A stretch of DNA of 64,000 nt from Verrucomicrobiota bacterium. Lineage in GTDB: Bacteria; Verrucomicrobiota; Verrucomicrobiia; Opitutales; Opitutaceae. The first letter of the stretch is position 1. Every line of letters begins with the position of its first letter. A program made the translations under genes and the position numbers. This document shows, one piece after another, positions 1 to 64,000 of the stretch. The stretch is taken from assembly GCA_963205455.1 (NCBI GenBank), contig CAUJJL010000128.1, positions 14,685 to 78,684 on the forward strand. The letters are read 5' to 3'. The notes below the pieces were generated by a model. The model searched no databases. It was not told the DNA's origin and worked only from the letters and a program-made list of their open reading frames with translations.

Positions 1-2292
1 CGACACCTCAGGGTCGGTTGGATCGCGCTGAAAGATTGCCAGGTAGAGCGCGCGGACTCGCGACGCATCCGAGGCCAGATCGGAAAATGACGGTTGATGA
101 GTAAGCTTGCGCGCCGTTTCAATGACCAGCGGGCTGTTCATGAGAAACAACGCCTGTTGCGGCACGGTGGTGTTGAATCGCCTGCCGGACGGCGTGTCCG
201 GATTGGGATAATCAAACTGGGTGAGCAGTTCGGGTGGATTGCGACGATCAATGTAGAAATAGATCGCGCGTCGATGGCCAAAGCCATCGCTCGAGGGAAT
301 CACCGGTTTCCCTCCGAGTTGGGGATCCATCGTTCCGGCAATCGAGAGCAGGGAGTCATACATCTGCTCGAAGTCGAGCTTGCGCAGATTCGAACGCCAC
401 AGGAGATGGTTATCAGGATCCGCAGCCATGCCCGCGTTGTTGGCCAGGCTTTGCTGCTGGTAAGTGCTGCTCAGCACGATCGTGCGGTGGAGTTTCTTGA
501 TCGAGCCGCCGCCCTCGAGGAATGTGGCCGCCAGCCAATCAAGCAGCTCGGGATGAGTGGGTATGCCACCCATGTTTCCCATATCGTCCGGAGTCGCGAT
601 CAGCCCGACGCCGAAATGCTGCTGCCAGATCCGGTTGACGAGCACACGGGCAGCGATCGGATTCTTGGGATCGGCAATAGCCTTCGCGAGCTCCAATCGA
701 CCGGAGCCCGTGCGCCAGACTTCACGTTTTCTTGGATCGGGAGAAAGGATTTCTAGAAACCGGCGCGGCACGCTGGCGCCCGTGTTTTCCGGCTCGCCGC
801 GAACGAGGGTGTGATAGTCCTTGGGCTTGGCGACATCCAGGAGGACGTGGGCCCGGGCCGGTGCACCCGGGTGGGTGGATTCCAGCGTCGCAATTTCTCG
901 CTGGAGTGCGCCATCGGCGCGAACCAGCTCGCGCCGCCTCTGCGGATTGCGCTCGCGGTTGCGTCGCATTTCCACCACCTGCGCCTGCAGTTCGATGCCG
1001 CGCTTCTTCAATGCCTCGGCCTTTGCCATGTAGTCGGCCAGCTCGGGCGTTTTCCTGATCATCGTCTGCAGCGTGGGCTCCTGGAAGACGGAGTTGGGTT
1101 CCTGCGTGTTGGCGAAGACTCCGTAGAGGGAATAATAGTCGGCCGTGGGAATCGGATCAAACTTGTGATCGTGACAGCGCGCGCAGGAGACCGTCAGGCC
1201 CAGGAAGGCCTTTGAAGTGACATCGATGCGATCGTCGATGATGTCGTTCCTGCGTCCGTTGTGCTGGTTGCCAAGGGTGAGGAAACCGAGTGCGGCGAGC
1301 GCGCTCTGGTCCTGAGGTGGAGCCTGCTTTTTTGCCTTGGCCTGGGCGACCGTGTTCTTGAGCACGATGTCCGCCGCAAGCTGCTCGGTCACGAATTGGG
1401 CATAGGGTTTGTCTGCGTTGAAGGAAGCGATGAGATAGTCCCGGTACGTCCAGGCGTAGGGATACCGCGCGTCATCCCTGCGTGGCGGATCGCCCTTGGT
1501 GTCGGAATAGCGTGCCACATCCATCCAGTAGCGCGCCCAGCGCTCACCATAGTGCGGGGAAGCCAGCAGGCGATCGACCACCTTGGCGAAGGCGTCGGGT
1601 GAATTGTCCTTCAGAAAATCCTGGATCTCCGCCTCGGTCGGCGGCAGGCCGACCAGATCAAAGGAAACGCGACGGATCAGGGTGCGTTTGTCGGCAATCG
1701 AATTCGGCTTCAGGCCGACTTCTGTCAAGCGACGATAGACAAAGGCGTCGACGGGGGATTGTATCCATGAATTGGATTCAACCGCGGGCACGTCCGGCTT
1801 CTTCAGGGGTTGGAACGCCCAGTGATTCCTGCCGACTCCTCCGTAGCGTGATCCCCCCGCTGCCGGGATGCGCGGATCCGGCGCACCGCGTTTAACCCAT
1901 TCCTCAAGATCCGCGATCTGTGCATCGGTGAGTTTGCCTCCCTGCGATTTCGGAGGCATGCGCAGATCCTCGTCCTCTCCCGTGTAGCGAATGGCTTGGA
2001 TGAGCAGGCTGTCGTCAGGTTTTCCTGCCACAATTACGGGGCCCGAGTTGCCTCCCTCAAGCACAGCGGCGCGGCTATCGAGCAGAAGCCCGCCTCGGAT
2101 CTTGTCGGAGGAATGACTGTGACACTTGAAACACTTGTCAGTCAGAATGGGTCGGATCCTGGCTTCAAAGAACGCGGAATCCGCTGCGGAGATCGCGGGA
2201 GCAGGAGACGCGGCGCCGTGGACGTGGACCGGTAAAATCAAGAGGCTGCCGCCGACAATCCACGCGAATTTCGCCGAGAGACGAGAGGTCAT
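1..2292 (-). CDS. PSCyt1 (Planctomycete cytochrome C) / DUF1549 / DUF1553-type protein; 3' end runs off the window
   Basis: Not in the ORF track because there is no stop in the window. My translation from the ATG (complement of 2290-2292) gives MTSRLSAKFAWIVGGSLLILPVHVHGAAS (signal peptide), then FFEARIRPILTDKCFKCHS (CxxCH) and LRMPPKSQGGKLTDAQIADLEEWVKRGAP. The frame is still open at nt 1 (..RALYLAIFQRDPTDPEVS). No in-frame minus ORF is listed, which fits one uninterrupted frame. I did not translate the middle part. Confidence 0.8.
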   Translation of the reverse strand, partial: MTSRLSAKFAWIVGGSLLILPVHVHGAASPAPAISAADSAFFEARIRPILTDKCFKCHSHSSDKIRGGLLLDSRAAVLEGGNSGPVIVAGKPDDSLLIQAIRYTGEDEDLRMPPKSQGGKLTDAQIADLEEWVKRGAPDPRIPAAGGSRYGGVGRNHWAFQPLKKPDVPAVESNSWIQSPVDAFVYRRLTEVGLKPNSIADKRTLIRRVSFDLVGLPPTEAEIQDFLKDNSPDAFAKVVDRLLASPHYGERWARYWMDVARYSDTKGDPPRRDDARYPYAWTYRDYLIASFNADKPYAQFVTEQLAADIVLKNTVAQAKAKKQAPPQDQSALAALGFLTLGNQHNGRRNDIIDDRIDVTSKAFLGLTVSCARCHDHKFDPIPTADYYSLYGVFANTQEPNSVFQEPTLQTMIRKTPELADYMAKAEALKKRGIELQAQVVEMRRNRERNPQRRRELVRADGALQREIATLESTHPGAPARAHVLLDVAKPKDYHTLVRGEPENTGASVPRRFLEILSPDPRKREVWRTGSGRLELAKAIADPKNPIAARVLVNRIWQQHFGVGLIATPDDMGNMGGIPTHPELLDWLAATFLEGGGSIKKLHRTIVLSSTYQQQSLANNAGMAADPDNHLLWRSNLRKLDFEQMYDSLLSIAGTMDPQLGGKPVIPSSDGFGHRRAIYFYIDRRNPPELLTQFDYPNPDTPSGRRFNTTVPQQALFLMNSPLVIETARKLTHQPSFSDLASDASRVRALYLAIFQRDPTDPEVS

Positions 2293-2324
2293 TGAAGGCA
2301 TGTGGGATGGGGTACTGGACAGGT

Positions 2325-3779
2325 TCAGGCGAGGATCCCTTTGACGACGTTTCCGGCGACGTCCGTGAGACGGAAGTCGCGTCCATTGTAGCGGTAAGTC
2401 AGCCGGGTATGATCAAAGCCCAGGCAATGAAGAATGGTAGCATGAAGGTCATGCACATGGACCTTGTCGTTGATCGCGGCGGCACCGAAGTCATCGGTGA
2501 TTCCGTGGACGATGCCGCCCTTCACGCCGCCGCCGGCCATGACGATGCTGAACGCCTTTGCGTTGTGATCCCGGCCTGGGTTTTCGCCACCATTGCGGTC
2601 GCGCGTCGGCTTGCGTCCGAATTCGCCGCCCCAGATCACGAGGGTAGAATCCAGAAGTCCGCGACGTTTCAGATCGGCGATGAGCGCGGATAGGGGCTGA
2701 TCGATTTCCCCTGCCTTTTGCGTGATGCGCTCCTCGAGATCCTGATGGTGGTCCCAGCCGTCATGCCAGACCTGCACGAAGCGCACACCGCGCTCGACCA
2801 GGCGTCGCGCAATCAGGAGCTGTTTTCCCTGTTGTGTGTTTCCATACGCCGCGCGCACGTCGGCGGGCTCCTTCGCGATGTCAAACACATCAGTCGCCTC
2901 CGTCTGCATGCGAAAGGCAATCTCGTAGGTCTCCAATCTCGATTCCAGTGCCGCCTCGCTGGCGAGGGTCCTGGAATGAATATCGTTGAGCTGGTGAACG
3001 AAGTCCAGTTGCCGCCGCTGCTCGGATTTCGAAAGGTAGGCGTTGCGGATGTTTTGAATCATCTGCTGAACGGTCTGCGCAGTGGTATTGACACTGGTGC
3101 CCTGAAAAACGCCTGGCAGAAATGCGGAGCCGTAGGTTGTGGCGCCGCCCACGGGGATGCGACTCCCGCGCAGGGAAATAAAACCGGGGAGGTTCTGATT
3201 CTCGGTTCCAAGTCCATAAACGACCCAGGAGCCCAGGCTGGGTTTGGTGATGCGCACCGAGCCCGTGTTCATGAAAACCGTCGCCACATCGTGCGCAGGT
3301 ATGTCGGTGTACATCGAACGCACGACAGCCAGATCGTCGGCGTGCTGTGCCGTCTTCGCAAACAGATCACTGACCTCCGTGCCGCACTTGCCATACCGGT
3401 GGAATGCGAACGGAGAGGCCATGGCGACGCCTCCATCGGTACCGATTGAACGGCCATCCCGCTTGTTCAGCTCGACCTTAGGATCCCACGTGTCGACATG
3501 GGAGGGAGCCCCCTGAGCAAAAATGTGGATGACTGCCTTCGCCTTTCCCGGAAAATGCGGAGTCTTGGGAAGAAGCGGCCCACCCGTGGTGCCGATTGGC
3601 AGCGGGGCGGCAGACATCGCCAAAGGATCCAGAATAGTGGCCAGACTCAGGGCACCCATTCCCATCCCCATGCGACTCAGGAACTGGCGGCGAGTCAGGA
3701 GGTAGTCTTCAAGCCGGGTGGAGACCCCGGCGCATGAAACGTGAGAATGGTCGTATTCCGGGCGAGTATTTCGGGGCAT
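2325..3779 (-). CDS. DUF1501 domain-containing protein (sulfatase-fold, Tat-exported)
   Basis: 484-aa ORF. Twin-arginine signal TRRQFLSRMGMGMGALSLA. Family-typical blocks HIFAQGAPSHVDTWDPK and VIWGGEFGRKPTRD..GRDHN. Same strand as, and 33 nt from, the PSCyt/DUF1553 gene. Confidence 0.9.
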   Translation of the reverse strand: MPRNTRPEYDHSHVSCAGVSTRLEDYLLTRRQFLSRMGMGMGALSLATILDPLAMSAAPLPIGTTGGPLLPKTPHFPGKAKAVIHIFAQGAPSHVDTWDPKVELNKRDGRSIGTDGGVAMASPFAFHRYGKCGTEVSDLFAKTAQHADDLAVVRSMYTDIPAHDVATVFMNTGSVRITKPSLGSWVVYGLGTENQNLPGFISLRGSRIPVGGATTYGSAFLPGVFQGTSVNTTAQTVQQMIQNIRNAYLSKSEQRRQLDFVHQLNDIHSRTLASEAALESRLETYEIAFRMQTEATDVFDIAKEPADVRAAYGNTQQGKQLLIARRLVERGVRFVQVWHDGWDHHQDLEERITQKAGEIDQPLSALIADLKRRGLLDSTLVIWGGEFGRKPTRDRNGGENPGRDHNAKAFSIVMAGGGVKGGIVHGITDDFGAAAINDKVHVHDLHATILHCLGFDHTRLTYRYNGRDFRLTDVAGNVVKGILA

Positions 3780-4011
3780 GGTCAGCGAGAGGGTTCGACT
3801 GGCACTATGAGACGCATGAAATCACGCGGAGTTTCGCACCTTAAAGGGAGACGGGGATCGGGCGGTGCAGAAGATGGCTGTCCTTTGCCGCGAGGGCAAG
3901 ACTGACTGCCTCGCGCCTTTGCCTGGCCACTGTGCCTGATTGGGCGGGATTTGAGCGATGCAGGATCAGGACGTCGTTTTCAAACAGCGACTACCTGCAA
4001 CATGGAGGATG

Positions 4012-4030
4012 TAATGCATCAATAATGCAT
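4012..4030 (+). promoter_or_regulatory. Tandem TAATGCAT-caa-TAATGCAT (11-bp register) overlapping the start codon of the small RHH-like ORF; candidate operator
   Basis: Two exact 8-mers at 4012-4019 and 4023-4030. Each contains the self-complementary ATGCAT. The ATG at 4029 lies in the second copy. Confidence 0.3.
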
Positions 4031-4226
4031 GCCGAAGATCTTCAATGCTCGCCTCGGGGAATCGGATCTGAAGAAATTCGCCCGCAAGGCAAAACGCCAG
4101 GGCCTTTCTCAGACGGTTTTGCTGCGCGAGTGGATCCGTTCGCCGGAGATCCCCACCGCTGACGATGCTGCCAGGTGGGAGCGACGCAATGAAGGTAACA
4201 CGCGCCTGCGCATAGCCCGTGGCTGA
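4029..4226 (+). CDS. Small hypothetical protein, possibly ribbon-helix-helix (CopG-like)
   Basis: 65-aa ORF. The pattern is a short strand (KIFNARLGESD) followed by two helices (LKKFARKAKRQGLS / QTVLLREWI). No partner toxin is evident. Confidence 0.3.
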   Translation: MPKIFNARLGESDLKKFARKAKRQGLSQTVLLREWIRSPEIPTADDAARWERRNEGNTRLRIARG

Positions 4227-4287
4227 CGACGCGTGTCCGCTCGAAGCCCAGAGAAAACCTTGTGCGGGTGCGGAGATTGTTCGGAGA

Positions 4288-5265
4288 ATGGGGCGAATGC
4301 ATTGCCGCGTTTTCCTTGTGTTCGTACTGCTGTTCCTTCCGGGTTTCGCCCGGTGTTTCGCGGTCGAACCGACCGCGGCGGAAGCGAGGCTCGCTCCGGC
4401 TGCCTATTCTGGGCCGGTTTTCACCGGGGTGCTTTCGAATCCAGGGCTGGATGAGGCCAGTGGCCTCGCGGCGTCGAGGCGGGCTCGGAATCTGCTGTGG
4501 TCACACAATGACAGCGATGCCGGGCCTGTGCTCTATGCCTTGGGTTTCGACGGAAGGCATCGTGGCAGTGTGCGCGTGCGTGGCGCGAGGAATGTGGATT
4601 GGGAGGCGGTTCGGTCGTATACAATGGACGGTCGAGCCTGGCTGTTGATCGGCGATGTCGGATTCAACGATGGTAAACGAACGCGTTTTTCCATCATCGT
4701 CGTGCCCGAACCGGATCCGGCAAGCCTGTCGCCGGATCGTGAGACCACCGTGGACATCGCGTGGTCCTACACGTTTGAATATGCGGATCGCACGGCTCGC
4801 GATTGTGAAAGCGTGGCTGTGGATGTTGGGGAAGGTTTGATCTACCTGCTGGAAAAGCGCGATTATCCCTGCGGCCTCTACACGCTGCCGCTCCGCCCTC
4901 GGGACAGTGCCGTGCAGCTCGCCGCCCTCGTCTGCACCGTCGATACGCTGCCGCAGCCGGATTTGGAACTGGCCCGGACCAAATCGGTAAAGGCGAGCTG
5001 GCGGGCGAATCCCACCGACATGGATTTTGCCGCAGATGGATCCGCGGCCGTGGTGGCGACCTACGCCAATGCCTACCTGTTTCACCGCATGCCCGGGGAA
5101 TCCTGGTCGGAAGCGCTGACCCGCCCGCCGGAACGCCTCCCCACGTTTCATCTGGAGACCGCCGAGATCGAGGGGATCTGTTTCACCGGGGACAATCGCA
5201 CGATTTTCATGACAGGAGAGAAGCCGCCGGCGCCGCTCCTGCGTTATGATGCCATGTCCCGGTGA
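4288..5265 (+). CDS. Hypothetical secreted protein (possible beta-propeller)
   Basis: ORF 4219-5265. An internal ATG at 4288/4297 precedes a hydrophobic signal (MHCRVFLVFVLLFLPGFARCFA). Contains DEASGLA..LLWSHNDS. No family assigned with confidence. Confidence 0.55.
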   Translation: MGRMHCRVFLVFVLLFLPGFARCFAVEPTAAEARLAPAAYSGPVFTGVLSNPGLDEASGLAASRRARNLLWSHNDSDAGPVLYALGFDGRHRGSVRVRGARNVDWEAVRSYTMDGRAWLLIGDVGFNDGKRTRFSIIVVPEPDPASLSPDRETTVDIAWSYTFEYADRTARDCESVAVDVGEGLIYLLEKRDYPCGLYTLPLRPRDSAVQLAALVCTVDTLPQPDLELARTKSVKASWRANPTDMDFAADGSAAVVATYANAYLFHRMPGESWSEALTRPPERLPTFHLETAEIEGICFTGDNRTIFMTGEKPPAPLLRYDAMSR

Positions 5266-5551
5266 GCCACACGAATGGAACTGCCGTGTAGTTGCGAAAT
5301 TTGCCTCGCTGGGGGACGGCTCCAACAATTTTTCGGACGATCCGAATTTATATCTATAATTTTTCTTGGAACCTACGGAGCCGGTCCTACGGTGACGCCG
5401 CCTATTTGTCCCCTTTATCCCCAACCCCTCACTCCGGTGCTCGTTTCCAGTCGAAACAATACCTTTTGGCGCCCATGGAGCCCTGTCTGACTCCCTTGGG
5501 ATCCTGATCCCGAATAGCGCAGCGATTTCCCGTACCTCCTCCAAACAAACC

Positions 5552-8500
5552 ATGAACGACCTGAATAACCCAAAAACCGACGGACGTTGCACGAAACTCC
5601 GACAGACCAAGATCTCACTGCCTGCTGCAATCATCGCGTTGTTTCTGACGTGCATGCTTGCACTGCCCAACGCTATCTGGGCCCAGGCTGGCACGGGCTC
5701 GATCGAAGGCCGGGTGCGCAACATCGGCAATGACCGCTACCTCAACAATGCCCGGATTGTCATCGAGGGGACATCCCGCGAGACCTTCACGAATGAATTT
5801 GGCGAATATCGGTTCGACAATGTTCCTGCTGGAGAAGTCCGAGTTCGCGCGAACTACACGGGTCTCGATGCCGAAGCGACGGCCGTGACCGTTCCTGCTG
5901 GCGGCAGTGTGCGACATGATTTCAATCTTACCAGCCGTGCGCGTTATGGTGACGAAAAGGTGATCGCGCTGGACCAGTTCGTTGTCCAGAGCAACCGCGA
6001 GTACGAGGGAAATGCGCTTGCGATCAATGAGCAGCGCTATGCCCCGAACATCAAGGTCGTGGTTGCCGCGGATGCCTTTGGCGACATCAGCGAGGGCAAC
6101 CCGGGGGAATTTCTCAAATACCTGCCGGGCGTGACCGTCGACTACGTGGCTGCCGATGTGCGTACGGTGGCGGTTCGCGGCTTTCCCTCGAATTTCACCA
6201 CGGTCAGTTGGGACGGCATGCGCTTGACGAGTTCAGCATCGGGCTCGAACAACCGTATCTTCGAATTTGAACAGGTTTCGATCAACAACACGTCGCGCAC
6301 GGAGGTCGTCAAGGTTCCGACCCCCGACCTGCCTGCCGACTCACTCGGTGGCAGCATCAATTTCGTATCGAAGAACGCCTTTGAACGGCCGCGGGCGCAG
6401 TTCAATTTCCGCACGTACCTGAATCTGAACAGCGAGAATCTCGACCTCAAGAAAACGGCCGGACCTGGCAACAAGAAGACATTCAAGATCCTTCCGAATT
6501 TTGACTTTGATTACTCCGTTCCGATTTCAAAGACCTTCGGTCTGGTCATCACGGGCCTCTCATCGAATCAGCATGTCGAGCAGCACCGCTGGCAGCCCAC
6601 TTGGAATTATGCCCAGGGCGGCGGAGGAAGCTCCGGGGCTGGTACAGCCACCATTCCATCGGCTACGCCCGCGAATCCGTATCTCCAGCAGTGGCAGCTT
6701 CAGGACGGGCCGAAGACCACGAACCGCGCATCCATCGGCATCAAGGCGGACTGGAAAATCACGCCGAGGCAGACCCTGTCGGTCGCGGTGCAGGACAACT
6801 ATTACAAGGCCTTCTTCGGAAACCGTAACCTCAATTTCAACATGGGCACCCAGGGAAATTCGACACCCTCGGGGGGCACGTCCATTCAGTGGGGACCTGA
6901 TTTTGTGCAAAGTGCGCAGGGGCGCGGTACGGTCACCCAGGGAGGCTCTTTCCGTGACAAGCTTGGCAACACAGCGGCGTTCAATATCCGCTACAATTGG
7001 AATAGCGGGCCCTGGAATCTCGATGCGGGTGCAAACGCGGTGGTGTCCAAGACCTGGTACCGCGCGCTTGCCCGCGATCACTTCTCCAACGTCGGAACCT
7101 CGCTCAACAACGTCAACGTCGTGCGGGCCGAACAAATCAGCTTCCCTTCGCTGGTCTGGACTGCGCGCACGTCAACCGGCACGCCGATTGATCCCTATAC
7201 ACTCGATAATTTCCGACTCAGAACGGCGACCAATGACCCGGTCGACGGCAAAGCGAACATGAAGTCAGCCTATGCCGACTTGCAGAGGCACTTCGACGAA
7301 TGGTCAATTCCGGTCGGCGTGAAAGTCGGCGTTGCGGTGCGTGAAGAGGGGCGCGACAACCGACGCATCAACGAGTCCTACACGTTTGTTGGCGCGGATG
7401 GCATTGCCAACACCGCCGACGACGCAGCGGCTCCCTTCCTTGATGCGACGTATTCATCCTCCCAGGGGCCGGGCTTCGGGTATCCCAAAATCCAATGGGT
7501 CGATCCCTACAAGCTGGCGGAGATGTACCGTTCCAACCCGAGTTATTTCACGCTCAACACCGTCACCGCCGAAACCAATCGCATCAACAACTCGGAGAAG
7601 ATCGATGAGCGCATCACCTCCGCCTATGTGCAGTTCGATGCGAAGCTGATGGACAACCGCCTGCGGCTGGTTGGAGGCGTGCGCTTTGAAAAGACCGAGG
7701 ACAAGGGCGAAGGTGTGCTCTCCAATCCTGACGCTGTCTGGCAACGCGATGCCAGCGGAAACTACATTGACGGCAATCTGACAACCCCCGGCATTCAGCG
7801 CGTGCGCCGCGCGGACGCGGGCGCAGCGGGCTCGATGGAGGAACTTCGACTGACGATGCAGGAACGCGCCTATAAGGCCCGGCGCGAGTACGATGGATAT
7901 TATCCCAGTCTGCACATCACCTACGACATCACGCAACGCTTCCTCGTGCGTTTTGCCTACGCAAAGACGATTGGACGCCCGGACTATGCGAACATCATAC
8001 CGAGGACAGATGTCAACGAGGACGACACCGACCCAGAGGCCGCGGGCTTGATCACCATTCGCAACACGGCACTCCGTCCCTGGGAAGCCGACAACTGGGA
8101 CCTTTCGCTTGAGTACTACGGTGACAAGGGAACCGTGTACTCGGTTGGTGGGTTTCAAAAGGACATAACGGATTTCTGGACCGCCACAGCGGCGGGCGCG
8201 ATCGTCACGCCTGAACTGGCCGCTCAGCTCGGACTCGAGGATCGTTATGTCGGATGGGGAGTAAGCACTCTCACAAACAGCGGTGACGCCAAGATCTCAG
8301 GAGCAGAATTCAACCTGATCCAGCCGCTCACATTCCTGCCTGGCATCGGAAGGTACTTCACGATCAAGGCCAACGGCACGCTCCTCCACCTCACCGGCGA
8401 CAACACGCCGGATTTCCGCGCCTTCATCTCGAAGGCCGGCAATTTCAGTGTCAGCTTCAACAAGAGTCCGTGGGTCTTCAACGTGAACTTCAATTACCGG

Positions 8501-8788
8501 GGTCGCCAAAAGGGCACGTCGATCACTGCACCCGCCGCCCAACTTGGTGCGCAGTACGGAGGAGCTGCCGGAGGCTTCTTCGAATACTACCAGCCGCGCT
8601 ACAACATCGACCTCAGCGGCGAGTACAAATTCAGCAAGAATTTCAGCATCTTCGCGAGCGCCCGCACCATCCTCAACAAGGAGCAGGTCATCCAGCGCTA
8701 CAGCGAAGTCTCGGCCGCATATGCCAGCGGTTACCGCTTGGAAGAGTTCGGAGTGAATTACAGCATTGGTGTCAAAGGACGCTTCTGA
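5552..8788 (+). CDS. TonB-dependent receptor with N-terminal carboxypeptidase-regulatory-like domain
   Basis: 1078 aa. Signal peptide, then GSIEGRVRN..ARIVIEG..TNEFGEYRFDNVPAGEVRV (CarboxypepD_reg). A plug region and a long beta-barrel follow. C-terminal aromatic residue (..GVKGRF). Confidence 0.9.
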   Translation: MNDLNNPKTDGRCTKLRQTKISLPAAIIALFLTCMLALPNAIWAQAGTGSIEGRVRNIGNDRYLNNARIVIEGTSRETFTNEFGEYRFDNVPAGEVRVRANYTGLDAEATAVTVPAGGSVRHDFNLTSRARYGDEKVIALDQFVVQSNREYEGNALAINEQRYAPNIKVVVAADAFGDISEGNPGEFLKYLPGVTVDYVAADVRTVAVRGFPSNFTTVSWDGMRLTSSASGSNNRIFEFEQVSINNTSRTEVVKVPTPDLPADSLGGSINFVSKNAFERPRAQFNFRTYLNLNSENLDLKKTAGPGNKKTFKILPNFDFDYSVPISKTFGLVITGLSSNQHVEQHRWQPTWNYAQGGGGSSGAGTATIPSATPANPYLQQWQLQDGPKTTNRASIGIKADWKITPRQTLSVAVQDNYYKAFFGNRNLNFNMGTQGNSTPSGGTSIQWGPDFVQSAQGRGTVTQGGSFRDKLGNTAAFNIRYNWNSGPWNLDAGANAVVSKTWYRALARDHFSNVGTSLNNVNVVRAEQISFPSLVWTARTSTGTPIDPYTLDNFRLRTATNDPVDGKANMKSAYADLQRHFDEWSIPVGVKVGVAVREEGRDNRRINESYTFVGADGIANTADDAAAPFLDATYSSSQGPGFGYPKIQWVDPYKLAEMYRSNPSYFTLNTVTAETNRINNSEKIDERITSAYVQFDAKLMDNRLRLVGGVRFEKTEDKGEGVLSNPDAVWQRDASGNYIDGNLTTPGIQRVRRADAGAAGSMEELRLTMQERAYKARREYDGYYPSLHITYDITQRFLVRFAYAKTIGRPDYANIIPRTDVNEDDTDPEAAGLITIRNTALRPWEADNWDLSLEYYGDKGTVYSVGGFQKDITDFWTATAAGAIVTPELAAQLGLEDRYVGWGVSTLTNSGDAKISGAEFNLIQPLTFLPGIGRYFTIKANGTLLHLTGDNTPDFRAFISKAGNFSVSFNKSPWVFNVNFNYRGRQKGTSITAPAAQLGAQYGGAAGGFFEYYQPRYNIDLSGEYKFSKNFSIFASARTILNKEQVIQRYSEVSAAYASGYRLEEFGVNYSIGVKGRF

Positions 8789-8964
8789 TTCAGTGAATCC
8801 ACCGGAGGGGCACGCTTCGTCGTGCCCTTCATGATCGAAAAGTAGCCGAAACTTCCAGCTTCCGTCTATCGCCGACCTGGAAGGTCCGCGCTACTTTGTA
8901 GCCTTTCTGGAACTCGGTCGTTTTCGTTTTCAAACTCTGACGGGGCAGGATAGAGAACCTCTCA

Positions 8965-10368
8965 ATGACCAAGCCCATTGCCCTTTCCCTGCTGATCGTT
9001 GCGGCGGCGGCCTTTCTATCCCGCATGACTGCCCAGCCCGTCAGTGGTTGGGAGGAATACGGACGCATTGCCGAGGCCATCGTGGCCCCCACGTTTCCTA
9101 ACCGGGACTTTCCTATAACCGAGTTTGGCGCGAATCCCCATGCCGACGCCACGGCTGCCATTCAGAAGGCGATCGAGGCGTGTCACCTCGCGGGCGGAGG
9201 ACGCGTCGTGATCCCCGACGGCACGTGGAGAACCGGTGCGCTTCGTCTGAAAAGCAACGTGAACCTGCATGTCTCCAAGGGTGCCACGCTTCTCTTCTCC
9301 TTCGACCTTTCGCAATACCCCATCGTCTACACCCGTTGGGAAGGCGTGGAGTGCATGAACTTCTCGCCGTTCATCTACGCGTTCGAGCAGGAAAACATCG
9401 CCGTCACGGGCGAGGGCACGATCGATGGCGGCGCAACCCTGGAAACGTGGTGGGGCTGGAATCGCAAGTCCGGGCGGCAGCCTCCGCTGCAACGGGCGGC
9501 GCGCGACAAACTCATCGAGATGGGAGAGGCAAACGTGCCCGTGGAGCAGCGTGTCTTTGGCCCCGGTCATTTTCTCAGGCCGAATTTTATCCAGCCGTAT
9601 CGCTGCCGGAACGTCCTGATCGAGGGTGTGACGATCCTGCGTTCACCAATGTGGGAGATTCATCCGGTGCTGTGCGAGAATGTGACCGTTCGCGGACTGA
9701 CGATTCGGTCCCACGGATCGAACAATGACGGCTGCGACCCGGAATCCTGCAGGAATGTGCTTATCGAGAAGTGTGTGTTCGACACGGGTGACGACTGCAT
9801 CGCGATCAAATCGGGCCGCAATGGTGACGGACGGCGCGTCGCTGTGCCGACGGAGAATGTCATTGTGCGAAACTGCGTCATGAAAGACGGACACGGAGGC
9901 GTCGTCCTCGGCAGCGAGTGCAGTGGCGGGATCCGCAATGTGTTTGTCGAGAACTGCGAAATGGACAGCCCGAATCTCGATCGCGCGCTTCGATTCAAGA
10001 ACAATGCCGTGCGCGGCGGCGTTCTCGAGAATGTCTTCATGCGCAACGTGAAGATCGGCAGGGTTGCCGAGGCGGTGCTCACCATCGATCTCCTCTATGA
10101 GGAGGGTGCCAAGGGGCCCTTCAAGCCTGTCGTGCGGAATGTCCATCTTGAGAAGGTCACCAGCACGCACAGCCCGCGTGTGATGTATATCCGCGGATTT
10201 GAGGGTGCGGTCATCGACGGCATCCATATCCGCGATTCAACGTTCACTGGCATCACCGAATCGGAAGTTGTCGATCACGCCGGTACTGTCACGCTGCACA
10301 AGGTCACCATTCTGCCAGCAAAGCCGGTCAAGGGAATCAAGTCCGTGCCGGCACCCGCCACGCCATGA
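8965..10368 (+). CDS. Glycoside hydrolase family 28 (polygalacturonase-type)
   Basis: 467 aa with a signal peptide. GH28 motif series SNNDGCDP, DTGDDCIAIKSG, DGHGGVVLGSE, ALRFKNN. The stop overlaps the next start (ATGA at 10365-10368). Confidence 0.9.
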   Translation: MTKPIALSLLIVAAAAFLSRMTAQPVSGWEEYGRIAEAIVAPTFPNRDFPITEFGANPHADATAAIQKAIEACHLAGGGRVVIPDGTWRTGALRLKSNVNLHVSKGATLLFSFDLSQYPIVYTRWEGVECMNFSPFIYAFEQENIAVTGEGTIDGGATLETWWGWNRKSGRQPPLQRAARDKLIEMGEANVPVEQRVFGPGHFLRPNFIQPYRCRNVLIEGVTILRSPMWEIHPVLCENVTVRGLTIRSHGSNNDGCDPESCRNVLIEKCVFDTGDDCIAIKSGRNGDGRRVAVPTENVIVRNCVMKDGHGGVVLGSECSGGIRNVFVENCEMDSPNLDRALRFKNNAVRGGVLENVFMRNVKIGRVAEAVLTIDLLYEEGAKGPFKPVVRNVHLEKVTSTHSPRVMYIRGFEGAVIDGIHIRDSTFTGITESEVVDHAGTVTLHKVTILPAKPVKGIKSVPAPATP

Positions 10369-11723
10369 GCTCCCCCGTGCCCGCCCCCACGCCTCCGTTT
10401 CGCTCGGCGCATGCCCGCTGGGTCATCTGTGCACTGCTCCTTTTTGCAGCGACAATCAACTATGTGGACCGGCAGGTCATCGGAATCCTCAAGCCGACGC
10501 TGAGCGAGGAATTTGGTTGGGGCGATGAACGCATCTATGCCGGCATCGTGTTCAGTTTCCAGCTTGCTTACGCCATTGGAATGCTGCTTGCGGGTCCGAT
10601 CATCGACCGTATCGGGCTGCGGATGGGGTTTGCGATCGCGATTTTCATCTGGAGCGTGGCCGCAGTCGGTCACGCCTTTGCCCACAAGCTGCCGGACTTC
10701 ACGCTGCCGGCCCTGATCATTGATCCCAAGCTTGGGCTTGCGTTTCTTACGCTCTCCGGCGCGGCCGCGGGATTTGCGCTCATGCGTTTCCTGCTGGGTC
10801 TCGGTGAAGCGGGAAATTTTCCCGCCGCAATCAAGACGGTGGCTGAATGGTTTCCAAAACGGGAACGCGCCCTTGCCACGGGAATATTCAATTCCGGCAC
10901 CAATGTCGGTGCCCTGCTTTCACCGCTGCTGGTACCCTGGATCACGAGTCACTGGGGCTGGGAATGGGCATTCATCTTCACCGGTGCCGCGGGATTCCTC
11001 TGGCTTGTGTGGTGGTGGTGGTACTATCGCGCTCCTGACCAGCACCGCTCGGTTTCCACCGCGGAACTTGCCCACATCCACAGTGATGCTCCCGAAGCCG
11101 CTCAGACAAAAGTCGGGTGGTTGCGACTGCTCGGCTTTCGGCAGACTTGGGCCTTTGCCATCGGCAAGTTTCTGACGGACCCGATCTGGTGGCTCTACCT
11201 GTTCTGGATTCCGGATTTCCTCCACCGCAACTACGGACTCGACCTCAAGACGATCGGACTGCCCTTGGTGGTCATCTATCTTTTTGCTGATGTCGGCAGC
11301 GTGGGCGGAGGCTGGATTTCATCTCGCCTTCTGAAAAAGGGATGGACTCCCAATGGCGCTCGAAAGCTCGCGATGCTGATCTGCGCGCTCTGCGTGGTGC
11401 CGATCATTTTTGCGACACGTGCGGCGAATCTATGGGTGTCCGTGCTTCTGGTCGGGATTGCTGCCGCCGCTCACCAGGGCTGGTCGGCCAACATCTTCAC
11501 ACTGACTTCCGACATGTTTCCCAAGCGTGCGGTGGGCTCGGTTGTCGGTATCGGTGGCATGTCGGGTGCGGTGGGAGGCATGGTGCTTGCGCTGGTTGTA
11601 GGCGAGGTTCTCCAGCGAACCGGCAGCTACCGCATCCTCTGGTTCATGGCTGCGTCAGCCTATCTCGTGGCGCTGCTGGTCATCCATGTCCTCGCGCCAA
11701 AGCTTGCTCCTGCGAAGGTCTGA
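10365..11723 (+). CDS. MFS transporter, hexuronate (ExuT/ACS)-like
   Basis: 452 aa with multiple TM segments. N-terminal INYVDRQVIGILKPTLSEEFGW, typical of ACS-family hexuronate transporters. Translationally coupled to the GH28 gene. Confidence 0.85.
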   Translation: MSSPVPAPTPPFRSAHARWVICALLLFAATINYVDRQVIGILKPTLSEEFGWGDERIYAGIVFSFQLAYAIGMLLAGPIIDRIGLRMGFAIAIFIWSVAAVGHAFAHKLPDFTLPALIIDPKLGLAFLTLSGAAAGFALMRFLLGLGEAGNFPAAIKTVAEWFPKRERALATGIFNSGTNVGALLSPLLVPWITSHWGWEWAFIFTGAAGFLWLVWWWWYYRAPDQHRSVSTAELAHIHSDAPEAAQTKVGWLRLLGFRQTWAFAIGKFLTDPIWWLYLFWIPDFLHRNYGLDLKTIGLPLVVIYLFADVGSVGGGWISSRLLKKGWTPNGARKLAMLICALCVVPIIFATRAANLWVSVLLVGIAAAAHQGWSANIFTLTSDMFPKRAVGSVVGIGGMSGAVGGMVLALVVGEVLQRTGSYRILWFMAASAYLVALLVIHVLAPKLAPAKV

Positions 11724-11736
11724 TCTCCCTGCCATC

Positions 11737-12831
11737 ATGAAGAAGGCGCGGAATCGCGGCGTCGCGTTTTCTCTGGTCGGCCTGGGATCCTTGGTTGGGG
11801 TGTGCTCTGGATGTGCGGCGGTGACGTGGAAACAGGTGCTCCACCAGCCGAAACCGTGGTATGCGACCCAGGCTGCGGTCTCCGTTGGCGAGGCGGTGCT
11901 CACCTATCAGACTCCCTCAGGAGGCTGGCCAAAAAATTGGGACATGACCCAGCCGCTCTCTGACGCGTTTCGCTCGCTAAAGGAATCCGAACGGGCGCCG
12001 ACCATCGACAACGGTGGGACCACGACGCCCGTCCGTTTGCTCGCGCGGATTTGCTCCGCGCAACCGCAACTGACCTCATTTCGCGAGGCCGCCACCAGGG
12101 GTATCGACTACCTTCTGGAGTCACAGTATGATTCGGGAGGCTGGCCGCAATTTTTCCCCCTGCGCAAGGGTTACTATTCCCACATCACCTTCAACGACGA
12201 TGCCATGGTGCACGTGCTGGAGCTCCTGCGCGATGTCGCCAATGGGGGGAACGATTTTGCCTGGGTAGATGTGAAACGCCGCGAGCACGCGCGCGAGGCG
12301 GTTGGGAGGGGCGTTGCCTGCATCCTGCGATGTCAGGTCGTGATCAAGGGCGTGAAGACCGCCTGGTGCGCGCAGCATGACGAGAACACGTTTGCTCCCG
12401 CAGCAGCACGCGCGTTCGAGCCCGCCAGCCTTGCGAGCGCAGAAAGTGTAGGGATCCTGCGGTTTCTGATGCAGCAGCCAACGCCATCGTCGGCAGTCGT
12501 CGCCGCGATTGAGGCAGGTGTCGCCTGGCTTGAAAAGGTGAAGCTTACCGGAATCCGCTGGGATCGGATAAAAGCACCAAAGCTGCAGGGAGGGATCGAT
12601 GCCGTTGTAGTCCCGGATGCCGCTGCCCCGGCGCTCTGGGCGCGATTCTATGATCTGGGTTCAGATCGGCCCATCTTCATCGGTCGCGACGGAATCATCC
12701 ACTTCAGCGTGGCAGAAATCGAACACGAGCGCCGTGTGGGATATGCGTGGTATGTGAACACGCCCAGGAAATTGCTGGAGGCTGACTACCCGAATTGGAA
12801 AAAGAGGCAGGGCCAGGATGGCAGTCCTTGA
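11737..12831 (+). CDS. Pectate lyase, PelA/Pel-15E (PL10)-like
   Basis: ORF 11686-12831. The ATG at 11737 (MKKARNRG..) precedes a lipoprotein-like signal (GVCSGC). Motifs TPSGGWPKNWD, TIDNGGTTT, SQYDSGGWPQFFPLRKGYYSHITFNDDAM. Confidence 0.85.
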   Translation: MKKARNRGVAFSLVGLGSLVGVCSGCAAVTWKQVLHQPKPWYATQAAVSVGEAVLTYQTPSGGWPKNWDMTQPLSDAFRSLKESERAPTIDNGGTTTPVRLLARICSAQPQLTSFREAATRGIDYLLESQYDSGGWPQFFPLRKGYYSHITFNDDAMVHVLELLRDVANGGNDFAWVDVKRREHAREAVGRGVACILRCQVVIKGVKTAWCAQHDENTFAPAAARAFEPASLASAESVGILRFLMQQPTPSSAVVAAIEAGVAWLEKVKLTGIRWDRIKAPKLQGGIDAVVVPDAAAPALWARFYDLGSDRPIFIGRDGIIHFSVAEIEHERRVGYAWYVNTPRKLLEADYPNWKKRQGQDGSP

Positions 12832-12843
12832 GCGACTGCGGCA

Positions 12844-13566
12844 TCAGAACGCGAAATCAGATTGTCCGGCCTGCTCATCCTCCACGGGAACCACACATTC
12901 AGGACCCTCGTTCTGGGGTTTGTTCACTCGCGTGCCCACCTTCCAGGTGCTCATCTGCTCTGCTGGGAAAGGGCTGCAGAGGCGAAGGAAATCGGCTTCT
13001 GCGATGGGTCCCGGGCGAATCCATTCCTTGGCACGATCGGCTTCAAGGATCACGGGCATTCGCTCGTGGGGGAGTCCGAGGAGCAGCGCGTTGGGTGCTG
13101 TGGTGAAGAAGGTGAACGTGCCGGGACGCAGACCCTCCACAGGCTCTTCGAAGATACCGGCAAAAAAGAACGGCCGCCGGTCCGTGAGCGTGTAGTAGTT
13201 TGCATGGCGCGGCGCCTTGCCGGGTTTCTCCAGCTTTGGCCATTCGTAGAACCCGTCTGCAGGCACCAGGCAGCGCCGTTTCTGGATTGACTGGCGGAAG
13301 AACGGTTTCGAAAACGCCTCGCCGCTGCGTGCATTGATTGGCGCGACCCTGGGCCTGGCCGATTTCTCCCAGAACGGAACGAGCCCCCAGCGCATCCGCT
13401 GCACTGCGAAACCCGCCTCCTCATTGCGGCAAACCAGCGCCATCGTGTCCTCCGGATGCACGTTCCATCGTGCTGCTTCCTCCTGCCAGACGTCCGCCCC
13501 TTCACAAATCCACCGGATGAGTCCCCGAAGTGCTTCCGGATTCGTGATGGTGTAGCGCCCGCACAT
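12844..13566 (-). CDS. SOS response-associated peptidase (SRAP/YedK family)
   Basis: 240 aa starting MCGRYT (Cys2 nucleophile hallmark), with the rest typical of SRAP. Confidence 0.9.
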   Translation of the reverse strand: MCGRYTITNPEALRGLIRWICEGADVWQEEAARWNVHPEDTMALVCRNEEAGFAVQRMRWGLVPFWEKSARPRVAPINARSGEAFSKPFFRQSIQKRRCLVPADGFYEWPKLEKPGKAPRHANYYTLTDRRPFFFAGIFEEPVEGLRPGTFTFFTTAPNALLLGLPHERMPVILEADRAKEWIRPGPIAEADFLRLCSPFPAEQMSTWKVGTRVNKPQNEGPECVVPVEDEQAGQSDFAF

Positions 13567-13779
13567 GGGGCGAAGTTACCTGCGGTCGAAATAGGGTCAA
13601 CGTTGGCTCTTTGGGCTGACGGATGGCCGTAGGTGGCAATACGCAGAACCGCCCCACCGCTGGGCTTTGAGACGATGATCTCACCCCTCACAATATTGGT
13701 ATTGACCATTGTGCAGCATTTATTCTATCAGTCTATTTTGTCGATGCCCCGCTCAACTTTGGTTACCCGCCCTCCCGCC

Positions 13780-14376
13780 ATGGCGGAGATTTACGTCGCC
13801 CGCCGACTCGCCGCTCTTCGCACCGAGAACAATCTCACGTTGCGTGAACTTGGGAGCCGCACGGGTTTGTCGGATGCCTATCTCAATCGCGTCGAGCGCC
13901 AGAAGACACCGATCAATATCGCGAATCTCGAGAAGGTTGCTGGCGCCTTTGGTGTGCCGCTTTCAGTTTTCTTCGAGTCCGACTCAGCGCAGCAACCCGT
14001 AATCGTTACTCGCGCGGGCACGGGCCGCAAAGTACGATTTCGGGGTCGGAAGGGCTTTCGGGTCGAGTTGCTCGCCCACGGAAAAAAGGGAAAACTCATG
14101 GAGCCGCTGCTCGTTGATCTGTCTTCCGCTCAGGGCGAGGTGCCTCTGCAGTCGCACCCTGGTCAGGAGTTCAACTACGTGATAGAAGGTCGCTGTCTTT
14201 TCCATTTCGGCAAGGATCGGATTGAGCTCAATACCGCCGACGCCGTTTATTTTGATGCCAGCGTCCCCCATGTCTGCCGAGCTTTGGGTGACGGTCCATC
14301 GCGTATTCTGGCGATTGTCGCCTCCCCGGACTATCCGCTGCACGGCAATATTTCGGTGCTGCTTGATGATCGGTAA
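13780..14376 (+). CDS. XRE-family HTH transcriptional regulator with C-terminal cupin domain
   Basis: ORF 13633-14376. Likely start is the ATG at 13780 (or 13744). HTH block LRTENNLTLRELGSRTGLSDAYLNRVERQKTPINIANLEKVAGAFGV. Cupin-like tail (HPGQEFNYVIEGRC..FDASVPH). Confidence 0.8.
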   Translation: MAEIYVARRLAALRTENNLTLRELGSRTGLSDAYLNRVERQKTPINIANLEKVAGAFGVPLSVFFESDSAQQPVIVTRAGTGRKVRFRGRKGFRVELLAHGKKGKLMEPLLVDLSSAQGEVPLQSHPGQEFNYVIEGRCLFHFGKDRIELNTADAVYFDASVPHVCRALGDGPSRILAIVASPDYPLHGNISVLLDDR

Positions 14377-14412
14377 ACCGCCGTGCTCTATCCACTCCTT
14401 CCTCGCTGATTC

Positions 14413-15438
14413 ATGCGCCCGCTTCGCTTTGCCCTCTTCGGTTGCGGATTCTGGTCCACGTATCAACTCGCGGCCTGGCGCGAATTAAAGGGTGCCGTAT
14501 GCGTCGCGATTTGTGATCGGAACCTCGGCAGAGCTGAAACGCTGGGTCGTCGTTTCGGCATAGAGGGGATCTACGATGATCCCGAGAAGCTTCTTGCCCG
14601 GGAGAAGCTCGATTTCGTCGACATAGTCACCGACGTTGCTACGCACGCACCGCTCGCTCGCCTCGCGGCGCTTCACGGGCTCGCCGTGATATGCCAGAAA
14701 CCCATGGCCACGTCGCTCCGCGAAGCACAGGATCTCGTCAAGTATTGCCGGAAGCGTCGTGCGCCATTTTTCGTGCATGAGAATTTTCGCTGGCAGGCGC
14801 CGCTTCGGGCTCTGAAGGCCGAACTGGACCGCGGCAAGATCGGACGGGCGTTTCGAGCCCGGATCGACTTTATCTCCGGGTTTCCGGTCTTCACTAACCA
14901 GCCGGGGCTTGCCCGGCAGGAGCAGTTTATTGTTGCCGATGTTGGCAGTCACATTCTCGACCTTGCGCGTTTCCTCTTTGGGGAGGCGGATTCGATTTAT
15001 TGCCGTACACAGCGCGTGCATCCGAAGATCAAGGGGGAGGACGTCGCCACCATTTTGATCACGACTCGCGCTGGTGCGCATGTCTCCATCAACATGGCCT
15101 ACGCTGGAAATGCACTGGAGCGAGAAGCCTTTCCCGAGACACTGGTTTTTGTCGAGGGCACAACCGGAAGCGCCGAACTTTCACCCGGCTGTGTCCTTCG
15201 CACCACCACCACTCAGGGCACACAAGTGCGTAGGGCATCGCCGCCATTCTACGCATGGGCCGATCCGCGGTATGCGGTGGTGCATTCCAGCATTGTGCCC
15301 TGCAACGCCAACCTCTTGGCCGCGGTTCAGCGTCGCGGCCGCGCCGAAACCACCGGTGAGGACAACCTGCACACGGTTCGTCTCGTCTTTGGCGCGTACA
15401 CCTCCGCCGCGCTGCATCGCCCCGTAAAGATTTCCTGA
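14413..15438 (+). CDS. Gfo/Idh/MocA-family oxidoreductase
   Basis: 341 aa. N-terminal Rossmann motif LRFALFGCGFWS. The overall pattern is that of sugar dehydrogenases of this family. Confidence 0.85.
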   Translation: MRPLRFALFGCGFWSTYQLAAWRELKGAVCVAICDRNLGRAETLGRRFGIEGIYDDPEKLLAREKLDFVDIVTDVATHAPLARLAALHGLAVICQKPMATSLREAQDLVKYCRKRRAPFFVHENFRWQAPLRALKAELDRGKIGRAFRARIDFISGFPVFTNQPGLARQEQFIVADVGSHILDLARFLFGEADSIYCRTQRVHPKIKGEDVATILITTRAGAHVSINMAYAGNALEREAFPETLVFVEGTTGSAELSPGCVLRTTTTQGTQVRRASPPFYAWADPRYAVVHSSIVPCNANLLAAVQRRGRAETTGEDNLHTVRLVFGAYTSAALHRPVKIS

Positions 15439-15447
15439 ATTTTCCAC

Positions 15448-16287
15448 ATGCAAACAACCTCGATCGCCCTCGTTGGCGCAGGCGGTAAAATGGGCTGCCG
15501 TCTTACAGACAATTTTCTCAAGCGCGCGGACTATACCGTGCGCTATCTCGAGATTTCGCCCAAGGGACTTGAGAATCTCAAATCGCGTGGCATCACCGTC
15601 TCGACAGAAGCCGCAGCCATCCCGGAAGCCGATGTCGTGATCCTAGCCGTGCCCGATGTCGCAATCGGTGCCATCTCGCAGACGATCGTCCCACGGATGA
15701 AGGCAGGCGCATTGCTCATGACGCTCGATCCTGCTGCCCCGCTCGATGGTAAGATCGCTTCACGACCGGATGTTGGCTGCGTTATTGCCCACCCATGCCA
15801 TCCTTCCGTGTTTAATTGGGAACCGAACGAGAAAGACTTCCGCGATTTCTACGGAGGCATTTCCGCCAAACAAGGCGTTGTCTGCGCGCTGATGCATGGC
15901 TCTGAGGCGGATTACGAGCGCGGCGCAGCGGTGGCCTCCGCGATGTATGCTCCCATCAGCCGGGTGCATCGCATCACGCTTGAGCAAATGGCCATTCTGG
16001 AGCCGGCGATGGTCGAAACCCTCGCACAAACCTGCATGGAGGTCGTCAAGGAAGGCTACGAGACCATCGTCGCCCGTGGTGTGCCGGCCGAGGCGGCCCG
16101 CGACTTTGTGCTGGGTCATCTGCGCATCCAGATTGCGGTGCTCTTTGGGGAGGTCAACGGCACCTTCTCGGATGCCGCCTACAAGATCAGCAAGCGGGCA
16201 AAACCCGTGCTCTTTCGCGAAGGGTGGAAAAGAATCTTCGACCTCGACGACATTCGTGAGCAGGTCCGCGACATCACGACGCGTTAA
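15448..16287 (+). CDS. NAD(P)-binding oxidoreductase (6-phosphogluconate/prephenate dehydrogenase-like fold)
   Basis: 279 aa. IALVGAGGKMGCRL (GxGxxG) at the N-terminus. The specific function is not assignable. Confidence 0.65.
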   Translation: MQTTSIALVGAGGKMGCRLTDNFLKRADYTVRYLEISPKGLENLKSRGITVSTEAAAIPEADVVILAVPDVAIGAISQTIVPRMKAGALLMTLDPAAPLDGKIASRPDVGCVIAHPCHPSVFNWEPNEKDFRDFYGGISAKQGVVCALMHGSEADYERGAAVASAMYAPISRVHRITLEQMAILEPAMVETLAQTCMEVVKEGYETIVARGVPAEAARDFVLGHLRIQIAVLFGEVNGTFSDAAYKISKRAKPVLFREGWKRIFDLDDIREQVRDITTR

Positions 16288-16306
16288 GCGCTCCTGTCAT
16301 GGCATC

Positions 16307-17119
16307 ATGCAACTGGGCCTGAGTTCCTTCGCATTCGGCTGGGCAATCGCCGCGCATGGATCGGCGTCCTTCACTGCGGATACGCTGCTCGATTTCGCTG
16401 TCGCGCACAAAGTGCCTGTCATCCAGTTTGGTGATAACCTTCCCCTCCATTCGTTTACCTCGGCTGCGCTCGACACCTTGGCCAGACGGGCAAGGGAAAG
16501 GAATACCGCAGTTGAAACCGGTGCGCGCGGCCTCACAGAGGAACATCTCCATCGCTACATCGGAATATCGCAGCGCCTCGATGCCCGGCTAATGCGGTTT
16601 GTAGTGGATGCAACGGATTATGAACCGTCGGTCGATACCCTTGTCGGAATCATCCGCAATGCCCTTCCGGCTCTGCATGCCGTGCGTTTGACCCTTGGGA
16701 TAGAGAACCACGATCGCCTTCCGTGTGCCACCTTGCGGCGCCTCATGGATACGATTGACGATGCCAACGTTGGCATCTGCCTCGACACGGCCAACTCTCT
16801 TGGAGCTGGCGAAGGCATTCACGAAGTCCTGCATCATTTGGGGCCTGTATGTGTCAATCTGCACCTCAAGGACTTCGCAATCGAGCGGTTGCCCTACCTC
16901 ATGGGCTTCACCGTAAGCGGTCGCTCGCTGGGCACGGGTCAGCTGCCGCTTCACGAAACGCTTCGCGCGGTCACAAGTGGGGGGCGTTGCGAAACTGCCG
17001 TCATTGAGCTCTGGGTGCCGCCTGAGAGTGATCCAGAGGCCACCCTCACCAAAGAAGCAGCCTGGGTAGCGCAGAGCATTGAAACACTACGCTCCGCGCT
17101 TGCTGGCCTCGCGGTATGA
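16307..17119 (+). CDS. Sugar phosphate isomerase/epimerase (xylose-isomerase-like TIM barrel)
   Basis: The long ORF 15896-17119 overlaps the previous gene. The in-frame ATG at 16307 (MQLGLSSFAFGW..) starts the TIM-barrel-like part (..LGIENHD.., ..CLDTANS.., ..HLKDF..). Confidence 0.8.
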   Translation: MQLGLSSFAFGWAIAAHGSASFTADTLLDFAVAHKVPVIQFGDNLPLHSFTSAALDTLARRARERNTAVETGARGLTEEHLHRYIGISQRLDARLMRFVVDATDYEPSVDTLVGIIRNALPALHAVRLTLGIENHDRLPCATLRRLMDTIDDANVGICLDTANSLGAGEGIHEVLHHLGPVCVNLHLKDFAIERLPYLMGFTVSGRSLGTGQLPLHETLRAVTSGGRCETAVIELWVPPESDPEATLTKEAAWVAQSIETLRSALAGLAV

Positions 17120-17214
17120 TCCTGAACCCACTTTATTCATGAAAGTTCCCCCTGCCCCCATCGCATCCGCGAGACAAAACCACTAGGAAGACTCCGAAAA
17201 CCAAGCGCCTTACA

Positions 17215-18240
17215 TTGCTCATTATGAAACCCATTCTTTTTCTGCTAACGCTGGCTATGGGCCTTTTTAGTGCAAGTTGTCGAAAATCGGAATCCACAAC
17301 CACGGCAACCCAGGGTGACGATGCCTCTCAGGCCGGCAAACCGCTCGTTTTCGGCGTTGCCTTCGAAACGCTTCAGACAGAATACTGGGTTGCCGGGTTT
17401 GAGGCGATTCGGGCCGATTTGAAGCAGCGCGGATGGACTATGCTCGAAGCGGTGTCCGACGGAGATACCAACCGCCAACTCGAGCAGGTGAAGAACTTCA
17501 TCACGCGCAGGGTGGACGGCATCATACTCGTCCCAAAGGATTCCAAGACCTGCCTTCCCATCATCAAGGCGGCCAATGCCGCCAACATTCCCATCGTCCT
17601 TTTCAACCGCCCTGCGGATAAAAGTGATGCGAGATCCGTTGCAGTCGTAGCCGACAATTTCGCGCTTACGAAGGAAACAGTCACCTATCTCGTCAGCGAA
17701 GCGGAAAAGTCCGGCCGAAAGCACAAGGCTGCCCTCTTGATCGGGGACCTTGGCGATATCAACGCAATAGGCCGCCGCGACGGGTTCGACGCCGCAATCA
17801 AGGGCAAGGAATCAGTGATCGAAGTTGTCGCTCGGATTCCCACGGACTGGAATCAGGAGAAGGCCCAATCCGGCATCGTAAATGCGCTGCAGGCCCATCC
17901 TGACATAAGCTTTATCTTTACCAGCTCTGATTTTCTTTTCCCGAGCATCGTCAGCGCGCTCAAGAGTGCCGGCAAATATCATAGGATCGGCACACCCGGT
18001 CACGTGATCCTTGGGGGATTCGACGGCGATGCGACGGCCTACCAGATGCTCAAGGAGGGTTACCTCGACGCCACTGGCGTACAGGATGTCTATTTCGAGG
18101 CGAAGCAGTGCATCGACACGATTCTGGACCTGCGCGCCGGCAGGTCTCTTCCTGGACTCATTCGAGACCCGGGCTTTGTCATTCATCAGGGCAACCTTGA
18201 GGCGAAATCTGCTCAGATGTGGGGCGCACAGAAACGCTAG
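17215..18240 (+). CDS. Sugar ABC transporter substrate-binding lipoprotein (RbsB/CUT2-like)
   Basis: 341 aa. Lipobox-like LFSASC. Periplasmic-binding-protein type I pattern (VFGVAFETLQTEYW.., DGIILVP..). Confidence 0.85.
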   Translation: MLIMKPILFLLTLAMGLFSASCRKSESTTTATQGDDASQAGKPLVFGVAFETLQTEYWVAGFEAIRADLKQRGWTMLEAVSDGDTNRQLEQVKNFITRRVDGIILVPKDSKTCLPIIKAANAANIPIVLFNRPADKSDARSVAVVADNFALTKETVTYLVSEAEKSGRKHKAALLIGDLGDINAIGRRDGFDAAIKGKESVIEVVARIPTDWNQEKAQSGIVNALQAHPDISFIFTSSDFLFPSIVSALKSAGKYHRIGTPGHVILGGFDGDATAYQMLKEGYLDATGVQDVYFEAKQCIDTILDLRAGRSLPGLIRDPGFVIHQGNLEAKSAQMWGAQKR

Positions 18241-18272
18241 GACCTGCTCAGATATTTTCTGTGGATCAGCGC

Positions 18273-19283
18273 ATGCCAAGTTCCCGGCCGACAAAGGAAA
18301 CCGCTGGATTGATCCTGCCGGGGCCGCTTTTTCGCCGTGCACTTGGTTCGGACTATTTCGTGCTTGGGTTGTGCATGATCTACACGTTGGCGGTTGGCCC
18401 GTTCACACCCGGCTTCTTCACTCCAGAGAATGCCGCCAATCTTCTCTCCACCGCGCTGCCACTTCTCCTCGTCGCCCTGGGACAAATGATCGTTCTCATT
18501 ACCGGAGGCATCGATCTCTCAGTCACCTCGATCATAGGCTTGTGCAGCGTCACGGGAGCGATGGTGATGAACCCCGAGAGTGGCGGACTTGGCGGTGATA
18601 TGCTGACGGTCCCAGCAGGCTGTATTGCAATGCTGCTGGTGGGCATGCTTGTGGGTATAGCCAATGGCTTCGCTGTTTCGCGCTGCCGGATGCCCGCTTT
18701 CATTGTCACACTCGCGACGATGATGGGCGTCGGTGGTTTCGCTGTCTGGCTCACCCAATCCAAGGCGATCAATCAGCTTCCGTCTGCATTCAACGCCCTT
18801 GGCGGCCACACGATCATCGCTCTCGCGATCACCGTGCTCATTGCGCTATGCGTACACATGCTGCTTGGCCGGTCGGTCTTCGGCCGCTGGCTCTATGCAA
18901 CCGGACACAATCCCCGAACCGCGCATATCTCGGGCGTTCCAGTCGGCGGTGTACTCATTGCCGCGTATGCGTGTTCGGGAGTACTGGCAGCGGTCGCCAG
19001 TGTGTTCTACACAGGACAGGCCGAAACAGGCTCTCCGGTGTTGGGCCAGCGCATCCTTCTCGACGTCATTGGAGCGGTGGTGATCGGCGGCACAAGTCTC
19101 TCCGGGGGCCGCGGCAAGGTTCTTTGGACAATCTTCGGCGTCCTTTTCCTGAAGCTCATCGATAACACGCTCAACCTGCTCAGCCTGTCGATCTTCACTC
19201 TTACCATCGTAAAAGGCGCCGTGATCCTCCTCGCCGCGGTGCTTGATGCATTGCGCATCCGGGTCGCGGGCCACCCGGCATGA
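18273..19283 (+). CDS. Sugar ABC transporter permease (RbsC-like)
   Basis: ORF 18219-19283 with a likely ATG at 18273. Polytopic, with the GGIDLSV motif typical of CUT2 permeases. Confidence 0.85.
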   Translation: MPSSRPTKETAGLILPGPLFRRALGSDYFVLGLCMIYTLAVGPFTPGFFTPENAANLLSTALPLLLVALGQMIVLITGGIDLSVTSIIGLCSVTGAMVMNPESGGLGGDMLTVPAGCIAMLLVGMLVGIANGFAVSRCRMPAFIVTLATMMGVGGFAVWLTQSKAINQLPSAFNALGGHTIIALAITVLIALCVHMLLGRSVFGRWLYATGHNPRTAHISGVPVGGVLIAAYACSGVLAAVASVFYTGQAETGSPVLGQRILLDVIGAVVIGGTSLSGGRGKVLWTIFGVLFLKLIDNTLNLLSLSIFTLTIVKGAVILLAAVLDALRIRVAGHPA

Positions 19284-20800
19284 ACGCGATGCCTGCGATC
19301 GAGTTTTCCGGCATCAGCAAGAGCTTCGCCGGTGTCCGGGTGCTGCGTGGCATAAGCTTCAAGCTGGGTGCCGGTCGCACACTCGGCCTCGTCGGGGAAA
19401 ACGGCGCGGGCAAGTCTACGCTGATGAACATCCTCGGGGGAAACCTCCTGCCCGATACCGGGCTGATGGTGCTGGGAGGAACGCCCTACACTCCCCAGGG
19501 CCCAACCGATGCGGCGCGGGCAGGTGTGGCCTTCATTCATCAGGAGCTGAATCTCTTCGCCAATCTTTCCATAGCCGAGAATCTCTTCCTCTCGGCGCTT
19601 CCGCGCTTGGGCTCATTGCCTTGGATCGATCGCAAAGCGCTTCATGATCGCACGGCCACTCTGTTGGGCCAGGTCGGCCTTGCGATCGCACCCGACACAT
19701 TGGTGGAACAACTTTCCGCCGGCGAACGGCAGCTTGTCGAGATCGTCCGCGCGCTCGCTCTCGAAGCCCGCCTCATCATCCTCGATGAACCTACGACGTC
19801 GCTCAGCGTCCGGGAGACCGAAACTCTTTTCTCCCTTCTGCGCCGACTCCAAGCTCGAGGCATCGCGTTGATCTATATCTCGCACCTACTCGAACATGTG
19901 CGTGAACTTTGCCACGATCTTGTCATATTGCGCGACGGCGAGGTGGTGGCACAGGGGTCGATAGAAACCTATGATACCCCGGCGATTATTTCCGCCATGG
20001 TAGGACGCAGCCTCACGCGACTCTACCCAGAACGTCGAGGCACGTCCACGACGGCTCCCCTTCTTGAGGTGCGTTCACTCACACAGGTTCATATAGTTCG
20101 TGATATCAGCTTTACCGTGCACCGTGGTGAGGTGCTTGGCATTTTTGGACTCATGGGGGCCGGACGCTCTGAGCTCGCGCGCATTCTTTTCGGACTGGAT
20201 ACCGCGCAACACGGCGAGGTGCGGATGGGGGATAGGGTCATCAATCGCGGGGAAGGCCCGCGCGAACGCATGGTACGGGGACTTGCGTTTCTTACCGAGG
20301 ACCGGCGCCACGAGGGGCTCTGCCTCGAGGCCTCGATCGCCGACAACCTTGCGCTTGTCTCGCTGCGCCAGCACGCCCGTACGCCATTGCGGCTCCTCGA
20401 CCGCAATACCTGGCAGCGGGCGATTTCCACGGTTCGCGCCGCGGTGCGCCTTACCGAAAAAGTCAGCGACGCACAATCCGTGCAGACCCTGAGCGGCGGC
20501 AACCAGCAGAAGGTCATTCTCGGCAAATGGCTTCTTGCGAAGCCCGAGGTGCTCATCCTGGACGAGCCGACGCGCGGCGTGGATGTGGGAGCCAGGTTCG
20601 AACTGTACCAGCTTATCCTCGACCTTGCAGACCGCGGTGCAGGCGTGCTGATGATCTCATCGGAGATCGAGGAGCTCACGGGTCTCTGTGATCGCATTCT
20701 GGTCATGAGCCAGGGCGAAATCCGCGGGAACTTTCCAAGAGCTGAATTCTCGCGGGAGCACCTCCTTGCTGCTGCGCTGCCGCGCGAAGCCCACGCATGA
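19280..20800 (+). CDS. Sugar ABC transporter ATP-binding protein (duplicated ATPase, RbsA-like)
   Basis: 506 aa. Walker A GENGAGKST and GLMGAGRSE. Signature motifs LSAGERQLVEI and LSGGNQQKV. Start and stop overlap the flanking permease genes. Confidence 0.9.
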   Translation: MNAMPAIEFSGISKSFAGVRVLRGISFKLGAGRTLGLVGENGAGKSTLMNILGGNLLPDTGLMVLGGTPYTPQGPTDAARAGVAFIHQELNLFANLSIAENLFLSALPRLGSLPWIDRKALHDRTATLLGQVGLAIAPDTLVEQLSAGERQLVEIVRALALEARLIILDEPTTSLSVRETETLFSLLRRLQARGIALIYISHLLEHVRELCHDLVILRDGEVVAQGSIETYDTPAIISAMVGRSLTRLYPERRGTSTTAPLLEVRSLTQVHIVRDISFTVHRGEVLGIFGLMGAGRSELARILFGLDTAQHGEVRMGDRVINRGEGPRERMVRGLAFLTEDRRHEGLCLEASIADNLALVSLRQHARTPLRLLDRNTWQRAISTVRAAVRLTEKVSDAQSVQTLSGGNQQKVILGKWLLAKPEVLILDEPTRGVDVGARFELYQLILDLADRGAGVLMISSEIEELTGLCDRILVMSQGEIRGNFPRAEFSREHLLAAALPREAHA

Positions 20801-21765
20801 ACGCCTTGCTCCGATACGCGTCGCCCATCCTTTTCGTCGTGGTCATCGCGACCTTCGGTGTGCTCTCGCCGAAGTTCATGACAGCGGACAATGCTCTCAA
20901 CATTCTCGTGCAGTCTGCTCCGGTTGGAATCGTTACGATCGGCATGACATTTGTCCTGCTCACGGCGAGTGTCGATCTGTCAGTCGGGGCGATCATGTTC
21001 CTTGCCGCTGGCATCGCGGGCAAGATGCTGCAGGCGGACATGTCTCTCTCAGTGGCACTCGGTACGATGCTTGTCATCGGAGTCGCATCAGGCGGAATAA
21101 ATGCCGCCTTCATCGCGCGCCTGCGCATCGCGCCGTTTGTGGTCACGCTTGCGTTTCTCTTCATTGGACGCGGCGTCGCACTCACGATCACACAGACGCG
21201 CGCGATGAATCTGCCCGAGGGTTTTCTCCGTCTGGGCTCTGCGCGTATTGGTGGCGTGCCACTTCCGCTTCTCATCTTTGGGATGATGTTGCTGATCGCT
21301 CATGCGACCCTCACCCGCACTCCCTTTGGTCGACAACTTTACGCCTTGGGACACAACCCGGTGACTGCGCGCAAGGCCGGGCTAAACACCTCGCTGCTGC
21401 TAGCCAGCGTTTTCCTTATCAGTGGTTTCTGTGCCGCGCTCGGTGCGATCCTTTCGCTTGCCCAGCTTGGTGCGGTCTCGCCCAAGTTTGGCGAAGCCTA
21501 CGAGTTCAAGGCCATTGCCGCGGCTGTGCTCGGCGGCGCGAGCCTTTTCGGCGGCCGAGGTACGGTGCTGCCCGGCACGCTGCTGGGTGTCGTGCTTATC
21601 CAATCCGTCGAGGCCGGCCTGGTCATCCTCAATGCGGATCCCTACCTTTACCCGATCATCACGGCCGCCATCATATTCATCGCTGTGCTGATCGACAGCG
21701 GCCGCAACACCCTGCTCGAACGCCTCAATCGACGACGCATCCGGAACGACAGCGCCCAGGCATAG
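20797..21765 (+). CDS. Sugar ABC transporter permease (second, RbsC-like)
   Basis: 322 aa, polytopic. ASVDLSVGA motif. Confidence 0.85.
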   Translation: MNALLRYASPILFVVVIATFGVLSPKFMTADNALNILVQSAPVGIVTIGMTFVLLTASVDLSVGAIMFLAAGIAGKMLQADMSLSVALGTMLVIGVASGGINAAFIARLRIAPFVVTLAFLFIGRGVALTITQTRAMNLPEGFLRLGSARIGGVPLPLLIFGMMLLIAHATLTRTPFGRQLYALGHNPVTARKAGLNTSLLLASVFLISGFCAALGAILSLAQLGAVSPKFGEAYEFKAIAAAVLGGASLFGGRGTVLPGTLLGVVLIQSVEAGLVILNADPYLYPIITAAIIFIAVLIDSGRNTLLERLNRRRIRNDSAQA

Positions 21766-21785
21766 GCCCGTGGTGTGTCACGCCG

Positions 21786-23753
21786 TCAGCCTGGGGATCC
21801 GACCCACTCCAGGCGAACAAATTGAAACCCTGTAAGTTCGACCTCATGGCCGCAACCCGCCTCGACTGCGATCTCGCGAGGTTTCCGATCGAGGAACGCA
21901 TCGGGTTCAGTCATCCAGGTCTCTGATGATCCCCAGTCGAGATCCAGGCGTCGCACGGCGCCAGCCAAGCCACGCACGAGGACTTTCCGGCGTGTCGTTG
22001 TGAGGTTTGCCAGCCACAGGCAGCGCCGCCGACCATGTGCCAATGCGATCGCTTCCACCTGCATAGGATCGCTCGAGACTGTCTCCAACACATCTCCTCC
22101 AGCATGAGATCCGATGGCAGCCAAGGCATAGTACAAAGGAAATACCTGCCCCGGTCTGGACGGAAACTGTGAAGATGCCGCCCCCTGCTTGCGCTCCATC
22201 ACTCCTCGCCATCCGATTGTTTCGAAGAAGGTCACGCTTTGCGCACCGCCTTCGGCCAGGCGCTTGAGCATCGAAAGTGTCCAGGCTGCGGCAAAAGGCG
22301 ACACCTGCCGCGAATCAACGTCTGCCGGAAGCTCATCCTTGCTCGCAGCCCCGTTCGCCGAGGTTGCCACGGGATTGAAGCGTGGCTTCAAGGTAATCGC
22401 GGAAACTGTCAGCGGCTTCCCGGGAAAATAGGTCCGCGCGCTTTCAAGCTGTGCAGTCACAGCAGTCGGCGTTTCGGCGATCGACGCATCGTCGAAGGCA
22501 TGAACCTGTGGGTTCATCGACCAGTGCACGAAATTGGCGATATCGTGGGGTGGACGAGCCTGGTTCAATTGATAAAAATCCGCATCGGTCCCGGCGCCGA
22601 TAGGCACACCGAGTGTCTTGAGATGAGCTCGACCAAACTCCACACGAGCGCGGGATATGGTTTTCTCGCCCCGACAATAAAGCAGAATGCGCGCAAGGGG
22701 GATTGATCGCATCGTGATTTCCTCCACCAAGGCGTCGAGATCACCGGCCTCGCCGTTGGCCGGCAAATGCACCGCAAGTTCGAGCGGAATATCCAAGGCA
22801 GCAGCTTCGTCACGCGCCGCGTCCAACGCTTCCCGCCAATCCGCGTTGTATAGTCGCACATCGACCCGCAGGTGATGAAGGTTGAGCGTCCGGAGTCGTG
22901 CGACGTCCATGCCTCCCAGTTGCTCGCGTGCGCGGTTGCAACCGAGTCCGATCGCCGGGAGCTTCCTGCGCCGTGATAGAACATCGACAACCGCCGATTT
23001 CAACAGCAGCGTTTCCGGCGCCCGGAGGACGCCTCCTTCTGCGCTCATCCCAAGCGTGATTTCCTGTTGAATGTGGGTTCCTGAGGGAATCTCCACGGGA
23101 AAGGGCAGATGAAGCGGCGTGCAATACGTCTTGAAGCTGGCATCAATCCAATTGCGCTGGTCTTCCATTTCAAAGCGGTTGCCCTGAAACCGCAGCGTCG
23201 CCCAGACACCGGGCGACACCTCATGCGCAAGCGCGGCGAGATCAGAGAATCCTGGTACCGGCTGTGCTGGCTCGACCCATTGCGGGAAATTCAACTCAGC
23301 CATCCCTCCCGCGATGCGCTCCACCCGACAACGCGCGCCTGCACACTCCGCCGGGTGCAGCACGCAGATGCCAATGCGATTCCGAAGGAACGTTGTCCGT
23401 GCCTCACCATCAAACGTCAAATGCACGATACCGTCGGCGCTTCCCGTCATCGCCACTCGCGCCACGAAGTGAATTCCCTCCTGCCGGAAGATTGCCGTGT
23501 AGGTGATACGAAACGCATCCGCATCGATGCGGATCTCGCGTTCGCCGATTTCCATGGGAACCGTACCCCAATCCCGGTCACGCACTGCGACGTAAATGCG
23601 TCGGATCACTTCCCGGTCCCCCAACCGGATGCTGCGAAGGTCGCCTTTGCTGAACTCAAGTGTGAGTGGACCGCTTCGCAATGGGATGAGTCCCGAGGCT
23701 GGAGGAAGCGGAGTTGATGTCGGCGAGGAAGCTGGATGCATGTTGGAGCCCAA
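21786..23753 (-). CDS. Hypothetical protein (655 aa), no family recognised
   Basis: Long ORF with non-repetitive, protein-like composition. Co-directional with the beta-helix and MFS genes downstream. Confidence 0.55.
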   Translation of the reverse strand: MGSNMHPASSPTSTPLPPASGLIPLRSGPLTLEFSKGDLRSIRLGDREVIRRIYVAVRDRDWGTVPMEIGEREIRIDADAFRITYTAIFRQEGIHFVARVAMTGSADGIVHLTFDGEARTTFLRNRIGICVLHPAECAGARCRVERIAGGMAELNFPQWVEPAQPVPGFSDLAALAHEVSPGVWATLRFQGNRFEMEDQRNWIDASFKTYCTPLHLPFPVEIPSGTHIQQEITLGMSAEGGVLRAPETLLLKSAVVDVLSRRRKLPAIGLGCNRAREQLGGMDVARLRTLNLHHLRVDVRLYNADWREALDAARDEAAALDIPLELAVHLPANGEAGDLDALVEEITMRSIPLARILLYCRGEKTISRARVEFGRAHLKTLGVPIGAGTDADFYQLNQARPPHDIANFVHWSMNPQVHAFDDASIAETPTAVTAQLESARTYFPGKPLTVSAITLKPRFNPVATSANGAASKDELPADVDSRQVSPFAAAWTLSMLKRLAEGGAQSVTFFETIGWRGVMERKQGAASSQFPSRPGQVFPLYYALAAIGSHAGGDVLETVSSDPMQVEAIALAHGRRRCLWLANLTTTRRKVLVRGLAGAVRRLDLDWGSSETWMTEPDAFLDRKPREIAVEAGCGHEVELTGFQFVRLEWVGSPG

Positions 23754-23898
23754 ATGTCCGATGTGCAGTCCTCACTTGCGTGCATTTGTCGGATGCACAT
23801 GGGAGCTCATGATCGCGCCGAGTCTGGACATGACGCGACGCTACTTGCAGCAGAAAATCGGTCAACGTTGGCGGATGGAGACTCTATTCCGACACGAT

Positions 23899-25788
23899 TT
23901 ACCGGCCCTGCTGCCCTGCATTGACTCGACTGAAGGGCAGATTGGGAAAGCGGAGGTGATGGTATGGTGTTTCCAGTCCGGCAGTGTCGATGATGGCCTT
24001 GGCGGGGGCGGGCCAGTTCCGGTCAGGGAAGACCTGCGCGGGTTCAACGCGATTGTCCGAGCCATCGTCACGGAGAGCGGCGGTGTCGGCGAAATTTTGT
24101 TCGATGGTGTTGCCACGGATATTGGGATTCCAGAGGAAGAGCCATCGGATGGAGTGCGCGACAACGTTGTCGTGGATTGTCAGGCCTTCAGAAAACTGAT
24201 CGGGGTAGATCGCTCCGCCGGCCTTGGTGTTCGCATCAGGTGGCAGCATGTGCGCAATGTAGTTAAACGCGATCTCCGTGCTGGGTTGGCGGTCGGTCGT
24301 ATAGATGCCGCCGCCGTCATCGAGGCGTAGCATGAAGTGGCTGACGCGATTGTGCAGGATGCGATTGTGACCTGTACCCGGCGGGGCTGATGGATTGCCC
24401 CAACCCCAGCCGACGCTGATGCCGGTATAGGGTACTTCGGATATCTCATTGTGGACTATGACCGTCTCGCCTGTGTAGTAGGCAAGGATTGCAACGGAAC
24501 CGAAGTAGTCCTCACCGATACGCGTAAGGAGATTGTTGGCGATTGTGTTGCGTCGAGGAATCAGGCGCGGACTGGCGGGTCGGGCCGCATCACTCCCGAA
24601 CTCAATGCCGCCACCCGCGAGGTCGACGAATGAATTGCCCTTCAGGATGTTGTCATCGCCCGAGATGAATTGCACACCCGTGCCCCCCAGATGGGTGAAG
24701 GAGCAGCCGCGTAGCGTGATATGGTCCGCAAAGGCAGCCTGGAACGCAGCAGGTATGCGGTCCTTGCGCTGGTTGTGACGATAGTGTGCGTCAACCGCGC
24801 CGACAGGGTCGGAGGGGACGAGTGAGTTGGCCTGCACGTCAACGAATCCGGCACGATTGGGTCGTGTCCATCCGGTGTGGGAGAAAGTGAGGCCCTCGAA
24901 CCGCAGATGATGAACCGGTGCTTCGAGAGTGCCGGCGAGTACGATGAGGCTTTCCAACTCGGGCCGGATGATCACGGCCTTTGCAGGATCTTCGTCGATT
25001 CGTGGGCGGTAGCGCAGGATGCCGGCGGTGCGCTCAAGATAGAATTCCCCTGGGGCGTCGAGGAATTCCGGGGCATTCTCCAGCCAATAGTGGCGATTGA
25101 GGTAGTCCCGATTGCCCTGGGGCTGATGGGTAACTGCATCCCATTCAATCGGGTTGATTACGGCGCGCACGGTGCCGCCGAGATCGACCGTGCGTGCGAT
25201 GCGCAGGCGCTTGTGCATCCAGGCGATGGCGATGGACAACTCGACCTCATTCGGGTGGAGCGTCACACCGTCGAGCTGACTGCGAGGCAGGTCAATTCCG
25301 TCTGACTGTCTTTCACTATTCAGCACAAAGGTCTGTCCGAAGTTGGGAGTTCGTGCCCGCACAGCGCGGCGACCGTCGACCCAGAGCTGGCGAAAATCGA
25401 TGTCTCGTCCGACATCGGCCATGCAAAGACCTTCGGATTCACGCGTCCAAGGACCGACAGTCCTCCCGCCACTCAGCACGACCTCGGTTCCCGGAGCGCT
25501 GCGATAAATCACTTCTCTGCCTTCGCGGCCGGAGTCGGCTGCCTCGAATCGGACCGGAGCTGCAAGGTAGTAGGTCCCGCCGTGTAGCTCGATGACGATG
25601 TCGCCCTCGCTTGCGGGGTGCTTTTGTAGATAGTGGCGCACCGCCAGTCGTGCACGGTCGAGGCTGGCAAAAGGTTGTGCGCCACTGCCGTCGTGGGCGT
25701 CATTTCCTGAAGGATTGACGTGGAAAAGAGGAGTGGATTGTGCAGGTAGCAGGCCAGCAAAAATGAACAGGGGAATCAGGCGCTTCAT
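23899..25788 (-). CDS. Secreted right-handed parallel beta-helix (pectin-lyase-fold) protein
   Basis: 629 aa. Signal MKRLIPLFIFAGLLPAQS. Recurrent turn motifs (HNEISEVPYTGISVGWGWG, HNRVSHFMLRLDDGGGIYT, LKGNSFVDLAGGGIEFG). Confidence 0.75.
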   Translation of the reverse strand: MKRLIPLFIFAGLLPAQSTPLFHVNPSGNDAHDGSGAQPFASLDRARLAVRHYLQKHPASEGDIVIELHGGTYYLAAPVRFEAADSGREGREVIYRSAPGTEVVLSGGRTVGPWTRESEGLCMADVGRDIDFRQLWVDGRRAVRARTPNFGQTFVLNSERQSDGIDLPRSQLDGVTLHPNEVELSIAIAWMHKRLRIARTVDLGGTVRAVINPIEWDAVTHQPQGNRDYLNRHYWLENAPEFLDAPGEFYLERTAGILRYRPRIDEDPAKAVIIRPELESLIVLAGTLEAPVHHLRFEGLTFSHTGWTRPNRAGFVDVQANSLVPSDPVGAVDAHYRHNQRKDRIPAAFQAAFADHITLRGCSFTHLGGTGVQFISGDDNILKGNSFVDLAGGGIEFGSDAARPASPRLIPRRNTIANNLLTRIGEDYFGSVAILAYYTGETVIVHNEISEVPYTGISVGWGWGNPSAPPGTGHNRILHNRVSHFMLRLDDGGGIYTTDRQPSTEIAFNYIAHMLPPDANTKAGGAIYPDQFSEGLTIHDNVVAHSIRWLFLWNPNIRGNTIEQNFADTAALRDDGSDNRVEPAQVFPDRNWPAPAKAIIDTAGLETPYHHLRFPNLPFSRVNAGQQGR

Positions 25789-27005
25789 TGGGCCGCTGGG
25801 GTGGAGAGCAGTGGCTTGGCTCGCCAGAGCAGGATTGCGGCGAGGGGGTGGAGGCAGGCAAGACCGACAAAAACGAGAATATATCCCGCACGATCAATGA
25901 GGGGGCCGGCGAGGGCATTGATGATCAGGCCTCCCGTGGCACCGGTGGCGCCAAGGAGCCCGGCGATGGTTGCGGCGGAGTTCTTCGGAAAAATATCGGC
26001 GACGAGCATGCTCTGGCCGAAAAACCAGATCTGGCAGACCATCGCCACAAGGGAGATCATCACGAGGGCGGCGGTGATGTTGGTCGCAAACGTCGTGAAT
26101 GCCCCAACGGGCGCCATTACAGCCATGACGGCAAACATGACTATGCGCACCCTCACTGGTGAAATTCCCCGACGAACATACCGGTCGGCAGTCCAGCCCG
26201 CCACGACCACCGCCAAGGATCCGAGAATCGACGGAATCGGGCCCAGCCAGCCGAGTTGCGACAGCGTGAGGCCGAGTCGTTCCTGGAGATAACCTGGCAG
26301 CCAGGAGAGGTGGAAATACCAGACCGGATCGGTCATCGCGCGTACGGCCAGCAGCAGCCAGACTCGATTATCCTGCAGGATTGTCTTGAGGGGTGGCGTG
26401 ACGGTGGGGGACTCCGTCTCGACTGGAAAATTCGGCGGGTTCCGATCACTCACATACCAGGCGGTCGCGAGGCCGATACCGACGATACCCGGGACGATGA
26501 AGGCCATGTGCCAGCTCCATTGGAGGGAAATCTGGGCGACAAGAGGCGGGGCGAGGATGGCTCCGACCGTCAAGGACGGGCTCAACAGGCTCCAGGCAAA
26601 GGCGCGCCGTTCCTTGGGAAACCACGTCATCATGACGCGTGTGATCGCCGGGAATGCCCCGGGCTCCGCGGCTCCAAGCAGAGCGCGGCAGGCGGTGAGT
26701 TGGCCGAAGGTCTGCGCCAAGCCACTGAGAACATTGGCGATGGACCACAGGCCGGTAAAAAGGCTCAAGCTGACGCGAGTCCCCAGTCGATCCACAAGTC
26801 GACCACCAAGGATGTAGAAGACGACGTATGGCCCCATGAATGCAGTCAGGAGCCAGGAGTAATGGGTGTCTGTGAGTTCCAGCTCGAGCTTGAGCGTGGC
26901 CTTTAGGATGGAGAGGGTCTGGCGGTCGAGGTAGTTGAGGAGGCCGATGCCGAACAGCAATGCCAGCAGCAGCCAGCTCCGGCGACCAAGGGTGGGAGCG
27001 GTCAT
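25785..27005 (-). CDS. MFS transporter (ACS/hexuronate-like)
   Basis: ORF 25785-27134. Likely start is the ATG at 27005 (MTAPTLGRRSW..). LNYLDRQTLSILKATL motif and multiple TM segments. The stop overlaps the beta-helix gene start. Confidence 0.85.
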   Translation of the reverse strand: MTAPTLGRRSWLLLALLFGIGLLNYLDRQTLSILKATLKLELELTDTHYSWLLTAFMGPYVVFYILGGRLVDRLGTRVSLSLFTGLWSIANVLSGLAQTFGQLTACRALLGAAEPGAFPAITRVMMTWFPKERRAFAWSLLSPSLTVGAILAPPLVAQISLQWSWHMAFIVPGIVGIGLATAWYVSDRNPPNFPVETESPTVTPPLKTILQDNRVWLLLAVRAMTDPVWYFHLSWLPGYLQERLGLTLSQLGWLGPIPSILGSLAVVVAGWTADRYVRRGISPVRVRIVMFAVMAVMAPVGAFTTFATNITAALVMISLVAMVCQIWFFGQSMLVADIFPKNSAATIAGLLGATGATGGLIINALAGPLIDRAGYILVFVGLACLHPLAAILLWRAKPLLSTPAAQ

Positions 27006-27090
27006 GGGAGATCTCGCCACAGGGTGCGGCACAGGAAGGGAGCCAAGGACGTATTGGAGGCTGCGCAAAGCATGCCGACACTGAAACTGT

Positions 27091-28128
27091 TCAGGACTCC
27101 GCGGCTGCCTCGGAAGACTCGCGCCAGTCGCCACGAATCTGAACCCATTGTGGGTGGTCCGGCAGCCCGAAGCTTCGGCTCTGTTCGAGGCCGGTCACGA
27201 GGTCCACCGCGGCCCGGGCAGCCAGATCATAGCGCTGTTGGATGCCGGGTAGTCCGAGGGGATCGCCAGCCTGCCAGTTGGCGCACCAGACGCGCCCCGC
27301 GCCACGGAGTCTTTCCAACGACGGTGTCTGGATCGATGACCACATTTCACGCTGAAGCAGAAGGATGCCGTCGGGTTCGTGTGTGCGGAGCCAACCGGGA
27401 AACTCGCGCGGGTTGCGCTGATCTAGCGCGAAGATGAGACTGCGGGCCTTTGCCTCGGAGGGATGATGCGTCATGAAGGCGGCCTTGACCGCGCTGTCGG
27501 TGCGCAGATTGATCTCCTCGGTCAGCACGATCGCAGGGCGTGTTACCCCGAGCGCGGTCATGCGCTGCAGACACTCGCAGACCGCGTGATAATGGTCGTG
27601 GGCAATTCGGTGAAGCTCTACAGGCCAGCGTGCATGCCCGAGCACGACGCAGGCGAATTGGTCCCAGTCCAGTCGATAGTCGGCGGTCACACCCTCAATG
27701 CTGGGGGAGAATATGACGCTGCTTATGCCTCGGGCGCGGAGGATGCCCGAGAGGCGCGCGCCACTCAATCGATCTTCAGTCGGCCAGAAATCCTCAAGCA
27801 GATAGCCGCGGAGCCGGGCACGCACAGTGGCGCCCTCGCGCATCTGAACGAAGAACGTTTCACTGCGGGTCTGAGTTCGTCGGCCCTGCATCCATACGAT
27901 GGCAATGCGACCCGACGAATGCACCGGGCGTCCGCGTCCGATGTGGGCCATCAGCGCAGAAATCTGTGGATCGGGCCGGTAACCGAGCCGTGTCGCCAGG
28001 CTTTGGATGCGGTGGCAGGTCTCGGGTGGAATGCTGGGATGGTTGCGCAGGGCGTAGGAAACCGTGGAGACCGCCACACCAGCCTTGGCGGCAATATGCT
28101 TTAGGGTGCAGCGGGGCGGCAGCGACAT
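27091..28128 (-). CDS. LacI-family transcriptional regulator
   Basis: ORF 27091-28188. Likely start is the ATG at 28128 (MSLPPRCTLKHIAAKAGVAVSTVSYALRN, HTH), followed by a periplasmic-binding-fold body. Confidence 0.85.
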   Translation of the reverse strand: MSLPPRCTLKHIAAKAGVAVSTVSYALRNHPSIPPETCHRIQSLATRLGYRPDPQISALMAHIGRGRPVHSSGRIAIVWMQGRRTQTRSETFFVQMREGATVRARLRGYLLEDFWPTEDRLSGARLSGILRARGISSVIFSPSIEGVTADYRLDWDQFACVVLGHARWPVELHRIAHDHYHAVCECLQRMTALGVTRPAIVLTEEINLRTDSAVKAAFMTHHPSEAKARSLIFALDQRNPREFPGWLRTHEPDGILLLQREMWSSIQTPSLERLRGAGRVWCANWQAGDPLGLPGIQQRYDLAARAAVDLVTGLEQSRSFGLPDHPQWVQIRGDWRESSEAAAES

Positions 28129-28188
28129 TGGCTGAACGATTTCAGTGGCGTGCCCGGCTCGGCGCAATGTCCGAATGTGTCTCGACAT

Positions 28189-29436
28189 TCATTGCTCGGG
28201 AGAAGCGACGACGAGCACACCACCGAGAGTCAGGCGGTTCTGAGCATAAGGAGCCTGCTCGGTGACCGGCCTGCCCGCCTTCGCCTTTATTGCGAGCTTG
28301 TCTGGCGCGGCCTCGATGAACTCAACCCGCACGTGGTGCCGACCCGGAGGAAGCCTACCGGGATAAAACCATTCTCGGGCGCGACAAAACGTTGGGCTGA
28401 CAAAGCCATCGAAGAAGGTGGCCTCGAGGAGTGGCAGATCGTCGACTTTGACTCGGAAGCTGCCGCTGTCCGGAGCAGCGATTCCGAGAAGACCGAAGAT
28501 TCCGCCGGTGAACTCAAACTCAATCGAATCGCCAGGCGTGGAGGTGCGCCACAGTGGGGGTAAGAGGTGTTTTGTGGCGCCTCGAAGGTTGGCGTCGTCC
28601 AGGGGTACGGGCAGCCATTTGCCGTGGCGATTGACTTCGTCGAGCTGGCGCATGCCGGCGCCTTCCCAGTTGTCGACATGCAACGGAGGCGGCAGCGCAT
28701 GCGGGGCTGTCTTCGAAGTTTGGAGGAGAACGGGCAGCGCACGCTCGATCGCGGCGAGATACACCCGATGCCCTGCTGCCGTGGGGTGCACTCCGTCGAT
28801 CGAGAAGGTGCGCTTGTCGGTTGGTGCCTCCGGAGCCTTGAAGACGAGTTCTCGCGCGGCAATGAGTCGTGCAACCTCAATGCCGAAATGGAGTGACGGG
28901 ATGTCGTAGTGCGCGGCGATGCGTTCCATTGCCTGTGCCGCAGCAGGGAAGTTGCCGGCCTGAAGGTCGGCAAGACCCGGGGTCGAGACGGTATAGACGA
29001 ACCAGATGTCGGTGTACGGGTTGGCGTGCCAGGTCTGCCTCACTATTCCTTCCATGGTCTGCTCAATTTGTTCGGGTAGAGCGTTGCTGTCGTTTACAGC
29101 GAACTCGACAAAAAGCAGATCCGGCCGGTGACGAAGCACGTCCCGGCTTAGCCGGCAGGCGCCGAGATTGGAGCCGGTTCCGGGCAGACCGGCGGCGATT
29201 TCCTGAATGGTCAGTCCAGGGAACCTCCGGTCAAGCAGCACGGTCGTTAGGCTGCGCCATCCGTCGCCTGCCGCAGTAATGCTGCCGCCGAGGTAGGCAA
29301 CGCGGAATTCCCCTCTTGTGCGGCTTGCGAGGTTTGGAAGTCCACCGCGCTCATGCAACTCCGGTTCGCGACCGCAGACCACCGAAGTCGCCAGCGCGGC
29401 GGCAAGGATACAGCGCAGGAGTCGGTGGGCAGGCAT
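28189..29436 (-). CDS. SGNH/GDSL-family hydrolase (carbohydrate esterase-like)
   Basis: 415 aa with a signal peptide. SGNH blocks YLGGSITAAGDGW, GLPGTGS, EFAVNDS, DGVHPT. Confidence 0.8.
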   Translation of the reverse strand: MPAHRLLRCILAAALATSVVCGREPELHERGGLPNLASRTRGEFRVAYLGGSITAAGDGWRSLTTVLLDRRFPGLTIQEIAAGLPGTGSNLGACRLSRDVLRHRPDLLFVEFAVNDSNALPEQIEQTMEGIVRQTWHANPYTDIWFVYTVSTPGLADLQAGNFPAAAQAMERIAAHYDIPSLHFGIEVARLIAARELVFKAPEAPTDKRTFSIDGVHPTAAGHRVYLAAIERALPVLLQTSKTAPHALPPPLHVDNWEGAGMRQLDEVNRHGKWLPVPLDDANLRGATKHLLPPLWRTSTPGDSIEFEFTGGIFGLLGIAAPDSGSFRVKVDDLPLLEATFFDGFVSPTFCRAREWFYPGRLPPGRHHVRVEFIEAAPDKLAIKAKAGRPVTEQAPYAQNRLTLGGVLVVASPEQ

Positions 29437-29445
29437 TGGAGGAAT

Positions 29446-31245
29446 CTATTTCGCGTAGGCGCGAATCTCAAATACGCGGGCCTGAGGCACGCCATGGGTC
29501 GACTTCACAAACACACGCAGCGTCTGCGCGGTCATCGGAGAGGCGAGGCGGTGAATGCGTTTGCGAAGGATGTTGTCGGTGGCGCTGATGACGGCGCATC
29601 CGTCGAGGAGGATCTCATAGTCGCGCACGAGTTCCGGTTGGGGCCCTCGGATGATCCTGCGTGTCGTGTGGTCGCTGGCGCTCAAGGTAAGCTCCCGTTG
29701 AAAGCCGGAGTCGAAGGTCAGGTGGATCTCTGCGATCGAGACGGGTGCCGACCAGGCGAGTTCCACCCACGCCGGCAGGGTAACAGATTCCCAGCGATGT
29801 GTTGCGCCATCGGCCCAAGGACCGAGAGCCGTGCGGTGTTCGCGAGTGGCGCCGTCGATGGCCTGGGACGCTGGGCCGGCGACTGTTTCGCTGGAGGCCG
29901 ATACACGGGCGGAACGTGCCAGGTCATCCGGGTCTGTATTCCGGTAGCTTGGCAGGAAGGCATCGTCGCGCAACAGGCGCTGTTGCAGACGGACGGTTTC
30001 ATCGGCTGTGAAATGTGCGGTGATTGTGGTCGCTCCGGAGGACGCCATGAGGGCTGCCGCGGTGCCGACGGCCTGCCCCATAACGCCGCAGGTGGCCATG
30101 ACCCGTGTGCTCGCAAACGCGACATGGGTAGCGCTGATGTTGCGTCCGGCGAAGAAGAGGTTGGCGACATTGCGCGAATACAACGAGTCCAGCGGAATCG
30201 AGTAGAGATGCTGCAGGTGGATGTGTCGGCATGGCGCCTCGTCGATGGCATCGATTCCGTTCGGCGGGTGAAGGTCCAGCGGCCAGCCTCCGTAGGCAAC
30301 AGTGCTGGGAAAGATCCGGCCCTCCTGGAGATCCTGCTGTGTGAGGACATGCGGGCCGAGGAAGCGACGGGACTCGCGCTTTCCCGGTAGCCCGCCCACC
30401 CACTCGAGTGCCCAATGGGATGAATCAGGGTGATTGCCGGAATTCTTCACATGGTCCCAGAGACCCAACGCGATGCGCAGTAGTTCGTGGCGGATGGAGG
30501 CATTATCCTTGATCGTATCCAATTGCCCGCCCCACTCAGCCCACCAGTAGCCGTATTCGTAACTCTCGATAGGACGGAAGATGAACTCATGCTTTTGAAA
30601 CTTGCGTGCCCAGGATGGCGCCTGGAATGGCTGTGGGGTATCGTAACGCCGCGCCGTAAACAGGATTGAGCTGCCGAGCGTCTGCCGATCGGCGGTATCG
30701 AGTGCGAGAGATTCGCCGTACTCAGCCTTGGCTTCGCGGCCTACCGTGAAATCCGCCCCCGCTTCAACTCCGAGCCGGCCGTCGCCGGAACAGTCAGCGA
30801 ACAATCCGGCATGAATCGTGAAGATGTCCTCGGTTGAATGACGCACCCCCTCGATGCTCTTGATGATGCGCTGTCCACCGAAATGGCCGACGGAAGCGCA
30901 GCCGGTGCAGGTGGTATCGAGCAGGAGTGTGATGTTCGGCTCAGTTACAATCTTTTCGTAGAGGAGCAGATCCCACTGGGAGTAGGATCGGTGCGGATTG
31001 CGCGCCGCATCCTCGAGCCGCAATTCCTCGATGATGCCGGATTCGCGTGCACCCGGACGTCGCCCGTGAAAATCCGCGCCGACCGCATGCATGCGGATTT
31101 CGCTGGATGCATTGCCGCCCAGCACGGAACGGTCCTGCAGCAGGACGACCCGGGCGCCGTTACGGGCGGCGGAAAGCGCGGCACAGACACCCGCAAGTCC
31201 TCCACCCACGACAACGAGATCGGCATGAAGTTCGTGATGGGTCAT
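29446..31245 (-). CDS. FAD-dependent oxidoreductase with C-terminal discoidin (F5/8 type C)-like domain
   Basis: 599 aa. DLVVVGGGLAGVCAALSAARNGARVVLLQDRSVLGGNASSE dinucleotide-binding motif. The C-terminal ~150 aa resemble a carbohydrate-binding discoidin fold (..WVELAWSAPVSIAEIHLTF..VFEIRAY). Confidence 0.8.
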   Translation of the reverse strand: MTHHELHADLVVVGGGLAGVCAALSAARNGARVVLLQDRSVLGGNASSEIRMHAVGADFHGRRPGARESGIIEELRLEDAARNPHRSYSQWDLLLYEKIVTEPNITLLLDTTCTGCASVGHFGGQRIIKSIEGVRHSTEDIFTIHAGLFADCSGDGRLGVEAGADFTVGREAKAEYGESLALDTADRQTLGSSILFTARRYDTPQPFQAPSWARKFQKHEFIFRPIESYEYGYWWAEWGGQLDTIKDNASIRHELLRIALGLWDHVKNSGNHPDSSHWALEWVGGLPGKRESRRFLGPHVLTQQDLQEGRIFPSTVAYGGWPLDLHPPNGIDAIDEAPCRHIHLQHLYSIPLDSLYSRNVANLFFAGRNISATHVAFASTRVMATCGVMGQAVGTAAALMASSGATTITAHFTADETVRLQQRLLRDDAFLPSYRNTDPDDLARSARVSASSETVAGPASQAIDGATREHRTALGPWADGATHRWESVTLPAWVELAWSAPVSIAEIHLTFDSGFQRELTLSASDHTTRRIIRGPQPELVRDYEILLDGCAVISATDNILRKRIHRLASPMTAQTLRVFVKSTHGVPQARVFEIRAYAK

Positions 31246-31490
31246 CGGGTGTTAGGAGTGAAGGCGAGATGACGCTCAGCGGCCTACCGGGCGCGGAATC
31301 ATGGGCAGGCGACAGCGCCGGGATCAAGAGGTGGCAGGTCAATGATGCGGGAAAACGCTTCGTAGCGTGGGTAAGGAGGCTGGTGGCACGGGCCGATACA
31401 GCAGCGGGGGGCGGTGCAGCATGATGGGACAATCGCGAAACGGCGGGAACTGTTGCGATGTGCAGTATGCTGAAATCGTTCAGTGAACGA

Positions 31491-32234
31491 TTAGCCGGGT
31501 GTTGTTGAGCGACGCGAAGAGCGCGCTTGGCCCGGGGGTGAAAGGATTTTTGTGAGCGCCTCGAACCAACGTTGCGCCATTTTCTCTGCCCCGCGAGCAT
31601 TCGGATGCACCTTGTCCGCCACGGTGTCCGCGGCCCAGTCGAATCCAGTTGCTTGATCGACGAGCACAACCCGCTGGTCGCTCCGATCGAGGCGGGCTGC
31701 GAGGCGCGCGAGGGCGTTGTTCAATTCAGGAATATAGGAATATTTCGGCAGTTTTCCCGATGGTATGACCTGAGCCAAGAGGACTGTTACGCGGGGGTTC
31801 GCCGCCCGGAAGTCCGAGATGAGGTGCTCGGTGGCGGCAATGATACCGGGTACGGGATGCTCCTCTTGGCTATGGTTGTGACCACTGTGGAGAAGCACGA
31901 TGTCAGCGGGGTGGGCGCGAAAATGATCCGGTACAGTTTTGGCGAGGGATTCCGTGTTTTTCCCACCGTATCCCTCGTGGGCGAGCGGCCCGGCGCTGCT
32001 TTTGCTGTGCTGGGTGCCCGTGAATTCAACATTGTAGCCTGCGGCGGAAAGCTTTTCCCACAGCGGGTGGCGGTAATTTGAGAAATAATCCGCGCCTGCG
32101 GTTATTGAATCGCCAACCGCCATGAGGCGAACGACGCGAACAGCTTCTGTTGCGTGCAACCGAGGAGCGAAGGTTACGGCTACAAGCAGCAGACTCGCCA
32201 ACGAGTGAATAGAATGGGGGTGGAGGCGAGGCAT
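31491..32234 (-). CDS. SGNH/GDSL-family hydrolase (carbohydrate esterase-like)
   Basis: 247 aa with a signal peptide. Blocks LMAVGDSITAG, HEGYGG, LLHSGHNH, DKVHPN. Confidence 0.8.
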   Translation of the reverse strand: MPRLHPHSIHSLASLLLVAVTFAPRLHATEAVRVVRLMAVGDSITAGADYFSNYRHPLWEKLSAAGYNVEFTGTQHSKSSAGPLAHEGYGGKNTESLAKTVPDHFRAHPADIVLLHSGHNHSQEEHPVPGIIAATEHLISDFRAANPRVTVLLAQVIPSGKLPKYSYIPELNNALARLAARLDRSDQRVVLVDQATGFDWAADTVADKVHPNARGAEKMAQRWFEALTKILSPPGQARSSRRSTTPG

Positions 32235-32511
32235 GGTACGAACGTTGTGGCATCAAAATGAAGGTCGATTCCAAACCTGTCGAAATTGTTCAGTCAGGGG
32301 ATTCAGCGAGCATTTGCTGAGCGATTTCAGTAAATACGGTGTTCCCGGCTGACCATCGGCAGGACATAGCGGGAATGCCCCGATCGATTTGCCATCGGAA
32401 GTGCACCCCAGGATTGTCTGGCCTCCCGGCTGATTGTCATGGGCGCTTTTTCCGGAACGGGTAAGCGCTTGCGGGCAGAAACCCTCATCCACCATCAACC
32501 AGGCTGATCTC

Positions 32512-35166
32512 ATGAAAAGTTTCAATCCCGGCCATTGGGCGCTCGTTCTCTCGCTTTTCCTGTCCATTGGACTCCTGCCCGCCTTTGCCCAAGCCGTGTC
32601 GACGATCCCGGCCGACGAGACGGTGCAGCAGCTCTCGACCTTCGAGGTGCGCAGCAGGAAGGACTCCGCCTACGTGGCCGACAAGTCGGTTGCAACCACT
32701 GGCTTTGCCGCCGAGCTCTCAAAGATTCCCCTCGCGATCGGCGTCGTTACCTCCCAGTTCCTCGAAGACACAGGAGGGGTTGGCTTCAATGGCGTTGCGA
32801 ATTACCAGGCAGCCTTCACCACGGATCAGGGCGGCATGGACAACGGCACCCGCAATTCGGCAGGCATCGACCCGACGGTTGGTGCGGTTACGGGCGGCGA
32901 GCCGCTGCGCATACGCATTCGCGGCCAGCCAATCAACCTCAGTCAGCGCAATGGTCTGCCAATGAAGTTTGGCTTTGGTACCGAGAACGTCGATCGCGTC
33001 GAGGTAGCCCGAGGTCCGATGTCTGTGTTCATTGGCGGCTCCACACTCGGCGGGGTGGTGAACCTTGTCACCGCCAAACCCATGTTTGAACCCGCCTACA
33101 AGTTTGGCGTCCGCCTGGACTCAAACGAGAGCTATCAATTCCGAGCCGATCTCACCGGCCCGATCATCAGGCAAAAGCTCGCTTACCGCCTGATCGCGCA
33201 ATTCAGTGATGACAACACCTGGCGCGACTTCAGCAACTCGACCACGGCTTTCATCAATCCGCAGGTGACATGGCGCCCTTTCCGCAATCTGACGACCCGC
33301 CTGGAGTATGCTCACCGGGACTTGCGCGGCAACATGGTGAGCAACTCGATGCAGTCCACACAGAATTACCAGGCAGACTACGACAATCCTTCTCAGGCGC
33401 TGCTCGACCTCGGCAAGAACCGTACCGGCGCACTTGCCGGCATCCCCTACACCGTAGCCGAATACCGCGCCCGCATCGGACGTACATTTGCCAGCTGGCG
33501 ACTGGACAGGTTCACCGTTGATGGTCGATGGCGTTCGCTTGGCGAGGGTGAGAGCTTCACGGCCGGTGATTGGTCGAGCGGATACGACGCCAATCATTTC
33601 GGCGAACACGACTCATTTTCCACGAAATACGACCTCGTCGAGAGCGAGACCAACTTGATCGTGGCGGATTGGCTCGAAATCCGGCTGTTTGGCCGCTGGG
33701 CAAACCAGCACAGCTACACGACATTCTTCAGCAACGCACTCCGTCGCTATCCCGATGGCAGTACTCCGCTGCTTTCAGCCACCACGACGGCCACGAAGCG
33801 TCAGGAGACTCCGCTCAACGGCAAGATCGAGGCCGTGCTTATGAAGGAACTTTTCAAGATCAACCACAAGCTCCTTGCCGGCTATGAAGCGGCCTACAAC
33901 CAGGCATGGTCGGTCAACCCGACGTTCAACTTTGCCGCCCTTGCACCTGTGACAGCCTCGCCGAATGTCACGGGCTCACCGGCGACCCTCACCGCATCCG
34001 GCATACTTAGTTACTTTGACCCGCGCGTGCATGCGGTGCCGAATTATGAGTCGATCCTCACCTGGGCTGATGAAACCTTGGCTCCAGGTCTGACGGCCCA
34101 GAGCTATTCGCGCATCTTTCCCGAGGCCGGCTACGCTGCCTACAGTGGAAGCTTCTGGCGGGACCGGATCACGGCCTTTGCCGGCTACCGCAATAGTGAG
34201 ATCCAGCAGTCGTCCTGGAATCTCGACCGCAATCGCGCGCGCCTGAATCGATTTCTCAATACAGCCAAGACTTCCACGCAATCCCACACACTTGGGCTCG
34301 TATTCGAGCCCGTCCCTGGCTTCAATTTCTATGTAAGCCGTAACATTGGCACAGATGCCGTGCCCGCCGGATCGCTGATCAACGCCGCCGCTGGATTCAC
34401 CTCACTCGTCACTGCTGAGGAGCGCGCGGCAAACCCGGTTCCGGACCTCGAAGGCACCGGCAATGAGGCGGGGATCAAGGTTGAGCTTTTTGATCGCAGG
34501 CTCATCGGGCGCATCGGTGTCTTCGAACTCTCCCGTCGCAACACGGTCGTCATTGACAATGAGCGCACGGCGAATGACTCGCGCAATGTGGGCACGGCGG
34601 TCGATCCAAATCCCGCTACTCAGAACCTCGCCCAGACGGCCAGGGTCCAGTGGAACCGCACGATTGACGGCAACAAGTCGGCCGGGGTCGAAATCGGTTT
34701 CACCTGGATGCCTAACCGCAACTACACCGCCACGTTTGAAGCGAGCCATCTCTGGACCAACAAGCTCACGCTTTCCAAGCCGCTCGCCGGAACTGCTCCA
34801 ACGGCGGGATCGATGATCGACTATGCCATCCTCAATGGCCGTCCTCTCGACAACACGCCGGACGATACGCTTCGCCTCTGGCAAAAATATAGTTTCACCG
34901 GAGGTCAATTGAATGGCGCCTGGGCTGGCCTGGGCATTCGCTATCAAAGCGACCTCATGCCTCTGGCCAGCAGTTCATCGTGGGGCACCGTGCTTCCAGG
35001 CTGGACAGTGTTCGACGCCGCGTTCGGTTATCGCCTGCAGGTGGCGGGCCGCCCTGTTGATCTCCAGCTCAATGTCGAAAATCTGACCGACAAGCTCTAC
35101 TCCGCCGGCGGCCGTACCTGGTCAAACCCGCGCACCTTCACTTTCTCGGCCACCACGCGCTTCTGA
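32512..35166 (+). CDS. TonB-dependent receptor
   Basis: ORF 32434-35166. Likely ATG at 32512 (MKSFNPGHWALVLSLFLSIGLLPAFAQA signal). Plug region (LSTFEVRS..), barrel, terminal ..SATTRF. Confidence 0.9.
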   Translation: MKSFNPGHWALVLSLFLSIGLLPAFAQAVSTIPADETVQQLSTFEVRSRKDSAYVADKSVATTGFAAELSKIPLAIGVVTSQFLEDTGGVGFNGVANYQAAFTTDQGGMDNGTRNSAGIDPTVGAVTGGEPLRIRIRGQPINLSQRNGLPMKFGFGTENVDRVEVARGPMSVFIGGSTLGGVVNLVTAKPMFEPAYKFGVRLDSNESYQFRADLTGPIIRQKLAYRLIAQFSDDNTWRDFSNSTTAFINPQVTWRPFRNLTTRLEYAHRDLRGNMVSNSMQSTQNYQADYDNPSQALLDLGKNRTGALAGIPYTVAEYRARIGRTFASWRLDRFTVDGRWRSLGEGESFTAGDWSSGYDANHFGEHDSFSTKYDLVESETNLIVADWLEIRLFGRWANQHSYTTFFSNALRRYPDGSTPLLSATTTATKRQETPLNGKIEAVLMKELFKINHKLLAGYEAAYNQAWSVNPTFNFAALAPVTASPNVTGSPATLTASGILSYFDPRVHAVPNYESILTWADETLAPGLTAQSYSRIFPEAGYAAYSGSFWRDRITAFAGYRNSEIQQSSWNLDRNRARLNRFLNTAKTSTQSHTLGLVFEPVPGFNFYVSRNIGTDAVPAGSLINAAAGFTSLVTAEERAANPVPDLEGTGNEAGIKVELFDRRLIGRIGVFELSRRNTVVIDNERTANDSRNVGTAVDPNPATQNLAQTARVQWNRTIDGNKSAGVEIGFTWMPNRNYTATFEASHLWTNKLTLSKPLAGTAPTAGSMIDYAILNGRPLDNTPDDTLRLWQKYSFTGGQLNGAWAGLGIRYQSDLMPLASSSSWGTVLPGWTVFDAAFGYRLQVAGRPVDLQLNVENLTDKLYSAGGRTWSNPRTFTFSATTRF

Positions 35167-35224
35167 TCCCTCCTGCAGGATTCCGCTCTCCACAGCGAGA
35201 GTTTCGCGACCCACGCTGTTTGCC

Positions 35225-37381
35225 ATGCCGATCCTCACGCAGGCTGAATACGTCCTGGGCGATATCCTGGTCCGATATCAGGCACCCACCGACAGGCCCG
35301 ATGCTTGGGGGCTCGTGGTGCTGCCGGCGTACCTGAGGGACAGGACGCGGATGCCGCGGGAGTGGCTGGACACGCCCGCCGTGCGTGGCCTGCCATCGGC
35401 CTGGAAAAGGATTGCCGCCTGGGAGGTTGACCCCCTCGTGCATGCACATGTGACGGGCGACGCCCTGCCCGGCGGCTACGCCCAGGGACGCACACTGCGG
35501 TACTCTTCCACGACACAAGGGCTGGCCGTGCAGGAACATGGATGTGTGGGCGGGGATGGCAGGACCGTGGTGCGAACAATTTTGGTCTCCTCCCAGGGAT
35601 TGCGCTGTGTGCACGAGGTGAGCCACGCCTCGGGAAGCGGCGCGATCGAGATTCGTACCACCGCGGAAAACCGGTCCGAGAAGGCGCTTTCGATCGAATT
35701 CCTTAGCTCATTCTCGCTTGGAGGCATCACGCCTTTCGCTGCCGACGACGCAGCTGGTCGACTCAAGATTCACCGATTTCGCAGCGCCTGGTGCGCAGAA
35801 GGTCGGCTGGAGACGTGCAGTGTTGAGGCTCTGCAGCTCGAGCGTTCATGGACCGGACACGGTGTGCGCTCGGAACGATTCGGCCAGGCGGGCTCGTTGC
35901 CGGCAAACGGTTGGTTTCCCTTTGTAGGCATTGAAGATACGACGGCAGGTGTCACGTGGGCTGCGCAGATCGCCTCGCCTGCGACCTGGCACTTGGAGAT
36001 CAGTCGACGAGCCGATCAGGTAGCTCTATCCGGCGGTGGTGCTGACCGCCTGCTCGGCGAATGGCGCAAGGTGCTCGCACCCGGTGAGAGCTTCTCTGCT
36101 CCACCGGCATGGGTCACGGTGATCGAAGGTGGGCTTGAGGCAGCCGGCAGTCGCATGGTGACTGAACATCGGAGACGCGCCGCGGCCCGGCCTCCGGGAG
36201 AGGACGACATGCCTGTTGTCTTCAACGAGTGGTGTACCTCCTGGGGACAGCCGACACACGAGAAGCTCGCGCTACTGGCGGCCAAGCTTTCCGGATCGGG
36301 CGTGAAATACCTCGTCATCGACGACGGCTGGGCCGAGCGGGTGGGCGACAAGTTTCAGCAGAATGGAGACTGGCGCGTGAACCGAAAAGCGTTCCCGGGC
36401 GGTTTACGAGTGACGGCTGATGCCATTCGCGCCCACGGATTGGTGCCGGGCCTTTGGTTCGAGTTCGAGGCGGTGAACCCCGGATCCGATGCCTGGTCAG
36501 AAACGTCTCACCAGTTGCACCGGGATGGTGTCCCGTTGCAGGTAGGGCCTCGACGCTTCTGGGATTTTCGTGATCCGTGGGTGCATGATTATCTCGCCGA
36601 CCGCGTCTTGGCCCGTCTGCGTGACGACGGCTTTGGATACCTCAAGGTCGATTGCAATGATTCCACCGGGCCCGGTGTGGACGGTCCGGAGTCACCGGGA
36701 GAAAACCTTCGTCAGCATATTGCCGGAGTGCAGCGGTTCTTGGAACGCCTTCGTTCGGAGCTGCCCGGATTGGTAATCGAAAACTGCTCTTCTGGCGGCC
36801 ACCGGCTTGAGCCTTCCATGCTGGCCCTGACGGCGATGAGTTCGATCTCCGATGCCCACGAAACGCCCGACCTCCCGATCATCGCTGCCAATTTGAATTC
36901 GCTTGTCTGGTCCGCGCAAAAGCAGATCTGGGTCGTGGTGCGGCGCGGAGATACCGTACAGCGCCTGGCTTATTCGCTTGCTGCGAGCTTCCTCGGGAGG
37001 ATGTGCCTGTCCGGCGGCATCCAGGTGCTCGACGAAACGGCCTTACGCTTCTTATGCGAGGCCATGGATTTCTATCGCGAGGTGGCGCCGGTCATCCGTG
37101 ACGGAGAGTTCCGGTGCAGGAGAAACATCGGTGAATCTTACCAGCATCCGACCGGTTGGCAGGTGGTGACCGTGGAGGCTGGACACCAGCTTCTAGTCGT
37201 GTGGCATCGGTTTGGCGGTGCTGCTTCTGACATGGAAATCCATCTGCCCGGTACACACCGTTGGCGTGTGAAGCGGATATTGAACCCGGAGACCGACATG
37301 CCGATAATCTCCGAAAGCAACCTGATTTGGCGAAATGACACCGAATGGTCCGGAAACGTACTGTTGCTCGTGCAGTCCTGA
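35225..37381 (+). CDS. GH36-like alpha-galactosidase family protein
   Basis: 718 aa. VVFNEWCTSWG, KYLVIDDGWA, GLWFEFE, YLKVDCND and ENCSSGGHR match the GH36 catalytic (beta/alpha)8 pattern. Confidence 0.8.
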   Translation: MPILTQAEYVLGDILVRYQAPTDRPDAWGLVVLPAYLRDRTRMPREWLDTPAVRGLPSAWKRIAAWEVDPLVHAHVTGDALPGGYAQGRTLRYSSTTQGLAVQEHGCVGGDGRTVVRTILVSSQGLRCVHEVSHASGSGAIEIRTTAENRSEKALSIEFLSSFSLGGITPFAADDAAGRLKIHRFRSAWCAEGRLETCSVEALQLERSWTGHGVRSERFGQAGSLPANGWFPFVGIEDTTAGVTWAAQIASPATWHLEISRRADQVALSGGGADRLLGEWRKVLAPGESFSAPPAWVTVIEGGLEAAGSRMVTEHRRRAAARPPGEDDMPVVFNEWCTSWGQPTHEKLALLAAKLSGSGVKYLVIDDGWAERVGDKFQQNGDWRVNRKAFPGGLRVTADAIRAHGLVPGLWFEFEAVNPGSDAWSETSHQLHRDGVPLQVGPRRFWDFRDPWVHDYLADRVLARLRDDGFGYLKVDCNDSTGPGVDGPESPGENLRQHIAGVQRFLERLRSELPGLVIENCSSGGHRLEPSMLALTAMSSISDAHETPDLPIIAANLNSLVWSAQKQIWVVVRRGDTVQRLAYSLAASFLGRMCLSGGIQVLDETALRFLCEAMDFYREVAPVIRDGEFRCRRNIGESYQHPTGWQVVTVEAGHQLLVVWHRFGGAASDMEIHLPGTHRWRVKRILNPETDMPIISESNLIWRNDTEWSGNVLLLVQS

Positions 37382-37408
37382 TGCCCCTGTACGCGTCACG
37401 CCTACCCT

Positions 37409-38185
37409 TCAAGTCGGCGAATCCAAGTAGTCGTGCACGACTTCGCCGGGGACGAGGGTGAATTCACCTTTCCAGAAGTAACCGGGGCCTGTTTCCACGA
37501 CGGGCAGGAGGTGGAGGGGCGCCTGCATGTTCGGACGGATCTCGACGGAGCAGGGATCCGACCAGCATTCGCCGAGCTTCACTTCCGAGAGGCGGCGGCT
37601 GGTGATCTGACGGATGGCGGGGCGTCCGTCGATGTGGTGGATGACCTTGTAGTTGAGGTTGAGCGCAAAATCAAAGGCGAGGCGCTTCAGGTCGGCGAGG
37701 TCGCCGCGGTGCTGTTTGTACACCATCGTGCCGGTGAGTACATCGATTCCGTTTCGCTCGAGCACGCCCACCACGAGATCACCACGTGCCTCAACCCGCG
37801 GGTTGGCCCACTTCTTCGGCTGGCCATGGACCTCGCGCCCTTGCGCGAGTCCGCCGTCCGAATTGAGAAAAAGGAACGGTGAGAAGCCTCCCCGGGCGCG
37901 ACCGGGAAGCTCCGCGCCGAGCATGACGTTGCATTCCCCGTAGCGACCGAGCCACTCGACGTCGCCCATGTTGTAAAGATGAACGAGCACCCAGTCACTG
38001 ATAGGCACGAGCGGCTCGGGCATGAGCCGACGGATGGCCGCGGGTGTCGAACGATAGGCGAGCGTGAGAACGGTGACGTCACGAAACGTGAACGGAAACG
38101 ATGCCGACAGCGGCGCTGCGAGCGGTGTGCTCCACGCGTTCAGCGGATCAGCGAGGTAACCAGGAGGAAATGAGGAGTCTGACAT
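37409..38185 (-). CDS. Acetoacetate decarboxylase (ADC)-family protein
   Basis: 258 aa. ADC-family pattern FPFTFRDVTVLTLAYRSTPAAIRRLMPEPL .. GREVHGQPKKWA. Confidence 0.8.
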   Translation of the reverse strand: MSDSSFPPGYLADPLNAWSTPLAAPLSASFPFTFRDVTVLTLAYRSTPAAIRRLMPEPLVPISDWVLVHLYNMGDVEWLGRYGECNVMLGAELPGRARGGFSPFLFLNSDGGLAQGREVHGQPKKWANPRVEARGDLVVGVLERNGIDVLTGTMVYKQHRGDLADLKRLAFDFALNLNYKVIHHIDGRPAIRQITSRRLSEVKLGECWSDPCSVEIRPNMQAPLHLLPVVETGPGYFWKGEFTLVPGEVVHDYLDSPT

Positions 38186-38190
38186 GGAGG

Positions 38191-39315
38191 TTAGATGCGA
38201 TAACGTTCGACAACCGACTCGCGCACGGTGACTCCGAGTCCGGGAGTGTCCCTTACGGCGATCGCGCCGTTGACGACCTGCCAGGGGTCATCGACGAGTT
38301 CGTGCTGCATGGGATTGGGGCGTGGCTTGTGATCAAAGGTGAGCCCGTTGGAGGTGGCCGCCTGCACCGCGATGCCGGCTGCGGTGCAGAGTGCGCTGCT
38401 CCAGGTGTGCAGGGTGTAGGGTTTGTTCTGCGATTCGAGCATCCGGGCGATGGCAACGGTTCCAGTGATGCCCTGGCACCTGGCCGGATCCATTTGCACG
38501 ATGTCGGCAGCACCGTAGCGAAGCAGGCGGCGGTAACCTTCGATATTCCATTCCTGTTCGCCAGTTCCGATGTGCTGGTCGACCTGGGCGCGAAGAGCGA
38601 CATGGCCTTCGAGGTCGGTCGGCGACAGGGGCTCCTCGATCCAGCGCAGGCGGAAGGGCGCAAAATCGCGGCAGCGTTGAACGGCGGTCTTCACATCCCA
38701 GCGCGTGCGTGCCGCGAGGGCATCGACGACGAGATAGACCTTGTCGCCGATGGCGGCGCGGCAGGCGGACACCAGGGCGATGTCGCGTTCACGATCCTGT
38801 CCGAAGACGTTGTCCGGCCGCGAGCCCCAGCCACCCTTGACGTAGCGGTAGCCTTCCGCGGCAAAGGCGCGAAACTCGTCGAGATTCCACTCGAAGCGAT
38901 CGAGATCGAAATGAATGCAGGCGCAGGGCACCACCTGGTCACGCACCTTGCCCCCGAGGAGCGACCAGACGGGTTGCCCCAGGATTCGGCCTTTCAGATC
39001 CCACAGGGCGATATCAACCGCACTCAGCGCGAGCGCGGCAATGCCCTGGGGGCCATACCACCAGACGTGACGACGGAGCCGGTCATGAATTCCGAGGACG
39101 TTCAGCGGATCCTGCCCGATGACGAGCGGGGCGAAGTCCTCCGTCACGACAGCCTCCGTGGCTCGGCACGCGCCGATGAACATCGTGATGGCCTCGCCCC
39201 ACCCGACGTGGCCGCTGTCGGTTTCAATCCGCACAAGCGTCAGCAGGCGCGGCCGATTGTGGTCGTGAGGTTCGGGATAGCGAACGGTGACAGGACGGAC
39301 GGAGATGATTTTCAC
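38191..39315 (-). CDS. Enolase-superfamily (mandelate racemase/muconate lactonizing) sugar-acid dehydratase-like enzyme
   Basis: 374 aa. Metal-ligand series ..VVDAL.., ..WIEEP.., ..TGEQEW.. in the expected order. Confidence 0.85.
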   Translation of the reverse strand: MKIISVRPVTVRYPEPHDHNRPRLLTLVRIETDSGHVGWGEAITMFIGACRATEAVVTEDFAPLVIGQDPLNVLGIHDRLRRHVWWYGPQGIAALALSAVDIALWDLKGRILGQPVWSLLGGKVRDQVVPCACIHFDLDRFEWNLDEFRAFAAEGYRYVKGGWGSRPDNVFGQDRERDIALVSACRAAIGDKVYLVVDALAARTRWDVKTAVQRCRDFAPFRLRWIEEPLSPTDLEGHVALRAQVDQHIGTGEQEWNIEGYRRLLRYGAADIVQMDPARCQGITGTVAIARMLESQNKPYTLHTWSSALCTAAGIAVQAATSNGLTFDHKPRPNPMQHELVDDPWQVVNGAIAVRDTPGLGVTVRESVVERYRI

Positions 39316-39324
39316 GGGAAAGTG

Positions 39325-40149
39325 TCAGCAAGTATGCTGGAAGCCGCCGCAGACATTGATGGTTTGTCCGGTGATGAAGCCGCCGCGATCGCTCGCGAGG
39401 AAAGTGATGAGATCGGCGACGTCATCCGGCGTGCCGAGGCGTCGCAGCGGCGTGGCCTGGGTCCAGCCTGCGACAAGATCGGTGGAGGTCTTGCCCGTCA
39501 GTGTCGCGAGTTCCCGGAAACTTTCCTCCCACAGAGGCGTGAGCACGACCGCAGGGCAGACGGTGTTGCAGGTGACGTTTCGAGGACCGTAGGCGAGGGC
39601 GAGCGATTCCGACACGCTGGCGACTGCGGCTTTGGCGGCCGCGTAGTGCGCTGAGAGGGCGCGTCCCTTGCGGCCGGCATTGGAGCCAAGATTGACGATT
39701 CGCGCACCGCGCTTGGAATCCACACGCTCCGCGAAAGCCGTCCCGAGGAAAAACAAGGCACGAAGGTCGATCTCGAGCACTTCGTCCCACTCCTCCGCGG
39801 TGATGGCCGCCGGCTTGTTGAAGTGGCAGACGCCCGCGGAATTGACGAGCACGTCGAGGGGCGTGCCGAACGAGGCGGCCTCGGCGATGACGCGTTCCGC
39901 GGCGTCCGCGGGGCGCAGGTCGGCCACGATCGTGCGATGGGCGGGTGCGCCCGCGGGAGGCGCCGGGAGTGCGGCCATCGCTTCGGCAAGCCTGACGGCG
40001 TTGCGATCAATGCCGATGACGCGCGCGCCGCCGGCTGCAAATTGCCTTGCGGAGGCGAGACCGAAGCCGCTGCCAGCGCCGGTGATGACGACGGTGCGAC
40101 CGGTGAAATCGTAGGGACAGAGGGATGCCATGGAGTGAAACTCAACCAA
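39325..40149 (-). CDS. SDR-family oxidoreductase
   Basis: 274 aa. VVITGAGSGFG cofactor motif and YAAAKAA catalytic YxxxK. The alternative ATG at 40131 would remove the 8-nt overlap with the upstream gene. Confidence 0.85.
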   Translation of the reverse strand: MVEFHSMASLCPYDFTGRTVVITGAGSGFGLASARQFAAGGARVIGIDRNAVRLAEAMAALPAPPAGAPAHRTIVADLRPADAAERVIAEAASFGTPLDVLVNSAGVCHFNKPAAITAEEWDEVLEIDLRALFFLGTAFAERVDSKRGARIVNLGSNAGRKGRALSAHYAAAKAAVASVSESLALAYGPRNVTCNTVCPAVVLTPLWEESFRELATLTGKTSTDLVAGWTQATPLRRLGTPDDVADLITFLASDRGGFITGQTINVCGGFQHTC

Positions 40150-40951
40150 TCACGAGCGACGGATGCCGCTGGGCTACCGCGGGATCGTAGAGTGGCAAGA
40201 TCAGATCGCTTTCGCGCGAAACGCGAGCGTAGAGGCGATGGTGCTCCTCGATCGATTCCGAGAGGCCGAGCGGGATGCGCTCCTCGTGGTTGCGGTAGTG
40301 GAAGATCGCATCGGTGAGTGCGACGCGTCCCGCGGCGGTCGGCACGATGAAGCACATGCTCGAGCGGTGATGTGCACCGCAGAACCATGCACGAATCCCG
40401 GGAAGGGGTTCGCTGGTTTCATCCGGTAGAAACGAAAGGCGGGGCGCGGCGTCGAAGATGAGATGACGGAGGACGTCGGGCGGAAAGATGATGTCGCGTG
40501 GCAGTTGAGGCACCTCGGGATCCGGGGCGTGGAAATCAAGCCAGCCTCGACGGGAGAGGTGAATCCGGGCGTTGGGAAATTGATCGAGGCCGCCCGTGGC
40601 GTAGGAGGTGAGTGGAGTCACAAGCACATCGGTGATGCTCTCCGGCTCCATGCCGCGTGCGCGCAGGGAGGGGACGATGCGTTGCTGCGCGCTCACGACC
40701 GGAATGTGTCCGACCTCGCCTGTGGCCGCCTTTGCCCAGGTTGTCCAGTGGTCATGCAGGCGCTGGAAGGCGGGACCCGAGGGAAAGCCCGTGTTGAGCA
40801 GCGCGCGCCGCCCATTGCCTTCGATGAGAAATGCCCAGAAGGTGAGCGGCAGCCAGCCCGCGAGTTGGGTCATCCAGAAAACCTCGGCTGCGGGAACGCG
40901 GGTTTCGCCCATGGCGAGCGCGGTGATGCGATAGGTTGGGGAAGGGCTCAT
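40142..40951 (-). CDS. MBL-fold-like protein lacking the canonical HxHxDH motif (lactonase-like position in the operon)
   Basis: ORF 40142-41011. Likely ATG at 40951 (MSPSPTYRITAL..). The layout resembles AHL-lactonase-type MBL proteins. Where HxHxDHxGG is expected the sequence reads VLVTPLTSYATGGL. Confidence 0.45.
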   Translation of the reverse strand: MSPSPTYRITALAMGETRVPAAEVFWMTQLAGWLPLTFWAFLIEGNGRRALLNTGFPSGPAFQRLHDHWTTWAKAATGEVGHIPVVSAQQRIVPSLRARGMEPESITDVLVTPLTSYATGGLDQFPNARIHLSRRGWLDFHAPDPEVPQLPRDIIFPPDVLRHLIFDAAPRLSFLPDETSEPLPGIRAWFCGAHHRSSMCFIVPTAAGRVALTDAIFHYRNHEERIPLGLSESIEEHHRLYARVSRESDLILPLYDPAVAQRHPSLVIG

Positions 40952-40964
40952 GGCGGAAGTGGAC

Positions 40965-41729
40965 TCAGAGCTGGGCATTCCAACCGCCGTCGACGGAGAT
41001 CGTGGCTCCATTCACATAGGCGGATTCGACGGCGGTGAGGAAACGGACTGCGGACTTGATGTCGCCCGGGGTGCCAAGTCGCCCGACCGGACAGTGCGCT
41101 TTCAGCCACGGCTCGACGGCCCGGCGGTCACGTGAGGCTGCGTCGTTGATGTCGGTATGCATCCAGCCGGGTGCGATGCAATTGACCGTGATGCCGTATT
41201 GGGCGAGTTCGAGGGCCATGCCGAGTGCGAGCAGTTGAAGACCGCCCTTGGTCGCGCAGTAATGGGTCTGCGTGGAGTTGGAGCGGAATGCGCCCACACT
41301 GGTGGTGAAAACGATCCGTCCGCCGGTGCCCTGGTCCTTCATGACATGAGCGGCTTCCTGGCCGACGTAGAAACCGCCATCGAAATTGATGGCGCGATGC
41401 CGTTGCCATTCCTCGTCGGTGATGTCGAGAAAGGGAGCGAAGCGGCAGATGCCCGCGTTGCTCACCACGATGTCCAGTCCGCCGAGCAGTGCAGCCGCCG
41501 CCTGCACGGCGCCGCGCGCTGAAACCGGCTCGGCCACATCGGCATCGATGGCATGAATGCGGCCGGGATATCGCTCGCCGAGGCGCTTGACCTCGGCATC
41601 GGCCTTGGCGACGTCGCGATGGTGGTTGATGACCACGGCGCAGCCTGCCTCAAGCAGTGCCTCAGCCGCAGCGAGGCCGAGTCCGCGTGAACCGCCGGTG
41701 ATGAAGGCGCGTTTTCCGAAGGGAGTCAT
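40965..41729 (-). CDS. SDR-family oxidoreductase
   Basis: 254 aa. AFITGGSRGLGLA cofactor motif, NAG, YCATKGG (YxxxK). Confidence 0.85.
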   Translation of the reverse strand: MTPFGKRAFITGGSRGLGLAAAEALLEAGCAVVINHHRDVAKADAEVKRLGERYPGRIHAIDADVAEPVSARGAVQAAAALLGGLDIVVSNAGICRFAPFLDITDEEWQRHRAINFDGGFYVGQEAAHVMKDQGTGGRIVFTTSVGAFRSNSTQTHYCATKGGLQLLALGMALELAQYGITVNCIAPGWMHTDINDAASRDRRAVEPWLKAHCPVGRLGTPGDIKSAVRFLTAVESAYVNGATISVDGGWNAQL

Positions 41730-41886
41730 GTCAGGGGTGGGTTGATTTGTTCTGAATCATGTCAGGCCGGATAAAGACGGCGAGCCTGTGGAAGGGACAG
41801 AATCCGCCAATTGTGGCCCGGCATACGCCACCGGTACAAATTGAGGCGTGCCTCCCTGATGGGAAGAGGCATTCTGCGGCTGTTCG

Positions 41887-42786
41887 ATGTCTCGCACCCG
41901 ACGCAATGAATTCTTTTATCTGCCGCTCGGCGGAGCGGACATTCGCCGTGAGCTCTATGTCACGGGCTGGGGTGTGGCCGACTATTCCCCCGGCGAAGCC
42001 TATCCAAGGTCAGGTCACCCGGAGGACTATGACTTTCGCTGGGAACGAGGCCGGGTGTTGGGCGATTTTGCTGTGGTGTTGATTGCTGATGGCGAGGGGG
42101 AATACGAGGACCGCCGATTGGGGCGGCTGCCGTGGCGCGCGGGAGAGGTGCTCCTGTTGCCTCCCGGTCAGTGGCACCGGTATCGCCCCCGGGCTGACTG
42201 TGGCTGGAGGGAGGAGTGGTGCACGGTCAACGGCGAGTACCTTCACCGCCTGCAGGCAAAGGGGGTCTTTCCGCGCTCGGCGCGCTTGCGGCGCCTCGAC
42301 GATCCGGCAGCGTGCCGACGGGCCTTGGCACGGCTTCGATCGGCAGCGGGAAAAAACAGCCTGCTGGTTGAAAGTCGTGTGTTCGAGGTGCTCGCGCACG
42401 CGCTTGAGGATCGCGCGGCCGATGGAAGCGACGCCATACCCGCGGTGACCGGACATCCGACCGTGGACCGGGCGCTTGAGTTCATCTGGCTGAATTGCCA
42501 TCGCCCGATCACTGCCGCGTCCGTCGCGCGCGAAACGGGCACGCCGCTGCGCACGCTTGAGCGCCATTTTGAAACTGCGCACGAGCGGAGCCCTTCGAAG
42601 GAGATCCGCTGGTGCCGGGTGCAGCGGGCCACGGTCATGCTGCGGGAGAGTCGCATGAGTGTGAAGGAAGTGGGTTATGCGTGCGGCTATGGCGGCGCGA
42701 AAGGGCTCACGCGTGCGCTTCGGGCGATCCATGCACGTGTGCCATCGGATTTTCGCGTCGAGGGAGGTCGAAGGAAGCGTTCATGA
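41887..42786 (+). CDS. AraC-family transcriptional regulator
   Basis: 299 aa. Cupin-like N-terminus. C-terminal double HTH (ITAASVARETGTPLRTLERHFE.., MSVKEVGYACGYGGAKGLTRALR). Divergent from the five-gene operon. Confidence 0.85.
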   Translation: MSRTRRNEFFYLPLGGADIRRELYVTGWGVADYSPGEAYPRSGHPEDYDFRWERGRVLGDFAVVLIADGEGEYEDRRLGRLPWRAGEVLLLPPGQWHRYRPRADCGWREEWCTVNGEYLHRLQAKGVFPRSARLRRLDDPAACRRALARLRSAAGKNSLLVESRVFEVLAHALEDRAADGSDAIPAVTGHPTVDRALEFIWLNCHRPITAASVARETGTPLRTLERHFETAHERSPSKEIRWCRVQRATVMLRESRMSVKEVGYACGYGGAKGLTRALRAIHARVPSDFRVEGGRRKRS

Positions 42787-42992
42787 GCTTCATTGGCAGC
42801 TGGACGAAAGCATCATGGGTGCGACCTCTTTGCTCGAAATCGGACCGGCATATCCAATTCGGATGACGTCTCTTGATTCAGCCGAGGTCAGGGCGTGTTT
42901 TTACCCATGGCGACCCGCCAAACTGCCCGCCCGCCACAGTGTAACTTGGCTCGCGGGGCGGCGTCATATGCCTTAGTTGTTCTTACAAAGCC

Positions 42993-44471
42993 ATGCAACC
43001 GCCGCTTACTCCTACCCAGGCCTGGGAACCCCTGCCAAAAGCTCAGTGGAATGAAGAGACTGCGCGCCACCTCCTGCGGCGCGCCGGATGGACTGCCCAT
43101 CCGGAGGCGGTCACCCGCGCGGTGAACGAGGGCTTGGCGGCAACACTGGACAGGCTCTTTCCCGAGACGGCCCCATCGTTTGCCAGGCCGAAGCTTGTCC
43201 GGGAGGAACACGAGCGCATGCCCGAACTCCGCGAGCGTATCCAGTCAGCTTCTACGGAGATGCAGCGTCGCGAGATCCAGCGAGAGCAGCGGGAAGTCTC
43301 CCGTCTGGCCAACATCGAACTCTCGCTGCAGTGGCTGCAGCAGGCCGCCACGCCCGCCCACTCCGCCTTCGAAAAATGGCTGCTGTTCCTTGGCGATGTC
43401 TATGTTGTTGGTGTCGAAAAGGTCCGAGGCTCCAATCTCATTTTCGACCACTATGAAACCCTGCGCCAGGGTGCGCTTGGACCCGCGCCTGTGCTAACGA
43501 AGGCCGTCTCCCGATCGGTTGCGATGATCCTCTATCTGGATCTCCAGCGTAGCGTGAAACAGGCCCCCAACGAGAATTTTGCCCGCGAGCTCATGGAGCT
43601 GTTTACGCTGGGGCAGGGCAACTACACCGAGAACGACATCAAGCAGGCCGCCAAGGCCTTCACCGGGTACCGGGTTGGCCGTGACGGGTTCCGCTTCGAC
43701 CGCAGGCAGCACGACGACGGACCCAAGACCGTGTTTGGAAAGACGGGACGTTTTGCCGGGGACGACGTCATCGACCTGATCTACCAGCAACCTGCGGCCG
43801 GTACGTTCCTGCCGAGGGAGATGACGAGATTCTATCTGACGGACGAGGTTCCCGATGCGGCCTTCTTCGCACCACTTGGGATCTGGTGGAAGGATCGCGG
43901 GTACAACCTGCGAGAATTGTGTCACCGTTACTTCTCCTCATCGCTTTTCTACCATCCCGTCTATCGTGCCAATTACATCAAGAGTCCCATCCACTACCAT
44001 CTTGGCCTGGTCCAGGACCTGGAGATGGATGTCGCACCGGTGGCGCGCACGACCTTGGTGCCGCTTCGGCAGATGGGCCAACAGCCATTCAACCCCCCCA
44101 ATGTCCGCGGATGGGTTGGCGGCAAGCTCTGGATCAACTCATCGACCCTCGCCGCCCGTCGACTGCTTGTGCAGTCGCTCTTCACGCCAATGCCCGAGGA
44201 CCGGATGAATGCCGACGAAAAGGCCGCGCTCAAGGCTGCGCGGGAGGCGGGTCATACGCGGTTCGAGGTGGCAGACGAATTCCTGCGAACCATCACCGGC
44301 TCCAATGTCGATGCGACAGTGGACCGCATGATTGCGCGCTTTCTACCATCCGAGCCCGACAAGGAATACCGCGCGGCCCTGCGCAGTTTCCTCAAGGGCG
44401 AGCCGCTTCTTCCGCGCCTTCGCGGGGCGACGATTGCCCTGCTCGAAACACCGGAGTACCAGCTCTGCTGA
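42993..44471 (+). CDS. DUF1800 domain-containing protein
   Basis: 492 aa. LMELFTLGQGNYTENDIKQAAKAFTGY block characteristic of DUF1800. Followed by a DUF1501 gene, which is the usual pairing. Confidence 0.85.
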   Translation: MQPPLTPTQAWEPLPKAQWNEETARHLLRRAGWTAHPEAVTRAVNEGLAATLDRLFPETAPSFARPKLVREEHERMPELRERIQSASTEMQRREIQREQREVSRLANIELSLQWLQQAATPAHSAFEKWLLFLGDVYVVGVEKVRGSNLIFDHYETLRQGALGPAPVLTKAVSRSVAMILYLDLQRSVKQAPNENFARELMELFTLGQGNYTENDIKQAAKAFTGYRVGRDGFRFDRRQHDDGPKTVFGKTGRFAGDDVIDLIYQQPAAGTFLPREMTRFYLTDEVPDAAFFAPLGIWWKDRGYNLRELCHRYFSSSLFYHPVYRANYIKSPIHYHLGLVQDLEMDVAPVARTTLVPLRQMGQQPFNPPNVRGWVGGKLWINSSTLAARRLLVQSLFTPMPEDRMNADEKAALKAAREAGHTRFEVADEFLRTITGSNVDATVDRMIARFLPSEPDKEYRAALRSFLKGEPLLPRLRGATIALLETPEYQLC

Positions 44472-44511
44472 CCAGTAATCATCCTTCGATCCCAGCAACT
44501 GATTCATCGCC

Positions 44512-45771
44512 ATGAACAACTCGCTTTCCTCGACACTGCCCGCCACCCGCCGTGAATTCCTCCGCATGGGAGGCAGCGGCATGGGCTTGCTGGCGTTCAG
44601 CCGTTTTGCCCCGGCATTTCTCGTCCAGTCTTCGCTCAAGGCGGCGCCCGCGCCCGAGAAGGATCGTACGATTCTCGTTCTCATCCAGCTCGCCGGTGGC
44701 AATGACGGCTTGAATACGGTCGTGCCCTACGAGGACGCCAATTACTACCGGCTGCGTCCCACCCTCGGCCTCAAGAAGAAGGATGTGCTACCGATCAACG
44801 ATCTCCTCGGCTTTCACCCGAGCTGCGCGGCACTCGGCAAACTGGTGACCGAAGGCAAGCTCGGCATTGTGCAGAACGTCGGCTACCCGAATCCGAACCG
44901 CAGCCATTTTCGATCCACCGAAATCTGGGAATCGGCGAGCGATTCCGATGTCAACGATGCCACCGGTTGGATCGGCCGCTACCTCGACAACACCTGCTCT
45001 GGTCGCCCGGATTCCAAGGGAGGCGACCCGGTTGCTGTGAATTCCGGCGACGAGGTTCCGCAGTCGTTTCTCGGCGAGAGTCCCCATCCGACCTTTACCC
45101 TTTCCGGCAATCTTCGCCGTGGAGGTGGACGAGGGAACAACACCCTTACCCTCCTGAAACGCCTTGCCGAGGCCGATCACGAAGGCAGCGATACGAACGA
45201 AGGATTCCTGCGTGCGACCATGATGGATGCACTTGTCACCGAGCAGCGCATCCAGTCCCTTCTCGGACGGTACAAGTCCGACGCCCAGTATCCGGGTAAC
45301 CCGTTCGCGCAGTCGTTGAAGAACGTCGCTGCGCTCATTGCAGCGGGGTTGTCCACGCGCGTGTATTACGTGTCGCTCGGCAGTTTCGACACCCACGCCA
45401 ACCAGCAGGGCACCCATGAGCGCCTGCTCACGACACTGTCGGAAGGCATGGCGGCGTTTCAGCGCGATCTCGATGGCAAGGGTCTCGGTCCGCAGGTGCT
45501 CACGATGACCTTTTCGGAGTTTGGACGCCGTCCGAGCGAGAACAAGAGCTCGGGCACGGATCACGGCACCGCCGCGCCCCTTTTCGTGATGGGATCGAAA
45601 ATCAAGGGCAGCGTGCACGGCACGTCCCCCAAGCTTGATCTGCCCGTCAACCAGGATCTCACCTTCAGCACCGATTTCCGCCAGGTCTATGCGACGGTTC
45701 TCAACCGCTGGCTCGATTGTCCGAATGAAACAATCCTTGGGAAGAAGTTCGAGATGCTGAATTTCATCTGA
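44512..45771 (+). CDS. DUF1501 domain-containing protein (Tat signal)
   Basis: 419 aa. RREFLRMGGSGMGLLAF, ILVLIQLAGGNDGLNTVVPY, TFSEFGRRPSENKSSGTDHG. Confidence 0.9.
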   Translation: MNNSLSSTLPATRREFLRMGGSGMGLLAFSRFAPAFLVQSSLKAAPAPEKDRTILVLIQLAGGNDGLNTVVPYEDANYYRLRPTLGLKKKDVLPINDLLGFHPSCAALGKLVTEGKLGIVQNVGYPNPNRSHFRSTEIWESASDSDVNDATGWIGRYLDNTCSGRPDSKGGDPVAVNSGDEVPQSFLGESPHPTFTLSGNLRRGGGRGNNTLTLLKRLAEADHEGSDTNEGFLRATMMDALVTEQRIQSLLGRYKSDAQYPGNPFAQSLKNVAALIAAGLSTRVYYVSLGSFDTHANQQGTHERLLTTLSEGMAAFQRDLDGKGLGPQVLTMTFSEFGRRPSENKSSGTDHGTAAPLFVMGSKIKGSVHGTSPKLDLPVNQDLTFSTDFRQVYATVLNRWLDCPNETILGKKFEMLNFI

Positions 45772-45953
45772 GGCAACGGTAGCGGATTGGGCGAGTGGGC
45801 AGGGGTGGGCTGCCGGAACGCGGAGGCCCGAAAGGCCTTCACCGCGTTGACTTACCTCCCCAGGAACGCGGATTTGGGAGGAAATTTTGCGGACGAAGTC
45901 GGTCTAGGCATCTCTGCGTTTGACTTCGCGGCGCGATCCGAGAACAAGCGTTC

Positions 45954-46232
45954 ATGACCACGTTCCAGAAATACGCCGAAACCGCCGAACGCATCATCGG
46001 AAAGCGTACCCCCGCGAAAGTTGCGTATGACAACGAAGTGCTGCGGTGGAGACACATCACGGGTGGTGATACGCGTGCGGCCATACTCAAGGCAAACCAG
46101 AGGTATCCGGAGGAAGCGCTTGAGCCTGACGATTCAGACTTCGAGGAGATTGAGGCGCACTATTCGTACCTGGCCACCCATGCCGAGATTGTTCGCAATC
46201 TGAAGATCAAGCTCGCGCACCAGAAACGATAA
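45954..46232 (+). CDS. Hypothetical small protein
   Basis: 92-aa ORF with balanced composition in an otherwise intergenic gap. No motif recognised. Confidence 0.35.
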   Translation: MTTFQKYAETAERIIGKRTPAKVAYDNEVLRWRHITGGDTRAAILKANQRYPEEALEPDDSDFEEIEAHYSYLATHAEIVRNLKIKLAHQKR

Positions 46233-46313
46233 GCCTGGTATCCCGCGGGCGGAGTGCCCATACGGAAAACCGGCCTGGCGGTCACCCCATTGGCCTGACA
46301 GATCGCCGACCCC

Positions 46314-47615
46314 ATGAGGTACCTCAAGCATCTCTATATTCAGGTTTTGCTGGCCATCGGCCTGGGTGTCCTGGTCGGCTGGTTGGAGCCGGAGCTTGGA
46401 GTGAAGCTCAAACCACTGGGCGATGGCTTCATCAAGCTGGTTAAGATGCTGATCGCCCCGATCATTTTCTGCACGATCGTGTCCGGGATTGCGGGGATGG
46501 GGGACCTGAAAAAGATCGGACGTCTCGGTGGCAAGGCACTGCTCTATTTTGAGGGAGTCACCACGTTCGCCCTCGCGATCGGGCTCCTCGTGGCGAATCT
46601 CCTTAAACCGGGTGCAGGAATCAACGCGGATGTCACGACACTCGACGCAGGTGCCGTCGCGAGCTACACGAAGGCTGCAGCCTCACAGAGCACAACGGAC
46701 TTTTTGCTGCACATCATTCCGGATGCGTTTGCGGGTGCATTTGCGCACGGCGAAATCCTCCAGGTCCTTCTGATTTCGATCCTCTTCGGCTTTGGACTTG
46801 CCCGCATGGGCCCGGCTGGTGAGGCAGTCACCTCGCTCGTCCATCATGTGGCGCAGGCGTTTTTTGCGATGGTCAGCATCGTGACCAAGCTGGCGCCCGT
46901 TGGGGCCTTTGGAGCGATCGGTTTCACGATAGGCAAGTACGGCATCGCGACGCTGCTTTCCCTCGGCAAGCTGCTCGCCTGCGTTTACCTGACGAGCGTG
47001 CTCTTCGTTTTTGTCGTCCTGGGGCTCATTGCGCGCTCCCGCGGATTCAGCCTCTGGCGCATCCTGGTGTACATCCGGGAGGAGCTGTTGATTGTCCTCG
47101 GGACATCGTCCTCGGAATCGGCCCTGCCCGGGCTCATGACCAAGCTCGAGCAAGCCGGATGCTCACGCTCGTCGGTGGGGATTGTCGTGCCGGCTGGCTA
47201 TTCGTTCAATCTGGATGGCACGTCGATCTACCTGACGATGGCGGCGATCTTCATCGCGCAGGCGACCAATACCGATCTTTCACTGGCCCAGGAGATTGGA
47301 CTGTTGGGCATCCTCTTGCTGACGTCGAAAGGTGCGGCAGGTGTGACCGGCAGCGGATTTGTCACGCTTGCGGCGACCCTCGCGGCAACAAAGAGCATAC
47401 CGGTGGAGGGACTTGCCCTGATCCTCGGGGTGGATCGGTTCATGTCGGAATGCCGTGCAATCACCAACTTCATCGGCAACGCGGTTGGCATGTTTGTCAT
47501 CGCCGATTGGGAGAAGGATATCGATTTCAAGAAGGCCGCTCCACTGCTGACACGGGCGCGGCGGAAGCGCCTGGCAAATCTCTGCGAAGGCTCGGACCGG
47601 ATTGGATCAAACTAG
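46314..47615 (+). CDS. dctA: C4-dicarboxylate/cation symporter (DAACS family)
   Basis: 433 aa. N-terminus [42 protein letters not shown] and the overall DctA-like pattern. Confidence 0.9.
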
Positions 47616-47780
47616 CACCCGGCCGTTGTTTACATGTGAGCGATCAATGAGATTGCGGCAACCTAAGGGGCACAGATCGCTGCGCTGACGGGTCCCGGTT
47701 GATTGCTGTTTGGCCACCGCGTGCTTTTCTATCTCTTCCAGAAGAACCACAGCCGTCCCATAGGAATTGAGTAGAGAGCG

Positions 47781-47857
47781 GTTGGAGTTGGCGGTTTTTC
47801 CCGGTTGCGATAGCGACCGAGTGTGAAAAGAAGAAAAACCAATAGACCAACTCCAAC
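47781..47857. repeat. Long imperfect stem-loop in the dctA/island junction
   Basis: gttggagttgg (47781-47791) pairs with ccaactccaac (47847-47857). ggtttttc (47793-47800) pairs with gaaaaacc (47833-47840). That gives 19 paired bp around a 32-nt loop. Confidence 0.5.
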
Positions 47858-48318
47858 CAGAGGAACGCTCACAATTTTTGCGCAACTGTGCAACCATAAC
47901 CTAGAGCATGTGGGACAAATTGTAGGGTCAGGTATTACATCGTGACTTGATGATGAAGAGAGCAAGCCCAGTTTCATGTGAGCAACCGGGGAATTTGAGG
48001 CTCGCGCCAACCTATTGGTGTCAAGAATCAAGACTCGACATCGTTTGCTTGGCGCCCTCGTGCACTTAAGGGTGGAGCAGGCTTTCCTGTCTGCCATTCC
48101 CCAGCAGGACACAGACACGAATGTCTGTGCGACCCTTCCAATCCGCGGCTTACACTTCCGTTGGTACTTGCTCAACCCCGCCATCTCCGCGAGTTCGGTC
48201 AGGCTGGGCTCCTCAAGAACACCCTACTTGCACCCGGCAAAGCGCGATGACGTGCTATTGGTCCTCTCAATTGCTTCTTTTCGTCGGTCGACATCCCGGT
48301 TCTATTTTCATCCAACAA

Positions 48319-51300
48319 ATGACCCAAGCGACGAACTCTTGCTCACCCGGTCTCTCCACCATCGAAAACCCACAACAAAAATCAGGGGAAACGGCTGCTT
48401 CCTCCGGCCTCCGCGACAATCACAGCCGCGGCAAAGCCGGTGACTTCCTCCGCGTCGCTATTGCCCCCGGCTCCGAGCTTTCCTTCGTCTCGGCCTACTT
48501 CACCGTTCACGCCTATCAGGCCTTGCGCGACGAACTGGAAAGCGCCCGCAAGCTCCGTTTCCTGTTCGGCGAGCCCAAGTTCATCCGCAACATCGAGAAG
48601 GACGGCAAGCAATCCCGACAGTTCAAACTCGCCGAGAGCGGACTCTCGCTCGCCAACCAGCTCTCGCAAAAAAGTCTCGCGAAAGACTGCGCGGACTGGA
48701 TCACCCGGATGGTCGAAATCAAATCCATTGTCCGCGCCGGATTTCTTCACGGGAAGATGTATCACATCCAGGATGGCAAGGTGGCCCAAGCGCTCCTCGG
48801 CAGCTCGAATTTCACCGTCCCGGGCCTCGGACTGCAAGGCTCCGGTAACAACATCGAGTTGAATCTCATTGTTTCCGATGATCGCGACCGCCGCGATCTG
48901 CTCGATTGGTTCAATGCCCTGTGGAACGACACCTCGCTCACCAGCGATGTCAAGGATCAGGTGCTCCAGGAACTTGCTCGCCTCTATTCGAACCAGACGC
49001 CCGAGTTCATCTACTATCTTACGCTCTTTCATCTCTTCCGCCATTATCTCGACAAAGCGGACGATTCCGACAAAGCCCTCACCAAGACCGCGCTCCCTGA
49101 TACGGGCATCTGGAACGCGCTATTCTCCTTTCAGAAGGACGGAGCGAAGGCCGCCATCAACAAGATCCGCGCCACCAACGGCTGCATCCTCGCCGACAGC
49201 GTCGGCCTCGGCAAAACCTACACCGCGCTGGCCGTCATCAAATTCTTTGAGCTGCGCAATGAGCGTGTGCTCGTGCTCTGCCCGAAGAAGCTCCGCCGCA
49301 ATTGGACGGTCTATAAATCCAACAGCACGCTCAATCCTTTCGACAAGGATCGTTTCGGCTATCACGTCCTTTCCCACACCGACCTCGGTCGCGAGTCCGG
49401 CGAGGTGGATGGCCACGATCTGGCCAATTTCAACTGGGGTGCCTACGACCTCGTCGTCATCGACGAATCGCACAACTTCCGCAACAACAAGCAGGCCGTC
49501 CAGCGGCCGGGCGAACCAGAGAAACACAGCCGTTACCAGCGGCTCATGGAGGAGATCATCAAAAAAGGCCAGCGCACCAAAGTCCTCCTCCTCTCCGCCA
49601 CGCCGGTGAATAACCAGCTCGCCGACCTGCGCAACCAGATCTCCTTCATCGCCGGCGGCGATGTCACCCGTGACGCGGAGGCGGACGCCGCGTTTTCCCG
49701 CAACCTGGAGATCCCATCCGTCAAGGAGACCACTCGCATCGCCCAGGGCCACTTCACCACCTGGTCGAAGAAAAAACCGGAAGAACGCACCACCCGCGAC
49801 CTCCTCCAGAGTATCGGCGGCGATTTTTTCAAGCTGCTCGACGGCCTTAGCATCGCGCGCTCCCGCAGGCAGATCGCCACGTACTATAAGGACGAGATGA
49901 AACGCCTCGGCGGCTTTCCCAAACGCCCCGCGCCGGTGGCGATCCACCCGCCCATCGACCTCGCGGACAAGTTCCTGTCATTCGAAAAACTCGACGAGGA
50001 AATCGGCAAGCTCCGCCTCGCGCTCTACCACCCGACGAGTTTCCTGCGCGACGATCTGCCTGCGCAAGTCCGCGCCACTTATGAAGACAAGATCCTCGGA
50101 GGTTTCACCCAGGAGGGACGCGAACGCATCCTCATCGCCATGATGAAGGTGAACTTCCTCAAGCGCCTGGAAAGTTCCGTGGATTCGTTCCGCCTCACGC
50201 TCCACCGCACGATCGAGAAGATCAACACCCTCGAACAGCGCATCGCCGACTTCCAACTCCACGCGGAAAACCATCCGGAGATTGATTGGGACAACCTTAC
50301 TCCCGACGAAACCGACGACCCCGACGAGGAAACCCGGGACTTCACCATCGGCGGACGCCGCCGCATCCACCTCGCCCACCTCAAGCTCGAAGAATGGCTC
50401 CAGGCCGTGCGCCACGACCGCACCCAGCTCCAGTATCTCCACGAGAAAACCGAGAAGGTGAAACCCGAGCGCGACGCCAAGCTCGCCGAGCTGTGCGCCC
50501 GCATCGAATCAAAGGTCGCCAACCCCAGCATCAACGCCGACGCCAAGCCCATCCGCAAAGTCCTCATCTTCACCGCGTTCGCCGACACTGCGAAATACCT
50601 CCACGACCAGCTTGCCCCCTGGGCCAAGGACCACCTCGGCATTCACAGCGCGCTCATCGTCGGCGACGGGGGCAACCAGACCAGTCTCGGCAGTTCCGAT
50701 TTCGACGACATCCTCACCAACTTCTCACCCGTTTCCAAACGCCGCGCCGAGCAGCCGCGCTTCCCGCATGACGAGGAGATCGACCTCCTCATCGCCACCG
50801 ACTGCATTTCGGAGGGCCAGAACCTCCAGGACTGCGACCTGCTCATCAACTACGACATCCACTGGAACCCGGTCCGCATCATCCAGCGCTTCGGTCGCAT
50901 CGACCGCATCGGCTCCCGCAATGCCACCGTCCAGCTCGTCAACTTCTGGCCCGTCGCCGATCTCGACCGCTACCTCAACGTCAAGCACCGCGTCGAGGCC
51001 CGCATGGCCCTGGCCGACCTCGCCGCCACCCAGACCGACAACCTGCTCGATCCCCAGCAGCTCGACGACCTCATCAGACAGGACCTCCGCTTCCGCAACC
51101 ACCAGCTCAAGCGCCTGAAGGACGAAGTGCTCGACCTTGAGGACTTTTCCGACTCGCCCAGCCTCACCGACTTCTCGCTCGACGAGTTCCGCATCGATCT
51201 CCTCCAGTTCCTCGAAAGCCGCCGCGAGGAACTGGAATCCGCGCCGCTCGGTCTCTACGCGGTCGTTCCGCCAAAGGAGGATCATTGCGTCCGATCCCGC

Positions 51301-51768
51301 CCCGGCGCCCTTTTCTGCTTCCGCAGAGTGGACCAGACGCTCTCGTCAGGTTCCAGGGAAGAGCAGGCAGGATCGCCTGCACCACGCGACTCACAAAACC
51401 TCAACCCGCTCGCCCCGCATTTCCTGATCTACGTCCTGGACGACGGCACCGTCCGTTTCTCCTTCGTCCAGCCTAAGGAAACCCTGCTGCTCCTGCGTGG
51501 CCTTGCCGCCGGGCACCCCACCGCCTTCGAGAAGCTCTGCGATCTCTTCGACGCCCGCACCAAGGACGGCACCGACATGTCCCGCTACGACACCCTCGCG
51601 CGTAGCGCCCTGCGCTCCATCGAGGCCACCTTCCAGAAACGCGCCGCCGCCAGCCTGCTCTCCAGCCGCGGCGGCCTGCTGCCCACCACCGCCGAAACCC
51701 CCACCGCGAATGCGGATGACTGGGAACTCGTCACTTGGCTCGTCGTCTTATCCAGCAATACGGATTGA
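48319..51768 (+). CDS. PLD(HKD)-nuclease domain fused to SNF2/SF2 helicase (restriction-subunit-like)
   Basis: ORF 48121-51768 with a likely ATG at 48319. HKD motif FLHGKMYHIQDG..LLGSSNFT (HGK at 48748-48756). Helicase motifs ILADSVGLGKTYTA (I), DLVVIDESHNFRN (II), LLLSATPVNN (III), LLIATDCISEGQNLQDCDLLINYDIHWNPVRIIQRFGRIDRIGS (V/VI). Confidence 0.9.
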   Translation: MTQATNSCSPGLSTIENPQQKSGETAASSGLRDNHSRGKAGDFLRVAIAPGSELSFVSAYFTVHAYQALRDELESARKLRFLFGEPKFIRNIEKDGKQSRQFKLAESGLSLANQLSQKSLAKDCADWITRMVEIKSIVRAGFLHGKMYHIQDGKVAQALLGSSNFTVPGLGLQGSGNNIELNLIVSDDRDRRDLLDWFNALWNDTSLTSDVKDQVLQELARLYSNQTPEFIYYLTLFHLFRHYLDKADDSDKALTKTALPDTGIWNALFSFQKDGAKAAINKIRATNGCILADSVGLGKTYTALAVIKFFELRNERVLVLCPKKLRRNWTVYKSNSTLNPFDKDRFGYHVLSHTDLGRESGEVDGHDLANFNWGAYDLVVIDESHNFRNNKQAVQRPGEPEKHSRYQRLMEEIIKKGQRTKVLLLSATPVNNQLADLRNQISFIAGGDVTRDAEADAAFSRNLEIPSVKETTRIAQGHFTTWSKKKPEERTTRDLLQSIGGDFFKLLDGLSIARSRRQIATYYKDEMKRLGGFPKRPAPVAIHPPIDLADKFLSFEKLDEEIGKLRLALYHPTSFLRDDLPAQVRATYEDKILGGFTQEGRERILIAMMKVNFLKRLESSVDSFRLTLHRTIEKINTLEQRIADFQLHAENHPEIDWDNLTPDETDDPDEETRDFTIGGRRRIHLAHLKLEEWLQAVRHDRTQLQYLHEKTEKVKPERDAKLAELCARIESKVANPSINADAKPIRKVLIFTAFADTAKYLHDQLAPWAKDHLGIHSALIVGDGGNQTSLGSSDFDDILTNFSPVSKRRAEQPRFPHDEEIDLLIATDCISEGQNLQDCDLLINYDIHWNPVRIIQRFGRIDRIGSRNATVQLVNFWPVADLDRYLNVKHRVEARMALADLAATQTDNLLDPQQLDDLIRQDLRFRNHQLKRLKDEVLDLEDFSDSPSLTDFSLDEFRIDLLQFLESRREELESAPLGLYAVVPPKEDHCVRSRPGALFCFRRVDQTLSSGSREEQAGSPAPRDSQNLNPLAPHFLIYVLDDGTVRFSFVQPKETLLLLRGLAAGHPTAFEKLCDLFDARTKDGTDMSRYDTLARSALRSIEATFQKRAAASLLSSRGGLLPTTAETPTANADDWELVTWLVVLSSNTD

Positions 51769-51798
51769 CGGCAATATGGATTTACGTATGGTTTCCCC

Positions 51799-52077
51799 AT
51801 GAAAACAACCATCGATATTCCCGAGCCGCTTTATAAAAGGGCAAAGATCCGTGCCGTGGAGCGGGGCCAGACGCTCAAACAGCTTGTCCTGATTTCCCTA
51901 GAGCGCGAGCTGGAGGCACCTGAAACTGTCACAGAGGCTCCGACCTCCTACTGGGCCAATCGCAAGCTGCGTCCCGGATACAAAGCCGCGCTCCAGGCCG
52001 GAGCCTTTTCCGGGGGAACGGATTCCACAACCATCATTTCAGAGGATCGCGCTTCGCGGGATGAAGCTCTACTTTGA
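51799..52077 (+). CDS. vapB: Type II antitoxin, VapB-like
   Basis: 92 aa beginning MKTTIDIPEPLYKRAKIRAVERGQTLKQLVLISLEREL. Overlaps the PIN gene by 17 nt. Confidence 0.7.
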   Translation: MKTTIDIPEPLYKRAKIRAVERGQTLKQLVLISLERELEAPETVTEAPTSYWANRKLRPGYKAALQAGAFSGGTDSTTIISEDRASRDEALL

Positions 52078-52513
52078 TTCCAGCTACTTATTTCGCGTTT
52101 ATTCGTGCGAGCCGGGGCATGAAGCCGTGAAAGAGCTGCTTGTTCGGTGCACGGGACTCTTTTCAGCCTGGCACGCCCGCGCAGAATTCTCAGCCATTGT
52201 TTTGCGAAAGCGGCGGGAAGGTAGGGACTCCCCGGAAGATCTCTTTGAGTTGCATGAGCAGTTCCTGGACGAATGTCGCAGCGGGCAGGTGCAGCTGCTG
52301 CCTTTGACGGAGAACGTGTTTCAAGCCATCGAATCCGCGCTGCGCAGCGCTCCCGGCACGACATTTCTCCGGGCTGCGGATGCGATGCACCTCGCCTGTG
52401 CCGCCCAGCACGGCTTCACCGAAGTCTATTCCAATGACCGCCATTTCCTCGCCGCCGCCCCGCTCTTCGGGCTGAAGGGAATCAACATCCTTGGAAAAGA
52501 CGATCCTCAATGA
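52061..52513 (+). CDS. vapC: PIN-domain toxin, VapC-like
   Basis: 150 aa. N-terminal acidic residue in MKLYFDSSYL and C-terminal ..AADAMHLACA..VYSNDRHF, typical of PIN ribonucleases. Confidence 0.8.
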   Translation: MKLYFDSSYLFRVYSCEPGHEAVKELLVRCTGLFSAWHARAEFSAIVLRKRREGRDSPEDLFELHEQFLDECRSGQVQLLPLTENVFQAIESALRSAPGTTFLRAADAMHLACAAQHGFTEVYSNDRHFLAAAPLFGLKGINILGKDDPQ

Positions 52514-52587
52514 GGCCTCGAAATGCCCTTGCCGACACCAATGCCTTGTTTGGCTCCATCCGGGAGGAGGAAGAAGGACGAAATATG

Positions 52588-52605
52588 AAGGATGAAGGAT
52601 GAAGG
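52588..52605. repeat. Left arm of an 18-bp perfect inverted repeat bracketing the four-helix-bundle gene
   Basis: aaggatgaaggatgaagg. Its reverse complement is identical to 52953-52970. It is embedded in a purine-rich GAAGG tract (52565-52610). Confidence 0.9.
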
Positions 52606-52618
52606 AAATGCCGGCCTG

Positions 52619-52951
52619 ATGGAGCGGACGACGGAGTTTGCGCTTCGGATCGTGCGGATGTTTGTCGCGCTGCCGAAGACGGACGAGGCCCGCGTGCTTG
52701 GCAAACAGGTCCTGCGCTCCGGCACCTCCGTCGGCGCCAACTACCGGGAAGCCCGGCGCGCCCGCTCCAAGGGCGAGTTCGTCTCCAAGATCGGCGATTG
52801 CCTCACGGAACTCGACGAATCGAGCTACTGGCTCGAACTCCTCGTGCGCAGCGAAATCGTCCCGGAATCCAAACTCGCCTCCCTCCGGGACGAAAACCAC
52901 CAACTCCTCGCCATCCCCCCAACCATTTCAAAAAAGGCGAAAGGCCAATAA
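52619..52951 (+). CDS. Four-helix-bundle protein (23S rRNA intervening-sequence protein family)
   Basis: ORF 52592-52951 with a likely ATG at 52619. FALRIVRMFVALPKTDEARVLGKQVLRSGTSVGANYREARRARSKGEFVSKIGDCLTELDESSYWLELL matches the family consensus. Confidence 0.85.
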   Translation: MERTTEFALRIVRMFVALPKTDEARVLGKQVLRSGTSVGANYREARRARSKGEFVSKIGDCLTELDESSYWLELLVRSEIVPESKLASLRDENHQLLAIPPTISKKAKGQ

Positions 52952-52952
52952 C

Positions 52953-52970
52953 CCTTCATCCTTCATCCTT
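52953..52970. repeat. Right arm of the 18-bp perfect inverted repeat
   Basis: ccttcatccttcatcctt starts 2 nt after the stop of the four-helix-bundle gene. It continues as a CCTTC-rich tract to about 52990. Confidence 0.9.
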
Positions 52971-52994
52971 TTGCCTTCAACCTTTTCCCCACCC

Positions 52995-55900
52995 ATGTCC
53001 GACCTCCGCAAAGCCATCCAATCCCGCCTCCAGGCCTTCACCACCCAGCCCCTGCGGCAGGCCTCGCTGGCCCTGCTCGACACCCTCGGCTACCGCTCGG
53101 AGCGCTCCCTGCCCATCGATACGTTGACGGCGCTTCAAGAGCAGCTCGATCCCGGCCATCTCCTCCGCGAGGAAAACGCCCACCTTTCCCTCTGGAAATC
53201 CGTTCACCTCCTTTTCCAGCTCACCAAATCCGAACTTGCCCCTTCCGCCGGCAACGATCTGGGTTTGAGCCTTGAATCCCCTTTCGAGCTTCGCCGCGAT
53301 GGCAAGGTCATCGAGTCCTACCTCTTCTTCGCGGTCGATCTCCATCCGCGCTCCGACGGCCAGCCCCACAACCGCGATATCTACGGCACCATCACCCGCG
53401 CCCTCAACCGCCTTGTCCCCCAGCCGGTGCTTGTGCTCTTTCGCGAGGATTCGCGCCTCTCCCTCGCCGTCATCAACCGCCGTCGCAACCTACGCGACGG
53501 CACCCGCGACGTGCTCACCCGCGTCTCCCTCATCCGCGACATCGACTCCCGCTCGCCCCACCGCGCCCACCTCGACCTGCTCCAGCGCTTTTCCCTGCCG
53601 TCCCTCTCCGCCGAGTCCGCCATCCGCACCTTTGCCGATCTCGATACCGCCTGGCAGAAAATCTTCTCCGTTCAGGAACTCAAGGACAGCTTCTACAAGT
53701 CCCTCGCCGCCTGGTTCCGCTGGGCCATCACGGAGATCCAGCTCGCACAGCTCCCCGACCAAACGCCGGACACCGCTAAAAACCGCGACCGCGCCACCCA
53801 GGAGTTCACCGTCCGCCTCATCTGCCGCACGCTCTTCACCTGGTTCCTCAAGGAAATGCGGCTCATCCCCGCCGAACTCCTCGAACTCTACGACACCGCC
53901 GAAACCCGCCGCGTCCTCACCAAAAACGGCGACTCCCGCGACTTCCTCGACGGCAACCACTACTACCGCGGCATCCTGCAAAACATCTTCTTCCAGTCCC
54001 TCAACCGCCCGATGGACCAGCGTCGGAAATCCGGCGCGGAAGCCGCCAACGACCGCGAGGTCATCGCGCCCGATCTCAAAAAGCTTGCCTACGTCGCCAA
54101 GCAGAACCTGCCCGAAACCTTCGACTACTCGCTCTTCGATCGCATTCCCTACCTCAATGGCGGCCTTTTCGACGCCCTGCCCGAGGACAACCTGAAATTC
54201 ACCCACGAGGAGGGCAACGCCTTCCGCGTGCCCAACAAGCTCTTCTACGCCCGCCGCGAGGACGGCTACACGCTCGCAGGCGAGGGGCGCCGCGCCGCCG
54301 CCCAGCCGATGGAAGGCCTCAACCGCATCTTCGACCGCTACCGCTTCACCGTCACCGAGAACACCCCGTTGGAAGAGGATGTCGCCCTCGATCCCGAACT
54401 CCTCGGCCTCGCCTTCGAAAACCTGCTCGCCGAGATTGATCCCGACGACGAGGCCGCCGCCCAGTCCGCCCGCAAGGCCTCCGGCTCCTACTACACCCCG
54501 CGCCGCATCGTGGACTACATGGTCAACGAGGCGCTCCACCTCCACCTCCGCACCGAGTTCGAGAAAGGCGGAGCCTCCTCCGCCGATCTCCAGCTCCTCA
54601 GCCAGCTCTGCTACGAACTCGATCCCCACGCCGATTTCTCGCCCATCGCCGCCCGTGTCGTGGATGTGCTGGATGCCGTGCGCGTGCTCGATCCCGCCTG
54701 CGGCTCCGGCGCCTTCCCCATGGGCATGCTCCACCGCATGGTCGGGCTGCTCCACCGCGTCGATCCCGACAACGAATACTGGAAACAGCGCCTGCTCGAC
54801 CGCCTGCCCGCCGCCATGCGCGACGACGCCCGCCGGGGCATGGAAGGCAAAAGCTACAACTACCTCCGCAAGCTCGGCCTCATCCAGAAAAACCTCTACG
54901 GCCTCGACATCCAGCCGCTCGCCGCCCTCATCGCCAAGCTGCGCTTCTTCCTCACCCTCGTCGTCGAGCAGGATGTCCACCTCAACGATCCCGCCCACAA
55001 CTACGGCCTGGCCTCGCTGCCCAATCTCGAAACCAACCTCCTCTGCGCCAATACCCTGGCCGATGCCGGCCACGGCCTGCTCAGCGGCCCCGTGCTCGCC
55101 GACCTCCGCCGCGCCCGCGAGGAATACTACCAGCCCGGCGCCACCCGCGACCGCCGCGACGCACTCGCCACCGCCATCGGGGAAAAACTCGCCACCCTCT
55201 TCCCCGGCTTCGCCGAAAAGACCAAGGGTGTGAAGCCCTCCGGGGCCACCCAGCTGGACCGCGAGAACATGCGCCGCCAGCAGGATGCCATCTGGCTCGC
55301 TGAGTGGTTCAAGCACGCCACCCTCGCCGCCCCCTTCTTCAATGTGGAAACCTTCTTCCCGGAGCTGGTTGATTCTTCATCCTTCCACCTTCATCCTTCA
55401 CCCTTCCACATCGTCATCGGCAATCCGCCCTACGGCGGCACCAAGATCGACGACGAGGTGAAGACCTCCCTCGGCCTCGGCTCCAAAGACCCCTACGGCG
55501 CCTTCATCGCCCGCTTCCTCGGCGATCCCTCGCGCCCCGCCCCGCTCGCCGAGGGCGGCGTGCTCGCCTACATCGTCAGCGACACCTTCATGACCATCAA
55601 GACGCACCGCCCGCTGCGCGGGCAGATGCTGCGGCACCGCGTCCACAAGATGATCCGCGTCGCCGGCGACACCTTCAAGGCCACCGTCAACTGCGCCGTC
55701 ATCCTCTGCCAGCGCGGCGCGGCCCCGGAGGCCCACACTTGCCAGATGGCCGACCTCACCAATGTCTCCATCTGGGACCAGCACGAGCGCTTCCTCCACC
55801 TGCTCTACCAAACCGAGGGCTTCGCCCGCCGCGCCAACGTCTCCAACCAGACTTACGCGATCTACCACTACAAACAAAACCTGATCCAAACCAACTCGAA

Positions 55901-57683
55901 CCTGCCCTTCTTCGTCGCCTCGCCGAAGCTGTTCGCACTGATGAATGATACCACCGCTCCGGTGCGGCATGAGACCATCGGGGGAAAACGCGTGCCCGTC
56001 CGCACGGTCACGCTCAATGGCAATGCGGTGCGCTTGGTGAAACTCGGGGACATCGCCGAGGTGAAAGTCGGCCTGCAAACCGGCGACAATGACGCCTACC
56101 TCTTTCAGAATCCCGATGCCCGAGGCTCCTATCGCTCCATCGAGGATTATCGTGAGTTTCTTCTCGCCGATGCTGACCTTGAACGAATCCGCTCGGATGA
56201 GAACCTCCGCATGGAGGTGATCCAGCACGGCATCTCAAAAGACGACCGGCAATCCCCACGTTACTTCGGCGGCAGATATATCGCGCATTATGATAAGGGT
56301 GGGGAGTCGGAAAGTGAAGACGGATGGATGCCGAATTACTTCGTTCCAACCAACTACTATATTGATTGGAGCGAATGGGCGGTGAACCGAATGAAGTCGC
56401 TCACAACGAGAACGAGAAACCGTGAACAAGGTAGAACAGGTGGTGATGATTCACTAGCCTCACGCTTTCAAAATGCCGATTCGTATTTTGTCGGAGGAAT
56501 AACGTTCTCGTCCCGTGGTGTATATGCGCCGACCTTTCGTCAAAATGCGGGTGCTTGCTATGACAAGGAAAGCAGCGGGGTTTTCGTAGGGGGAAATGTT
56601 GATAATGTGCTCGCGGTGGTCGCGTCCCGGTTTGCGAAACACCTCTTGAAAGGCTTTCTACAACAAACGGTCTCGATGGATGTGGATGCGCTAAAGGAAC
56701 TAGTCTTGCCTGACAGTATGCCTATGGCTGCCAGTCTTGTTGCTTCAATCATCGGAGTGCAGCGGACCAATCCCCGTTACGACTACGCCAGCAACGAGCA
56801 GCTGGAGATCGACCGACTCGTCTATGCCGCCTACGGCTTGAACGACGGCGACATCAAGGAGGTGGAGAACTGGTATGCCCGCCGCTATCCCAAACTGGCC
56901 GAGGCCCAGCGCCGCAACCTCGCCGCCAGGCTGGGCCGGACCGAGGAGCAGTTGCTCGACCGCCCGGTGCTCCACTTCTACTGCGACGAATCCTGCCACC
57001 TGCCCGCCGACGGCGAGCCGAACATGCTGCTCGGCCTGCTGGCCTGTCCGGCGGAGCGGGTCGCCGCCAGCCATGCCGCGCTGCGCGCCCTCGCCGCCGC
57101 CAGCGGCCTGGAACCCCACTTCGAGGCCAAGTGGACCAAGCTCTCGCCCGCCCGCCTGCCACACTACCTCGCCCTGCTCGACTGGTTCTTCGCCCCGGAG
57201 CAGGAGGCGCTGGCCTTCCGCGCCCTCGTCCTGCCGGACAAGGCCCGCCTCTACGCCGCGCTGCCCGCCACCGCCCGCGACCACCTCTACTACCGCCTCT
57301 ACTACCAGCTCCTGCGCGGCGCGGTGGAGCCCGAGAACCGCCACCGCATTTTCCTCGACACCAAGGACACCCGCGGCCGCGAAAAGGTCGCCAAACTGCG
57401 CGACCTCCTCCAGCGCGACGCCGGCGACAGCCTGCAAACCGCCCGGGCCATCCAGGACCTGCAGCTCGTCCGCTCCCACGAGATCGCCCTGCTCCAGCTC
57501 ACCGACCTCTTCCTCGGCGCCATCGCCTACGCCCGCCGCGGCTCCACATCCAGCCCCGCCAAACTCGCCTTCGTCCGCGCCCTCGAAGCAAGAATCGGCG
57601 CCTCCCTCACCGCCGACACCCCGCCCGGCAGCGCCAAATTCCTCATCGCCACCGAATACGACCAGGACGCCCTCTTGCTCTGA
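52995..57683 (+). CDS. PglX/MmeI/Eco57I-like N6-adenine DNA methyltransferase with TaqI_C-like specificity region, fused to a C-terminal DUF3800 domain
   Basis: ORF 52638-57683. The in-frame ATG at 52995 (MSDLRKAIQ..) follows the four-helix-bundle gene. Motifs IPYLNGGLFD, SGSYYTPRRIVDYMV, VLDPACGSGAFP (about 54684-54716), NLYGLDIQPLAALIAKLRFFL, VIGNPPYGG (NPPY at 55422-55433), GLQTGDNDAYLF, IDRLVYAAYGLNDGDIKEVE. From about 56964: VLHFYCDESCH ... ALLQLTDLFLGAIAY (DUF3800 hallmarks). Confidence 0.85.
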   Translation: MSDLRKAIQSRLQAFTTQPLRQASLALLDTLGYRSERSLPIDTLTALQEQLDPGHLLREENAHLSLWKSVHLLFQLTKSELAPSAGNDLGLSLESPFELRRDGKVIESYLFFAVDLHPRSDGQPHNRDIYGTITRALNRLVPQPVLVLFREDSRLSLAVINRRRNLRDGTRDVLTRVSLIRDIDSRSPHRAHLDLLQRFSLPSLSAESAIRTFADLDTAWQKIFSVQELKDSFYKSLAAWFRWAITEIQLAQLPDQTPDTAKNRDRATQEFTVRLICRTLFTWFLKEMRLIPAELLELYDTAETRRVLTKNGDSRDFLDGNHYYRGILQNIFFQSLNRPMDQRRKSGAEAANDREVIAPDLKKLAYVAKQNLPETFDYSLFDRIPYLNGGLFDALPEDNLKFTHEEGNAFRVPNKLFYARREDGYTLAGEGRRAAAQPMEGLNRIFDRYRFTVTENTPLEEDVALDPELLGLAFENLLAEIDPDDEAAAQSARKASGSYYTPRRIVDYMVNEALHLHLRTEFEKGGASSADLQLLSQLCYELDPHADFSPIAARVVDVLDAVRVLDPACGSGAFPMGMLHRMVGLLHRVDPDNEYWKQRLLDRLPAAMRDDARRGMEGKSYNYLRKLGLIQKNLYGLDIQPLAALIAKLRFFLTLVVEQDVHLNDPAHNYGLASLPNLETNLLCANTLADAGHGLLSGPVLADLRRAREEYYQPGATRDRRDALATAIGEKLATLFPGFAEKTKGVKPSGATQLDRENMRRQQDAIWLAEWFKHATLAAPFFNVETFFPELVDSSSFHLHPSPFHIVIGNPPYGGTKIDDEVKTSLGLGSKDPYGAFIARFLGDPSRPAPLAEGGVLAYIVSDTFMTIKTHRPLRGQMLRHRVHKMIRVAGDTFKATVNCAVILCQRGAAPEAHTCQMADLTNVSIWDQHERFLHLLYQTEGFARRANVSNQTYAIYHYKQNLIQTNSNLPFFVASPKLFALMNDTTAPVRHETIGGKRVPVRTVTLNGNAVRLVKLGDIAEVKVGLQTGDNDAYLFQNPDARGSYRSIEDYREFLLADADLERIRSDENLRMEVIQHGISKDDRQSPRYFGGRYIAHYDKGGESESEDGWMPNYFVPTNYYIDWSEWAVNRMKSLTTRTRNREQGRTGGDDSLASRFQNADSYFVGGITFSSRGVYAPTFRQNAGACYDKESSGVFVGGNVDNVLAVVASRFAKHLLKGFLQQTVSMDVDALKELVLPDSMPMAASLVASIIGVQRTNPRYDYASNEQLEIDRLVYAAYGLNDGDIKEVENWYARRYPKLAEAQRRNLAARLGRTEEQLLDRPVLHFYCDESCHLPADGEPNMLLGLLACPAERVAASHAALRALAAASGLEPHFEAKWTKLSPARLPHYLALLDWFFAPEQEALAFRALVLPDKARLYAALPATARDHLYYRLYYQLLRGAVEPENRHRIFLDTKDTRGREKVAKLRDLLQRDAGDSLQTARAIQDLQLVRSHEIALLQLTDLFLGAIAYARRGSTSSPAKLAFVRALEARIGASLTADTPPGSAKFLIATEYDQDALLL
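55374..55409 (+). repeat. In-frame CCTTC-rich tract (2 x CTTCATCCTTC) inside the methyltransferase, directly upstream of NPPY
   Basis: tcttcatccttccaccttcatccttcacccttccac encodes SSSFHLHPSPFH. It shares the 11-mer core with the right arm at 52954-52964 and is complementary to GAAGGATGAAG in the left arm. Confidence 0.8.
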
Positions 57684-57703
57684 GTTGACACCCGCCCCAG
57701 AGC

Positions 57704-58231
57704 ATGAGCGCGAACTTCCCCGACTGGCTGCCGAAAATCATCCCCTTCGATGGCGACTGGGACGACTACCTTGGACGACTCTACGCCATCTTCGAAGGTG
57801 ACTTCAAAAACACTTCCCTCGAATATGCCGGTCGCCGCGTCTGGTATGATTCCCGCCTCGGCGATGACAGTCGCCATGGCTTTGAGGAAGGGTTCTGGCA
57901 CCTCACCACGAAGGACGAAATCATCTACGACCAAGTCCGGAGAACGAAACGAAAGGAACGAGGCCCCGATTTCCGAAGGGCGGAGAGGCTCGCTTGGTGC
58001 CGCGCCGTCATCCAGCATGCCTCGGATCCGGCGGTGCTTTGCTGGGCCTACGAGGAGGAGTTTGGCCAGATGCGCGAATACCTCTGGCTCAAGGAGCATG
58101 ACTACGTGGTTATCCTCCGCCCGTGGCAGACCCGAAAATTTGGCACCGTGTGGATGATCACGACCGCCTACCACCTCGACTACCCCAACGCCAAAACCAA
58201 CCTGCTCTCGAAATATGAGGCCCGAAAATGA
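57704..58231 (+). CDS. Hypothetical protein (175 aa), no family recognised
   Basis: ORF starts 21 nt after the methyltransferase stop. Non-repetitive sequence (..DWDDYLGRLYAIFEGDF.., ..FWHLTTKDE.., ..WMITTAYHLDYPN..). Confidence 0.6.
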   Translation: MSANFPDWLPKIIPFDGDWDDYLGRLYAIFEGDFKNTSLEYAGRRVWYDSRLGDDSRHGFEEGFWHLTTKDEIIYDQVRRTKRKERGPDFRRAERLAWCRAVIQHASDPAVLCWAYEEEFGQMREYLWLKEHDYVVILRPWQTRKFGTVWMITTAYHLDYPNAKTNLLSKYEARK

Positions 58232-58233
58232 CA

Positions 58234-58253
58234 AACCCCGCCGTGGCGGGGTT
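58234..58253 (+). terminator. GC-rich hairpin after the 175-aa gene (terminator-like, no clear U-tract)
   Basis: aaccccgcc-gt-ggcggggtt, a 9-bp perfect complement located 3 nt after the stop codon. Confidence 0.4.
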
Positions 58254-58334
58254 CGATCTCCTGCTACACATGGCAGCTGAGCTGATGGAACCCTACGCCC
58301 GCCGTCCTCGTTTGCAAGGATTTATTTTTCCCCC

Positions 58335-58748
58335 ATGACCACCCGCCACTGGCTCATCAAGTTTGCGCCCTTCCGCACCTCGTGGGAGCAGATTGTCGCC
58401 CGCGGCACTTTCACCCCGCGCGGCATCCGCAGCCCGGAGGCGCGCAAGCACCTGCGCGCCATGCGTCTCGGCGATCCCGTCCTCTTCTACCGCAGCCAGC
58501 AGGATCAGGCCGTCGTCGGCCTCCTGGAAGTCACCCGCGAAGCCTACCCGGACCCCACCAGCGCCGACCCGCAATGGCTGACATGTGACTTCGCCCCCGC
58601 GGCTTCTTTTCCTTCCCCCGTCTCCCTGGAAACGATCAAGGCGACGCAGGCGCTCTCGGACCTTCCGCTCGTTCGCCGTCCCCGCCTTTCCGTGATGCCG
58701 TTGAGTGCCACCGCATTCACAATACTTCAAACACTCGCCCAAGCATGA
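58335..58748 (+). CDS. EVE (PUA-like, DUF55) domain protein
   Basis: 137 aa. RHWLIKFAP.., ..ARKHLRAMRLGDPVLFYRSQQDQAVVGLLEVTREAYPDPT.., ..PVSLETIK.., ..RRPRLSVMPL match the EVE layout. The stop overlaps the next start (ATGA). Confidence 0.85.
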   Translation: MTTRHWLIKFAPFRTSWEQIVARGTFTPRGIRSPEARKHLRAMRLGDPVLFYRSQQDQAVVGLLEVTREAYPDPTSADPQWLTCDFAPAASFPSPVSLETIKATQALSDLPLVRRPRLSVMPLSATAFTILQTLAQA

Positions 58749-59995
58749 CTCCACCTCTCTTCACCGCATTGTCCGCGCGCCGCATGAGCGGTCTGATTCG
58801 GGCTGCCCGGCAGCGCGTTTGTTATGCCGCGCCCGGCCTGCACGAGGAAACCGCTGCACTGGCAGCCCTGAAGTCGACGAGCTCGTCCATTCCCATCACG
58901 GTGAGTTTGGATTTCGACGAGCGTACGCTGCGCTTAGGCTACGGAAGTCTCCCGGCGGTGGAAACGCTGCGCGGCGCGGGCATCGAGCCGTCGCACTCGC
59001 CCGGATTCCGCAGCGCGGTGTTGATCGTGGACGATGCGGGTTGGGTCTTCACGCGGAAGGCTCTCTACCTCGAACCCGAACCGCAAAGCGATGAGACACC
59101 GAATGCCATCCGTCTGACTTCCGGCCAGGTGCGGGAAATCCTGCTGCGCCTTTCCCCCGCCGCGCGGGCAGAGGCCGTCGCCGCCGCAAGCACCCCCGAA
59201 GAAGCCGCGCGGCTGGAGTCCATCCCGCTGGAAACCTGCGAACTGCCGCTGGGCAAGGAGCAGTTCGCGCAGGTGAAGCAGGCCATCGAAGCCGCACCGC
59301 CGGTGAAGTTTGACGTGGCACGGCAGGTGCGAGTTTTCGAGCCCTACCTCCAATATGTGGAACTTTCGCTCACCGGTGCCGCCGTGCAGCGCCACCGAGT
59401 GCGCATTCCGAAATCACTGCAAAACCTCGGTGCCTCCAAAGACCTCGAAGGCAAGCTCAAGACGACGTTCGACCTCATTGAGAAAGGCAGCTCCCTTTCC
59501 TCCAAGGTGCTGGAAGACGAACTGAACGAGATCCGCAAAAACTTCATGCCGTCGCTCGGCAAGGACCACGGGAGGGTCGTCTTGAAAGCCGCCAAGCCAA
59601 CGCTGCTGGCGCGACTCGAGGAACTGCGCAAGAAGCTGGAGACGCATCAGAATAAGGTCGAAAGCGAGCTCCAGAAAAAGCTCGATGAATCGAAGAAGCA
59701 GGTTGTGGACTACTACTTGCCGCTCGCCCGCGCTAACCCGCCGGATGCTCTCGTCGGCTCGATGCTCAAGGTGACGGATAATGACATCAGGCAATGGATC
59801 GAGTCCGAGCTGTCCGACGTGTTTCCCGACGCGAAAGAACTGATTCACAAGATGACGCTGGAGGACCGCTATAAGGACGTGACCTTCGAGACACTAAACC
59901 GCGCCGATTTCCTCAAGTCAGTGAAGGCCGCCTTCCCGCGTATTGATTGGGACAAACCTTTCCACGATTTCAAGGCGGCAGGGGAACTGAAGTAA
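58745..59995 (+). CDS. Hypothetical protein (416 aa): N-terminal PLD-like scaffold without HxK, C-terminal K/E-rich coiled-coil-like region
   Basis: Translationally coupled to the EVE gene. The N-terminus ..LIRAARQRVCYAAPGL..IPITVSLDFDE..LRGAGIEPSHSPGFRSAVLIVDDAGWVFT resembles a PLD/NgoFVII-type fold with FRS where HxK is expected (pattern-level inference only). The C-terminus is LEELRKKLETHQNKVESELQKKLDESKKQ. Confidence 0.6.
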   Translation: MTPPLFTALSARRMSGLIRAARQRVCYAAPGLHEETAALAALKSTSSSIPITVSLDFDERTLRLGYGSLPAVETLRGAGIEPSHSPGFRSAVLIVDDAGWVFTRKALYLEPEPQSDETPNAIRLTSGQVREILLRLSPAARAEAVAAASTPEEAARLESIPLETCELPLGKEQFAQVKQAIEAAPPVKFDVARQVRVFEPYLQYVELSLTGAAVQRHRVRIPKSLQNLGASKDLEGKLKTTFDLIEKGSSLSSKVLEDELNEIRKNFMPSLGKDHGRVVLKAAKPTLLARLEELRKKLETHQNKVESELQKKLDESKKQVVDYYLPLARANPPDALVGSMLKVTDNDIRQWIESELSDVFPDAKELIHKMTLEDRYKDVTFETLNRADFLKSVKAAFPRIDWDKPFHDFKAAGELK

Positions 59996-60000
59996 GATGA

Positions 60001-60303
60001 CCGGAAACGCGTGTCCTTGTCGTGAAAGTGGAACGGAGGTCGAACGCGCTGGTGTATGAGCTGTATTTCCCGGAGGAGGTGAAGGGAAGTTTGAAGGAGG
60101 AAGGAGGAAGTTGGAAGGGGAGTCTGTTCGACCTGGTCGAGGCCGCCGGCCTGCCGGACGTGACCGCCCTGCCGGAGCCGGACTGCCTCCCGCGCCTGCG
60201 CCGGAAGTTCGAGGAACTCCACGACGGCGCCCACCCGCTGCGCCGCGCCCTCGGCCAGCTCCAAACCCTCGAAACCATCCGCATCATCGAAGGCAGGGCG
60301 TGA
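60001..60303 (+). pseudogene. 3' remnant resembling the C-terminus of an Eco57I/type IIG-like methyltransferase
   Basis: The frame opens right after the TGA at 59998. ..RSNALVYELYFPEEV.. parallels IDRLVYAAYGLNDGDIKEVE of the large methyltransferase. There is no N-terminal catalytic part. The tail (LRRKFEELHDGAHPLRRALGQLQTLETIRIIEGRA) lies in the 124-bp duplication. Confidence 0.4.
60073..60120 (+). repeat. In-frame GAAGG-rich tract inside the methyltransferase remnant
   Basis: gaggaggtgaagggaagtttgaaggaggaaggaggaagttggaagggg encodes EEVKGSLKEEGGSWKG. It has the same purine-strand flavour as the left arm of the four-helix-bundle cassette but is less exact. Confidence 0.6.
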
Positions 60304-60308
60304 ACACG
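60185..60308 (+). repeat. 124-bp direct repeat, copy A
   Basis: By my alignment it is identical to 61461-61584 except G at 60300 versus A at 61576. Confidence 0.85.
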
Positions 60309-61460
60309 CCCTTCCCATCGCCGTCGATGCCTCGATACGCCGGAAAACACGGCGCGCCGAGGATGACCGCCTTGCCAGCGCCGCAGGCGTTCCATACTTC
60401 AGTGCCAACACGCGTTCCAACCTCGGCCCATTCTTCAACGCCAACACACGATCCAGCCCCAGCCCTTTCATCAGCGCCAACGGCGCGCTCCAACCCCAGC
60501 CCAGGGCAACGCCCTGGGTATTCGGCACCCAAGACCATCCAAGCCCTGAAAGGGCGACCCAAGGCCTGTTCCAATCCCATGCACAACACCCGATCCCCCC
60601 TTGTTTCGGTGCGGGTCTTTCTGGACCGCCACGGCCTGGCCTGCACGAACGGTCTGTGGGGGGCTGAATCGCCCCTTCAGGGCTTGAAATGGTGGGTGAC
60701 CTATGTTCCCAGGGCGTTGCCCTGGGCTGGCATGATTCGCCCCGTCGGGGCTGAGTCCACGCCCATTCCTCAGCGCCAACGGCGCGCTTTAACCCTGGCC
60801 CAGGGCAACGCCCTAGGTCCACAACGGCGCGATCCAACCCCAGCCCGGGGCAAGGCCCTGGGTCCACAACGCCAAAATCGATCCTAGCCCTGAAGGGGCG
60901 ATTCAAACCATGCCCCAATCGCTCGCCCGCCTTTACGTCCATCTCATTTTCAGCACCAAGCACCGCGAACGCGTCATCACCGACGCCGTTCGTCCCTCCC
61001 TGCACGCCTACATGGCCAGGGTGCTGCAAAATTTTCGCTGCCCGCCCGTGCTCATCAACTCCGTCGAAGACCACATCCACATCCTCTTTGAACTGGGGCG
61101 CACCGTCTTCATCAGCCAGGCCGTCGAGGAGGCCAAAACCACCGCCTCGAAATGGATCAAGACCCAGGGGCCGGCCTTCGCCGGGTTCGCGTGGCAATCG
61201 GGCTACGGGGCCTTCTCCGTCAGCGAATCGAATGTATCGGCCGTGCGGGAATACATTGCCGGGCAGGCCGAACACCACCGGCACAAATCATTTCAGGAGG
61301 AATACCGGGCATTTCTCGAACGTCACGGCGTGGCTTTTGATGAACGGTATGTATGGGATTAGCCCGCCCCTTCAGGGCTTGAAATGGTGGGTGACCTATG
61401 TTCCCAGGGCGTTGCCCTGGGCTATCATGGGCCGCCCCTTTGGGGCTGGATCCATGCACC
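60309..61460. mobile_element. RAYT-like transposase plus REP/REPIN-type palindrome array inserted between the two 124-bp repeat copies
   Basis: At least 5 copies of the 19-nt hairpin CCCAGGGC-nnn-GCCCTGGG (60500-60518, 60708-60726, 60799-60817, 60844-60862 degenerate, 61403-61421). A 59-nt identical direct repeat lies at 60670-60728 and 61365-61423. A 19-nt perfect inverted repeat pairs 60666-60684 with 60886-60904. Confidence 0.8.
60910..61362 (+). CDS. IS200/IS605-family Y1 (HUH) transposase, REP-associated (RAYT)-like
   Basis: 150 aa. LYVHLIFSTKHRE, EDHIHILF (HUH), FAWQSGYGAFSVSESNVSAVREYIAGQAEHH. The ORF is bracketed by a 15-nt perfect inverted repeat, agccctgaaggggcg (60886-60900) and cgccccttcagggct (61365-61379). 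Confidence 0.85.
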   Translation: MPQSLARLYVHLIFSTKHRERVITDAVRPSLHAYMARVLQNFRCPPVLINSVEDHIHILFELGRTVFISQAVEEAKTTASKWIKTQGPAFAGFAWQSGYGAFSVSESNVSAVREYIAGQAEHHRHKSFQEEYRAFLERHGVAFDERYVWD

Positions 61461-61584
61461 GCCTCCCGCGCCTGCGCCGGAAGTTCGAGGAACTCCACGA
61501 CGGCGCCCACCCGCTGCGCCGCGCCCTCGGCCAGCTCCAAACCCTCGAAACCATCCGCATCATCGAAGGCAGGGCATGAACACG
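61461..61584 (+). repeat. 124-bp direct repeat, copy B (contains the start codon of the ArdC-like gene)
   Basis: See copy A. An ATG lies at 61576-61578, where copy A has GTG. Confidence 0.85.
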
Positions 61585-62442
61585 ATGGAAACCCAACCCG
61601 ATCTCTTCGCCGCACAGGATGAGGAAGTCGCTCGCTCCCTGCTGGACAAGTTGCTGGAAGACTCGAGGCTTTACCGAGCCAGCAAGGATTACCTTGAGCT
61701 GCTGGAGTTCACCAAGCGCCTGCGGAACTTCGCGCCCTTCAACGCCATGCTGCTCCATGTGCAGAAGCCCGGCCTGACCTACGCGGCTTCGGCCTACGAC
61801 TGGGAGTCGCGCTTCGGCCGCCGTCCGAAGGAGAACGCCCGCCCGCTGCTCATCCTTTGGCCATTCGGCCCGGTGGCGCTCGTGTATGACGTGCAGGAAA
61901 CCGAGGGGAAGGCACTGCCCCGGGACGTGGACAGCTTCTTTGCCCGTGGAGCCATCACCTCGGAACGGATTCCCGAGTTGATCAAAAAGATGGCACGTCG
62001 GAACATCGCCTGCGCCTGCTTCGACGGCGGGGATGCAAACGCAGGCTCCATCCGCGTTGTGAATCGTGCGACGAAGGAGGAAGACGCCTCGTATTCCATG
62101 CAGGTGAACCGGAATCACTCCGCGCCTGTTCAATTCGTCACCATCGCGCACGAACTGGCACACCTGTTTCTTGGCCACCTCGGCCCGGACAAGAATCTCA
62201 ACATCCCCGAGCGCCCGCGCCCCGACCATGTGCAGGAAGAACTGGAAGCCGAATCCGTCGCCTACCTCGTCTGCGCCCGCAACGGCGTGGAGTCGAAGTC
62301 ACAAACCTATCTGACAAAATTTGTGGAGAAAAACACGACCGTTGAGAAACTCGACATCTACCAGGTCATGCGCGCCGCCGGACAGATCGAAACCCTGCTT
62401 GGCCTCTCATCGCACACCCGTTACGAGAAGCCTCCCCGGTGA
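61576..62442 (+). CDS. HExxH zincin metallopeptidase-domain protein, ArdC-like (N-terminal ssDNA-binding-like region + C-terminal protease-like region)
   Basis: ORF 61384-62442, but the first 64 codons read through REP/duplicated DNA. Likely ATG at 61576 (MNTMETQPDLF..). ..FAPFNAMLLHVQKPGLTYAASAYDWESRFGRRPKENARPLLILWP.. resembles the ArdC N-domain. IAHELAHLFLGH plus QEELEAESVAYLVCARNGV resemble the ArdC-type protease motifs. Confidence 0.55.
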   Translation: MNTMETQPDLFAAQDEEVARSLLDKLLEDSRLYRASKDYLELLEFTKRLRNFAPFNAMLLHVQKPGLTYAASAYDWESRFGRRPKENARPLLILWPFGPVALVYDVQETEGKALPRDVDSFFARGAITSERIPELIKKMARRNIACACFDGGDANAGSIRVVNRATKEEDASYSMQVNRNHSAPVQFVTIAHELAHLFLGHLGPDKNLNIPERPRPDHVQEELEAESVAYLVCARNGVESKSQTYLTKFVEKNTTVEKLDIYQVMRAAGQIETLLGLSSHTRYEKPPR

Positions 62443-62629
62443 GGTGCCTTCCCGCACGCTTCATGCAATCCGCCGGACTCCACCCTCCCTCGACGCGGAC
62501 TCTCACTCCAGCGTGGACCGGCGCTTGGCGACCAGCGCCTTGAAGGCCGGGGGAATGATCCGGACATGGCGCAGCACCGCGCCCTTTGGCCAACACCCGG
62601 GCAGCAGAAATGCTCCGGGGTATTTTCTT

Positions 62630-63240
62630 TCACGGCGACGGCCAAATACCCTCTCGATCCAATCGCGTTAGAATGGCCTGCTGATGAACTCCGAACTTCG
62701 GTGCCATCTGCTCGGCGAATTTTGCGCGAATGTCTTCGGACTTCAGCCATGTCGGAAGGATCCTTCCGATTTGTGCGGCGAAGTCGTCGAAGTGTTCTCT
62801 GAGGCGTTCCACTGGAACCAGCAGCCGCCCCGCAAACTCGTTGGCATCCTGCTCCAATCCAAAACGCGCCTGATCCTCTGCTTTGAAGTGGCGCGCGAAT
62901 TGGTCGAACGACGCAAATTTCACGTTCGCCGCATAGTCACGGTGCAGGACGTAGTGACCGAGTTCGTGGGCGACCGTGAACCGTAGGCGGTTCTGTTTCC
63001 AGACCGGCCCCTTCTCCCAGAGAACATAGCTCTCGGCGTCTACATAGATGCCTTTGAAATCTGGCGTGAGAGCGGCATCGACGCGATACTTTGGAACAGG
63101 TCGTCGAAGGGGATGACGTCCATTTGGAGCGTCAGCTCCACCAGCGAAAAGACGTCCACCGGAAGCTCCGACCGCTTCGCGGCCAAGTATTTCGTGCGGA
63201 ATGCCTCCACCTCATCCCACACGTTGGATCGTCCGTTCAT
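62630..63240 (-). pseudogene. ImmA/IrrE-family (Peptidase_M78) metallopeptidase gene interrupted by a frameshift
   Basis: The ATG frame (63240 down to the TAG at 63040) gives MNGRSNVWDEVEAFRTKYL..DVIPFDDLFQS. The shifted frame continues ..KYRVDAALTPDFKGIYVDAESYVLWEKGPVWKQNRLRFTVAHELGHYVLHRD..ILTRLDREGIWPSP to 62630. Total length is 611 nt, not a multiple of 3. The shift is near 63085-63095. Confidence 0.7.
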
Positions 63241-63620
63241 TTGGTGGCTTTGCCGTCCGGGCTATGGAGCGAACGCACGTCCTCGATAAACTGCTTCAGT
63301 TGCGCGTCGTCGAGGTCCGCACCACGAGCGGCACGGAAAAAGGTCGGCAGCGCGGCCAAGACCTTCTCGTCATTGGCGATGTCAGAGGGGAGCTCCCGGC
63401 GAGACAGCGCGGCAGCATCGAGAAATCCGAGCTTCTCGCCGTCTTCCAATCCGAAGAACTCCGCCCACGCCTCTAGAACTGCGATGTCCTTCGGTACCGG
63501 ATTCACGTCGCGCTCCCACTTACTCCAGTTGCTGGGATCGACTCCCAATTCATCACTGCATTTCCGAAGGGTTAAGCCCTTGCGGATGCGATAGTTTTTA
63601 AGTTGTGCTCCAAAGGTCAT
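63237..63620 (-). CDS. XRE-family HTH transcriptional regulator
   Basis: 127 aa. LKNYRIRKGLTLRKCSDELGVDPSNWSKWERDVNPVP. The stop overlaps the ImmA start (ATGA). Confidence 0.85.
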   Translation of the reverse strand: MTFGAQLKNYRIRKGLTLRKCSDELGVDPSNWSKWERDVNPVPKDIAVLEAWAEFFGLEDGEKLGFLDAAALSRRELPSDIANDEKVLAALPTFFRAARGADLDDAQLKQFIEDVRSLHSPDGKATK

Positions 63621-63632
63621 AGTTCGCCCAGG

Positions 63633-63657
63633 GGTGTGGTTTTTATTTTACCACACC
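63633..63657. promoter_or_regulatory. Palindrome GGTGTGGT-ttttatttt-ACCACACC, 13 nt upstream of the XRE start; candidate operator
   Basis: 8-bp perfect inverted repeat with an AT-only 9-nt spacer, directly 5' of the XRE gene on its strand. Confidence 0.4.
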
Positions 63658-63819
63658 GGTCAATGCCCATGTCCGGATCATTCCATTTCATCCACACAGG
63701 GATGCATAGTGGCAGCTAAGCCGACTTTGCGGATTCGATCCTTCGGCGAAAGAAATTTCGATTCTTGCCCAGTTGAGCCTCAATTGGCAGCGGGATCGCG
63801 CTGACCAGTCAGTCCATAC

Positions 63820-64000
63820 TCAATGCGGACTCCCGTTTGCTCTCAGATCGCTGGTTTTCGTAAGCCCTAAGAACAGCGTCAGACTCAAGCCAATCAGAAT
63901 GGCCAGCCTTATCAGGCTCAACATTTCCCACGTCGCGGCTCGTTCGGTCAGGTTGGCGTCGATGGTGTTGGTATAGGTTGTTCGCAAGATCGCCATCAGC
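63820..64000 (-). CDS. C-terminal fragment of a gene entering from beyond the window (one hydrophobic segment)
   Basis: My translation of the minus strand from nt 63999 gives LMAILRTTYTNTIDANLTERAATWEMLSLIRLAILIGLSLTLFLGLTKTSDLRANGSPH, with the stop at 63820-63822. Confidence 0.3.
   Translation of the reverse strand, partial: LMAILRTTYTNTIDANLTERAATWEMLSLIRLAILIGLSLTLFLGLTKTSDLRANGSPH

Follow-up and report, generated by a model that had tools for sequence, protein, structure and literature searches.

Restriction, BREX and related operons carry embedded back-up genes, with the auxiliary PrrC of a type I locus and PARIS of BREX loci as examples, and their study has repeatedly uncovered new immune mechanisms. 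Auxiliary effectors of methylation-based immune operons have been described (PMC12839542). Stand-alone EVE domains recur with SNF2-nuclease and methyltransferase operons and with type I restriction-modification (R-M) systems (PMC7641849). The helicase-nuclease fusions of these operons carry PLDc or PD-(D/E)xK domains (PMC7641849; PMC12839542), and the predicted role of the EVE protein is to extend restriction to modified DNA (PMC7641849). Characterised EVE domains bind 5mC/5hmC (PMC7897488, PMC7641849). A type IIG-like methyltransferase with an adjoining PLD-SNF helicase gene has also been noted (PMC9881135), and DE and QxxD motifs have been described for DUF3800 (PMC7736814).

The window, by which we mean the whole 64,000-nucleotide stretch analysed here, encodes an operon with the following core and inserted genes:

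48121-51768, + strand: PLD (HKD) nuclease::SNF2 helicase fusion, the core restriction component (Pfam PLDc_2, SNF2-rel_dom, Helicase_C)
51799-52513, + strand: toxin-antitoxin pair, VapB-like (92 aa) and PIN (150 aa; Pfam PIN E 3.6e-13)
52592-52951, + strand: 23S rRNA-intervening-sequence-type four-helix-bundle protein, 119 aa, inside the operon (Pfam PF05635 E 4.8e-17)
52995-57683, + strand: Eco57I/PglX-like N6-adenine DNA methyltransferase, 1562 aa, fused at its C-terminus to DUF3800 (Pfam Eco57I, DUF3800)

The PLD-SNF2 protein matches the PADLOC 'HKD+Snf2' model C3a139 (E 5.7e-113), and its HKD motif can be read in translation (LHGKMYHIQD...GSSN). Its start probably lies downstream of 48121, because homologues are ~1100-1125 aa long. 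The methyltransferase, in whose translation an NPPY motif can be read, aligns over its full length with the methyltransferase::DUF3800 fusion protein of locus L082 at 55% identity; the length of 1562 aa is that of the gene call in an identical metagenome contig, and the open reading frame in the window is 1681 aa. The toxin-antitoxin pair is an insert behind the helicase gene and ahead of the methyltransferase gene. No such insert occurs in the canonical loci L002, L004 and L082, and there the two core genes abut as an overlapping pair. We rejected DISARM class 1 for this core: the PLD-SNF2 protein falls under the NCBIfam DrmD equivalog cut-off (150.5 vs 610 bits), and the span from 47.6 to 64 kb of the window has neither a DrmA nor a DrmB gene. 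BREX type 1 was rejected because the methyltransferase is under the NCBIfam cut-off for BREX PglX (70.6 vs 500 bits) and the window's island has no PglZ, BrxC or BrxL. An Hma or DUF499-centred BREX-related system was set aside as well, since the methyltransferase is of the Eco57I type, not DUF1156 (COG1743), and Pfam found no DUF499.

The core is followed by three genes, the first of them immediately behind the DUF3800 domain:

56973-57647, + strand: DUF3800 domain (PDC-M04A), an RNase H-like putative nuclease at the methyltransferase C-terminus (PADLOC E 2.1e-61; Pfam DUF3800)
57704-58231, + strand: gene for a 175-aa protein (PADLOC candidate PDC-M04B; ORF list)
58234-58253, no strand: GC-rich inverted repeat with an 8-bp stem and a 4-nt loop, in the 103-nt M04B-EVE spacer
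58335-58748, + strand: gene for a stand-alone EVE protein of the PUA-like modified-base readers, 137 aa (ORF list)
58745-59995, + strand: gene for a 416-aa protein (ORF list)
58745-59119, + strand: predicted pseudo-PLD part of the 416-aa protein (~residues 1-125), followed by a helical region and a conserved C-terminal part with a ~50-residue helix (281-330)

Because each has many homologues, the 175-aa, EVE and 416-aa reading frames are real genes. A sequence-only reading of this region had placed the trio in an R-M or defence setting, which was borne out, and had grouped an orphan 175-aa protein apart from a possible module of EVE and the 416-aa protein. The conserved partition runs opposite, with DUF3800, the 175-aa protein and EVE on one side and the 416-aa protein on the other.

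The 175-aa protein is no orphan: it matches 12 PADLOC PDC-M04B models (best E 7.5e-40) and has 189 homologues. It also has a PHROG match to 'replication protein' (E 5e-11), and its AlphaFold2 model (pLDDT 93.5) gave no PDB fold match in a structure search. Upstream, the PADLOC match to PDC-M04A spans residues 1446-1670 of the 1681-aa reading frame, and both DUF3800 motifs are present, DE as YCDES and QxxD as LQLTD. Both components of PDC-M04 thus match their models in the window, in A-B order, with A ending 20 nt before B. DUF3800 lies directly upstream of M04B in essentially all of the 80 metagenome loci that have upstream sequence; other M04 pairs are placed between hsdS and hsdR, without EVE. 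An Rfam scan of the window found no DUF3800-associated RNA motifs, and a literature search for PDC-M04 returned nothing relevant.

The EVE assignment was confirmed by Pfam (PF01878, 107.5 bits vs a cut-off of 23, with 142 of 145 profile positions covered) and by solved EVE structures, of which 2gbs is nearest (E 3.2e-25), followed by 1zce (E 1.8e-22) and 2eve (E 7.8e-14); the THYN1 structure 3eop matched with E 2.4e-10. In 20 of the 80 metagenomic M04B loci, and likewise in three loci outside that set, an EVE gene lies directly downstream of M04B, and therefore the conserved unit is DUF3800-M04B-EVE. The 20 EVE-bearing loci are the closest relatives among the 80; nine have a methyltransferase::DUF3800 fusion, and four also have PLD-SNF2 upstream. 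Wherever M04B-EVE loci have enough upstream sequence, the PLD-SNF2 and methyltransferase pair stands ahead. In L082 the order is PLD-SNF2, methyltransferase::DUF3800, M04B, EVE; L083 is similar, but DUF3800 is a separate gene and the M04B stop overlaps the EVE start; L013 has DUF3800, a weak M04B homologue and an EVE protein 64% identical to that of the window (55-64% across the three loci). The gene following EVE differs from locus to locus. DUF3800, M04B and EVE form a fixed-order unit behind PLD-SNF2/methyltransferase pairs in many unrelated bacteria.

The GC hairpin that had been taken to separate the 175-aa gene from EVE exists as an inverted repeat (AACCCCGC-cgtg-GCGGGGTT, 58234-58253), but it does not bound a module. 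As a terminator it is weak, with no T-run on the + strand and scan scores on the - strand only, and the fold of the 119-nt intergenic RNA is not more stable than those of its shuffled versions (z = -1.38). The spacer is unconserved and absent from related loci, where the M04B and EVE frames overlap or abut (as called genes in L083; as stop-to-stop frames in L092, L094 and L104). The weak terminator, the ordinary fold and the spacerless relatives led us to reject the hairpin as an operon boundary.

At the other end of the EVE gene, its stop does overlap the start of the 416-aa gene (ATGA, 58745-58748), as can be read directly from the sequence. EVE adjoins a 416 homologue in this strain only: the 67 other genome loci with a 416-family gene all lack EVE beside it, and no 416 homologue occurs in any of the 80 M04B loci. 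In L013, EVE lies 8 kb from the 416 homologue, beside DUF3800. In the 90%- and 80%-identical homologues a methyltransferase 3' end occupies the place of EVE; alignment of the junction showed that the DNA homology of these relatives to the window begins at the ATG of the 416-aa gene, which the breakpoint adjoins. Recent recombination, rather than conserved coupling, probably created the ATGA overlap. Two further features lie downstream:

60022-60303, + strand: 3'-end remnant (~93 codons) of a second, L002-type methyltransferase gene (sequence comparison)
60910-61362, + strand: IS200/Y1-type transposase (Pfam Y1_Tnp E 3e-24)

The remnant shares 56-60% identity with the final 90 aa of the L002, L004 and L011 methyltransferases and 69% with those of L089. 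Sequence of this type lies directly upstream of the 416 gene in relatives and downstream of it in the window. The transposase is flanked by REP-like palindromes (repeats I2-I6) and by a 127-nt direct repeat (D1; 60182-60308 and 61458-61584), a duplication of the remnant's end. Rfam Acido-Lenti-1 matched at 61403-61447 (41.8 bits, gathering score 37) and at 60708-60752 (34.8 bits). Copies of the toxin-antitoxin pair, 91% identical, occur near the 416 homologue of L088. Overall, the region forms a mosaic defence island.

The best 50 Foldseek PDB matches of the AlphaFold2 model of the 416-aa protein (pLDDT 82.5, pTM 0.48) belong nearly all to the PLD superfamily, some of them non-catalytic (TrmBL2, FAM83). 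The superfamily matches include Nuc, Zucchini, NucT, PLD2, PSS, TrmBL2 and FAM83, at a probability of ~1.0, E 3e-3 to 9e-2 and TM ~0.5 on the target. The evidence favours a PLD-like N-terminal domain, an assignment that depends on one AlphaFold2 model with a pTM of only 0.48 and on Foldseek E values in this range. It supports the earlier proposal of a PLD-like N-terminus without HxK, and the predicted long helix (residues 281-330) is consistent with the coiled coil proposed at the same time. The HxK(x)4D(x)6GSxN pattern is absent from the protein, and F88-R89-S90 does replace HxK, as had been seen. All 106 representatives of the family lack HxK, with L/F-R-I/L and no His or Lys at the aligned positions. 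D96 and N120 are the sole PLD-motif residues kept in these representatives, and both are invariant across the family together with R89, the middle position of the lost HxK.

Sequence searches with the 416-aa protein returned no PLDc family in Pfam at E <= 1, nothing below E 0.8 and no PLD chain among PDB sequences (profile search), and an hhalign probability below 1% against active HKD domains from the same loci. An internal duplication of the N-terminal domain in the C-terminal part was rejected, also at an hhalign probability below 1%. The protein belongs to no Pfam, PADLOC, NCBIfam or PHROG family, none of the longer members (up to 600 aa) has a Pfam domain, and a literature search for an inactive PLD accessory protein returned nothing relevant. 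For the C-terminal 220 residues, Pfam, PDB profile and Foldseek searches gave no fold assignment. Sub-threshold matches to coiled-coil-like families, Apolipoprotein and PA2171 among them, were judged noise from the long helix. A viral structure library gave weak matches only (E >= 0.015), to uncharacterised phage proteins (one DUF3150) and poxvirus PLD-like envelope proteins; we treat them as a lead on the C-terminal part, not as evidence.

The 416 family is large, slowly evolving and unnamed. One search found >1500 homologues and another at least 1149 clusters at 50% identity; most homologues among the matches listed are full length, and identity is 60-80% across phyla. Conservation this high is unusual for an immune sensor. 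Members also occur in cultured Limnohabitans, Roseicella and Rhodovarius strains. No homologue was found in a phage genome collection or in E. coli genomes, and two only in a plasmid collection.

At 50 of 68 loci of the 416 family, HsdR/M/S, Eco57I-type, ISP-like or DUF1156 methyltransferases, or PLD-SNF2, lie within ~9 kb. The neighbouring systems are type I (~30 loci), PLD-SNF2/Eco57I, ISP-like, DUF1156/DUF499 and BREX-1. The start of the 416 homologue overlaps the stop of the methyltransferase in L002 and L004, of HsdR in L062, of PLD-SNF2 in L063 and of an active HKD nuclease in L053 and L059. Homologues directly follow HKD-bearing proteins in L002, L004, L011, L039 and L063, which share the operon type of the window, and an active HKD nuclease in L053, L059 and L073 (motif HSKxxxxD...GSHN read); the upstream HKD nuclease is 435 aa long in some loci. 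On a BREX-1 plasmid of Acinetobacter towneri with a Lon-type BrxL the homologue sits between pglX and pglZ, in L048 it follows brxL, and in L023, L025 and L063 it follows DUF1156/DUF499 genes. The upstream neighbour is GmrSD in L029 and L070 and, in L026, a protein that is dynamin-like and bears a PLD-like MIT_C domain. At 14 loci a P4-type integrase follows closely downstream, and DUF3987 or DUF927 primase-type genes are close by in some. The closest relatives on long contigs (80-82% identity) have metabolic genes around them and no restriction genes close by, and therefore the restriction link of the family is not obligatory. The 416 genes are co-oriented with the last gene of ATP-dependent methylation-based immune operons, often overlapping its stop, and can stand alone.

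These data indicate that 57704-59995 is probably the accessory tail, made of two evolutionarily separate units, of a PLD-SNF2 and Eco57I/PglX-like m6A methyltransferase operon. The architecture and partition of the tail come from the data themselves; each functional step we infer. The methyltransferase would mark self DNA, and PLD-SNF2 would translocate along unmarked DNA and cut it. EVE would flip out and read a modified base, most likely a 5-substituted cytosine, and its reading could enable attack on hypermodified phage DNA by the DUF3800/M04B nuclease pair or by the core enzyme. The 416-aa protein would be a self-contained, non-enzymatic auxiliary, whose dead PLD pocket might bind nucleic-acid phosphate or a DNA-mimicking anti-restriction protein and which, oligomerising via its long helix, might back up or guard the co-transcribed restriction system.

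A dedicated module of EVE and the 416-aa protein, with EVE reading a modified base (perhaps the m6A made next door) and signalling to the 416-aa protein, which would regulate PLD-SNF2, is highly improbable. The overlap at ATGA and the common direction of the two genes in this strain, the separate occurrence of EVE and of 416 genes in PLD-SNF2/methyltransferase operons and the modelled PLD-like fold speak for it; against these stand the absence of the pair from all 67 other 416-family loci and all 80 M04B loci, the methyltransferase 3' end and the breakpoint at the ATG in the 90% and 80% relatives, and the conserved neighbours of EVE, which are DUF3800 and M04B. As a conserved module the pair is largely refuted. 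Since the genes are overlapped and co-oriented in this strain, an acquired link is conceivable here, and co-expression and such a functional link may exist. Monitoring of the neighbour's m6A by EVE is unsupported, as characterised EVE domains read 5mC/5hmC, not m6A (PMC7897488, PMC7641849); this EVE may still be an adenine reader.

The 416-aa protein might instead be a pseudo-subunit whose dead PLD domain pairs with the single HKD of PLD-SNF2, or of the 435-aa HKD nuclease, and completes, inhibits or targets a composite active site. PLD nucleases such as Nuc are dimers around a single shared active site, normally built from two HKD domains, and the positions of 416 homologues directly after HKD-bearing proteins (L002, L004, L011, L039, L063), after active HKD nucleases (L053, L059, L073) and after the MIT_C protein of L026 fit such pairing. 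Most loci, however, have no recognisable PLD protein, including the ~30 type I loci, those with GmrSD and the Acinetobacter BREX-1 plasmid, and solitary copies exist, so that we regard this as quite unlikely. It is very unlikely that the family is a mobile-island passenger without an immune role, serving for example maintenance or recombination and sharing integrative hotspots with restriction genes. The 14 downstream P4-type integrases, the nearby primase-type genes, the solitary copies and a conservation and cross-phylum spread like those of a horizontally moving gene would suit a passenger, but 416 genes lie inside operons with stop/start overlaps (pglX-pglZ, after hsdR, after the methyltransferase), not just at island edges; phage-collection matches are absent and plasmid-collection matches number two; and Pfam, PDB profile and Foldseek searches showed no likeness to known recombination or partition proteins.

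The reading of an accessory tail in two units re-sorts the trio into recurrent parts. DUF3800-M04B-EVE adds a modified-base reader to a PADLOC candidate and links that candidate with one class of helicase-nuclease restriction system. The 416 family, which numbers >1000 clusters at 50% identity and is missing from Pfam, PADLOC, NCBIfam and PHROGs, is found in at least five kinds of methylation-based defence operon; if it guards or modulates restriction, a recurrent unannotated gene of many R-M loci would be explained. We speculate, as a possibility that is on balance unlikely, that the family is a new, widespread single-gene guard of ATP-dependent methylation-based systems (type I, ISP-like, PLD-SNF2, Hma, BREX), its dead PLD pocket sensing, for example, DNA mimics, other anti-restriction factors or restriction failure, and that DUF3800-M04B-EVE is, separately, a three-part modification-reading nuclease add-on to PLD-SNF2/methyltransferase systems. 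The family is the lead to pursue, and its mechanism is what we propose here.

Among described systems, the operons of stand-alone EVE with a SWI2/SNF2-nuclease, COG1743 methyltransferase and DUF499 (Bell et al. 2020, PMC7641849; Hma / BREX-related, PMC12839542) share with the window a terminal EVE, a helicase-nuclease fusion and an adenine methyltransferase. In contrast to them, the window has an Eco57I/PglX-like methyltransferase, not DUF1156/COG1743, lacks a DUF499 ATPase and has DUF3800 and M04B between methyltransferase and EVE; their hosts are archaeal, whereas those found here are bacterial (including Verrucomicrobiota and Lentisphaerota). The core resembles the pair of type IIG-like methyltransferase and PLD-SNF ('HKD+Snf2' C3a139) and keeps the gene order of L002, L004 and L082, but it is interrupted by the VapBC and intervening-sequence-type genes and extended by three tail genes. 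PADLOC candidate PDC-M04 has both components matched in the window, and the A-then-B order is kept in ~80 other loci; the window differs in joining A to a 1300-aa Eco57I-type methyltransferase and in having an added EVE gene.

Like PrrC, BrxU/GmrSD and PARIS in R-M and BREX operons, the 416 gene is one extra, co-transcribed gene inside or at the end of several types of methylation-based immune operon. In those auxiliaries an effector domain can be recognised (anticodon nuclease, GmrSD, Toprim or ABC ATPase), whereas the 416 family has none; its guard role is one that we only infer. In fold, the predicted N-terminal domain aligns structurally both with active Nuc, Zucchini and NucT and with non-catalytic PLD domains, and it is HxK-less like the TrmBL2 C-terminal domain (5bpi), FAM83 DUF1669 (5lzk) and MIT_C, which are non-catalytic and PLD-like. 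These have no detectable sequence relationship to the 416-aa protein and have other partners and another C-terminal architecture, and the 416-aa protein is set apart from all three by an invariant Arg at the middle of the lost motif.

The three open reading frames (ORFs) singled out by the sequence-only reading, encoding a 175-aa protein, an EVE domain and a 416-aa protein, are all present on the + strand and make up the 3′ portion of a run of co-oriented genes that starts with a PLD(HKD)-SNF2 gene. This string and its downstream flank comprise the following features.

48121-51768, co-oriented with the three ORFs: PLD(HKD)-SNF2 protein (PADLOC 'HKD+Snf2', E 5.7e-113)
51799-52513: VapB-like/PIN toxin-antitoxin pair, between the PLD-SNF2 and methyltransferase genes
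52592-52951: 23S-rRNA-IVP-type (intervening-sequence) protein, between the same two genes
52995-57683: Eco57I/PglX-like N6-adenine methyltransferase (1562 aa as called on L005, a metagenome contig identical to the window)
57704-58231, + strand: 175-aa ORF, PDC-M04B (ORF translation)
58234-58253: inverted repeat AACCCCGC-cgtg-GCGGGGTT, between the 175-aa and EVE ORFs
58335-58748, + strand: EVE ORF, 137 aa (ORF translation, Pfam PF01878)
58745-59995, + strand: 416-aa ORF (ORF translation)
60022-60303: terminal ~93 codons (3′ end) of a methyltransferase of the L002 type, following the 416-aa gene
60910-61362: IS200/Y1-type transposase between the two copies of a 127-nt repeat, with REP-like palindromes around it
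61458-61584: direct repeat (98% identical) of the final 127 nt of the methyltransferase end, beyond the transposase
from ~61576, + strand: IrrE/M78-peptidase-like gene, beyond the island tail
62630-62923, - strand: small ORF, beyond the island tail
63237-63620, - strand: HTH_19/XRE regulator, beyond the island tail

The HKD, NPPY and DUF3800 DE/QxxD motifs are intact in the window translations. A pairing of type IIG-like methyltransferase and PLD-SNF genes has been noted previously (PMC9881135). The PLD-SNF2 and methyltransferase genes abut or overlap in the canonical homologous loci L002, L004 and L082; in the window the 51799-52951 insert lies between them. DISARM and BREX were rejected for this core: DrmD scored 150 bits against a cut-off of 610 and PglX 70.6 against 500, and the remaining components of both systems are absent.

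The EVE call on the middle ORF is secure (107.5 bits against a cut-off of 23; nearest solved structure 2gbs, E 3e-25), and its stop overlaps the 416-aa start in the ATGA at 58745-58748, as had been read. The hairpin proposed to separate this pair from the 175-aa gene is a real repeat, but it is poor evidence for an operon boundary: no T-tract follows it on the + strand, the terminator scan gave a terminator-like score on the - strand only, and the 119-nt spacer that holds it has no folding advantage over shuffled sequence (z = -1.38). Overall, what the sequence-only reading observed is confirmed, and its interpretation is partly supported.

The 175-aa protein had been called an orphan, a status it loses by matching 12 PADLOC PDC-M04B models (best E 7.5e-40). 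PDC-M04A, which corresponds to Pfam DUF3800, is matched by the methyltransferase ORF over its final ~225 residues (E 2.1e-61); because PDC-M04 is a candidate two-gene system, its A component is, in the window, fused to the methyltransferase. DUF3800 adopts an RNase H-like fold whose catalytic site is rearranged, has been recruited by type VII retrons and a Cas12a2 branch, and is associated with 11 ncRNA motifs (PMC7736814, PMC10910872, PMC5737381); an Rfam search found none of these motifs in the window. Modelled confidently by AlphaFold2 (pLDDT 93.5, pTM 0.86), the 175-aa protein matched no solved fold in the PDB (best E 0.13), and by this model the PDC-M04B protein may have an undescribed fold. 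The protein also matches the PHROG family phrog_16230, annotated 'replication protein' (E 5e-11).

Comparison with homologous loci showed that EVE belongs with these two components. In L082 the order is PLD-SNF2, methyltransferase::DUF3800 fusion (1522 aa), M04B and EVE; L083 has the same order but a separate DUF3800 gene, and its M04B stop overlaps the EVE start. L013 carries a DUF3800 gene, a weak M04B homologue and then an EVE 64% identical to that of the window, while L084 and L085 have DUF3800 then M04B, without EVE, between hsdS and hsdR. Pairwise identity among the four EVE proteins is 44-74%. A scan of metagenomes with an M04B alignment yielded 80 loci, which were then examined by local profile searches. 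DUF3800 is directly upstream of M04B in essentially every one with upstream sequence, and 20 of the 80 have EVE as the next gene downstream, these being the window's closest relatives; among these EVE-bearing loci, nine show a methyltransferase::DUF3800 fusion and four have PLD-SNF2 further upstream. The conserved unit is thus methyltransferase::DUF3800, the 175-aa protein and EVE. The gene after EVE varies by locus, being in L082 a 2138-aa NACHT/STAND NTPase (L082:9413-15829), and the slot behind EVE appears to gather different large defence-type genes.

EVE and the 416-aa gene are not a conserved pair. Phylogenetic profiling, which had been proposed for them, resolves two separate units, with a 416-aa homologue in none of the 80 metagenome M04B loci, and the only contigs in which EVE adjoins a 416-aa homologue are those identical to the window. 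In L089 (416-aa protein 80% identical) what overlaps the 416-aa start is instead the 3′ terminus of a methyltransferase of the L002 type, and in L088 (90% identical) an 80-codon remnant of that same end does so, with VapBC upstream. Beginning at the 416-aa ATG, the aligned DNA of the window and L088 is nearly identical, whereas ahead of this point the two are unrelated; the joint between EVE and the 416-aa gene is of recent origin. The VapBC pair of L088 that adjoins its 416-aa homologue is 91% identical to that of the window.

The methyltransferase end that lies immediately upstream of the 416-aa gene in these relatives lies downstream of it in the window. The locus is thus mosaic, drawn from two or more related PLD-SNF2/methyltransferase systems. 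Several copies of the palindrome GCCCAGGGCAACGCCCTGGGC surround the transposase (60455-61447). Matches to the Rfam Acido-Lenti-1 RNA at 61403-61447 (41.8 bits, above the gathering score) and 60708-60752 (34.8 bits) are these same palindromes, which suggests that the Rfam motif, at least here, is a REP-like element tied to a RAYT-type transposase. The stop of the second 127-nt copy overlaps the start of the M78-peptidase-like gene at ~61576, and 61576-63620 may hold a further module, mobile or defence-related.

The 416-aa protein has no family assignment in Pfam, NCBIfam, PADLOC or PHROGs, yet one search returned >1500 homologues and another 1149 clusters at 50% identity, most listed homologues being full length (400-430 aa). 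The phage collection and E. coli yielded none. The best 120 matches are 60-99% identical, from sources including Verrucomicrobiota and Nitrospirota; with 60-80% identity between these and other sources, the family evolves unusually slowly for an island gene, which may point to a conserved ligand, cellular or nucleic-acid, and not to a rapidly changing phage target. Its AlphaFold2 model (pLDDT 82.5, pTM 0.48) has an alpha/beta N-terminal domain (~1-125), a helical region, and a C-terminal part that contains a single ~50-residue helix (281-330). Nearly all of the top 50 Foldseek matches in the PDB belong to the PLD superfamily, with probability ~1.0 though E of only 3e-3 to 9e-2; they include Nuc, Zucchini, NucT, PLD2 and phosphatidylserine synthase, plus the non-catalytic TrmBL2 and FAM83 domains. 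No assignment resulted for the C-terminal part, and a viral structure library gave only weak matches to uncharacterised phage proteins, among them one carrying the DUF3150 annotation. The catalytic HxK position reads F88-R89-S90 in the window and L/F-R-I/L in the consensus of 106 diverse representatives, none of which has the His or Lys, while R89 (99%), D96 (100%) and N120 (100%) are fixed. The earlier description as a PLD scaffold lacking HxK therefore stands as a prediction at the level of structure, on the fold matches and the motif loss; no sequence profile method confirmed it.

One genome per species gave 67 loci of this family, from phyla including Verrucomicrobiota, Planctomycetota, Pseudomonadota and Desulfobacterota. 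Neighbours within a radius of ~9 kb were clustered, annotated with Pfam and searched with local profiles in 68 counted loci. Restriction-type genes were found in 50 of these 68, and type I hsdR, hsdM or hsdS in ~30 of the loci. Other homologues lie beside PLD-SNF2 and an Eco57I-type methyltransferase (L002, L004, L011, L039 and others), an ISP-like methyltransferase (L026, L053, L059), a DUF1156 methyltransferase with DUF499 of the Hma/BREX-related type (L023, L025, L063), or behind brxL in BREX-1 (L048); GmrSD is immediately upstream in L029 and L070. Between pglX and pglZ of an Acinetobacter towneri plasmid lies WP_039048211.1, a 45%-identical homologue that overlaps both genes; this protein (L086, NZ_CP090385.1 31188-32444), annotated hypothetical, is inside a complete BREX-1 operon, and the mobilisable plasmid also carries CBASS. 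In most of 62 assessable loci the gene preceding the homologue shares its strand; that gene varies in identity, and the 416-aa start often overlaps its stop, be it methyltransferase (L002, L004), HsdR (L062) or PLD-SNF2 (L063). A P4-type integrase is downstream in 14 loci. As exceptions, P0005, a homologue with 80% identity, is found on many contigs amid metabolic genes, and the homologue P0003 adjoins a PDDEXK_3 gene. Taken together, this is a novel, large and unnamed pseudo-PLD family of putative function, embedded in many restriction and BREX operons.

The data favour the 416-aa family as a self-contained, non-enzymatic auxiliary: it has no fixed partner, can stand alone and lacks the catalytic motif; its invariant Arg/Asp/Asn cluster lies in a predicted PLD-type phosphate pocket, with a long helix suited to oligomerisation; and it is predicted to be co-transcribed with five kinds of ATP-dependent, adenine-methylation-based systems. 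Our best guess is that it would back up or guard its restriction-type host systems. The main rival is that it serves as a pseudo-subunit for HKD nucleases, attractive in the window, although the majority of its hosts lack any PLD protein. In L053, L059 and L073 its start overlaps the stop of a predicted active 435-aa HKD nuclease, which lies behind PLD-SNF2 and an ISP-like methyltransferase (L053:1557-2864, L059:8691-10004, L073:7120-8427); judged by motifs, the two are a predicted active-PLD/dead-PLD gene pair. In these Acetobacteraceae-type genomes the 435-aa protein, with intact HSKxxxxD...GSHN, is directly upstream of the homologue with a 4-nt overlap.

For the core, established properties of both domain families suggest that the methyltransferase would mark self DNA and that PLD-SNF2 would translocate on unmarked DNA and then cleave it. 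EVE would most likely read a flipped modified base. Characterised EVE domains prefer 5mC/5hmC (PMC7897488), and with reading of that type the system, with its DUF3800/M04B pair, could act on hypermodified phage DNA. Monitoring of the neighbouring methyltransferase's m6A, as first proposed, is a less likely possibility; similarity of EVE to YTH has been noted (PMC7641849). Stand-alone EVE genes have been described at the end of SNF2-nuclease and methyltransferase (+DUF499) operons and also near type I R-M, and EVE was predicted to add recognition of modified DNA (Bell et al. 2020, PMC7641849). Compared with those operons, the window is a bacterial variant with a different methyltransferase and, in addition, the DUF3800/M04B pair. 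The EVE-extended PDC-M04 add-on to PLD-SNF2/methyltransferase systems, of putative function, is thus a novel variant of a published theme.
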